From positions 56,110,001-56,174,000 of the forward strand of contig OZ024746.1 of assembly GCA_964016885.1 (NCBI GenBank): a stretch of DNA of 64,000 bases, given 5' to 3'. The DNA comes from Eledone cirrhosa. Taxonomy: Eukaryota. The position numbers and the translations under genes were made by a program. Position 1 is the first letter of the stretch; each line of letters starts with the position of its first letter. The notes under the pieces are model-generated. The model ran no database searches, was not told the DNA's origin, and was given only the letters and a program-made list of their open reading frames with translations. Positions 1-64,000 of the stretch are shown piece by piece.

Positions 1-3000
1 AACACACATCAATTCCTAGTTGATAACGTGTACAAAACACACTACAACACCTCGTTGATAACCTGTACAAATCAGACTACAACACCCAGTTGATAATGTG
101 CACAAAATACACTACAACATATAGTTGATAATTTGTACAAAACACACTACAACACCTAGTTGATAACGTTGACAAAACACACTACAACACACAGTTGATA
201 ACATGTACAAAACACACTACAACTCCTAGTTGATAACGTGTACAAAACACAGTACAATACCTAGTTGATAACATGTACAAAACACTCTACAACCCCAGTT
301 TATAACGTATACAAATCACACTACAACACACAGTTGCTAACGTGTACAAACCACACTACAAACCTTAGTTGATAACGTGTACAAAACCCACTACAACACC
401 CAGTTGATTACGTGTAGAAAACACACTACAACACCAAGTTGATAAGGTGTACAAAACACACTACAATACCCAGTTGATAAAGTGTACAAATCACACTACA
501 AAACCCAGTTGATAACTTGTAGAAACCACACTACACCAAACAGTTTATAACGTTTACAAAACACAGTACAACAACCGGTTTGATAACCTGTACAAAACAC
601 AGTACAACTCACAGTTAATAACGTTTACAAAACACACTACAACACCCAGTTGATAACGTGTACGAAACACACTACAATACCTAGTTGATAACGTGTAAAA
701 AACACACTACAACACCCAGTTGATAACGTGCACAAAACAAACTACAATACCTAGTTGATAACGTGCATAAAACACACTACAACACCCAGTTAATAACGTG
801 TACAAAACACAGTACAACACCCAGTTGATAACGTGTACAAAACAAACTATAATACCTAGATGATAAGGGGGTACAACACACACTACAACACCCAGTTGAT
901 AACGTGTACAAAACACACTACAATACCTAGTTGATAACGTGTACAAAACACACTACAACTCCCAGTTGATAACGTGTAAAAAACACACTACAACACCATG
1001 TTGATAACGTGTACAAAACACTCTACAACACAGTTGAAGACGTGTACAAAACACACTACAACACCCAGTTGATAACGTGGACAAACATACTACACCACCC
1101 AGTTGATAACGTGTACAAACCACCCTACAATACCTAGTTGAGAACGTGTACAAAACACTCTACAATAACCAGTTGATAACGTGTACAGAACACCCTACAG
1201 CACCCAGTTGATAACTTGTACAAAACACACTACAGCACCCAGTTGATAACATGTACAAAACACACAACAATTCCTAGTTGATAACGTGTACAAACCACAC
1301 TACAACACATAGTCGATAATTTGTACAAAACACACTACAACCCACAGTTGATAACGTGTACAAATCACACTACAACACATAGTCGATAATGTGTACAAAA
1401 CACACTACAACCCACAGTTGATAACGTGTATAAAACTCACTACAATACCCAGTTGAAAACGCGTATAAATCACACTACAACACCCAATTGATAACGTGTA
1501 CAAAACACACTACAACACACAGCTGATAACGTTTACAAAACACAGTACAACAATTCGTTGATAACCTGTACAAATCAGACTACAACACCCAGTTGATAAC
1601 GTGTACAAAATACACTACAACACCTAGTTGATAACGTTAACAAAACACACTACAACACACAGTTGGTAACATGTACAAAACACACTACAACACCTAGTTG
1701 ATAACGTGTACAAAACACATAACAATACCTAGTTGATAACATGTACAAAACACTCTACAACCCCAGTTGATAACGTGTACAAAACACACTACAACACCAA
1801 GTTGATAACGTGGACAAACATACTACACCACCCAGTTGATAACGTCTACAAACCACCCTACAATACCCAGTTGATAACGTGTACAGAACACAGTACAACA
1901 CCCAGTTGATAACTTGTAATAAACACACTACAAGTCACAGTTGATAACGTTTACGAAACACACTACAACACCTAGTTGATAACGTACAAAACACACTACA
2001 ATACAGTTAATCACGTGTACCAAACACACTGCAACACAAAGTTTATAACGTGTACAAAATACACTACAACACCTACTTGATAACATGTAAAAAACACTCT
2101 ACAACCCCAGTTGATAACGTATACAAATCACACTACAACACCCAGTTGATAACGTGTACAAAACACACTACAACACACAGTTGATAACGTGTACAAAACA
2201 CACTATAACACCTAGTTAATAACGTCTACGAAACTCACTACAATACACAGTTGATAACGTGCACAAACCACACTGCAACACCCAGTTGATAACGTGTACA
2301 AAACACACTACAACACCCAGTTGATAACGTGTACAAAACACACATCAATTCCTAGTTGATAACGTGTACAAAACACACTACAACACCTCGTTGATAACCT
2401 GTACAAATCAGACTACAACACCCAGTTGATAATGTGCACAAAATACACTACAACATATAGTTGATAATTTGTACAAAACACACTACAACACCTAGTTGAT
2501 AACGTTGACAAAACACACTACAACACACAGTTGATAACATGTACAAAACACACTACAACTCCTAGTTGATAACGTGTACAAAACACAGTACAATACCTAG
2601 TTGATAACATGTACAAAACACTCTACAACCCCAGTTTATAACGTATACAAATCACACTACAACACACAGTTGCTAACGTGTACAAACCACACTACAAACC
2701 TTAGTTGATAACGTGTACAAAACCCACTACAACACCCAGTTGATTACGTGTAGAAAACACACTACAACACCAAGTTGATAAGGTGTACAAAACACACTAC
2801 AATACCCAGTTGATAAAGTGTACAAATCACACTACAAAACCCAGTTGATAACTTGTAGAAACCACACTACACCAAACAGTTTATAACGTTTACAAAACAC
2901 AGTACAACAACCGGTTTGATAACCTGTACAAAACACAGTACAACTCACAGTTAATAACGTTTACAAAACACGCTACAACACCTAGTTGATAACGTGTACA

Positions 3001-6000
3001 AATCACACTGCAACATCCAGTTGATAACGTTTACAAACCACACTACAACACACAGTTGATAACGTGTAAAAGTCACACTACAATATCTAGTTGATAACGT
3101 TGACAAAACACACTACAACACCTAGTTGATAACATGTACAAAACACACTACAATGCAGTTGATGACGTGTACCAAACACACTGCAACACCCAATTGATAA
3201 CGTGTACAAAACACATTACAACACATAGTTGATAACGTGTACAAAACACATTACAAAACCCAGTTGATAACGTGTACCAACCACACTACAACACCTAGTT
3301 GATAACGTGTACAAAACACACTACAACACCCGGTTGATTACGAGTACAAAACACACTACAACACCCAGTTGATAACGTGTACAAAACACTCTACAAAACC
3401 CAGTTGATAACGTGTATAAAACACACTACAACACAGTTGATAACGTGCACAAACAACACTACAACACCCAGTTGATAACGTGTAATAAACACACTTCAAC
3501 ATACAGTTGATAACGTGTACAAAACACATAACAATACCTAGTTGATAACGTGTACACAACACACTACAACACTCAGTTGATAACGTTTACAAAACACACT
3601 ACAACACCTAGTTGATAACGTACGAAACACTATAATACAGTTGCTGACGTGTACCAAACACACTGCAACACCAAGTTGATAACGTGTACAAAATACACTA
3701 CAAAACATAGTTGTTAATGTGTACGAAACAACCTACAACATCCAGTTGATAACGTGTACAAACCACACTACAACCCCTAGATGATAACGTGTACAAAACA
3801 CGCTACAACAACCAGTTTATAACGTTTACAAAACACACTACAACACACTTGATAACATGTACAAAACCCACTACAACACCCAGTTGATTACGTGTACAAA
3901 ACACACTACAACACCCACTTGATATCGTGTACAAAACACACAACAATACCTAGTTGATAACGTGTACAAAACACACTACAACACACAGTTGATAACGTTT
4001 ACACAAAACACTACAAGTTGATAACGTACAAATCACACTACAATACAGTTAATGACGTGTACCAAACACATTACAACACCACGTTGATAACGTGTACCAA
4101 ATACACTACAAGACATAGTTGATAACGTGTACAAATCACACTACAACACCCAGTTGATAACGTGTACAAAACACACAACAACACACAGTTGATAAATTGT
4201 ACAAAACACACTACAATACCCAGTTGATAACGTGTACAAATCACATTACAAAACCCAGTTCATAACGTGTACAAAACACCCTACAACACAGTTGATAACG
4301 TTTACAAAACCCAATACAACACCCAGTTGATAACGTGTACAAACCACACTACAACACCCAGTTGATAACGTGTACAAAACACAATACAACAGCCAGTTGA
4401 TAACGTGTACAAAACACACTACAATACCCAGTTGATAACGTCTAAAAAACACACTACAACACCCAGTTGATAACGTGTACAAAACACACTACAATACCCA
4501 GTTGATAATGTCTATAAAACACACTACAACACCCAGTTGATAACGTGTACAAAAAAAAATACAACACCCAGTTGATAACGTATACAAAACACACTACAAT
4601 ACCCAGTTGATAACGTGTACAAATCACACTCAAAACCCAGTTGATAACTTGTACAAACCACACTACACCAAACAGTTTATAACGTTTACAAAACGCAGTA
4701 GAACACCCGGTTAATAACGTGTAGAAAACAAAGTACAACTCACAGTTAATAACCTTTACAAAACACACTACAACACCCAGTTGATAACATGTTCAAAACA
4801 CACTACAACACCCAGTTGATAAGGTGTACAAATCATACTACAACACGCAGTTGATAACGTGTACAAATCACACAATAACAGCCAGTTGATAAGGTGTACA
4901 AAACACACTACAACACCTCGTCGATAACGTTGACAAAACACACTACAACACACAGTTGATAACGTGTACAAAACCCACAACAACAATCCAGTTGATAACG
5001 TTTACAAAATACGCTACAATACCCAGTTGATAACGTCTACAAAACACACTACAACACCCAGTTTATAACGTGTATAAATCACACTACAACACCCAGTTGA
5101 TAACGTGTACAAAACACGCTACAACAACCAGTTGATAACGTGTACAAAACACACTACAACACACTTGATGACGTGTACAAAACACACTACAACACCCAGT
5201 TGATAACGTGTAATAAACACACTACAACACACAGTTGATAACGTGTACAAAACACATAACAATACTTAGTTGATAAGGTGTACAAAACACACTACAACAC
5301 CCAGTTGATAACGTGTACAAATTACACTACAACACCCAGTTGATTACGTGTAATAAACACACTACAACACACAGTTGATAACGTGTACAAAACCCATAAC
5401 AATACCCAGTTGATTACGTGTACAAAACACACTACGATACCCAGTTGATAACGTGTACAAATCACACTACAAAACTGAGTTTATAACGTGTATAAAACAC
5501 ACTACAACACTCAATTGATAACGTTTATAAAACACACTACAACACCCAGTTGATAACGTCTACATAACACACTACAACACACAGTTGATAACGTTTACGA
5601 AACACACTACAACACCTAGTTGATAACGTACAAAATACACTACAACACATAGTTAATAACGTGTACAAAACACACTACAACACCCAGTTGATAACGTGTA
5701 CAAACCACACTACAAGCCCTAATTGATAACGTGTACAAAACCCACTACAGCATCCAGGTGATAACGTGTACAAATCCCACAACAATACCTAGTTCATAAC
5801 GTGTACAAAACACACTACAACATACAGTTGATAACGTTTACAAAACACACTACAGCACCTAGTTGATAACTTACAAAACACACTACAATACAGTTGAAGA
5901 CGTGTACCAAACACACTGCAACACCCAGTTGATAACGTGTACAAACCCACTACAATCCCTAGCTGATAACGTGTACAAAACCCTCTACAACACCCAGTTG

Positions 6001-9000
6001 ATAACGTGTACAAATCGCACTAAAACACCCAGTTGATAACGTGTACAAATCACACTAAAAAACCCAGTTGATAACGTGCACAAAACACCCTACAACACAC
6101 AGTTGATAAGGTTTACAAAACACACTACAACACCCAGTTGATAACGTGTACAAACCACATTACAACACACAGTTGATAACGTGTATAAAACACTCTACAA
6201 ATCCCAGTTGATAACGTGTACATAATACACTACAACACCCAGTTGATAACGTGTACAAATTGCACTACAAAACAGAGTTGATAACGTGTATAAAACACAC
6301 TACAACACTCAGTTGATAACGTTTACAAAACACCAAAAAATTCCTAGTGGATAACGTGTACAAAACACACTGCAACACACAGTTGATAACGTGTACAAAA
6401 CTCACTACAATACCCAGTTGAAAACGCGTATAAATCACACTACAAACCCAGTTGATAACGTGTACAAAACACAATACAACACACAGCTGATAACGTTTAC
6501 AAAACACAGTACAACACCTCGTTCATAACCTGCACAAATCAGACTACAGAACCCAATTGATAACGTGTACAAACCATACTACAACATATAAGTGATTACG
6601 TGTACAAAACACACTACAACACCTAGTTGGTAACGTTGACAAAACACACTACAACACACAGTTGATAACATGTACAAAACACACTACAACACCTAGTTGA
6701 TAACGTGTACAAAACACATAACAACACCTAGTTGATAACATGTACAAAACACTATACAACTCCAGTTAATAACGTATACAAATAGAACTACAACACCCAG
6801 TTGATAACGTGTACAAACCACACTACAACCCCTAGTTGAGAACGTGTACAAAACACGCTGCAACAACCAGTTTATAACGTTTACAAAACACACTACAACT
6901 CACTTGATGACGTGTACAAAACACACTATAACACCCAGTTGATAATGTGTAATAAACACACTACAACACACAGTTGATAACGTGTACAAAACACATAACA
7001 ATACCTAGTTGATAACGTGTACAAAACACACGACAACACCCAGTTGATAACGTGTACAAATTACACTACAAAACCCAGTTGATTACGTGTACAGAACACA
7101 CTACGATACAGTTAATGACGTGTACCAAACACATTACAACACCCAGTTGATAACGTGTACCAAATACACTACAAGACATAATTGATAACGTGTACAAATC
7201 ACACTACAACACCCAGTTGATAACGTGTACAAACCACACTACAACAACCTCTTGATAACGTGTACAAAACACAATACAACAGGCAGTTGATAACGTGTAC
7301 AAAACACACTACAATACCCTGTTGATAACGTCTACAAAATACACTACAACACCCAGTTGATAACGTGTACAAAACACACTACAACACCAAGTTGATAACG
7401 TCTACAAAACACACTACAACACCCAATTGATAACGTGTACAAAACACACTACAATACCCAGTTGATAACGTCTATAAAACACACTACAACACCCAGTTGG
7501 TAACGTGTACTAAAAAAACTGCAACACCCAGTTGATAACGTATACAAAACACACTACAATACCCAGTAGATAACGTGTACAAATCACACTACAAAACCCA
7601 GCTGATAACTTGTACAAACCACACTACACCAAACAGTCTATAACGTTTACAAAACACAGTACAACACCCGGTTGATAACGTGTACAAAACACAGTACAAC
7701 TCACAGTTAATAACGTTTACAAAACACACTACAACACCTAGTTGATAACGTGTACAAATCACACTACAAAACCCAGTTGATAACTTGTACAAACCACACT
7801 ACACCAAACAGTTTATAACGTTTACAAAACGCAGTACAACACCCGGTTGATAACGTGTACAAAACACAGTACAACCCGCAGTTAATAACCTATACTAAAC
7901 ACACTACAACACCTAGTTGATAACGTTTACAAAACACACTACATCACCCAGTTGATAACATGTTCAAAACAAACTACAACACCCAGTTGATAACGTGTCC
8001 AAATCATACTACAACACCCAGTTGATAACGTGTACAAATCACACTATAACACCCAGTTGATAAGGTGTACAAAACACACTACAACACCTCGTTGATAACG
8101 CTGACAAGATACACTACAACACACAGTTGATAACGTGTACAAAACCCACAACAACAATCCAGTTGATAACGTGTACAAAATACACTACAATACCCAGTTG
8201 ATAACGTCTACAAAACACACTACAACACCCAGTTTATAACGTGTATAAATCACACTACAACACCCAGTTGATAACGTGTACAAAACACGCTACAACAACC
8301 AGTTGATAACGTGTACAAAAAACACTACAACACCCAGTTGATAACGTGTAATAAACACACTACAACACACAGTTGATAACGTATACAAAACACAATACAA
8401 CACACAGTTGATAACGCGTACAAAACACATAACAATACCCAGTTGATTACGTGTACAAAACACACTACAATACCCAGTTGATAACGTGTACAAATCACAC
8501 TACAAAACTGAGTTGATAACGTGTATAAAACACACTACAACACTCAGTTGATAACGTTTACAAAACACACTACAACAGGCAGTTGATAACGTCTACATAA
8601 CACACTACAACACACAGTTGTTAACGTTTACGAAACACACTACAACACCTAGTTGATAACGTACAAAATACACTACAACACATAGTTGATAACGTGTACA
8701 AAACACACTACAACACCCAGTTGATAACGTGTACAAACCACACTACAGGCCATAATTGATAACGTGTACAAAACCCACTACAACATCCAGGTGATAACGT
8801 GTACAAAACACACTACAGCACCTAGTTGATAACTTACAAAACACACTACAATACAGTTGAAGACGTGTAACAAACACACTGCAACACCCAGTTGATAACG
8901 TGTACAAACCCACTACGACCCCTAGCTGATAACGTATACAAAACCCACTACAACACCCAGTTGATAATGTGTACAAATCGCACTAAAACACCCAGTTGAT

Positions 9001-12000
9001 AACGTGTACAAATCACACTAAACAACCCAGTTGATAACCTGCACAAAACACCCTACAACACACAGTTGATAAGGATTACAAAACACATTACAACACACAG
9101 TTGATAACGTTTACAAAACACTCTACAAATCACAGTTGATAACGTGTACAAAACACAATACAACACCAAGTTGATAACGTGTACAAAACACACTACAATA
9201 CCATGTTCATAACGCCTACAAAATACACTACAACACCCAGTTGATAACGTGTACAACTCGCACTCCAAAACAAAGTTGATAACCTGTATAAAACACACTA
9301 CAACACTCAGTTGATAACGTTTACAAAACACACAACAATTCCTAGTTGATAACGTGTACAAAACACACTACAACACCCCGTTGATAACGTGTACAGATCA
9401 TACTACAAAACCCAGTCGATAACGTGTACAAAACACACTACAACACACAGTTGATAACGTGTACAAAACCCACTACAATACCCAGCTGAAAACGCGTATA
9501 AATCACACTACAAAACCCAGTTGATAACGTGTACAAAACACACTACAACACACAGCTGATAACGTTAACAAAACACAGTACAACACCTCGTTCATAACCT
9601 GTACAAATCAGACTACAGCACCCAATTGATAACGTGTACAAACCGCACTACAACATATAGTGGATTACGTGTACAAAACACACTACAACACCTAGTTGGT
9701 AACATGTACAAAACGCACTACAACACCTAGTTGATAACGTGTACAAAACACATAACAACACCTAGTTGATAACGTGTACAAATCACACTACAACACCCAG
9801 TTGATAACGTGTACAAACCACACTACAGCACCTAGTTGATAACGTGTACAAAACCCACTACAACACCCAGTTGATTACGTGTACAAAACACACTACAACA
9901 CCAAGTTGATAACGTGTACAAAACACACTACAATAACCAGTTGATAACGCGTACAAATCACACTACACCAAACAGTTTATAACGTTTACAAAACACAGTA
10001 CAACACCCGGTTGATAACGTGTACAAAACACATTACAACTCACAGTTAATAACGTTGACAAAACACACTACAACACACAGTTGATAACGTGTACAAAACC
10101 CACTACAACAATCCAGTTGATAACGTGTACAAAATACACTACAATACCCAGTTGATAACGTCTAGAAAACACACTACAGCACCCAGTTGATAACGTGTAT
10201 AAATTACACTACAACACCCAGTTGATAACGTGTACAAAACACACTACAGCACCCAGTTGATAACGTGTACAAAACACGCTACAACGCCCAGTTGATAACG
10301 TTTACAAAACACACTGCAACACCCAGTTGATAACGTGTAATAAACACACTACAACACACAGTTGATAACGTGTACAAAACACATAAGAATACCTAGTTGA
10401 TAACGCGTACAAAACACACTACAACACCCAGTTGATAACGTGTACAAATTACACTACAACACACAGTTGATAACGTGTACACATTACACTACACCACCCA
10501 GTTGATTACGTGTACAAAACACACTACAATACCCAGTTGATAACGTGTACAAATCACACTACAAAACTGAGTTGATAACGTGTATATAACACACTACAAC
10601 ACTCAGTTGATAACGTTTACAAAACACACTACAACACCCAGTTGATAACGTCTACATAACACACTACAACACAGTTGATAACGTTTACGAAACACACTAC
10701 AACACCTAGTTGATAACGTACAAAACACACTACAATACAGTTGATGACGTGTACCAAACACACTGCAACACCAAGTTTATAACGTGTACAAACCACACTA
10801 CAAGCCCTAATTGATAACGTGTACAAAACCCACTACAATATCCAGTTGATAACGTGTACAAAACACGCCACAATAACTAGTTCATAACGTGTACAAAACA
10901 CACTACAACATACAGTTTATAACGTTTACAACACACACTACAGCACCTAGTTGATAACTTACAAAACACACTACAATACAGTTAATGACGTGTACCAAAC
11001 AAACTGCAACACCCAGTTGATAACGTGTACAAAATACACTACAACCCCTAGTTGATAACGTGTACAAAACCCACTACAACACCCAGTTGATAACGTGTAC
11101 AAATCGCACTACAACACCAAGTTGATAACGTGTACAAATCACACTAAAAAACCCAGTTGATAACGTGCACAAAACACACAACACACAGTTGATAACGTTT
11201 ACAAAGCACACTACAACACCCAGTTGATAACGTATACAAACCACACTACAACACACAGTTGATAACGTTTACAAAACACACTACAACACCCAGTTGATAA
11301 CGTGTATAAAACACTCTACAAATCCCAGTTGATAACGTGTACAAAACACAATACAACACCCAGTTGATAACGTGTACAAAACACACTACAATACCCAGTT
11401 GATAACGTGTACAAATCGCACTACAAAACAGAGTTGATAACGTGTATAAAACACACTACAACACGCAGTTGATAACGTTTACAAAACACACTACAACACC
11501 CAGTTGATAACGTCTACATAACACATTACAACACAGTTGATAACGTTTACGAAACAAACTACAACACCTAGTTGATAACGTACAAAACACACTACAATAC
11601 AGTTGATGCCGTGTACCAAACACACTGCAACACCAAGTTTATAACGTGTACAAACCACACTACAAGCCCGAATTGATAACGTGTACAAAACACACTACAA
11701 GCCCTAATTGATAACGTGTACAAAACCCATTACATCATCCAGTTGATAACGTGTACAAATCACACAACAATACCTAGTTCATAACGTGTACAAAACACAC
11801 TACAACATACAGTTGAGAACGTGTACAAATCACACTAAACAACCCAGTTGATAACGTGCACAAAACACAATACAGCACTTAGTTGATAACTTACAAAACA
11901 CACTGCAATACCGTTGATGACGTGTGCCAAACACACTGCAACATCCAGTTGATAACGTGTACAAAATACACTACAACACATAGTTGATAACGTGTACAAA

Positions 12001-15000
12001 ACACACTACAACACCCAGTTGATAACGTGTATAAATCACACTACAACACCCAGTTGATAACATGTACAAAACACGCTACAACAACCAGTTGATAACGTTT
12101 ACAAAACACACTACAACACACTTGATGACGTGTACAAAACACACTACAACACCCAGTTGATAACGTGTAATAAACACACTACAACACACAGTTGATAACG
12201 TGTACAAAACACATAAGAATACCTAGTTGATAACGCGTACAAAACACGCTACAACACCCAGTTGATAACGTGTACAAATTACACTACAACACCCAGTTGA
12301 TTACGTGTAATAAACACACTACAAACACAGTTGATAACGTGTACAAAACACATAACAATACCTAGTTGATAACGTGTAAAAAACACACTACAAACCCAGT
12401 TGATAACGTGTACACATTACACTACAACACCCAGTTGATTACGTGTACAAAACACACTACACTACCCAGTTGATAACGTGTACAAATCACACTACAAAAC
12501 TGAGTTGATAATGTGTATATAACACACTACAACACTCAGTTGATAACGTTTACAAAACACACTACAACACCCAGTTGATAACGTCTACAAAACACACTAC
12601 AACACCCAGTTGATAACGTGTACAAAACACGCTACAACAACCAGTTGATAACGTTTACAAAACACACTACAACACACTTGATGACGTGTACAAATCACAC
12701 TACAAAACTGAGTTGATAATGTGTATATAACACACTACAACACCCAGTTGATAACGTGTAATAAACACACTACAATACCCAGTTGATAACGTGTACAAAT
12801 CACACTAAAAACTGAGTTGATAACGTGTATATAATACACTACAACACTCAGTTGATAACGTTTACAAAACACACTACAACACCCAGTTGATAACGTCTAC
12901 ATAACACACTACAACACAGTTGATAACGTTTACGAAACACACTACAACACCTAGTAGATAACGTACAATACAAAATACAATACAGTTGATGACGTGTACC
13001 AAACACACTGCAACACCAAGTTTATAACGTGTACAAACCACACTACAAGCCCTAATTGATAACGTGTACAAAACCCACTACAACATCCAGTTGATAACGT
13101 GTACAAATCACGCCACAATACCTAGTTCATAACGTGTACAAAACACACTACAACATACAGTTTATAACGTTTACAAGACACACTACAGCACCTAGTTGAT
13201 AACTTACAAAACACACTACAATACAGTTGATGACGTGTACCAAACAAACTGCAACACCCAGTTGATAACGTGTACAAAACACACTACAACCCCTAGTTGA
13301 TAACGTGTACAAATCGCACTACAACACCCAGTTGATAACGTGTACAAATCACACTAAAAAACCCAGTTGATAACGTGCACAAAACACACAACACACAGTT
13401 GATAACGTTTACAAAGCACACTACAACACCCAGTTGATAACGTATACAAACCACACTACAACACACAGTTGATAACGTTTACAAAACACACTACAACATC
13501 CAGTTGATAACGTGTATAAAACACTCTACAAATCCCAGTTGATAACGTGTACAAAACACAATACAACACCTAGTTGATAACGTGTACAAAACACACTACA
13601 ATAACCTGTTGATAACGTCTACAAAATACACTACAATACCCAGTTGATAACGTGTACAAATCGCACTACAAAACAGAGTTGATAACGTGTATAAAACACA
13701 CTACAACACGCAGTTGATAACGTTTACAAAACACACTACAACACCCAGTTGATAACGTCTACATAACACACTACAACACAGTTGATAACGTTTACGAAAC
13801 ACACTAAAACACCTAGTTGATAACGTACAAAACACACTACAATACAGTTGATGCCGTGTACCAAACACACTGCAACACCAAGTTTATAACGTGTACAAAC
13901 CACACTACAAGCCCGAATTGATAACGTGTACAAAACACACTACAAGCCCTAATTGATAACGTGTACAAAACCCATTACATCATCCAGTTGATAACGTGTA
14001 CAAATCACACAACAATACCTAGTACATAACGTGTACAAAACACACTACAACATACAGTTGATAACGTGTACAAATCACACTAAAAAACCCAGTTGATAAC
14101 GTGCACAAAACACACTACAGCACTTAGCTGACAACTTACAAAACACACTACAATACCGTTGATGACGTGTGCCAAACACACTGCAACACCCAGTTGATAA
14201 CGTGTACAAAATACACTACCACACATAGTTGATAACGTGTACAAAACACACTACAACACCCAGTTGAAAACGTGTACAAACCCCATTACAACGCCTAGTT
14301 GATAACGTGTATAAAACCCACTACACCACCCTGTTGATAACGTGTACAAATCGCACTACATCACCCAGTTGATAACGTGTACAAAATACACTACAACACA
14401 CAGTTGATAACGTGTACAAATGACACTAAAAAACCCAGTTGATAACGTGCACAAAACACCCCACAACACACAGCAGATAACGTTTACAAAACACACTACA
14501 ACACCCACTTGATAATGTGTACAAACCACACTACAACACACAGTTGATAACGTTTACAAAGCACACTACAACACCCAGTTGATAACGTATACAAACCACA
14601 CTACAACACACAGTTGATAACGTTTACAAAGCACACTACAACACCCAGTTGATAACGTATACAAACCACACTACAACACCCAGTTGATAACGTGTATAAA
14701 ACACTCTACAAATCCCAGTTGATAACGTGTACAAAACGCACTACAACACCCAGTTGATAACGTATACAAAACACACTACAATACCCAGTTGATAACGTGT
14801 ACAAATCACACTTCAAAACCCAGTTGATAACTTGTACAAACCACACTACACCAAACAGTTTATAACGTTTACAAAACACAGTACAACACCCGGTGTGATA
14901 ATGTGTACAAAACACAGTACAACTCACAGTTAATAACCTTTACAAAACACACTACAACACCTAGTTGATAACGTTTACAAAACACACTACAACACCCAGT

Positions 15001-17995
15001 TGATAACATGTTCAAAACACACTACAACACCCAGTTGATAAGGTGTACAAATCATACTATAACACCCAGTTGATAAGGTGTACAAATCATACTATAACAC
15101 CAAGTTGATAAGGTGTACAAATCATACTATAACACCCAGTTGATAAGGTGTACAAATCATACTATAACACCCAGTTGATAAGGTGTACAAATCACACTAC
15201 AACACCTCGTTGATAACGTTGACAAAACACACTACAACACACAGTTGATAACGTGTACAAAACCCACTACAACAATCCAGTTGATAACGTGTACAAAATA
15301 CACTACAATACCCAGTTGATAACGTGTACAAATCACACAACAATACCTGGTTCATAACGTGTACAAAACACACTACAACTTACAGTTGATAACGTGTACA
15401 AATCACGCTAAAAAACCCAGTTGATAACGTGCACAAAACACACTACAGCACCTAGTTGATAACTTACAAAACACACTACAATACAGTTGATGACGTGTGC
15501 CAAACACACTGCAACACCCAGTTGATAACGTGTACAAAATACACTACAACACATAGTTGATAACGTGTACAAAACACACTACAACACCCAGTTGATAACG
15601 TGTAAAAACCACACTACAACGCCTAGTTGATAACGTGTACAAAACCCACTACACCACCCAGTTGATAACGTGTACAAATCGCACAACAACACCCATTTGA
15701 TAACGTGTATAAAACACACTACAACACACAGTTGATAACGTGTACAAATCACACTAAAAAACCCAGTTGATAACGTGCACAAAACACCCCACAACACCCA
15801 GTTGATAACGTGTACAAAACGCGCTACAACAACCAGTTGATAACGTTTACAAAACACACTACAACACACTTGATGACGTGTACAAAACACACAACAACAC
15901 CCAGTTGATAACGTGTAATAAACACACTACAACACACAGTTGATTACGTGTACAAAACACATAAGAATACCTAGTTGATAACGCGTACAAAACACGCTAC
16001 AACACCCAGTTGATAACGTGTACAAATTACACTACAACACCCAGTTGATTACGTGTAATAAACACACTACAAACACAGTTGATAACGTGTACAAAACACA
16101 TAACAATACCTAGTTGATAACGTGTACAAAACACACTACAGCACCCAGTTGATAATGTGTACACATTACACTACAACACCCAGTTGATTACGTGTACAAA
16201 ACCCATAACAATACCCAGTTGATTACGTGTACAAAACACACTACGATACCCAGTTGATAACGTGAACAAATCACACTTCAAAACTGAGTTGATAACGTGT
16301 ATAAAACACACTACAACACTCAGTTGATAACGTTTACAAAACACACTACAACACCCAGTTGATACCATCTACATAACACACTACAACACAGTTGATAACA
16401 TTTACGAAACACACTACAACACCTAGTTGATAACGTACAAAACACACTACAATACAGTTGATGACGTTTACCAAACACACTACAACACCCAGTTGATAAC
16501 GTGTACAAAACACACTGCAACACCCAGTTGATAACGTCTACAAAACACACTGCAACACCCAGTTGATAACGTGTACAAAACACACTACAACACCCAGTTG
16601 ATAACGTCTACAAAACACACTACAACACCCAGTTGATAACGTGTAGAAAACACACTACAATACCCAGTTGATAACGTCTATAAAACACACTACAACACCC
16701 AGTTGATAACGTGTACAAAACACACTACAACACCCAGTTGATAACGTGCACAAATCACACTACGAAACCCATTTGATAACGTGTACAAAACACACTACAA
16801 CACCCAGTTGATAACATGTTTAAAACACACTACAACACCCATTTGATAAGGTGTACACATCATACTACAACACCCAGGTGATAATGTGTACAAACCACAC
16901 TATAACACCCAGTTGATAAGGTGTACAAAACACACTACAACACCTCGTTGATAACGTTGACAAAACACACTACAACACACAGTTGATAACGTGTACAAAA
17001 CCCACTACAACAATCCAGTTGATAACGTGTACAAAATACACTACGATACCCAGTTGATAACGTCTACAAAACACACTACAACACCCAGTTGATAACGTGC
17101 AAAAAACTCACTACAAGATCCAGTTGATAACGTGTACAAACCACACTACAAGCCCCAGTTGATAACGTGTACAAAACACACTACAACACCCAGTTGATAA
17201 CGTGGACAAACACACTACAATAGCCATTTGATAACGTACAAAACACACTACAACACCCAGGTGATAACGTGTAGTAAACACACTACAACACAGTTAATAA
17301 CGTGCACAAAACACACTACAAGACCCAGTTGTTAACGTGTACAAACCACACTACCACCCCCAGTTGATAACGTCTACAAAACACACTACAACACCCAGTT
17401 GATAACGTGTATAATTCACACTACAACAGCCAGTTGATAACGTGTACAAAACACACTACAATACACAGTTATTAACGTACACCAAACACACTACAACTCC
17501 CAGTTGATAACGTGTACAAAACACGCTACAACAACCAGTTGATAACGCGTACAAGACACACTACAACACACTTGATGACGTGTACAAAACACACTACAAC
17601 AACCAGTTGATAACGTGTACAAACCACACTACCACCCCCAGTTGATAACGTGTACAAAACCCACTACAACACCCAGTTGATAACGTGGACATACACACTA
17701 CAAAAGCCATTTGATAACGTACAAAACACACTACAACACCCAGTTGATAACTTGTACAAAACACACTACAATACCCAGTTGTTAACGTGTACAAAACACA
17801 CTACAACACCCAGTTGATAACGTGTACAGAAACACTACAACACACAGTTGCAAACATAGACACGCACAGTACAACTCCCAGACGCTTACACAGACAAACA
17901 CACGTTAGACCAACCACGTGCTAACAAAGACAAACACATACTACAACATACAGTTACTAACATAGACATACACATATTACAACCAGTTGCTCATA
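1..17995. repeat. 35-bp tandem satellite, consensus CAGTTGATAACGTGTACAAAACACACTACAACACC, roughly 500 copies; degenerates over ~17830-17995; continues beyond the left edge
   Basis: 35-nt period read directly (TACAA..CCC at 16621, 16656, 16691); no spacers; + strand A/C-rich; period is not a multiple of 3. Confidence 0.97.
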
Positions 17996-18004
17996 TAGAA
18001 ATAA

Positions 18005-18136
18005 TTATTTCTGAAGACAGCATACATATGTGTAGGTATGTATATTCCCTTTGATAGTTTGTAAAATATTTACATAGATCTATATGATATACATACCAAT
18101 TCACACATATATATCCTAGAAACGCTCGTAAAATTA
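18005..18136 (+). ncRNA. Type-I hammerhead ribozyme candidate with ~100-nt stem II
   Basis: TTATTT-CTGAAGA(18011)-long stem II (CATATGTGT..GGTATGTATAT / ATATACATACC..ACACATATA)-GAAA(18119)-CGCTCG-TA-AAATTA. Confidence 0.65.
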
Positions 18137-18189
18137 TGAATTTTTTAACATAAGGAACTGTTTCTTTTTTTTATTCATTATTTACATTA

Positions 18190-18228
<39 letters not shown>

Positions 18229-18231
<3 letters not shown>

Positions 18232-18350
18232 CGAAGGAAATGTGGTAATGAACCAGGTGGACCATAACGCACCAAAGTATTCAATACTTAGGGTAGTAGA
18301 GTGGGTAATAGGAACGAGTAGGACCCCGAAGGCTGAGCTCAAGCCGTTTC

Positions 18351-18354
<4 letters not shown>
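18229..18354 (-). mobile_element. Short 3'-terminal fragment of PLE-type family J, between (TA)n and (GA)n
   Basis: Near-identical to 26448-26572; carries the HHR 3' half GAAA-CGGCT..AGCC-TC-GGGGTC. Confidence 0.7.
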
Positions 18355-18411
<57 letters not shown>

Positions 18412-18829
18412 TAGTGATCTCGATTTCAATCTCGATCTCTCTATATAGTGTGTGTGTGTGTTTGTGTGTGTAAAGTGATACCGGTCATAATTACTTCATT
18501 TTACGTTGGGTTTCTGCTGCTGTGATGGTGTTGGAGTGTCCAAGTCTAACTTCCAAAAGTGATTACCGATATAACATATTCATTAAACAAGTTTCTTTGT
18601 GTTTCGATGATTGATGTGAGTCTTTTAAATATTATATAAACTTTTGCAAATGCCGCCAAGCCAAGCACAATCCTTATTTGACCTCCGGAAGTAGGGCAAC
18701 GTCTGTGTTTCCGAGGTACACACAACTCTCTACTTCCTCGATGTTCTCTATTTACAATGACTAGTAATGGTTTAGCGTAGCATGAATAGATACATGTAAA
18801 TATATATGTATGCATGCATGTATGTTGGC

Positions 18830-18873
<44 letters not shown>

Positions 18874-19096
18874 TAAATTTATTTAAGTCGTTTGGAAGCC
18901 TCGACAATGCAGATGGGTAAATCTCCGGGTAACAAGATCCGGTGGTGGAGAGAGAGATGTAAGTGGGTGTACGTTGAGATGCGTGGCGTGTATAAGACTG
19001 TAACGTGTAGAGGAATGAAGGAAGGGCAGAGCGTAAAGGATAAAAATAAAAAAATAACAACACGAGAAAGAGTTACCTTGGGAGAGATTTAATTGT

Positions 19097-19131
19097 CCCT
19101 ATATATTTCGGATTCACATCCATCAACTGGG
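19097..19131 (-). ncRNA. Degenerate minimal HHR in the 3' region of PLE A
   Basis: CC-CAGTTGA-T-GGA[TGTGAA]TCC-GAAA-TATA-TA-GG; core differs from CTGATGA at two positions. Confidence 0.4.
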
Positions 19132-19539
19132 TTTTTTTCCGGAGGAGGGGGTGTTTGCCTGTCGGAAAGGTGCGAAACGTGTCCTCCGCTGTTCGTTGTT
19201 TTGAATATCTTAGGTATTCAGCAGAGCGCGCGTGTCCGTGAAATGTGGTCGGGCAGGCAGAGGTCAGCGGCCGAAGTAGTTCTTTCAATTGTGGGAGTGG
19301 GGTGGCGCTAGCTGTCAGTCCATTCTCTGCCTGTTTGGTGAATGTTACTGAGTGTGTGTGTGTGCGTGCGTTGTTGTCTCGCTTGACTGTGTGTGTGTGT
19401 GTGCGTTTGTTGTTGCCTTGTTCCTCTGTATTGGCAGTGTAGTATGTTCGTATGGTGCAATGCTACTGTGTGTGTGTGTGTATGCGTGTGTTGCTGTCTG
19501 GCTTGTGTCTGTGCATGTGTTGCTGCATCGTTTGTTAAC

Positions 19540-21663
19540 TTAAACCAACCACTTCATTTCGCTTCTCTTGGATCGGTTGTTTAATTGTGGCCCTAGGCGT
19601 TTGATCCAAAGTGCTTCCTTGATACGTAACGTGCCGACGTTTCTTTCTGTCGCTAGAATTGTGACAATGGGCCTTCCGTCTTTGTTTCCGCATTTGTCTA
19701 TGTGTTTCCGGAAAGACGAGGCCCTGGTTTTAGTGTGTCCCTTGATCCGGATGTGCAACGACCGGATTATGCTACCTATATGGTATTGGTTGCACTTGTT
19801 ACATTCTATTTATACAAGACGTATGTGCGTAGGCAACAGTTCGCATGGCGCATCGGGCAGTCTCTGAGGGAGCATGCGTCAGTTGATTTCCCGGGTTTTC
19901 TGGAGAGGCATCTTCGCAGGGAGGGGCCCAAGTGGGCCAGGTGGACGTCGAGGCCCTCCCTCCGTATAGCCTTGCGGATAGCGTTGGTGGTATTCTCGCC
20001 CAGGTGTGGCATTTTAAGGAAGCACTTGCCTTGGGTGTCTCTCTGTCTCTTGTGTCTGGTGTTTCCTACTCTGTCTGTGAGCGAGGTAGGGTACCCGTTC
20101 GTCTCCAGCACCTCGAGGAATCGCTTGGTATGAGTGACACCACTCGCGGAATCACTGCATCTGTTTTTGATTCGCGCGATCTCGTTCGTGATGTATCCTG
20201 TTTTGACACTGTTAGGGAGGGCGGACTTTCAGTGGACGAACAGGTCCCTGCAGGCTGCCTTTCGGTGGAAATTGCAGTGGATCCCTCCCTGTTCCGTGAT
20301 GTTGATTCGGAAGTCGCGGAGGGCAAGTGACCCGTCGTCGTTGGTGTGTTCAACACTGAAGTCAATGTTCTCATCCGTGTTGTTGAACGTCTCATATATT
20401 CTGTTCGCCATGTCTTGGGAAGATATGTGGATGAGGATATCGTCCACGTACCTTGAGAAAAAGGCTACGGCGTTGGGGTGGCAGGCGTTGAGTGCCTTGC
20501 GCTCGAGGTAGTCCATGTAAGAGATCGCTAGCACACCTGATAGGCTTGATCCCATGGGCAATCCCGAGGTTTGTTGGTATATTTGGTCAAGGAATCCGAA
20601 GTAGGTGTTGTCGACGACGATGGATAGGAGTTGGTGGATGTCAGTGGTGGTGAGCACGAAGCAGTGTAGGTTGGTGGATTGGACGCATTCCATTAGTATA
20701 TTGACGGCCGGGAGTGCCGGGACCGAGTTGTAGAGAGCGACTATATCAAGGCTGAAGGCATATCTGTTATGCTTTCTGGTGTCGGGATCCATTTGATGCA
20801 GGCGCTTCAACACCTCCTCGGGGCTGTTAACGTGTCCCGGCAAGGTGTCTAAGATGGTTTTGAGTATTCTGGCTAGGAGCCATGAAATTTTGTAGAGTGG
20901 TCCTTCCACGCTCGATACAATGAGCCTGATCTTCAGGTCGGGTCCCTCTTTGTGTGTTTTAACGAGGTGGTAGAAGGCGGGCAGTCTGCTGTTCCTCGTG
21001 AGGAGGTTGTATCTCAACTACTTCGGGAGCTTGCGCCGGTCGCAGATGTTGGTCCAGGCGGCGTTGATGTGCTCTTCTATCTGCGCGGGAGTGATTCCCG
21101 TGACCCTGGAGTAGAGGTTGTCATCGTCAAGGTGTTGGATGGCCAGGGTGTTGTAGGCCTCTCTGCTGATGACGCAGAATTATTTTCCCTTGTCGGAGGG
21201 GAGGTAGATGAGGTTCTTCGATTTTAGGTTGGAGAGAGTAGTGAGTTGAGATTTGGTGAGGTTGGGAGTGTGTGTGTGTGAAGTATATCCGAGATGGAGT
21301 GTTTTAGCCTGATGAGTTTAGTGTCGAGTTCGTGGTTGGGGGTGGGGTGTGGAGTTGGTGGTCAGGGTGGTAAGTGTGGAACTTGGGGTCGGTTGCGTGG
21401 GCGCTGTTATTTTCTGTGGCGCTGTTGATGGCGGTCACCCATTTAAGTTGGTAAGCGGCTCGACAAAAGTTGGCCTCGATGTTGAGTTTGAGTATGTCGT
21501 CGAGTCGTTGTGAGACAATGAACTTGGGTCCGAGGTGTAGGAGTTTCAGCTCGTCGCTCGTGAGAGTGCCGGTTAGGTCGGTGACCAGGTGCGTCGCATC
21601 GTTGAGGTGTGGCTCTGTGTTGGTGGATGCGGCGGTAGCGGTCGTTAAGTTGTTGTTTTCCAC
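19540..21663 (-). pseudogene. Frameshifted PLE reverse transcriptase + GIY-YIG endonuclease ORF (element A)
   Basis: ORF 20229-21017: FYHLVKTHK, SLDIVALY, GLPMGSSLS, SRYVDD; C-terminal VLYK..ECNKC..HIGS..LHIRIKGH..IKEALWI..PQLN across frameshifts. Confidence 0.9.
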
Positions 21664-21925
21664 GTAGTTCTGGTCCGTCTGTTCGTTAGTGTCGATATTC
21701 TGGTGTTGTTATTTTTATTTTTATCCTTTACGCTCATTCCTTCATTCCTCTACACGTTACAGTCTTATACACGCCACGCATCTCAACGTACACCCATTTA
21801 CATCTCTCTCTCTCCACCACAGGATCTTGTTACCCGGAGATTTACCCATCTGCATTGTCGATGCTTCCAAACGACTTAAAGAAATTTACCTTATTATTCC
21901 ACAATGCTTCAAGCAAACTTCAATA

Positions 21926-21970
<45 letters not shown>

Positions 21971-22668
21971 GTATTTGTGTACGTAGGTAAGTACCTATGC
22001 ATGTTTGCATAGAACCTTAATGCGTAAATATTTTTAAATTTGGTTTTTATATATACAGATACATAGTGCATTGGTTGGTAACAAGCATACGATGTACTGG
22101 AAATGTAAAACGTACAAAAAAATGTACTTGTTTTATGATATACAAAGCTATTATTCATTCGTTGATGTGATGTCATATTAAATATTTCTGCAGCTATGTA
22201 ATTTGCTTTTTGTTTTTACTCTTATATATTGTATATTCAGTAGTTAAGTTGGGAGAGGCAAGAGAATAGAATTATATAATCTCTAAGGATGTGTGTAAAG
22301 ATTTTGGATGTTCAACGTTGCTTGGAACTGTTTAAAACATTTCCACTATGAGAAAATACTGAGTCACTCGCGGGATTTACTGTAAATCTTGAGTTATAGC
22401 AAAGTAAAATGAGAAAATCCAATGTGAAATCTCTAGACGTTAAGAGTAAATCTATTGATGTGTACATATTACTTTGAGACAATGAGAGGAGGGTTGAGAC
22501 AGTAAAATGTAAAATATGCCTCTCAGTATCTAACTGATATTTAATGGCTACATTAGCATCAACAGCAACAATAATAACGTAAACTACAATGCTACTTCAA
22601 ATTAAAGCCAAATCTGCCACAAGTACCAGAGCGACTGGGAACAATCACAAAGACAAGCAATATTCATA

Positions 22669-23094
22669 GTAAGGGGGAAGGAAAGTCGATTAAATCGACC
22701 CAAGTACATTACAGGTGCTTTATTTTTATCGACCGCGTAAGGATGAAAAACAAAGTTAACCTCGCCGGGATTTGAACTCAGATCATAAAGGGCCGTAACT
22801 CTATGCCGCAAAGCATGGTGCCCGATGCTCTACCGATACTGCCAATCTAACGAAACTAATTCATAGTAACCATAATAACGATTTCTAGTATAGGCACAAG
22901 GCTAGTAATTTGTGGGAGGGGGGGGGGGATCGATCAAACCGATACGTTACTGATGCATTATTTTATCGACCCCGTAAGGATGAAAGGCAGAGCTAACCAC
23001 GGCGGGATTTGCACTCAGATCATAAAGGGCCGCCGTAATTCTATGCTGTAAAGCATGGTGTCCGATGCTCTACCGATACTGCCAATCCACCACC
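22669..23094 (-). mobile_element. Two tandem copies of a tRNA-derived SINE (22669-22848, ~22872-23094)
   Basis: Reverse complement has A box TGGCAGTATCGG and B box GAGTTCAAATCC; same family as 56475-56662. Confidence 0.85.
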
Positions 23095-23168
23095 CTAATT
23101 CAGAGCAACCATAATAACAGCAACCGGAACACAATATATAAAACTGAGCCTTAACCACGACAATAATA

Positions 23169-25144
23169 AATCCTGGGCTACAGGAAGTACCTCAGAGAAG
23201 CTTGGGTCAGCGACAACACCTGGCAGCTGATTAATGAAAGGAAAGCCCTACACCAGCAGAGGCATGCCACTACTCCAGAGGCCATCAAGGTATATCAGCA
23301 GTATGTTGACAAGGACGAGGAGGTGAAACGCAGCGCCCAAAAGGACAAACGAATGTGGCTTGAGGGTAAGGCAGAGGAGGGGGAAGCAGCTGCGGCACGC
23401 AATGACATGCGCTCTGTGTACCAAATTTCCAAGAAAAGCATTGGCAGCTCTAGAGCTAACTCAGGCCCGGTGAAAGCGAAAGATGATACGCTGCTTTCCA
23501 AGGGTGAAGAAAGGTTAGTCAGATGGGCCGAACATTTCAAGGAAGTCCTCAACCGACCGGAACCACGTGTGCCAGCAGACACTAAGGAACCTACTAGATT
23601 GTTGCCTATCAATACTGATGAGTTCACCGAGAAGGAAGTCCGCATGGCCATCAAAACCCTTAAGAATAACAAGTCACCAGGTATGGATGGCATTTCTGCT
23701 GAAATGTTGAAGTCAGGAGGCGAAAGCATGGTCAAGTGAATGGGCCACTTATGTAATCTTGTGTGGAACACGGGTGATGTCCCAGAAGACTGGAGAAACG
23801 AAGCGGTTGTCTGTATCGCCAAGAAAGCGAACCTTGCCGATTGTGACAACTGGAGAGGAGTGACACTTCTCTCCATACCAGGTAAGGTCTATTGTCTGGT
23901 GATCCTGAACCGCATACGTGGCATGGGAGGCCAGGAACTGCGAGAACATCAGGCAGGGTTCCGACCAAAACGTTCCTGTGCAGAGCGGATCTTTACGCTA
24001 CGCCGCATCATTGAGAGGTACAACGAATTCCAGAGGCCCCTCTCCATCAGCTTCATCGATTTCTCCAAAGCATTCGATAGCATTCATCGACCGTCACTCT
24101 GGAGCATCATGCATGAGTATGGTCTGCCCCAGAAAGTCATTTCGGCAATCAAACAGATTTACGCAAACTCCAAGTGCTGCATACGGACAGATGATGGTCA
24201 CAGTGACTGGTTTGAGGTGGTTACTGGCGTGCGTCAGAGTTGCTCGCTCTCTCCAATTCTCTTTGCCATAGCCATTGACTGGGTACTAAGAAGAGCGTCT
24301 AAAGACCAGGGTATATCTTGGGTGTGAGAGCAAAGGTTGTCTGACCTGGACTTTGCGGACGATATTGCTGCACTTGCAGAGAGCACAGCTGACCTGCAAA
24401 TCATTGTGAACAATATCAATGTCGAAGCAGGAAGCCTAGGTCTCAATATCAGTGGCAAGAAGACCAAAATCATGTTATCTGGGACACACCCATCACCAAC
24501 TAGTGTCTTAATTGAATAGGGGGAGGTGGAGATAGTGGACAACTTCAGCTACCTAGGAAGCACCATTAACAATGGGGGCGCCATGGACAGTGAATTGCAA
24601 TGTAGAAGGGGAAAGGATTCAGCAGCAATTAACCAGCTTGACAAGATCTGGAAGAGCAGGAAGTTGAGCCTCAAAACCGAGATGAAATTCTACAATAACG
24701 TGCTGTCCACACTCTTGTACGGAAGTGAAACATGGCACCTTAAAACCAGCCAAGAGAAGAAGTCGGACGCATTCGATTCCAGGTGTCTGCGAAAGATTCT
24801 GGGGATTAAATGGTGTGACCATGTAACAAACCAGGAAGTCAGGAACCGCACCAACCAGCAGCTAGTCTCTTCTACCATCTGCAAGCGACGCGTGGGCTGG
24901 TTTGGACACGCTTTGAGACTTCCCCCGGAGAGACAGGCGAACCAAATACTTAAATGGACCCCGCAGGGAAGCAGACGCAGAGGGCGACCCACTATGAAAT
25001 GGCGCCAGAGAGTAGAGAGGGACCTGCGAGCGAAAAACAGACAATGGCGGGTCGCTGTGCAACTGGCTGCTGACCGAACGCGATGGAACACTATGATTGC
25101 CTCATGCGTCGCAAGACGCGGGAGCTTCTGAGCCTGAGTCTGAG
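23169..25144 (+). mobile_element. 5'-truncated RTE-clade LINE with disrupted RT, (CTGAGY)n tail and 18-bp target-site duplication
   Basis: ORFs 23323-25131: KSPGMDGI, NWRGVTLLS, QAGFRP, FIDFSKAFDS, DLDFADD, LLYGSETW; TSD TTAACCAC(G/A)ACAATAATA at 23151-23168 and 25145-25162. Confidence 0.93.
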
Positions 25145-25287
25145 TTAACCACAACAATAATATAATCAGCAACAGCCACAACAACAACACCACATCAGAA
25201 ACAACAAGAACAACAACGAACGGATCAAATGTAACAATGAGGGCTGCAATAATAACCGAGAGCAATGACGATGAATATAAAACTAAT

Positions 25288-25289
<2 letters not shown>

Positions 25290-25336
<47 letters not shown>

Positions 25337-25345
25337 CAGCAGCAA
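25290..25345. repeat. (AGT)n/(AGC)n microsatellite
   Basis: Direct read. Confidence 0.95.
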
Positions 25346-25533
25346 TAGTTGAAGTGTTAGTGGTAGTAGTTTTCAGTATAGAATTTATATATCAAATATA
25401 TATTATATTGTGAAGCATTTAATGCTAAATTTAGTATATAGTCCGTGCTCTTACGAACACATACATGTCAATAGCAACGGGTGTATAGATATTCCTAAAT
25501 GTAATTATATATCCCCATAAATACGCACTTTAA

Positions 25534-25959
<426 letters not shown>

Positions 25960-26340
25960 AAGGATATAGAAGGGTGTATGTGAGGGAAAATTTTCGAATG
26001 TGCTCAAAATTGTTCACCCTATAAAACTGATGTGGCTTCATTTTTCTATGTGTTCTATTTTATTGAATTCGACTCAATTCAATAATTTATTACTCAATTT
26101 AGCTACAATATATCAGAGAAAAACATTCAGATTTGAACTTTTCGCAAGTATCAAGAGGAAATAATAAAAAAAAAAAACCTTCGGTGATTTATGAAATAAT
26201 TCTGAGATATATTGATTATGTTATGAAACTACCATCGTATTACGGATCCTCATTGTACTGTCATATATATATATCTATCTATATATAGAGAGAGAGGGTG
26301 GAAGTGAAAGAGATAGACCGTAATATAGAAAGATAGAGAG

Positions 26341-26963
<623 letters not shown>

Positions 26964-27085
26964 TTATATATATATATATATATATAGTAGGCAATTGTAG
27001 CAAATATGAAAAAATAGGTCATTCTTCTTACATGTTTCTTTAAATGAAACAAAAACATATTAACACACACACCCACACACACACG

Positions 27086-27202
<117 letters not shown>

Positions 27203-27326
27203 GTGTGTGTGTGTGCGTATGTATTTATATAAATATTACATGCATTACTTATGCAAGCAAACATTATCATGACTACCACCTAACTATCTCCCTCTAAATA
27301 TGTATATATATATATGTGTTTGTGTG

Positions 27327-27359
<33 letters not shown>

Positions 27360-27361
<2 letters not shown>

Positions 27362-28965
27362 GGCGCGTAATATTCCCGTGTTCTCACCAGCGGTCTCAGT
27401 CCTTCATCATCGCCGCCAATTCCCGGGTCTCCAAGAGACCGGTGTCTGTCCTTATGGCATCAATATATGCCAACCTCGGTCTTCCTTTTCTAGTGTGTCC
27501 CTATACGGGTTCCCACTGGATCACTGAGTGCAATGTAAACTCTGAATGTCGGTGAGACCGTCCAGTTAACCTCAGTCTCCTCTATGTTATTTTCGAGCAG
27601 ACTTCTGTGAGGCTCCCGTACAGCTCCGAGTTCTTCATCCTCATTGCATACTGCTTCAGAGCTTTCCTCAACATTTTCATGTAGCAGCCATCCACAGTCT
27701 AAGAGAGTGTCTGAGTCAGTGCCGTACAGTATCATAGACTTCACTGTAGCAATGAAGAGTAGGATCTTCTGGTCTTTACGTATGTCCAATTTCCCCAACG
27801 ATCTCAAACTGTGGCACGCCGGTCAGATTTTGCTCTTTCTCTCAACCCCATAATCCTCTGTGTTTCCAATTTTGCTCCCAGATACATGAAGTCCTCATCC
27901 AATTCTACATTCATAATCTTCTCTGGCTTCTTAATGTTGTCTACCAGATACTGTATGTCATTCATACTCAGCCCTAAACTTATCGACACAGTCTCCACCT
28001 CCTGTATCAACTCCTTCACTGTTTTTGTCACCAGAAATATGTCGTCAGAACATTCGGCATCTGATATCTTTTTAGCCTTAATTCTTCTGCTCTGAGCCAG
28101 TGCTACAGTAAAGCCAGAGTCCTGGTGTTTCTGCAGCGCAAGGCGCATACAATTGTCCACTGCGAGGGATGATAAAAATATAGGGAGCCAATGTATCTTC
28201 CTGGAACACTCCAGCCAGTATATAAAAAAATATTCGTCATCCCGTGACTGGGGATCTCGTGTTAGTGTAGGGCAGTTATATCAGGTCCACTCTCTTCTTG
28301 GGGATTCCATAAGCCTGTAAGATCTTCATCAGGCAGTGACGGTCCACAGAATGCAAGGCCATCCTAAAGTCAATGAAAGCCATGACAGCAGTGAGGGTCT
28401 TTGCTCTAGCTCCCTCTAATATCCTCCTGGTGGTTGCTCTTCCCTCTCTGAAACCGTTCTGTTTGCCCCTGAGCTTCTTCTCGCTCACGAGCTAGTTCCT
28501 GTTAAGAATCGTCCTGCTGGGTGTCTTTGTCACAATCGACGTCAGTGAGATCACCTGTAGTTGTTGATGTTAGAGCTATCTCCATGTTAGAGCTGTTTCT
28601 CCATGTTAGAGCTGTTTCTGATGCTCTACTGATTCGGAGCAACTCCTTTATACACCACTTCATCACATCTGATGCCACTCCATCTTCTCCAAGGGCCTTG
28701 CCCTCCTTTATTTTCTTCTTGGGTATCTGAAGCTCCTCCTTGTTGAAGGGTCCTGTCCAATATTCAGTTCCTCAAATAGCTGCATGATCTCCCCAGGGTT
28801 CTGGGATGTAGAAGGCGGCTCTCCTAGTATGGTCCTAAAATATTCCAGCCATTTCCTCTTCCTATCCTCGGGCTCTGTTTCCTAGAATCCCCTCTCTTTA
28901 TCCCTGTGATCTCGTTGATGAACACCCAGGTTTCTTTACACCATGACCTGTCTACCGCTCTCTCC
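27360..28965 (-). pseudogene. Heavily decayed RTE-like LINE RT fragment
   Basis: QNGFREGR, AFIDFRMALHSV, ECSDDI, FMYLG, MILYGTD in different frames. Confidence 0.8.
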
Positions 28966-28995
28966 ACACATATACATATTAACCCCCTACCCTAC

Positions 28996-29124
<129 letters not shown>

Positions 29125-29464
29125 GAGAAAAGAGAGAGAGAGAGAACAAATGTAGATTTATGTGCGCATAAACTGCGCTTTATCGTAGTTTTCTTCTAGT
29201 AAAGCCATGGACTGGATTGAACCTAAACCGGCAGTTATCACAAAGTCGTTTTCTTAATGTCAATGCATTTTATGTTATGATGCGAAGTACCATAATTTTT
29301 AGATAAACTGGAGTATGGGCATAATGCGTTCCAAAGTTTGCTCCGTGGGAAACGTTCCTGACTTACAACATGTGTATGCTCAATTACAAGCCTCGGGTTG
29401 AACAATCAATTTTGGTGCGAAATCTCATACATGGCAATCTATGCAGACACCTATTGTATATATT

Positions 29465-29516
<52 letters not shown>

Positions 29517-29565
29517 GGTGATATATCTACATCTATACGGACTTATGTCTAGTAGATTTGGAAAA

Positions 29566-29623
29566 GCTATCTGAAGAGCTATATCTTTCCAATCTTTTGA
29601 TAAGCGAAACCGTCGGTCATGGC
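29566..29623 (+). ncRNA. Type-I HHR candidate, canonical core, in a ~185-bp insert between (TA)n tracts
   Basis: GCTAT-CTGAAGA-GCT..AGC-GAAA-CCGTCGG-TC-ATGGC. Confidence 0.75.
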
Positions 29624-29690
29624 ACTAGAAGAGGTAAATATTTAAATCGTATTTTAATTTATTTGAAAGATTGTTTAATGTTTACTTGTT

Positions 29691-29729
<39 letters not shown>

Positions 29730-29943
29730 GTACCCTTGAAATATATATAATAGAATAAATATGGTTTTATAAATATAATTTCCATTTATTAATATCATTG
29801 ATATATATATATATATATATATACACTACAGGCGAAAACATCCCTATGATCTTTTCCACCAATCAAAACAACTCATATTGACGAACATATGAACTTCCGA
29901 CTTTACCATATAACATGTATTCATTTTACCCTATCATTTTAAA

Positions 29944-30030
29944 GGGTCCGGCGAGCTGCCGATTATAGAATCGGGTAAGATCGATACAGATCGAACCTTG
30001 AGCTGACCAGTGGCGAAACGCGCGTCACCT
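29944..30030 (+). ncRNA. HHR-like fold with variant core and branched stem II
   Basis: GGGT-CCGGCGA-GCTGC..[CCGATT/AATCGG; TCGAT/ATCGA]..GTGGC-GAAA-CGCGCG-TC-ACCT. Confidence 0.5.
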
Positions 30031-30170
30031 ACCAATAAATGTAATGAAGGAGTAACCAATCATCCTTGTTATCCTTTCAATATATATATATATATATAAC
30101 TATACGTGATAACAAATTATTGTTATAGGTAGTCCACTTAGATGTAGGCCAGTTAGGGTACTATATATAT

Positions 30171-30677
30171 CGCTGCCATGTCCTGCATCCCAACAGGCCA
30201 TTGTCTGTGCTTAGGGTATCAACATACGTTAACCTTGGTCTTCCTCTTCCAGTGTGTCCATGTAGGGGCTCCCACAGGACCACTGTGTGCAATGTCAAAT
30301 CTGGATGTCGGTGAGCATGTCCAGCTAACCTCAGTCTCCTCTGTGTCACTTTTGAACTGACGTTTAGGAGGCTCCCATACAGCTCTGAGATTTTCATCCG
30401 CAGTGTATACTGATTAATGTTCAGAGTCATCCTCAGCATTCTCGTTTAGCACCCATCCACCATCTGAGTGAGTTTATTGGTCAGTGTCCAAGTCTGAGAC
30501 CCGTACAGCAGCACAGACTCCACTACAGCAATGAAGTGGCGGATTTTCAAGTCTTTACGAAGGTCCAACTTCCACACCGATCTCAAGCTGTTGGAGACGC
30601 AGGACATGGCAGCGGCAATGAGGGACAGAGACCGTTGGAGAGAACTCGTTCATGGATCTCGGGAATTTTACCCGACC
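30171..30677. mobile_element. RTE-like LINE 3' fragment with internal inversion
   Basis: 30171-30600 minus (RLRLAGHAHR, GRPRLTYVD); 30601-30677 is the extreme 3' end in plus; same family as 57997-58436. Confidence 0.8.
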
Positions 30678-30861
30678 TAGAATATATATATATATATATA
30701 GTATTAGTTATACTATTTATGGTTATGTAAATACAAAACCTTATGCACTTATAAGTATTTTACACACACCCTAAATAGTGGTAGGCAGTAATGTATTACT
30801 ACCTTATTACCAGTAAGTTAAGTAGCTCAATGTAAAAACATCAGATGATTTACAGAGCAGT

Positions 30862-32021
30862 TATATGAAATATAAGAATCAAAGAACTGTTCAAAACATT
30901 ATTGTGCTTACAGCTGTTTCCTCCAAACCGAGGTTTGGATTCTTCGGAGCAATTTATTAATGCATGGACAGTTATATGACCTCCTTTTCAGCCGAGAGAC
31001 ATACCGATACATATTCAAACATTGATACATATTCAAACATTGTGGGTCAACATTCATTATATAATTTAGAGTGGCAGTACACACTTCGAGATTACATTTA
31101 TATTAAGAGGTACAATCAAAAATCAAAAATACAGGTTAAAATACAACATGAAGATAGGCGGTTATATAGTGCAAATGTTATATGTGTGGCACGCATGTGC
31201 GTCTTGTTTATATAGTGTGGCAGAGAGATATGTGTGGTAGAGGCACTTAGGTAGGTAAACAAGAGTGTTAGGTTGGTAGATCTGGTGGCAAATTCTTTAT
31301 ATGATTGATATAGTCTGTGTGTGGAGAAATGTTATAAGCATTAAAAATAGTGCAAGCATTAAAAGTATTTTGTCAAACATTAAAAGTGGATTGTCAAACG
31401 CTCAATATCGGATTGTCGTGGATTATGTGAGGGGCATATAATCGAAAAATACACTCCCCTGTCCATGAAAATGCCGAAGTACATGAAATACTTGACATCC
31501 CTTCGCTGTGCATCTCCAATACTTTTAACACTTTTAATGCTTGCACTATTTTTAATGCTTATAACATTTCTCCACACACAGACTATATCAATCATATAAA
31601 GAATTTGCCACCAGATCTACCAACCTAACACTCTAGTTTACCTACCTAAGTGCCTCTACCACACATATCTCTCTGCCACACTATATAAACAAGACGCACA
31701 TGCGTGCCACACATATAACATTTGCACTATATAACCGCCTATCTTCATGTTGTATTTAACCTGTATTTTTTATTTTTTATTGTACCTCTTAATATAAATG
31801 TAATCTCGAAGTGTGTAGTGCCACTCTAAATTCTGTAATGAATGTTGACCCACAATGTTTGAATATGTATCAATGTTTGAATATGTATCGGTATGTCTCT
31901 CGGCTGAAAAGGAGGTCATATAACTGTCCATGCATTAATAAATTGCTCCGAAGAATCCAAACCTCGGTTTGGAGGAAACAGCTGTAAGCACAATAATGTT
32001 TTGAACAGTTCTTTGATTCTT

Positions 32022-32034
<13 letters not shown>
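30862..32034. mobile_element. Fold-back PLE 3' end: ~505-bp arms (30862-31369 / 31518-32034) around a ~150-bp spacer
   Basis: Arms near-identical in reverse complement; spacer encodes RGLCEGHIIEKYTP, resembling a GIY-YIG C-terminus; one HHR fold per arm. Confidence 0.85.
31944..31990 (+). ncRNA. HHR fold with CCGAAGA core (mirror copy at 30905-30951, minus)
   Basis: TGCT-CCGAAGA-A-TCCAAAC[CTCG]GTTTGGA-G-GAAA-CAGCTG-TA-AGCA. Confidence 0.65.
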
Positions 32035-32075
<41 letters not shown>

Positions 32076-32224
32076 TGTATCCCGGATTCAATCGGGGGTA
32101 ACCACAATAAGTAAAGTACTCAATGCGTTGCAGAGTGTACATATTTGATATAGAAAGGGCTTCTACATGTCGAGAAATGTTTCATTCGGAAGAATCAAAC
32201 CGTACTCGTACTGTAGAAGCCATT

Positions 32225-32285
<61 letters not shown>

Positions 32286-32831
32286 AATATATATATGTGG
32301 GCAAACAGCTACACATACAGATGTATGAACATATGACTATATCTGCGTATTTGCGCACACCACAAGCGGTTCGATATATATAGATCAACAACATATATGC
32401 ACAGGTAGCTATATGATCGGTAGAATATAACGAACATGTCCACACTGTTGTGTGTGGACCAAGTAAAATAATGAACTGATAATTAAATAAAGAAATGATT
32501 TCATATTTGTATTGAAACTGCGTTGTAATATTAGATCCATCTGATGTTTACCTCCTATTGTACTTACAATTTGCCACCTGAATAAGGCTTCAGAATTAAT
32601 CAGGGCTGATTCCAATAAATTTGCTAAGGAAAGGCATTCTTTGCAATTTATTTTTAATTATATGGTATCATTAGTTTAATGAATTGGAAATTTAATTACA
32701 AGGAATTAATTTTGGTTTAGAGATATTTGGCAACTGAAACAAAGATGTACGTCTGCCTATGTATATATGTGTATGTGCATGTATGTATATGTATACACAT
32801 ATACATACATACATGTATACACACACACATG

Positions 32832-32894
<63 letters not shown>

Positions 32895-32904
32895 ATGTGT
32901 GTGT

Positions 32905-32974
<70 letters not shown>

Positions 32975-33587
32975 ATGTGTGTGCATGTATACACGCTATC
33001 ATAATCGCGAACAAAATGACTCGAATATAACGCTCTACACCAACCAACCAAATACCCTCCATGCATATGTATATACACACAAACACACAGACAAGTAAAT
33101 CAGCAAACGCAAACAGAACAGGGCACGTTCGCATATACATACATTTCTATATACACCTATGTGTGTATGTACCTATTTCTCTCTGTCTCTCTCACTATCT
33201 CTCTTTAGGCATATAAAAATACACACAAACATACCTACATGCATAGATACTTGCATTCATACATATGTATGTATGCATACATACATACACACATGCCTAC
33301 TTACATACATACGCACGTACATTCATACATAAATACTTACATAGATACATACATACATACACACATATATACATACATACATGCATATTAGTAATGAGCG
33401 TATTGCGGTAGATTGTGTATTGGTTAATGATGAGGAAAGCTGAATGCATGTGAAGTGTTGCGAGCGATAAATAATTCCAGAAGGAATTTCACGTATGTAA
33501 GATGGATATAAATTGTCCTGTGTATATCATTATGTAAATGAAAGGACATGTTGAAGAATGTATTGATTTATAAGTTATATGGAAGTA

Positions 33588-33638
<51 letters not shown>

Positions 33639-34254
33639 GCTCAAAGGTATTTATTGAAGTCGATAGATTGCTAGAGAATGTGTTCGGACTGTGATTGATA
33701 CATATACATCCATTTAGTTAAGTCATATTGGGATGCACTTGTCAATAAGCTTGTTTAATATTAAGATGTCCGTAGTTATTGTGAGTTTATATTCAAAGAG
33801 AGCATACATGATATGTACCTTATGCATAACTTCAATGATGGCTATATATATGATATACATAATTGTTTCTACTTTTGGCACAAGGCCAGCAAATATCTCA
33901 GTGCATTACTGCTACTTTATTTTATCGACCCCATAAGGATGGCTCGGCGTCGAACTGGAATTTTATCCGTTATTAGCGACTTACCAAAATCTTATCTCGT
34001 GCTTTATGATCTTGCTTTGTGAGTGTTATATCACTGGTCAACATAACTATATTATTTAGTAAATACATTTGCTCTAGTGTAAACATACATTCAACAATTG
34101 TGTTAATGTCTTTAGTGATTCTCCTATTACTTCTTCTTCTTATAGTAATATATTATAAATTTTCATATGACGGACAGATAGCTACCAATCATAGTGTATA
34201 TATTGTGCACCTCACCTAATATATCTATTAGTTTTCTTAAAAGATTGAGAAGAC

Positions 34255-34570
34255 TCGTGGCTTAATGGTTAATGCGTTTGCCAGGCGGAAGTTATTTTGT
34301 GTGATTGAATCCCTGCAGAGCATTGTGTGTTTGAGTTTGGTGCTTCATTTCACGTTGGTTCATTTCCCCCAGCGTACGTATATATGTAATGCAGGAGAAT
34401 CTAGCTTATCGTTGTGTGAAATCACGTTCAAACTCTAAGAGAAATAATTGAAGGGTGTACTAGCCTGTGGAATGGTTAACATCTTGCACGTTAATTTCGG
34501 GGGCAGGCTGTTCTAATGTTCAAACAATTGGAAACTTCGCCGTCGAAATCGAGGGAAGTTCAAGTGCAGA
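34255..34570 (+). mobile_element. Old, degenerate tRNA-derived SINE-like repeat
   Basis: A-box-like GTGGCTTAATGGT and B-box-like GATTGAATCCC; boundaries approximate. Confidence 0.4.
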
Positions 34571-34695
34571 TTTGTATGCAAAAACTAACAGGTTTCCGGA
34601 AGCGTCCCTATCATAATTGTTCTACGTTATGGGGGTCGTGAAATGGCCCACGAATACGTCCAACCTAAAATCCACAAAATACATACTAAAGTTAA

Positions 34696-35020
34696 ATGAA
34701 CACTTCTTTCAAATCCGATCCAATTAATTTAGTATCAAACATCACCTTCCACGAACTTTCAACCTCTTTCCAGAGCACTTTATATAGTGACCTAAACAAT
34801 TTTAATCCTCTAATAAACATTTTGTTCTATCGGATAAAACTGACAACCTCTACGAAATCAATTCTACTTCACGCAGCAAATTATTAGAGAAATATAGGCA
34901 AGGTGACCCCACTATATATAACTCTACTAACAATCAGTCAAAATACATCGCCACAACCACGAGCATAGAAAATAGATTAGAATACCTCACGAAGAGGGTG
35001 GCTTACGTAACTCTAAAAAA
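34696..35020 (+). pseudogene. Decayed PLE ORF fragment (region N-terminal to RT)
   Basis: INLVSNITF..DKTDNLYEI..IENRLEYLTKRVAYVTLK, comparable to HFTLKDHK in element C. Confidence 0.5.
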
Positions 35021-35251
35021 CATTATTAGTTGAATTACCGTTTCTTCCCCTCTTTTTTTAGATGGAGTTGTCCACCACCATCTAAATTATGTTCCCTTGG
35101 TTTTGGTTGTCTCCTGTTTTTTCCTAGCGTTTGGTATTTTTGATTTTGAGTAAACATTTTCTGGTTCATCTTAATCGGCAGATGGTCCTGACTGCTAACG
35201 CAACGTACGCACCTGGCATGACGCTTTGTAGTAATTGGCCTTATTATTATT

Positions 35252-35445
35252 GGTGGATTGGTAGTATCGGTAGAGGGTCGGACGCCATGCTTTGACGCAT
35301 AGAGTTACGGCCCTTGCCATTCTGATTTCAAATCCCGCCGAGGTTAACTTTGCCTTTCATCCTTACGGGATCGATAAAATAAACTACCAGTAATTCACTG
35401 CGTAATTGCTAGCCTTATGCCAAAAAATAGAAACAATTATTATTA
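35252..35445 (+). mobile_element. tRNA-derived SINE
   Basis: Same family as 56475-56662; (ATT)n tail. Confidence 0.85.
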
Positions 35446-35476
35446 TATATGTAGTAACTGGCCTAAATTATTATGA

Positions 35477-35513
<37 letters not shown>

Positions 35514-35518
<5 letters not shown>

Positions 35519-35957
35519 AAATATTTCGTATCTCCAAAGAAATACAGTTTCAGGAAGCCGTAGATGTCCAGCAGAAGCCAGGGGGACAACCGTCTATGCA
35601 TTTCAGGCTTAACTGGCCTTCGTCAGGACGGTCCCTACCACCGCTTGCGACTGGTGGACTAGAAGACAGCAGAGAATATATACTTTTCTCGTCTGTGTAA
35701 TTGAGGTGATTAATCTCTTTTGCATATGAAGCTGCATAAGTTGGCTCGACTTATAATAAAAAAGAAATACGATTCGCTTCAAGCATAGCTTTATACAATA
35801 TGTGTAAATATTTCGTATCTCCAAAGAAATACAGTTTTAGGGAGCCGTAGCTATGCAAACACCGGGGGCCTAACACCCTCTGGTGATGTTCAGCAGAAGA
35901 AAGGGGGACAACCGTCTATGGATTTCACGCTTAACTGGCCTTCGTCAGGACGGTCCA
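35514..35957 (-). mobile_element. Retrozyme-like tandem repeat I: 322-bp HHR-to-HHR unit, ~1.4 copies
   Basis: Direct repeat starting at 35514 and 35801 (35-bp indel); one HHR per unit; no credible ORF. Confidence 0.75.
35589..35632 (-). ncRNA. Canonical minimal type-I HHR (second copy 35911-35954 has two substitutions)
   Basis: ACCGTC-CTGACGA-AGGC..GCCT-GAAA-TGCA-TA-GACGGT. Confidence 0.88.
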
Positions 35958-37399
35958 ACGTATATGTATATACATGTACGTACATTTTTGTACGTAGGTA
36001 TGTATATATATAACCAATGAGGTGTATTCGGATGTGTATTTCACAAGATAACTAGTTACCAAAATTTAGAAAACGCCAAATGATTATTAAATACAACGAA
36101 GGATTAATTAAAGTGATTAATAAGGAATACCGTGAGAGAAATAGGGAAGGCGGGGTGAGTAATCTAATCTCATATTACACATAAAGGAACAAATACTATC
36201 ATCCCTTCCTCACTCTTCGGTTTGAATACAAAACTGATCCACTTAAAATTTCTAAAAGCCCCATTATTATTTGATGTGAAATGAATCCGGGAATTCGTGT
36301 TATAATGCGGTACATAAAGGAGTGTATAAACGAAATATAACTTCATTAGGAGAGTCTATTTCTCAGTTACCAACCATGAAAATTGTTTCCCACTTGGTTG
36401 TATCGTTGAAATAGCTATATAATATAAACACGAGAATGTTCTACTCTTGAAGCAATGGTGCATTTAAATCTTGACCTTCAGAGGTCAGCAGGCAAACTGC
36501 TGAGTCATGGATTAATGGATTCTATTATATTTCTTTTAAATCTTGGATGCAAACATTCCGTGCCTCTCGGTCCTTTTTGTCCGCTAAATCGCCACCTCTC
36601 CGCTTTTCCAACCAACCTTAGTATCATTTACTCCCACACACTCTAACTAACCCACACATTGATAAAACGATTTTGTTTGGGAGGGGGATACTTCAAAAGA
36701 TTTGAGCTTATCCAATAAAAATAAATTAATGTCGTTGGAGATTAATTTAGATTTTTGCTCATATTTTATTTTATTTTTGATTTTGTTTTTTGTTTTCTTT
36801 CGTTATTTATGGCAATGTGATTTTTGTCAAACCAATAAAATTTTTTCCTTAATTGCCGCCGAAATTTCTATAGAGTACTACATCATAATTCACTGAGCGA
36901 AATCACACACAAGTAAACATACTGAAACACACAAGCACACACTACACTTGCACAGATACAACCAGCCGTCAATCGTGTAGTTTAATTATCAGAGACACCC
37001 GGCACACGCACAAAGGCATGACATCGTCCATCTATTATGGAGTGACATACCGAACCTCACAGAAATACACTATCACATCCTACGTATACACAAATACACC
37101 CAGCATTCCAGCTATTATTATGTGATTGTTGAAGACCACCATTTGCTTTTATATTGCAAGCATTTTAAATAAGTCAAGAAAGAAATTATATTAAACACAT
37201 GTCCCTCACATTTTTCCTCACTTAATATTCTCCCTTTCCTCTTTGTCACTGTTATTCTGACTCTCCTCCTGTCTCACTCACACACTATCACAACATACCA
37301 CCATCTTCTCCACAACTCCCTTTCTCTCTTACTAATTGCATATACACACACACCACACACACATTTATATATATATTTATAATATATATTCATAAATAC

Positions 37400-37557
<158 letters not shown>

Positions 37558-38649
37558 GGGGGGGGTATATCTAACTTACTTTTTTTTATTTTCTGTATAT
37601 CTCTCAACCTCACTATATTAATTTATATTTCTCTGTCTCTCTTCCATCTCTCGCTCGTTCATAACAACAGAGAAACAAACAGTTTCTCTTATCTTTGCTG
37701 TAGAGATGTGGGGGTCTCCGTCCTATGATTTAGTCATTCTTACTACGCTGTTTTAACGCCTTATTGTTGGTTTTGACGTTCCTTTGAAATCCGTTAAACC
37801 AGAGATTGAGTTATCATCCTATCTGTTTTGTATCTCAAACATATTAACGTTGAAAACATTATATTTCGGAAACGAATACAAAAACACAACAATCAAAAGA
37901 AAAAATAACTAAATCCCCGCAAGTATTCATAGTATTCTGGTTTAAATACTAAAACAATAAGCATTTTCTTTTTTTCATGTCGAGCTAACCAACAACCAAT
38001 AGCTAGCAAGTTATTGATGTAAATTCCTTACAAGGGAATTCAATCAATAATACTGAGAACCAAGGACTTTCTACACATGTCTAATAAACATCAGTTTTTA
38101 GTATATCTCAACTACCAAAAATATGAATACACAATATTATCGGAGCTTGTATTCGCTAACGAAGATTTGTGAAGCAGAGTTACCCATATCAATTGAAGTC
38201 TCGCTGATGGTTAATTGACAATATAGGAGAGGTTGATCAGAAGGCAGAGTGTGCAAGGTAATTTCATTTCTGGTTTTAATGTTTCTGTGTTACGTTTTGT
38301 AAAGTGCGACCTTCTAGGATAACAAGGAGAACGAAATACCATTTTTGGTAATGTTTAGGTACCATGGTCGTAATAAAATACTAAACATACTTTAGAAAAC
38401 ATAGGAGGAACATATCTGGAAAGAATATAGTTTTTCATCAATTTGTCAGATTTTTGTAGACACGGTCACTAACATATGAGCAAAACACACCCCACCAATA
38501 TCTACAAACAAAATTAAATTCAGAATCCTCCCAAACAGAACACTTTAATCAGAAAAATAAAAAGAACCAAAAAAATATCAACAAATTAAAATACTGCTAA
38601 CAACATATACTGCTAAAATACTGCTAACACACATATTCGACTGCTATCG

Positions 38650-39320
38650 CACTGCCCGAAACAAAACGAATATAGCATCCAACATTGCATGAAGCCCATC
38701 ATCAATAACCAGAGAAGAGCTGAGTACTGCGTCATTGGGAATATCAAACTCAATCTGAAAGTGTTCTTTTCACGTACGAAAGGTCTGTCTCCACTGTTGG
38801 ACCTCTGATTGATGAACATTGCACTCTCCAAGTCAATGATTAAACCATGGGTGAGATAATGTAGAGACAATACAGCTATCTTTTCGGCAATCCTGATAAG
38901 GCTGATCTGGGTTGTATCAGTGATATAAACTATATCGGACATAAAATAATTTAAACACAATTCAACAGTTGGCCCCGATAATTTCCCATTAAGGTATTTG
39001 GGAGGATGCTGAGATCACGAATAACTCACTTTCTTGAAAGGAACTATCTGCTGAACTCCGGCCACCATGGGTTCCGTAATGGAAGGGACTGCATAACACA
39101 GGCCCTGCATCACTTTGATGACATTTTAAGAGTTTGAGAGAGGGCTCCAACACTGATGTCATCTACCTTGATTTGACAGACAGAGCCCAGCATGTTGTAT
39201 TCGAAGGAGTACAATACGATCCAGCCAAAATTAGTTGTGGCGTTCCACAAGGCACTGTATTGAGCCCACTTCCTATCATTAACTTTATAAATGGCCTTAC
39301 TCACATCATCAGGCACAGCA
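38650..39320 (+). pseudogene. Highly deleted CR1/L2-type LINE relic
   Basis: NIKLNLKVFFS, TVGPLIDE, DVIYLD, SCGVPQGTVLSPL. Confidence 0.65.
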
Positions 39321-40602
39321 ACGGATATGTCTCCATAAACAATAACTCTCTAATTGAGTGGGCCATGGTTTCCAAATCCTTATTTGAAAGACTTCACCAG
39401 GTAATACTATTAAATTAGACATGACCTGGGACAATACTGGCCTAAACCTATCAAAGTAATTAGCACATTAATTAATGTTTGGTTTTTTCACCAATCGTTG
39501 ACCCATTTATATTTATGGATTGCATAGAAAATAGAGGACATATATGATTAAAGGATAGTCTGCCAATTCAGTGTTATTGTAATGGCAAAACATACTCTAA
39601 TGTCGTACAGACAGCAATGATACGCATTGCAGGTTGTATTGCCTGATGGTGTGAGGTGTGATTTGTTATGTGGCGACAGAAATACTACTGTCCTTAGAAA
39701 ATTATTTTCATTAATCTCAACCAAAGATTCTGCTGCTACAGAAGTCTAGGAGTATTAAACTCTGTGTCAGTAATCATTGACCGGAAACCAGTGTAGCGTG
39801 ACGCAGAAGACTTAGAAGGTTAAATCGCTATAGAGGCTTACAAATTGCAAAAAAATAAAATATAAAAGGTTATTAATAGTTATAAATATCATAAAGTTTA
39901 CACAATTCATAAGATTAACAGAACTTATAAAATTTGTTAAATTTACAACAATTGTAAAAATTATGTTTGAGTTATGCATTCGGTAAATTAAGAAAAATGA
40001 ATTAGGAAGAATAGGATAAGAGAAAATTGTTGAGAAATATAAATATTAAAGTGTTGACAGTGTATATTTACAATGATCGTTAATTTTAAATTCTAATGTC
40101 AATGATTTTTGAAAGTAAAATATTGAATGGTTAAGTGTAATCAAATCATTTCGTACATATATTCGTTTGTGTTATGAACGAAAATGCGGGGCAGTGCAAC
40201 CTTGACTCGCATGACAGTTCTCCTTATGTCCACAAAATCCAACGAAAATAAGTTACTATTGACCGATTTTATTTGTATAAGTAAGTAATGGGTGTGAAAA
40301 TTAATTAACTGATAAATAAATTGCAAGAACTCAAATTATAGAACATATTGAATAGAAGGGTCATTAAATATATTAGATTGTCGGTTATGTGATACTATTT
40401 GAATATCTAACACCATTCCTATCCCAGACACGGGATACCACATAACGATGGGTGATTCGGATAAGGTCATGGGCTTTAATTTATTGCATCATCGTTTATT
40501 AAAAGTAATCAACAATGCAACGTTTATATATATATAGTGTGATTTCATGTGTGGGCAACTGGTGAAAATGTATATATGTATATATAAATTTATATATATA
40601 TA

Positions 40603-40649
<47 letters not shown>

Positions 40650-41108
40650 TAAACGGAATAGAAAATGCTGACAAATTGTTCACAGTTGAAAAATGGTTTA
40701 ATTAGGAATAAAAGAGTATTAGTGATTGTATGGGTTAGTATTCAGTTGTGGTTTGAAGTTTTTAAGTTTTTACCGGTTGCGCATTTCTAAATGCTTTTCA
40801 AAAATAATTTTGAGATAGAGTGTCCGTGCTGTTTGCTCTGATCTGATTAGTTTGGGGAATTCTACCTGTTTTTATGTTAAAAAAGTGGCTCCAATTTGCA
40901 AAAATTCTTATGGTCAAAACAATTTTGATTGGTCGGTAGAGGTCATGTGAATGTAAAAAATTGATTTTCCGCCAAGACTGTTTTTATGTTAAAAAAGTGG
41001 CTCCAGCAAAAATTCTTGTGGTCAAAACAATTTTGATTGGTCGGTAGAGGTCATGTGAATAAAAAATTGGTTTTGCGCCAAGATTGAGAAATGACTCTTT
41101 CACAACAA

Positions 41109-41170
<62 letters not shown>

Positions 41171-41239
41171 TAGTAGTAGTAAGGTGTTCGATGTTGTGAT
41201 AATGGTTAGCAGCGATGAGTGTCAAATGGCTATTAAGAT

Positions 41240-41299
<60 letters not shown>

Positions 41300-41719
41300 G
41301 CGTGTGTATAGCAGAGTAATTCGTGGTGGCAGGGATGGTCAGTAAGAATGTGTCTGAAAGCAATGGGGGGTATTTTAGCATGTCAAAAGATATTTTTCAG
41401 CTTTTGTCTTATACGGAGAAGTGCGTGTGTGTGTGTGTATATATAAGTATCTTTGTATGTTGATGTACGCGTGTGTATGTGTGTGTGTATATATGTGTGT
41501 GTGTGTGTGTGTGGGTGTGGGTGGAGCAGTATTTTTTCCCCCTGGTAAAATGGTGTACATTATTCGATTTTTTCAGTAGAATCGGTTCTCTTAATAGAAC
41601 ATCAAAAATCTTAACAATAAAAGGTGTGAAATGATATTCACTATATATATATACACATACATATATTCACTATACATATATATATATATATACATATACA
41701 CATATACATATACAGTACT

Positions 41720-43540
41720 TTGGCATGTGTTAAGATGTTTTTCATTGACTTGGATTGTCTTTTGCTCTTTATGATATCGTGTGTTCGTAGAATTTGGTTC
41801 ATTCTATGGTCCTTTTTCAATACAGGGATGTTCTGGAGGATGGTGTCAAAGGCCTCATTGTTGAGGGGGTTGTCTGTGGAGATGTATGGAAGAGCTTTTA
41901 GTTTTGGTTGATTTACTTTAGGGTGTCTAAGGTCCTGGGTACTGAGTTTTAGGGCACGTTGGATTCCATTGTCAATTAGTGATACAGGGTAGTCCCTGCC
42001 TATGAGTGTGTCCTTTAGTTCTTGTAACCGTAAGTAGCAGAATGTTTTTATTGGAGACTATAGTACAGATTCTCTTGGCTAAGTTGTAGGGAATATTAAT
42101 TTTAACGTGTCTAGGGTGGCAAGAGTTGAAGGGGAGATATTGCTTGGAGTCTGTGGGCTTGTAGTATATGTCTGTTTCTATTTTTTTGTTATGGATCTTA
42201 ATGAGGATGTCGAGGAAGGGGAGTTGTTGATGGCTGTATTCCATCGTGAAGTTAATATTCGTGTTGAGCCCATTTATAAAGGTGTGAAATTCTTTAAGTT
42301 TTTCGATGTTTTCGTGCCAAAGGATGAAGCAGTCATCTAGATATCGCTTCCAGTTCCTTTCAATGTGTAAGTTGAGGGTGTTTCCAAATTTGTTTAGGAC
42401 TTTAGTGTAGAGGGTGATTTACAGGTATCCCATGACTAGGTTGGCATAAGTGGGGGCTGTTTTCGTTCCCATAGCGGTCCCAGATTTCTGCCTGTAGGGT
42501 TTGTTATTGAAAACGAAGTAATTGTTCTCCAAGATAAATTTGAGTCCCTCTATCACGAATTCTTTTTTGATGCGTTGTGGGAGTTCATTGTGGAAATTAT
42601 CCAGCCAGAATTGGATAGCTTCTATTCCTAGTTTGTGGGGGATGTTGGAGTATAGGTTGACTACATCGAACGTTACTAGTAGGGTTTGTTCAGAAAGTGG
42701 CATATTAAGGAGGTGATTGAGCATATCTAGGTCGTCCCTTATATAGCTTTTGATGTGCTTGAGGAAGGGTGTGAGAAGGGTATCAATGAAGTTGCTAAGA
42801 CGGTGCGTTTCGCAAGCGGGACCTGCTATTATAGGTCTTAATTTGAGATCATTGGGTGAGGGGACATTGGTGACTATGTCTGTGGCTTCCTTGCATGCCT
42901 TACTTATTGATTCGCTTTTATGTACTTTAGGGATACCGTAGAAAAGGCTGGATTTACTTGTGAAATCTGTGATGAAGCTGAATTCCTTGTTAGTGAGTCC
43001 TTCTTTGTATTGTTTGATTAGAGTTTTTAGGTTTCTCATAATTTTCTGTTGATTGTAGTTTTCAGCCTTTTCGTAGTATGTTTCGTTTTCCAAAGTGGAG
43101 AGCGTTAAGTTGATAGAGAATTCTGTCTCCATTAGGACTACTGTACTCCCTTTATCAGCCTCTTTAATTGTAATGGTTCTGTCGGTTTTTAATCTATTTA
43201 ATTCTTCCCATTCTTTCTTGTTGAGGTTTGGCTTGTGTTTTTGTCTGTGCAAGTGTTGGTAAGGGAAGTTTGTGATGTGTTCACAGAATTCGTCCAGGAT
43301 TTTATTTCTACCTTTTGAAGGGGTGTAATTGCTTCTATTTCTGGCTAATGATTCATCCTCATTGTACTGGTCGAATAGTTGTTCACTAAGTCGTTACTTT
43401 CTACAGAAGTCTGTGATGTCTTCCTTCATTGCATAGTAGTTAGGACGTAGTGGGGTCGGTGTGAATTTAAGACCTTTGGAGAGTAAGTTGATAAGGTTCG
43501 GTGTTGGTTCTGCACTAGTAAGACTAATTATTTTTATTAC
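41720..43540 (-). pseudogene. Disrupted PLE reverse transcriptase ORF (element B)
   Basis: IKEADKGST, FYGIPKVHK, LRPIIAG, TFDVVNLY, GTAMGTKTAP, KRYLDD (~42335), LPFLDI, YYKPT, SCHP. Confidence 0.92.
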
Positions 43541-43742
43541 TATCGGTTTCTCCTCCCTGTCTTGTGTTATTTTGATTGCCTGTATCTGTGTGCTGTGTCT
43601 AAAAAATGGTTGGGGTAGAGGGGTTGTCTGCTAATGTTAAGTGGTCTCCTACACACACACACACACACTTATCTTAATAGCCATTTGACACACATCGCTG
43701 CTAACCATTATCACAACATCGAATACCTTACTACTACTACTA

Positions 43743-43807
<65 letters not shown>

Positions 43808-44126
43808 TATTTGTTGTGAAAGAGTAATTTCTCAATATTGGCGCAAAACCAATTTTTTATTCACATGACCTCTACCGACCAATCAAAATTGTTTTGACCA
43901 CCAGCATTTTTGCTGGAGCCACTTTTTTAACATAAAAACAGTCTTGGTGCAAAATCAATTTTTTACATTCACATGACCTCTACCGACCAATCAAAATTGT
44001 TTTGACCACAAGAAATTTTGCAACACCAAAGTAACGCTGGAGCCACTTTTTTAACATAAAAACAGGTAGAATTCCCCAAACTAATCAGATCAGAGCAAAC
44101 AGCACGGACACTCTATCTCAAAATTA

Positions 44127-44163
44127 TTTTTGAAAAGCATTTAGAAATGCGCAACCGGTAAAA
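44127..44163 (+). ncRNA. Variant HHR-like fold in the PLE B terminal repeat (mirror at ~40768-40804, minus)
   Basis: TTT-TTGAAAA-GCATT[TAGA]AATGC-GCAA-CCGG-TA-AAA; U3-A8 type core; GCAA replaces GAAA in both copies. Confidence 0.45.
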
Positions 44164-44320
44164 ACTTAAAAACTTAAAACCACAACTGAATACTAACCCA
44201 TACAATCACTAATACTCTTTTATTCCTAATTAAACCATTTTTCAACTGTGAACAATTTGTCAGCATTTTCTATTCCGTTTACCAATATATAATAACTTGT
44301 GTGTTACACCTCTATTCTTT

Positions 44321-44376
<56 letters not shown>

Positions 44377-44414
44377 TGTGTGTTTGTATTTATATATATA
44401 TATACAAACACACA

Positions 44415-44449
<35 letters not shown>

Positions 44450-44627
44450 TATATATATATATAAATTTATATATACATATATACATTTTCACCAGTTGCC
44501 CACACATGAAATCACACTTGCTTTCCAGCTCATATAAACTTAACTCACTTTCAGATAATTATCGTCCATAAACTCTTGTTCTTCACTTTCCTTTAATTAT
44601 CCTCTTTACAGACTTCTCTTTCTGAAT

Positions 44628-44640
44628 TTTTTTTACTTTA

Positions 44641-44671
<31 letters not shown>

Positions 44672-44775
44672 TTTATTTTTATTTTTATTTTTATTTTTAT
44701 TTTTATTTTTATTTTTATTTTTATTTTTATTTTTATTTTTATTTTTATTTATATTTTTATTTTTTTTTATTTTTA
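44628..44775. repeat. (TTTTTA)n/(TTTTA)n simple repeat
   Basis: Direct read. Confidence 0.95.
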
Positions 44776-45927
44776 CTTCAAATCGATCAGTGACCCCCCC
44801 CCCCCCCACTACTTTTTGATTGACTTACCTAATATCTTCACAATTCTCCATTTTACTTCCCCATTTTCATTCACTACCTGTTATCACTTGTCACTTGCGT
44901 TTTCAACTCCAGATATAATCTGTTGCTTGGCAGCCGCTTTTATATTTGTACACATTTATCCATACGGCTTGTTTATAATTTGTATCTATGCGTGTGAGTG
45001 TGCAGGTATGTGTATGCGTTCTGTATATGTATACGAACGCCTCCGTATGTGTGCGTGTGTGTGTATATATGTGTGTGTATGTGTGTCTTTATATCTGTTT
45101 TTTACATACTTATATATACGTGTATGTGTGTGTATGGGTGAATGTATGTGTATATGTATATATATATGTGTATGTATGTGTATGTATGTGTGTATATGTA
45201 TATATATATATACATAGTCGCGTAGTACGTGTGATTAGATATACATGTGCCGATATATATATATATATATATGTGTGTACGTACGAACCTATGTTTGTTT
45301 TCTCTTTTTTTCTAGTTTTAATTCATAATTGTTAACCCCTCCCTCTTACTTTCTCTTTGATTTAAAAATGTTTATTCTCTTATATTGTTTCATATGTATC
45401 GAGCCTCAGACTGACACCCTTTTGGCTGATAGACTCCCTTCCCTCTATACATCACTCACATGTGTGTGATCGCGCGCGTGTGTGCGTGCTTTCTTACTTG
45501 TATGTGTGTATATTTCATTCCTTAATACCTGTATCTGCTTGTACGTTAACTCTATTATCTTACAATTCCTTTTTCAACATATATTATAGACTTATTTGTG
45601 GTCACACATGCACTGATATGCTTGCCCTCATATATGTACTTACGCACATATTTTTACACTATACACACATATGAACATTTGTGAGTGAATATACACACAT
45701 TTATACACATACCCTAACATTATTTCCTTATTTGTTTATATATCTCTTGCATTACTTTTAATTATAATTTTTTGCCCGTTAAACTTTTGCCTTTCTTAAG
45801 GAGATTTTTCAAATATTTCACTGTTTTAAATTGCCTTATCCGACGAACGAATGAGGACGTTTTTCGTATTCGTCCTATTCGGCAAACCTCTGGTAATGAG
45901 GTAATTATATTGTATTGTTTATTATAC

Positions 45928-46015
<88 letters not shown>

Positions 46016-46030
46016 CGTATATATATATAT

Positions 46031-46937
46031 AAACGGAAAATATGAAACGAAGTTTCATTTCTCACTCTTAGTACGTCTGTTACTTAAATATAAGTATGTA
46101 TACGTACATACATATATGTATACAGACTACAGTAGTATGTATATGTATATGCATACATAAAAAAAAAAAAATATGTACGTATGGATTCACCGACCATTTA
46201 TTATAATGCTCGGTGTGTTTGTAAACAAACATCCCGAATTAAGCCGTACAGTGCTTAGCAACTATCGTTGCTCATTTGTTCAACACTGACAAAGGAACGC
46301 TGTACTAGTTTCAAGCGTATTAGCTATCGCCAGCAACATATACCTTCCTGCCAGATGATTGAACGTCTGAAAGTATATATTTTCCTTATGCATATTAACG
46401 GCTGAGCAGCCTAATTGGCATATCGAGTGAGTTAATCGCCCGGGCGCACCGAAAATGATAAACGGGAAAAATGAAACGAAATTTCATTTCTGACTCTTAG
46501 TAAGGCTGTTACTTAAATATAAGTATGTATACGTACATACATATATGTATATAGACGTACTGTAGTTGTATATATATATACATACATGCACACATATATA
46601 TATATGTACGTATGGATTCACCGAACATTTATTATAATGCTCGGTGTGTTTGTAAACAAACATCCCGAATTAAGCCGTACAGTGTCTAGCAACTATCGTT
46701 GCTCATTTGTTCAACACTGACAAAGGAACGCTGTACTAGTTTCAAGCTTATTAGCTATCGTCAGCAACGTATACCTTCCTGCCAGATGATTGAACGTCTG
46801 AAAGTATATACTTTCCTTATACATATTAACGGCTGAGCACCTAATTTGCATATCGAGTGAGTTAATCGGCCGGGCGCACCGAAAACGATAAACGGAAAAA
46901 ATGAAACGGAATTTCATTTCTCACTCTTAGTACGGCT
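46031..46937 (-). mobile_element. Retrozyme-like tandem repeat G: 431-bp unit, ~2.1 copies
   Basis: Unit starts at ~46031, ~46460 and ~46891; one HHR per unit; dispersed partial copy at 60500-60735. Confidence 0.8.
46728..46770 (-). ncRNA. Minimal type-I HHR with canonical core (copies 46297-46339 CTGGCGA, 60667-60709 CTGTCGA)
   Basis: ACGTTG-CTGACGA-T-AGCT[AATA]AGCT-T-GAAA-CTAG-TA-CAGCGT. Confidence 0.82.
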
Positions 46938-47794
46938 CATTATAAATACACGTATGCGTTTCACTGGGTTTGCGAAAGTGTCTGTAGGTGCGTATTCACA
47001 TTTTACTTAATGTCTATGTAATATATCAGTGCTAGAAATTGCAATATCTACCTACCTCATCAGTGATAATTTCCTAGAAATTAGCTTAGACCTAGGCACA
47101 CGCAACTACAGACCTTTTTACACATCCAGTGATTACCGCTTAATATAACCAGCTATTATCATCTTAATTAGTGGGTTCCAATGTCGTTATAAATTTAGTT
47201 TATAACATAATACTGTTATAAATTATACAGACTACAAATATAATTATATATGTGTGTTTGTGTGCGTAAAATATTGTGAAAAACCCTGTCATCATTGAGC
47301 TAGTAGTGCAATGATCAATTGGCTTCCATCCATCAATGCCTAATCATTTCTATATCAGGTACTACAGGGGTCTAATTTAAGATGGGATTTGAAGGAGATA
47401 GTACCTCTATTTCTAGTTATTCCAATGACTTCTGCAGAGTCTTCACCACCCTATCTCTTTGTGCTGAAATATGAATAGATGAAAGAGACACCGAGATGTC
47501 TTTTAAATGAAAGCGTGGACTGAGTTAGGTGTAGGAAGAAAAAGAAGTGAATTTGAAGGGAGGAGGAGAAGGAGGGTGACTAACTTAATTAGGCGGACCG
47601 TCTATTTGTGCAGGCTTTCACTCACAATTCACTACACTTCGCTACATTTCACCACAGCTCACTGCATTTTGTGAAACTTTCTAATTGCTATTAGCTTTTA
47701 TACGCATCATTATGAACATATACAAATGCACGTATATAACATAAATATACAAATGCAAGTTTATATGTATATATATATATATATATATACATTC

Positions 47795-47832
<38 letters not shown>

Positions 47833-47853
47833 TCTCTATATATATATATATAG

Positions 47854-48041
47854 TAATTGTTTCTACTTTAGGCACAAGGCCAGCAATTATCCAGTGCATT
47901 ACTGGTACTTTATTTTATCGACCCCGTAAGGATGAAAGGCAAAGTCAACCTCGGCGGGATTTGAACTCGGATCGTAAAGGGACGTAACTATGCTGGAAAG
48001 CATGGCGTCCGACCGTCTACCGATACTGCCAATCCACCGCC
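47854..48041 (-). mobile_element. tRNA-derived SINE
   Basis: Reverse complement has A box and B box GAGTTCAAATCC; partial copy also at ~33860-33945. Confidence 0.88.
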
Positions 48042-48053
48042 CTATATATATAT

Positions 48054-48362
<309 letters not shown>

Positions 48363-48364
48363 GT

Positions 48365-48546
48365 ATAATAGGAAAAGAGTGAGGTCCCCGACGGTTAACC
48401 CCCGGCCGTTTCTACAGGTAGATCAGAACTAAGTTCGCATGTAGCTGTCGAAACGGCTGGAGCTCAGTCGTCGGGGACCTGATTATGTTCCTATTACACA
48501 CACTACTACCGTAAGTATAGGGTATATTGGTGCATAATGGTCCACA
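48365..48546. mobile_element. Diverged family J fold-back fragment
   Basis: GGTCCCCGACGG..CCGTTTC followed by the inverse GAAACGG..CGTCGGGGACC. Confidence 0.65.
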
Positions 48547-48654
48547 TGTTATATATGTTTGTTATATATCATATATATATACATATACATATATATACTA
48601 CACACACACATATATATATATATACATATTCATCAATAGTACATTAATACATAC

Positions 48655-48706
<52 letters not shown>

Positions 48707-48763
48707 TTGTGTATATATGAATGTACTATTGATGAATATGTATATACATATATATATATGTAT

Positions 48764-48795
<32 letters not shown>

Positions 48796-48853
48796 GCATA
48801 TATATATATACATATATACATATATATACATATATATATATACATATATATAC

Positions 48854-48979
<126 letters not shown>

Positions 48980-48980
48980 T

Positions 48981-49016
<36 letters not shown>

Positions 49017-49029
49017 AATATATAATATA

Positions 49030-49762
49030 TAAAAACAAAAGATGGTTAAAGGAGTTCCATGTATTTTATTATGCGCATTTCAAAAACAAACATCATCATG
49101 CAATAATATTTGTGTTTTCATCAGATAAAACAGGAGGACATGATATGAAGGCTAAAAAACACTTGTGGATAGTGCAGTTTTAAATGAACATATGAGAAGT
49201 AGTTTTAGATTGATGTGTGATATTGGGAAAAATATTTTATTTAGAGGGGGGGGGAGTATGAAAAAAAGAGGAGGAGATGAGAGTGAAGGTGAGATGAGAG
49301 GGAGGAATATAATGAGGAAGGATGAGATAGGAGGAGAGATGAGATGGGTGATAGAGAGAGAGAGATAGTTTTTATAACTGAGAAAGTCTATGTAAAACAA
49401 TATATCTTTCTCAGTTATAAAAACTATCTCTCTCTCTCTATCACCCATCTCTCCTCCTATCTCATCCTTCCTCATTATATTCCTCCCTCCCATCTCACCT
49501 TCACTCTCATCTCCTCCTTTTTTTTCATACTCCCCCCCCCCTCTAAATAAAATATTTTCCCCAATATCACACATCAATCTAAAACTACTTCTCATATGTT
49601 GATTTAAAACTGCACTATCCACGAGTGTTTTTTAGCCTTCATATCATGTCCTCCTGTTTTATCTGATGAAAACACAAATATTATTGCATGATGATGTTTG
49701 TTTTTGAAATGCGCATAATAAAATACATGGAACTCCTTTAACCATCTTTTGTTCTTTTATAT
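49030..49762. mobile_element. Near-perfect 730-bp fold-back (arms 49030-49386 / 49406-49762, 19-bp spacer) carrying HHRs
   Basis: Mirror ORFs 49165+ and 49152-; adjoins a long (TA)n tract. Confidence 0.9.
49657..49723 (+). ncRNA. Canonical type-I HHR (mirror copy 49064-49130, minus)
   Basis: TTTTAT-CTGATGA-~16-bp stem II-GAAA-TGCGCA-TA-ATAAAA. Confidence 0.85.
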
Positions 49763-49943
49763 TATGTATACTCCAGTCCTACAAACTGTAGAGTGCTTCT
49801 TATCCGATATCTGCATTGCTTTATTGTACTACAATAAAACTCACCTCCTACATATATATATATGTATATGTATATATATGTTTATATATATATATATATA
49901 TATGATATTAAATAAATGGAAACTATATTTATAAAACCATATT

Positions 49944-50009
49944 TATTTCATTATATATATTTCAGGGATATCATATTAACAATATGTTATGCCTTCTTCA
50001 GACAAAATA
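49944..50009 (-). ncRNA. Canonical type-I HHR in a 260-bp insert with inverted ends (49901-50160)
   Basis: TATTTTGT-CTGAAGA-AGG..CATATT/AATATG..CCT-GAAA-TATATA-TA-ATGAAATA; related 3' fragment at ~29730-29800. Confidence 0.8.
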
Positions 50010-50245
50010 CAATATAAACAGTCTTATAAATAAATAGATACGACATACCTTTCAATCGACTTGCATTTGGGAAGTTGATTTGGCAGTTTTATAAATGGTT
50101 TTATAAATGGTTTTATAAATATAGTTTTATAAATATAGTTTCCATTTATTTAATATCATAAATATACTCCAAATACTTGTTGAGTGCTTTTATATCAGTT
50201 GTAAATATTTACTCGCTGTTAACCCAACAATTTAAATATAACTTT

Positions 50246-50314
<69 letters not shown>

Positions 50315-50316
<2 letters not shown>

Positions 50317-50449
50317 ACAAAGATATTGTGGTAAGATACCAAGTGGACCATTACGCCCCAATGCCCAATGTACTCGATACTTACGGTAGTGGAGTTTGTA
50401 ATAGGAAAAGAGTCAGCTCCCCGACGGCTGAGCTCCGGCAGTTTCGACA
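50315..50449 (-). mobile_element. Diverged family J 3' fragment (another at 60741-60805)
   Basis: GTGGACCAT..GGTAGT..CCCCGACGGCTGAGCTC..GTTTCGAC. Confidence 0.65.
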
Positions 50450-50794
50450 TCATATGTGTATATAGTTAAGGAAACATGCCCGCACACATATACACATACA
50501 CCCATACACACCCACAAACACACACAAAAAAACGCATTATATGTATGGAAAAGAATGAAATGATATTTCATTTCTCATACTTACATTTATATATATATTT
50601 ACATTTGCTTATATATATATATATAAAGAATTAGTATATCAAGTAATATATATATACACAGATGCATACTTATGCTAGCAAATATATAGGTTTTGTCTTA
50701 GTAACTTTGTGGTTCAATGCATGGGGTTGCAGAACAATAATATGAGAGACGTAAAATAAGAAAATTATAAAATTAACTTACTTACTAAAATTTC

Positions 50795-50877
50795 ACTCCC
50801 AACTAATTAGTTTCTGAAAGGGAATAAACATACTTTCCGAAGAAGCGTACAGAGAAGCCTTTCGTCATCAGGGAAGT
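50795..50877 (-). ncRNA. Type-I HHR in a ~430-bp insert with inverted ends (50740-50810 / 51100-51170)
   Basis: ACTTCC-CTGATGA-C-GAAAGG..CCTTTC-A-GAAA-CTAATTAG-TT-GGGAGT. Confidence 0.75.
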
Positions 50878-51159
50878 CTATTCTCAGCTAAGTTTCCAGG
50901 CTATACGTGGACACAGGGAACTTATACAAAAATAATTCAGTGGATGGAAAAAAGCAAAGCGTGGACTAAATTCCTAGCCATTGAGAAAATCACTGCCTAC
51001 TGCGTCGGTGGCAAATTCAAAAGAATCAATCACGTGACATCGAGGTCAATCAGTGGTAAGTGGTTTGATAAGAAGACAGCACGTGATTGATTCTTAAATT
51101 AATTAGTTGGGAGTGAAATTTTAGTAAGTAAGTTAATTTTATAATTTTCTTATTTTACG

Positions 51160-51200
<41 letters not shown>

Positions 51201-51204
<4 letters not shown>

Positions 51205-52658
51205 GAAGAGAGAAGGAACATTTAGATATAATTAGTAATAAAATGTATCATACCTAAACTGCTCCTAGATTCCTCGACTACGTAGTTTCGTGGCATAAAC
51301 AAAAACAGTACATCATAAAGATATAGAGCCCTTGCGTGGTCTGCCGACTTATCAAGACGATACCTCATTTTACTAGCTTCAAGAACGCGTCTACACGACG
51401 TAAGAAAGAATCCCAAAAGGCGGAGGGGGAGATAGTCACGCGATATAACGGTCGAGAAACAGAGCTAAGCCTCTTATAACCCCGAAGAAAATACCACGGA
51501 GGCGGAGGGGGTATTTATAACGAAGCCGTAGAAGAGGTGGTAAAGGAGACGAGAAGTATGATTAATGGCAGCTTTCCAGCAGTCACCACACTTCAAAGAT
51601 TACTCGACCAGAGGGAGTTATGAACAATATATTTAGAAACACACAGATACATGCGGACACACACATATACATGAATGAATCCACATCCAACCGTGAGTTA
51701 ATGGTGCCAACCTTACCGATGTTGCTCAATGAATGACTGGGACAGACCAATCCGGTTGAACCAGACTGAACCAGTATCAGAGTTAAAAATACATTATGAA
51801 GAGAGAAGGAACATTTAGATATAATTAGTAATAAAATGTATCATAGTTTAGGTATGATACATTTTATTACTAATTATATCTAAATGTTCCTTCTCTCTTC
51901 ATAATGTATTTTTAACTCTGATACTGGTTAAGTCTGGTTCAACCGGATTGGTCTGTCCCAGTCATTCATTGAGCAACATCGGTAAGGTTGGCACCATTAA
52001 CTCACGCTTGGATGTGGATGCATTCATGTATATGTGTGTGTCCGCATGTGTCTGTGTGTTTCTAAATATATTGTTCATAACTCCCTCTGGTCGAGTAATC
52101 TTTGAAGTGTGGTGACTGCTGGAAAGCTGCCATTACTCATACTTCTCCCCTCCTTTACCACCTCTTCTACGGCTTCGATATAAATACCCCCTCCGCCTCC
52201 GTGGTATTTTCTTCGGGGTTATAAGAGGCTTAGCTCTGTTTCTCGACCGTTATATCGCGTGACTATCTCCCCCTCCGCCTTTTGGGATACTTTCTTACGT
52301 CGTGTAGACGCGTTCTTGAAGATAGTAAAATGAGGTATCGTCTTGATAAGTCGGCAGACCACGCAAGGGATCTATATCTTTATGATGTACTGTTTTTGTT
52401 TATGCCACGAAACTACGTAGTCGAGGAATCTAGGAGCAGTTTAGGTATGATACATTTTATTACTAATTATATCTAAATGTTCCTTCTCTCTTCATAATGT
52501 ATTTTTAACTCTGATACTGGTACAGTCTGGTTCAACCGGATTGGTCTGTCCCAGTCATTCATTGAGCAACATCGGTAAGGTTGGCACCATTAACTCACGG
52601 TTGGATGTGGATGCATTCATGTATATGTGTGTGTCCGCATGTATCTGTGTGTTTCTAA

Positions 52659-52665
<7 letters not shown>
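51201..52665. mobile_element. Retrozyme-like family F: 593-bp unit, ~1.1 copies minus joined to ~1.4 copies plus, (TA)n on both sides
   Basis: Period 593 on both arms (51201/51794; 51846/52439); inversion junction at ~51845. Confidence 0.82.
52338..52427 (+). ncRNA. HHR candidate with U3-A8 core (mirror 51271-51360, minus)
   Basis: TCGTC-TTGATAA-GT(C)GGCA..TGCCAC-GAAA-CTACGTAG-TC-GAGGA. Confidence 0.6.
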
Positions 52666-52715
<50 letters not shown>

Positions 52716-52821
52716 ATAATAATAAAATTGAAGACTAAAATCCAAAGAGGGCTCGAGAAGGAAAATATATATCAAATATATAAGAACCGTAGAGCAAATA
52801 TTTATTAAAATAACAGATTAA

Positions 52822-52872
52822 AGTTTAAGCAAAGAATCGCTGCTTTCACCCTTAACGGGATCTTCTGAAACT
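52822..52872 (-). ncRNA. HHR fold with CAGAAGA core in the PLE C 3' end
   Basis: AGTTT-CAGAAGA-T-CCC[GTTAA]GGG-T-GAAA-GCAG..TTGC-TT-AAACT. Confidence 0.6.
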
Positions 52873-53829
52873 AACAAAGTCAATCTGTAAACGCAGAACG
52901 GGATATTTCAAAAAACGTTGCAACCGGAGGAAGACAGGAAGACGATACTTTGGTTAGTGGAAACGTTCGCTGGCAAAGAACGGGAAAAAAACGAATAATA
53001 CGTCATTAATAGGAGCGGTGAAAAACAATTACGCGCAAAGACAGAACCACGTTTATGGTATAAAAGAGGTCGTAGACTAATGTTCTCTTAGGTGGTGCAT
53101 AGAGACGTACTCTGGCAATGAACGAAAATACGAAGATAATAAGCCATATGTGGAGCGTGGAGAACAATAGCACGCAAAACAAAACCACGTAAATGGTATA
53201 GCAGAAGTTGTAGACTAAAATTCTAACTAGGAGACCAAATGAATCTCCGCTACAGAGTTAAGAACCAAAGTAAATAAATAAAATACAGAGGTAATAGAAA
53301 TTAAATAAATACATACACGCATACAAATACGTACATACACAAGCATAGGCTAAAACACTTACCATAGGTATACAAAACCACGCACATATAAATATGTGTG
53401 TGTGTATGCGTGTATACAAATAAATAAATAATTAAATAAACGTATATAAAAAATAAATACGTATATAACAAGCGCACACACATACCTACATGTAAATACA
53501 CAAATGTTCGGAGACGTAAGTCAACCAAAACATGAAGTACACATTAACACACACCCTACATACGCACGAACCTGCATACTCACACAGACGCAAAACTTCC
53601 GTATACACATAGCCAAACCATATGTACCAGAATATATGAAATTATACGCCATAACATATACAATCAAATATACATACGAGAAAGTATACGTACCTTCACA
53701 AAACATACAGGTAATAAATACTTACCTATGCAAGTAAGTAATGGTATAAACAAAACATATACTTAGCTGGCACATCAAGACGTAAAATATCCACGTATAG
53801 ATCGTACTATCCGTTAGGGTATAACGTAG

Positions 53830-55440
53830 GGCTGTAATACAGGAAAGTTTTGTGCAATTTAGGTTTACAAGCCGAAATTGCCTCAGATTTTTTGTTTAAG
53901 ATGTGGTCTGTGGCGTAGAATATTTACAGGGCCTCAGCGGCGCAGAGATCACATGGTATTTTATTTCCGTTATACGATCTAGCCCTCGCTAGAATCTCCC
54001 TGTGTAACTTATATTGGGTGTGGTTGTCTTTAGACTCCAGATATAAGCTGAAAGTGACGTCATATTCCTTCTTAGAGGGTAAGGAAAAGAATGGGTATCC
54101 ATGTAAAGACGCTGCTTAAATCTATTGGCGGTTAACCCTGCGGGACGTGGGTGTTTCAACCTTACATTTGTAGACAATGTTGCTAGAAAGGCATTTCCCG
54201 GATAGGAGGCAATCAACCCGATTCCTACAATTACAGCTATTACTAACTACAGGGTTGCACATGTTCCTACGGCTAGGTAGTTTAGATAAATTTGAAGCTG
54301 TAATGTTATGTGCAAGGTTAGGAGTCGTAGAGTAAGAAATTTTAATAGTATTTCTATTAACAAGTTTACTATATTTATGTGTAGAGGGAAAATGCTTCGT
54401 AATAAGGGAAAGAAAGATCTTAGCTAATGGTGTGGCCACCTCCATATTATATGGTGGTTTATACCAACAAATGCGACCGGATCTATTTCTTCTAGGTCTA
54501 TTTTCGTACTCTGTATATGCTACCTTATCGACAAATCCACTCCGAGCAAGAGCTTCATTGTAATAAGTGGAATGGTCGTTGAAAATATGCTCGTTAGTAG
54601 ATAGACGGGGAAGCCTCAAGGAAACGTTTCTTACCAGGTTCTTGGTTATGCTGGCAGGATGGTTGGAATGCTTACTTATGTAATTAAGCGTATCATTCGG
54701 CTTTCTATACGGGTAATACAACCCATTCAATAAATTGAGGGTAACGTCGAGGTAATTAACGACCGAGAGATTGGCCTCAACCTGTATACAGAGGTTGAAG
54801 CCTTTAAAGAAGGCTGTGAGTTCTTTTCTGAACCTGTCGCAAGCACGATGTCCGCACTTAGTCATTGTCAAAAGACCATCGTCACGGTACAAACCACCGC
54901 CCGCGTTGGGGAATTCATCCTTGATAGAGAAAAGAAGGAAAAGGCCGATAAGATCAGTAACCTCCGCAGAATCGCTGGCGCCCATACTCACGTCGAATGG
55001 AGTACCATTGGATTTTTTAATCCAAATAGTGTCGTCGAAATTAATCACCGACTTATGGGCATTGAGGATGACATCAACTTCGAAATCCTTAACCACTGTG
55101 AGTGTTTTAGCGAAATTGATAGCTCTAAGGAGAAGTGGTAAAGTGATGGAGGAGTAGTAATTGTTGATGTCGAATTGGATAAAACGGCAATGTTCCTTGT
55201 TACATATGCCGTTGAACCAATCAATCACCGCGAAAGAATTGTTCCACAGTACAAGAGGGGCCAAACCTCTAATTTCAGGTATAATTCTATCAAGAATCGT
55301 TTTACTAAGTCTACCTAAATCGAACTTCGTAGGGTTAATAAGCCGAATAGAGGGGTTGTTCGTAAAATTGGATTTGTGATCCTTCAGGGTAAAGTGGGGA
55401 GAAATAGGGTCCAGAGGCTCGGTCCGGTCCAGGATGTTGA
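53830..55440 (-). pseudogene. PLE RT (380-aa ORF 54122-55264) with frameshifted GIY-YIG domain
   Basis: TLKDHK..RLINP, FIQFDINNYYSSI, DVSMGASDSAE, GLYRDD, YLDVTL, SNHP, CNC..C..C, NIVYKC. Confidence 0.92.
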
Positions 55441-55573
55441 GATCAGATGTGATTTTAAACCCAGCATCCTTGATTTCATTGATGATATAAATGTAAGTAT
55501 GAGAAATGAGATTTCATTTCATTCTTTTCCATATTTGTATATATAGATGCGTGTGTTTGTTTGTGTGTGTGTA

Positions 55574-55617
<44 letters not shown>

Positions 55618-56345
55618 TCCTTAAATGTATACACATATGTATTAATGCATATTAGAATATAGATGTAGGGGAGTAGTCATATATTTGTGTGTGCGTGTAT
55701 GTGTGTTGATAAGTGCATATATGTACGTACATATATGTTTATATGCAAAACCATAAGTTGCTCACTAGCCTGAGGTGCATGTTTCCCTATATAAATCCAT
55801 TTTTCCTTCAGAATAAACATAATCTACCACCACACATTATTTGGACTTACCTGAATATTCATAAATGTTATTGTTAATCTCACATAAACAACGACGACGA
55901 CTACAAAAGTTAACAACATCAACAACGTCATTAAAACAAGGCGAACGACAAACAGAACAAAAATAACAACACCAATGCTATCAACAACGAACCTGCCTAT
56001 ATCATTAATGATATAGAGTAATATTGCTAGTGTTGTTGATGATATTGCTGTTATTACTGTAGCAGATGCTGATGATGCTGAAATGTTTGTTGATCATTTT
56101 ATTATGTAAATATTATATATATATCTGTTTGAATCTGTTGATAAACCATGAAACATTAAAATAACAAAGCGTGGACGTAACTAAACATACTTATTTATAT
56201 TACATATCCTGTCTCTTCATCTGCAGGTATATTATCTTGTCCTACTCTCTATGTCTCTCTCTGTTTCTCGCTCCCTCCTTTCTGTCTCTCTATCTCTCTC
56301 TCTCTCTTTCCCTCTGTCACATACATACCCACAATCACATATGCA

Positions 56346-56376
<31 letters not shown>

Positions 56377-56403
56377 CTGTATGTATGGGTGTGAGTGTGT
56401 GTG

Positions 56404-56436
<33 letters not shown>

Positions 56437-56474
56437 TTGTGTATCTATGTATACACACACATATATATATCATT

Positions 56475-56662
56475 GGTGGATTGGCAGTATCGGTAGAGCG
56501 TCGGACGCCATGCTTTGCAGCATAGAGTTACGGCCCTTGCCATTCTGAGTTCAAATCCCGCCGAGGTTAACTTGTCCTTTCATCCTTACGGGGTTGATAA
56601 AATAAAGTACCAGTAATACACTGGATAATTGCTGGCCTTGTGCCAAAGTAGAAACAATTATT
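56475..56662 (+). mobile_element. tRNA-derived SINE, best-preserved copy
   Basis: A box TGGCAGTATCGG, B box GAGTTCAAATCC, body GATAAAATAAAGTACCAGT; at least 5 further copies in the window. Confidence 0.9.
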
Positions 56663-56798
56663 TTCTTTAGAAGCAAGTAAATAGATCACATTTAGATGAG
56701 TAGCTCAATACATTAGAAGACCATAATGTGTTTCAGCTAGAAATGAATTCCTAGGGCATATAAATGTCTCATTCGTTTTAAATCAGTATGAAATACCT

Positions 56799-56900
<102 letters not shown>

Positions 56901-57395
56901 GAGGGGAATTGAATACTGCGTGGTTGTACATGGGTTGCATATGATAAAAATAGTCCTTCATCAGTGATTTTCCAACCTTCATTGGTATCACTTTAAAAAT
57001 CATATACCTCCAGTTGGTGCGAGCAATAGCTAAATAAAGCTATTGGGACAAGTAAATCGCGTAAAGCGAGCGAGACAAGTAAACAAACATAGAAGGATAG
57101 CAACGCAAAGATAGGAAAAAACAAACACATGGGAGTCCGATCAGCTTAAGCTGTGTGGATTTCATGGGCGAGAGACAACAGACCATGCGACGCGAGTTAG
57201 GTGTGAGCAAAAAAGGACCCCACTTCAGGCCAAACGGGAGGAAGTGAGAAGGGGAGAAGCAGAGAGTGAATGATATATATATATATATATATATATAGTT
57301 GTAGAACACGGGTGAGTAATATCCGTAGTGGTAGAGCACTCAGTTCATGGGACGAGTTAGGTAGAAGTGGTTACACAACAGTTAGTTCACCACAC

Positions 57396-57433
57396 CGAGA
57401 ACAATTGATTCACCTTAGCGGATCCTCAGCTCG
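57396..57433 (-). ncRNA. Minimal HHR relic with a single core change (GAAT)
   Basis: CGAG-CTGAGGA-T-CC[GCTAA]GG-T-GAAT-CAATTG-TT-CTCG. Confidence 0.55.
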
Positions 57434-57535
57434 TAATAGACATCGTTATACGGAACAGGAAGGGCAACCGTACGAACGCGCATGCGCAGAAACAGTCACT
57501 TGACTCAGGCAATACTAAATTGTGTGCGAGATGTG

Positions 57536-57728
57536 TAAATATTAAAATAACAGATTAAAGTTTATGCAAAGAAGCGGTGCTTTCATCCTGAAAGCAGCGA
57601 TTCTTTGCTTAAACTTAATCTGTTATATTAATAAATATTTGCTCTAGGGTTCTTATATATTTGATATATATTTATACTTATCGAGCCCTCTTTGGATTTT
57701 AGTCTTCACATTTATTATTATTACTATA
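57536..57728. mobile_element. PLE C-family 3' end folded back inside the HHR region
   Basis: GCTTTCA-TCC-TGAAAGC centre at ~57589. Confidence 0.75.
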
Positions 57729-57803
57729 TTGTTATTTTTATCTAAAGGCTTTTCTTCCAATTCCATCCCGCCCGTACCCTTAATCTATCTTATATCTCAT
57801 TCT

Positions 57804-57841
57804 TTCTACTGATGAAGGACTAGCATCCGAAATGTTAAGAA
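57804..57841 (+). ncRNA. Minimal HHR relic
   Basis: TTCTA-CTGATGA-A-GGA[CTAGCA]TCC-GAAA-TG-TT-AAGAA; stem III is probably CpG-decayed ACGT. Confidence 0.45.
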
Positions 57842-57926
57842 CCTCTTCCTGCTATATCAAGCGTTAACCTAACTCTCCATATACTCCATATACTCTACCG
57901 ATTGTGTTATTTCTGTTTACCTTTTT

Positions 57927-57996
<70 letters not shown>

Positions 57997-57999
<3 letters not shown>

Positions 58000-58436
58000 C
58001 GGGTAAAATTCCAGAGATCCATGGACGAGTTCTCTCCAGCGGTCACTGTCCCTCATTATCGCTGCCATGTCCTTTGTCTCCAACATACCAGTGTCTGTCC
58101 TTAGGGCATCAACATAAGTTAACCTTGGTCTTCTTCTTCCAGTGTGTCCATGTAGGGGCTCCCACAAGAGCACTGAGTGCAATGTCAACTCTGGATGTCG
58201 GTGAGCATGTCCACCTAACCTCAGTCTCCTCTGTGTCCTTTTTTAGCTGACTTTTGGGAGGCTCCCATACAGCTCTGAGTTTTCCATCCTCATTGTATAC
58301 TGATTAATGTTCAGAGCCACCCTCAGCATTCTCGTGTAGCACCCATCCACCATCTGAGTGAGTTTCTTGGTCAGTGTCCAAGTCTCAGACCCGTACAGCA
58401 GCACATACTCCACTACAGCAATGAAGAGGCGGACGT
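57997..58436 (-). mobile_element. RTE-like LINE 3' fragment
   Basis: LLYGSETWTL..GCYTRMLR, RRRPRLTYVD..DRWREL; ends in (TA)n. Confidence 0.85.
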
Positions 58437-58540
58437 TATATGTATACACAATTAAATTAAGGGTCACATGCCCGAGAGACATGCACCATATCCACCGTAG
58501 AATATGTTCAAAGATTCCAATGAATAGATCCGAGCGTTTT

Positions 58541-59340
<800 letters not shown>

Positions 59341-59344
<4 letters not shown>

Positions 59345-60219
59345 CAAATAACGAAACGAAATTAAATTTCGTTTCGTTTGTAACTCACTTTTGTATGACT
59401 GACGCTTAAACAATTAAGTTAAAAATGTACATCCACATATGTATACTGAAATACTAGTATGCATATGAATACACACACGTATACATATGTAGATGTACCG
59501 AGTTTTTCACTGGTCACTTTACTGTGAGTGTCCAGCTATTCTGTATGTAAACACACAGACAAACCGGTTTTTAGAGTCATACTGGTTTTTGAGGAAACAC
59601 CTTTCCTCTATTCTCCAGAAAGCCAGGCAAGGAATATTGAACTAGTTTCGATGTTGTTACATCTCATCAGCAATATTTACCTATCTTCCGGCCTCTCTAG
59701 AGAATCGTAAAAGCACATATCGTTATATGCTTTTTCTATGAAAATTAGTAGTGGGCAGACTAATTTGCATAGAGTGTGAGTACGTACCGGTTCAACGGAG
59801 ACGATAAAAACAAATAACGAAACGAAATTAAATTTCGTTTCGTTTGTAACTCACTTTTGTATGACTGACGCTTAAACAATTAAGTTAAAAATGTACATCC
59901 ACATATGTATACTGAAATACTAGTATGCATATGAATACACACACGTATACATATGTAGATGTACCGAGTTTTTCACTGGTCACTTTACTGTGAGTGTCCA
60001 GCTATTCTGTATGTAAACACACAGACAAACCGGTTTTTAGAGTCATACTGGTTTTTGAGGAAACACCTTTCCTCTATTCTCCAGAAAGCCAGGCAAGGAA
60101 TATTGAACTAGTTTCGATGTTGTTACATCTCATCAGCAATATTTACCTAAATATTTACTCTAAAAACCGGTTTGTCTGTGTGTTTACATACAGAATAGCT
60201 GGACACTCACAGTAAAGTG
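59341..60219 (-). mobile_element. Retrozyme-like tandem repeat H: 466-bp unit, ~1.7 apparently identical copies, plus a ~63-bp inverted tail (60157-60219)
   Basis: Offset 466 (59341/59807; ORF echoes 59528/59994); one HHR per unit. Confidence 0.85.
59633..59677 (-). ncRNA. Fully canonical minimal type-I HHR (identical copy 60099-60143)
   Basis: AATATTG-CTGATGA-GATGT[AACA]ACATC-GAAA-CTAG-TT-CAATATT. Confidence 0.92.
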
Positions 60220-61439
60220 AGAACTAGTCTGTTAGACTGGATTTAAAAAAAAAACCTTCTTAAATAACTTTAATAACATATATGCTAAAACTTTAATAAT
60301 TAGTGCTTCAGTTTTTCTAAAATTATATTTAGGTGTATAAATTTACAATATATTAAAAGTAAAGATTGCAAGCAAAAATCTACATTTTAGAACAAAAGTC
60401 TAATTTCATCTACAAAATCTACATACCGCGGCTTCGATCCGGCAAAGGAATAGACATTATTTAAGATAATTAATAAATACGAATGTCTTAATATATGTAT
60501 ATATATCTATATATATATACATACATGCACACATATATATATATATGTACGTATGGATTCACCGAACATTTATTATAATGCTCGGTGTGTTTGTAAACAA
60601 ACATCCCGTATTAAGCCGTAGTGTCTAGCAACAATCGTTGCTCGTTTGTTCAACACTGACAAAAGAACGCTGTACTAGTTTCAAGCTTATTAGCTATCGA
60701 CAGCAACGTATACCTTCCTGCCAGATTGTTGAACGTATATACTTACTCTAAGTATCGAGTACGCTGGTGCGTTATGCTCCACCTGGTATCTCACTACACT
60801 CTGTTATATATATATATATATATATAGCCATTAACATTCTACTTACTTAAGGTGAGACTTTATATCCCATTGGTACTCATTGTAGTGTGTTAATATGAAT
60901 ATCCCGTCGAAGCAAAACATTGTTTTTTTGTGGAAAAGTGATATCATTGTACACAACTATATTATGTTGAACAATGAAATAAAAATGTAGAAACTTTAGT
61001 AGGTAGCCCTTCTATTGGAAACTATTAAATCTGTGAAATATATCTTTCTTCCTAGTTATCGAATAAGCTGTTCTACAAAACTAGAATCTATGTAGGAGAA
61101 AGCTTTAGGTTAAATAGCCTGAAAGTTTGAGACACGCTTATCTACCTGAAAGTATAAGTGCTTACTTGTTTATTTAAAATGGAAAAAGTTTAACAAATAT
61201 GTCGGTTAGAAATTCATGTTCCATTAAATAGATTCAAAAATGTTCCACTATAAGAGCTATTGATATATTACCTGATTCAGACTAATATTAAATTATCAAA
61301 CTCAAGACCTCTTCAATTACAATTACTCCGTATATCTCCTACGGTAAAATCAACCGAAATTTTCATCATGTCTTCTCATATTATATGATAAACGACAATA
61401 TACTAAACCACATTCACTTAGTGAGGTAAAACACGTCAG

Positions 61440-61575
61440 TTCGGACCAAGGAAACAAAGTTGCCAAAATGAAATAAAGTGTCTTACTCAAGGATATAACG
61501 CATCGCGCGAATCGGGAATCGAACTCATATCCTCACGATTATGAATCCAACTTTATTATCACTACTACACGCTCC
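61440..61575 (-). mobile_element. Degenerate SINE-like fragment of a second family
   Basis: Reverse complement contains B-box-like GAGTTCGATTCC. Confidence 0.45.
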
Positions 61576-61934
61576 CATATAGTCCCTCATTAATTGTGAG
61601 GAATTATGTAATATTCTGATGTAGTAAATATGAATAGGTATAACATGCATTTCTTTTTAATTTCATATCATAGCCATACATGATATAATTATAGATAACA
61701 GCCCAAGTAAACAGTATTGGTTGATAAATCAAAGGGTTATTTATCGGTAATCGGCCAAGTTATATTTCGGTTTCGGTGCATCTCTATATATTTGCATGTG
61801 TACTGACAATTACGTGTGTATATATGTGTACACTTTCTTTTTTATTAATCGAGTTAGATTTTAATAAGACCTTTATTCTAACAGCAGGGCAAGGCCCAAG
61901 ATGCACGCATATACTTACACGCACACACATACAG

Positions 61935-61973
<39 letters not shown>

Positions 61974-62591
61974 AATGGGGGTGTGTATGTATGTGTGCAT
62001 GTATGCATGTACGCGTGTATATTTATATGATCAATCATTGAGGTATTTGATATTGCATTAAAAAACAAAAGGTAAGGTTGTATCTGTACGAACAGCAGGG
62101 TTCTCGTTGGCCCTCTATTTAAAAGCTTATCAACGGGGATGTATGTTAAAGCTCTCATTAACACCGGCTTCAAACAAACAATTAAATATCCTTCAACCGT
62201 AAAACCTGATAGACTGCAAACAATGTTTATGTTACACTCGCTTTGATCTTAATCGCACTCTAGGCGCCTCGTTCCGCTCCGTGATAATCAAGGACGCCAT
62301 GGAGTGCTAAGTACTGGTAAACATATCCAGTAATGCCATTATAACGTTCCTTGGATGTCTGCCTCTGTTCATAAATGCATTCGTATGTGTATTCGCTATA
62401 CTTGGTAACATAAGTATTTCTATTTCCCGTCAAGCAACAATTATGGCAGTTAATCCTTATATATACGTATCTCTCTCTCTATATATATATATATTGAGAA
62501 TATGTTGGTTGTTTACTGTCACCACAGTATGCAGATTGGAGCATTCGACGAAGTACGCAGGTTGGTTTGTTTACTCCGGAGTTTTGTAAAG

Positions 62592-62975
62592 TTAAGTCAA
62601 ATAGGTAAAATTTGGCTTCGTTTATTATAAATTATAGATATACCGCTATTTTGTTGGACAGCCATCATTGTCTGTGACGATTTCAGGCTGTCCGAATTGG
62701 TATGGTAGAGACGGGTACACATGTTGTTTAAGTGTTTTTAACTCAGTCAATACTCCTATATGTCCAGCTCCTGGTTGCGTTGATATTCCAGGAGCTGGAC
62801 ATATCAGAGTATTAACAGAGTAAAACACACTTAAACAACATGTGTACCCGTCTCTACCACACCAATTCGGATTGCCTGAAGACGTCAAAGCCAATGATGG
62901 TTGTCACCGAAATATATATAGTGGTATATCTATAATTTATAATAAACGAAGCCAAATTTTACCTATTTGACTTAA
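62592..62975. mobile_element. Older diverged fold-back (arms 62592-62774 / 62788-62975) with a decayed HHR at 62871-62925 (+)
   Basis: ATTGC-CTGAAGA..AGCCA/TGGTT..GAAA-TATATA-TA-GTGGT; 13-bp spacer. Confidence 0.75.
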
Positions 62976-63156
62976 TTATTTTATATTTATATATATATTT
63001 ATTTATTCATTTATCACATTTTGTTAAATCGCAGTAACTCCAGAGTTACAAGGCTCACTATTTCGGCCAGATAAATGACTTCTACATCGGTGTTCAGTAC
63101 TCTTGTCTCTCAGCTGCCAAGCATATGCGTTTGTATATCTATTATATATCTATATA

Positions 63157-63195
<39 letters not shown>

Positions 63196-63349
63196 TTTTG
63201 TCGATACAAATCTGAAGATATATACCTCCAAACTAGTATATGGGGCGGTGGGTTTGTTCATTTGATATATTCAGGTATAACTACAATGTTGCGTTCACAT
63301 ATGCACATACATTTTCCCCATAAAAAATATATATTTGCTACTATAAATG

Positions 63350-63434
<85 letters not shown>

Positions 63435-63765
63435 TGCTTATGCGTGTGTGTATGTATGTATATACATACTTTAGTTTCACTTATTTGACAAGTGATATCA
63501 TCTGAGAATGTGTTGAAACTGAGGCAATACAATTGTAGACGCGTTATTTTGGCCATTAAAAAACGCATAAAGTGTTAAATTTATTTTGCACTTATCGATT
63601 ATCTGTTAGTTTTGACATTTGTACACTTTGGTCGCTCTTTTTCTATACATATAACGTATATGATTTCATATATTTTTCATATCAATAAGTAAATAGAGAG
63701 AAAAATATCTATGTATGTTATCTCTCTCACTCTCTCTCTCTCTATATATATATGTATATATACTC

Positions 63766-63826
<61 letters not shown>

Positions 63827-63831
<5 letters not shown>

Positions 63832-64000
63832 ATAATTTGAAGACTAAAATCCAAAGAGGGCTCGATAAATAAAAATACCTCGTGTATATAAGAACCGTAG
63901 AGCATATATTTATTAAAATAACAAATTAAAGTTTAAGCAAAGAATTGCTGCTTTCACCCTTAACGGGATCTTCCGAAACTAAAAAAGTCAATCTTTGAAC
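63827..64000 (-). mobile_element. 3' end of a PLE C-family copy running off the window; HHR fold at 63930-63980 with CGGAAGA core
   Basis: Matches 52712-52890; preceded by (TA)n. Confidence 0.85.

Follow-up and report, generated by a model that had tools for sequence, protein, structure and literature searches.

Three families of hammerhead ribozyme repeats (G, H, and I) carry, upstream of the ribozyme and on the same strand, a common module made up of an octamer-like word and a TATA-like word. They lie in a window of 64 kb (the whole stretch of DNA that was analysed), which is AT-rich animal DNA (36% GC) with many (TA)n runs and repeats and, to judge from its SINEs, probably from an octopus. 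In this window, TATGCAAA followed 30-32 nt later by AAAGYATATA has three matches, each on the hammerhead strand, upstream of the unit copies G1, H1, and I1. The module is real and well placed, and, judging from its letters, it is probably a promoter of the immunoglobulin VH type rather than of the snRNA type. More specifically, we see about an even chance that it is an internal polymerase II promoter, which would start transcription 16-28 nt before the ribozyme core and would be copied along with each monomer.

The hammerhead repeat families and their arrays

A pattern search located, on the minus strand, type I hammerheads whose short stem III is palindromic, at 46764 (G1), 59670 (H1), 60136 (H2), and 35626 (I1), and damaged copies on the same strand at 46333 (G2), 60703 (G3), and 35948 (I2). 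The type I hammerhead motif is present in all seven unit copies of the three families (Table 1). It is intact in G1, H1, H2, and I1; the stem III palindrome is broken in I2, and the core is mutated in G2 and G3. The tandem units are arranged head-to-tail, with lengths of 431 nt (G), 466 nt (H), and 322 nt (I), and no open reading frame of at least 150 aa overlaps them. At the gathering score, Rfam returns nothing for the G, H, and I hammerheads; among the 150 of 317 weaker matches that were listed, Hammerhead_HH9 falls on H1 and H2 at a sub-threshold 33-34 bits. In G1, the stem I pair 46767:46731 varies on both sides among the contigs of run X1. Such a two-sided change is as expected for a working ribozyme, and lends indirect support, at the level of sequence, to an active fold.

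Table 1. Positions in the window of the arrays, hammerheads, module words, and predicted transcription starts of families G, H, and I.
Feature	Position	Strand	Remarks
Family G array	46029..46957	-	2.1 copies of 431-nt unit; 3' end at T-run beside (TA)n
G1 full motif	46862-46841	-	ACTCACTCGATATGCAAATTAG
G1 ACTCAC word	46857..46862	-	predicted pairing with upstream GAGTGAG (~46926-46920)
G1 extended octamer word	46841..46852	-	TATGCAAATTAG; octamer 46851-46844; 5' arm of predicted hairpin, 3' arm ~46818-46829
G1 TATA-like word	46805..46814	-	AAAGTATATA; within palindrome 46800-46815
G1 predicted transcription start	46780	-	A of CAG, 30 nt after TATA start
Hammerhead G1, type I, extended stem I	46716..46780	-	core CTGACGA from 46764; predicted cut between 46734 and 46733
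G copy 2 (G2), decayed	46432-46411 (octamer); 46333 (core)	-	octamer ATGCCAAT; core CTGG
Partial G copy (G3)	60504..60745	-	AAGTATATA kept; octamer lost (5'-truncated); core mutated (CTGT)
Family H array	59338..60149	-	1.74 copies of 466-nt unit; second hammerhead at 60136
H full motif	59760..59781	-	ACTCACACTCTATGCAAATTAG = ACTCAC-ACTC-TATGCAAATTAG; octamer part is 5' arm of hairpin 59772-59735
H TATA-like word	59724..59733	-	AAAGCATATA; in hairpin 59735-59710
H predicted transcription start	59698	-	A of YAG, 30-31 nt after TATA start
Hammerhead H1, type I, extended stem I	59612..59698	-	core from 59670; predicted cut between 59640 and 59639
Inverted 64-nt piece of H body	60157..60220	+	at 5' junction of H array
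Family I array	35514..35956	-	about 1.4 copies of 322-nt unit; second hammerhead at 35948
I octamer variant	35718..35726	-	TATGCAAAA; without ACTCAC and without stable hairpin
I TATA-like word	35677..35686	-	AAAGTATATA
I predicted transcription start	35652	-	A of YAG, 30-31 nt after TATA start
Hammerhead I1, type I	35575..35652	-	core from 35626; predicted cut between 35595 and 35594

Family G is abundant and dispersed: 8,776 contigs of run X1 align to one unit, with a summed depth of 0.5-2.1 million in most covered bins (which is not a copy number), and the window holds two loci. G1 and G2 carry the same allele at 18 of the 20 sites that vary in the family, a rare one at 46694 among them, and they differ at 19 of 340 positions. 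This points to one template for both copies and later decay, so that the broken octamer of G2 is private decay. The H array contains a 346-nt duplicate with 0 differences, and its 3' end, too, lies at a T-run beside (TA)n. A microsatellite adjoins the 3' end in all four loci of the three families. Microsatellite ends and inverted 5' pieces have been described as marks of Penelope-like insertions (PMC8557442), and the inverted 64-nt piece of H would be such a Penelope-type mark. On these sequence features, G, H, and I class as non-LTR retrozymes in the sense of PMC7229834, and they resemble the metazoan representatives (PMC7229834; bioRxiv 10.64898/2026.07.22.740005) in being non-coding tandem units of a few hundred nt with low GC, in having many copies with one type I hammerhead and a short stem III per unit, and in having putative Penelope-like elements in the vicinity, together with candidate insertion marks of the Penelope type.

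The 5'-truncated first copies of H (60149) and I (35956) start 13 and 8 nt before the ribozyme core, which is 15-18 nt downstream of the predicted transcription starts; G3 and the G array start elsewhere. These truncation points fit either the copying of an uncut primary transcript or a reverse transcriptase that stalled at the long stem I.

Conservation of the octamer and TATA words

The original prediction had placed an octamer-like motif, followed by a TATA-like run within a small hairpin, upstream of the hammerhead in each family. The G motif was recovered exactly where it had been placed, as was the I variant, and the motif spacing is indeed identical in G and H; the H motif is present, although its range had been drawn one base too long. 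Likewise, the motif had been put 75-87 nt upstream of stem I, and ~73-85 nt were found. The TATA-like run follows the octamer by 33, 33, and 35 nt, in good agreement with that prediction, but the hairpin around it is strong in H only, being moderate in G and weak in I. When the G/H motif was searched with up to three mismatches, there were three matches in the window, the third being the decayed G2 copy, against a mean of 0.15 and a largest count of 2 in shuffled sequence. The joint pattern TATGCAAA-N30-36-AAAGYATATA has three matches in the window, all at hammerheads, and was found in 0 of 100 shuffles; it was drawn from these very sites, and so demonstrates specificity, not significance.

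The distance from octamer start to TATA start is 41 nt in G, 41 nt in H, and 43 nt in I, while that from the TATA word to the ribozyme core is 46, 59, and 56 nt, respectively, and that from octamer end to core is 79, 92, and 91 nt. The octamer-TATA distance is thus steady across the families, whereas the TATA-ribozyme distance drifts. The words themselves are not of equal quality, as the H TATA word reads CATATAA (a weaker TATA) and the I octamer is imperfect. The ACTCAC word is outside the conserved core of the module: it is missing in I, pairs with upstream GTGAG in the predicted folds of G and H, and is read as ACCCAC in 53% of the family-G contig depth of X1 (46860 A>G).

With respect to the rest of the unit, the families had been described as otherwise dissimilar. 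This is true of I against the other two and incorrect for G against H, whose bodies (motif block and ribozyme core left out) are identical at 199 of 289 columns (69%, z 11.7, 0 of 200 shuffles). Their motif block, at 74% identity, is hardly above the bodies. Since G and H are homologous over their whole length, the families amount to two independent lineages rather than three; by sequence, the G-H motif match appears to be largely shared ancestry, and the informative contrast is that of I with G and H. Here, the bodies align with z 1.7 and 1.6 (11 of 200 shuffles each) and the stretch from TATA to ribozyme with z -0.4 and 0.3, whereas the motif block reaches z 4.2 and 4.3 (0 of 200 shuffles each). 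Outside the ribozyme, it is only the octamer-TATA block that aligns above chance between I and G/H. Between I and G/H, then, the motif is better kept than the rest of its unit; between G and H it is barely so, and within family G not clearly so (see below).

The longest word common to G and H is TATGCAAATTAG, which at 12 nt exceeds any word common to their ribozymes; that common to G and I is AAAGTATATA (10 nt), and the longest three-way word is TATGCAAA (8 nt), a length of at least 8 being reached in 20 of 500 shuffles. Of the columns of the four-copy alignment, those of the two words are invariant in 17 of 22 cases, those between the words in 6 of 26, those upstream in 24 of 108, and all non-word columns together in 30 of 134.

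Proposed promoter type and competing readings

The claim that each unit carries its own promoter can be kept as the best single reading, since, apart from the ribozyme, no letters are better kept between I and G/H than those of the two words, and the spacing of these words is typical of a promoter. Immunoglobulin VH promoters have a TATA element near -30 and an octamer near -70 (PMC4260249). Relative to the predicted starts, the octamer of the module would lie at ~-72, and its spacing of 41-43 nt from the TATA word matches a VH-type octamer and TATA. The extended octamer word matches published Oct/POU probes, which have the sequence TATGCAAATTA (PMC1800861, PMC2760808). Counting from the TATA start, a YAG is found at 30-31 nt in all three families and in 9 of 166 background sites (a plain YA at this offset, in 65 of 166); this test was chosen after seeing the sequences and is therefore weak, and an 8-nt deletion variant shifts the CAG away from the expected offset. 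In predicted folds, RNA begun at these starts forms ribozyme stems I and II. T5-T6 runs occur within all three units, so that polymerase III would stop before a full monomer was made. Rfam, at the gathering score, has no tRNA family in the window, nor did any part of G, H, or I appear tRNA-like.

In the mechanism that we propose, the three families would be one lineage of non-LTR retrozymes, each unit of which has a compact polymerase II promoter with an octamer site for a POU factor (TATGCAAAW) lying 41-43 nt upstream of the TATA word, as in VH promoters. A host POU protein and TBP would bind the unit DNA, and polymerase II would start ~30 nt after the TATA word (at the positions in Table 1). 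As such a start precedes the ribozyme core by 16-28 nt, the first hammerhead could still fold, and it would cut off a capped leader of 47-59 nt. Polymerase II would continue to the next hammerhead, and a monomer would be released with the promoter sequence near its 3' end. Ligation would then circularise the monomer, and a Penelope-like reverse transcriptase would go round it more than once while copying it into a (TA)n target, in keeping with the published model of a life cycle that leads from circle to Penelope-like reverse transcriptase copying (PMC7229834). Every new tandem insertion would again have a promoter before its second hammerhead. The identical H duplicates and the alleles common to G1 and G2 are in line with this mechanism.

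At the RNA level, the octamer and TATA words are the 5' arms of two predicted hairpins, which, like the kinship of G and H, had been missed by the original prediction. The octamer hairpin has z -4.1 in H, -1.3 and -1.6 in G, and -0.1 in I; for the TATA hairpin, the values are z -4.8 (H, strong), -2.9 (G, moderate), and -1.2 (I, weak). In the main rival reading, which is a serious one, the words could instead be RNA-level elements, i.e., two adjacent hairpin 5' arms read by a protein, with transcription coming from elsewhere by read-through. That H folds both words into strong hairpins (the whole monomer has z -15 in H and -5.7 in G) would suit this explanation, as would the 3' arms of G, a G variant, and H, all of which match the octamer arm with about one mismatch at most, and the pairing of ACTCAC with upstream GTGAG in G and H, which has a counterpart at the same place in I (AAGC with GCTT). 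However, the octamer word is retained where its hairpin is weak (G) or absent (I), and neither the octamer arm nor the TATA arm showed a two-sided change. In the octamer hairpin, G, the G variant (46822, 46824), H, and I have different 3' arms, and the octamer arm is unchanged. Similarly, the TATA word persists after deletion of its partner arm, both in G3, which is without the 8 nt that make the 3' arm of the TATA hairpin, and in related variants, which appear as loose ends at 46797 in 18 X1 contigs. This one-sided change argues for constraint on the letters, beyond pairing, and as a sequence pattern it would fit either a DNA-binding or an RNA-binding reader of them. The retained letters read as a POU site and a TATA word, spaced as in a promoter, and we regard a purely RNA-level role as unlikely; the protein that would read such an element, be it a helper reverse transcriptase, a ligase, or a stabilising factor, is put forward with the same reserve. 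If the module is a polymerase II promoter, its letters would be under a second constraint, at the RNA level, from the hairpins.

The original prediction had labeled the promoter as snRNA-type, and this part of it was not supported. In mammalian U6 and 7SK promoters, the TATA element is at ~-31, the PSE at -66 to -46, and the octamer at ~-200 to -240 (PMC3958870). The octamer of the module, in contrast, is 41-43 nt before the TATA word, rather than ~200-240 nt before the start, and it is the slot for a PSE that varies, as the invariant columns between and within the words show. A looser version, in which the host PSE contains the word, or octamer, degenerate PSE, and TATA together drive polymerase III (U6-like), is improbable. 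It could appeal to newt satellite 2, which has an internal snRNA-type promoter (cited in PMC2220036), and to the taxon-specific PSEs of invertebrates (PMC9841428); no mollusc PSE sequence was found in the literature search, and no snRNA gene was found in the 64-kb window (Rfam, gathering score). A polymerase III transcript would end at the hairpin and T5-6 just upstream of the next promoter, and this too we hold to be improbable. The first T run (at least 4) after the ribozyme is indeed 32-44 nt before the next octamer in G and I, and the G and H arrays terminate at a T-run, but the lateness of that first run does not reach significance as a terminator sign (p 0.19, 0.14, 0.23) and H has an extra T5 mid-unit. 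Furthermore, a transcript ended at the T-run would be without promoter, yet the genomic copies are whole units in tandem.

Variation within family G bears on whether the module has any present function. In X1, 21 positions and one insertion site differ at the level of at least 10%, several with two alternative letters; 19 sites are counted after leaving out 46694 and 46821, which are private to the window copy. Such variants occupy 0 of 21 motif positions and 19 of 309 other positions covered (p 0.28), and with every variant listed from all four runs the numbers become 0 of 21 and 43 of 309 (p 0.048). The octamer word of G1 has no variant among those listed for the contigs of X1 and the other runs. 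As a pattern of sequence variation, this is consistent with constraint on the motif, and is no proof of it. Runs X4, X5, and X6 (three other organism codes) yielded 12, 9, and 10 short contigs of depth ~2-19, and one contig in each carries nearly the same divergent variant; they could be trace DNA of one source, so that they enter the 43 of 309 only and no cross-species conservation is counted.

The module might also be without present function, the words being leftovers of ancestry (e.g., from a Penelope pseudo-LTR) or chance survivors in AT-rich sequence that were noticed as familiar motifs. The homology of G and H throughout, the outcome of the within-family comparison at the 10% level, and the three-way 8-mer in 4% of shuffles would all agree with this, and retrozymes are reported to derive from Penelope-like pseudo-LTRs (bioRxiv 10.64898/2026.07.22.740005). 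Two further observations weigh against the promoter reading. In the hammerhead-like families J, K, and M, the 150 nt upstream contain no octamer-TATA module, and hence it is not general to hammerhead repeats even within the window. Among three ATGCAAAW sites unrelated to a hammerhead, one (55743) has a TATA-like word 39-45 nt later, and so the pairing of octamer and TATA is not rare in TA-rich DNA. Nevertheless, the two words, their order, their spacing, and their place relative to the ribozyme persist between I and G/H, the bodies of which no longer align, and the joint pattern is confined to hammerheads in the window; we therefore give little credence to a module without function.

It is scarcely credible that a short intron has its 3' end in the G/H motif, with GTGAG as donor, CTCAC as branch point, and TTAG as acceptor (length 84 nt in G1 and 95 nt in H). 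In its favour, a GTGAG word is present at 46924 and 59854, TTAG closes the motif, CTCAC stands 17-18 nt before it, and in Penelope an intron of 75 bp overlaps the internal promoter (PMC8557442). Against it, the donor word is absent in I and G2, there is no pyrimidine tract, the branch-point T is altered in 53% of the family-G depth, and the segment is skipped by 0 of the 4 joints listed for the 8,776 X1 contigs.

Known promoters of hammerhead repeats and neighbouring features

Internal promoters of hammerhead repeats are already known from newt, schistosome, and plant, and the octamer and TATA type was not found in the literature surveyed. The promoter of newt satellite 2, the subject of work by Coats, Zhang, and Epstein (1994), reportedly contains an octamer. 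Like the G, H, and I units, this satellite is a tandem repeat with a hammerhead and has an internal promoter used by polymerase II (cited in PMC2220036). It differs in that its promoter is of the snRNA type, whereas G, H, and I have a TATA word ~40 nt after the octamer and no conserved PSE-like block between them. The Sm-alpha repeats of schistosomes are also hammerhead repeats with their own internal promoter, but theirs is a tRNA-derived polymerase III promoter (PMC2220036, PMC2770079). In the plant LTR retrozyme NbRZ1, as in our model, the promoter is in the repeated part upstream of the hammerhead and is probably used by polymerase II, and the start site was hidden because the ribozyme removes the 5' leader (PMC12029980). 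NbRZ1 is, however, an LTR element with a type III hammerhead, and the available text of PMC12029980 describes no octamer or TATA. The VH promoter shares with the module an octamer near -70, a TATA element near -30, and the strand sense of the octamer (PMC4260249). It is a vertebrate protein-coding promoter of proven activity, while the module belongs to an invertebrate non-coding mobile repeat, is folded into predicted hairpins, and is known from sequence; the resemblance, taken by analogy, would be convergent.

Among the accounts of metazoan retrozymes, the main text of Cervera and de la Pena (2020; PMC7229834) uses "promoter" twice, both for T7, and its supplement may show such motifs. In the available text of Li, Clavereau, and Pollet (2026; bioRxiv 10.64898/2026.07.22.740005), the words "promoter", "octamer", "TATA", and "octopus" have 0 occurrences; that work derives animal retrozymes from Penelope pseudo-LTRs, which contain a start site and an internal promoter (PMC8557442). 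A literature search with partial coverage of subscription papers found no account of cephalopod retrozyme promoters or of an octamer and TATA module in invertebrate retrozymes. It is possible, though on balance doubtful, that G, H, and I represent a retrozyme lineage with a 50-nt POU-octamer and TATA promoter in its own RNA, folded into hairpins, that arose separately from the octamer-type promoter of the newt. In that case, the place and timing of ribozyme-circle production would depend on host POU factors, and portable octamer-TATA promoters would have been spread across the genome by the very many dispersed copies.

Animal retrozymes are reportedly transcribed heavily in most tissues (PMC7229834), and what drives this transcription is unstated in the literature surveyed, apart from newt and schistosome. 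The module yields a precise prediction as to which 21 bases, which polymerase, and a start within a few bases, in three families. If the promoter reading is true, it would explain how a promoter survives retrotransposition without LTRs, would link a very abundant repeat to POU transcription factors, and would provide a tiny invertebrate promoter. If it is false, the module would still be the sole non-ribozyme sequence kept across the diverged families, and a candidate signal for a helper enzyme.

Scans for octamer, TATA, and core gave 3 metagenome-contig and 2 viral-contig stretches, none of which has a hammerhead behind it, and scans for the G/H ribozyme gave 5 viral and 10 prokaryote stretches, none of these 15 having an octamer or forming stems I and II. 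Both sets were set aside as chance matches.

Several other hammerhead-like sequences with a palindromic stem III lie in the window. That of family J occurs twice, at 49070-49124 (minus strand) and 49663-49717 (plus strand), within a 1.1-kb inverted duplication; that of family K (49952-50001, minus strand) has a one-mismatch octamer at -65; and that of family M (62876-62925, plus strand) lies in a 384-nt palindrome. The hairpin and T-run at the 3' end of family G match a 37-nt piece (84%, E 1.5e-4) of another repeat, of 155 nt. Copies of this piece are at 55494-55530 (plus strand) and 50547-50583 (minus strand), one of which adjoins the 5' end of a reverse-transcriptase-like ORF (54122-55513). 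On sequence similarity, the piece is possibly a shared end signal, and it is the only exception to the lack of BLAST matches, within the window, between G, H, or I and the reverse-transcriptase-bearing elements. Downstream of the 155-nt repeat, at 55742-55800 (plus strand), TATGCAAAA is followed ~45 nt later by TATATAAA, with no hammerhead behind; this pair is either chance or a related promoter.

Reverse-transcriptase fragments are present on the minus strand at 20229-21017, 42419-43393, and 54122-55513 (RVT_1 with E 1.3e-11, 5e-4, and no hit, respectively). They carry what we take to be Penelope-like motifs, and are candidate helper elements. The segments 40571-41259 and 43651-44372 form an inverted repeat around the second of these fragments. 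A further repeat family with GC-rich hairpins (18179-18354, 26398-26974, 48359-48702, 50230-50449, and 60744-60826) is always beside (TA)n and often inverted; one copy is the 5' flank of G3, and no ribozyme was identified in this family. A satellite at 18-17850 comprises 513 copies of a 35-nt unit. Long inverted duplications are found at 26538-26716, 30862-32033, 48844-49960, 51196-52502, and 62592-62975, and may be of the kind described for Penelope-type insertions or may be assembly artefacts.
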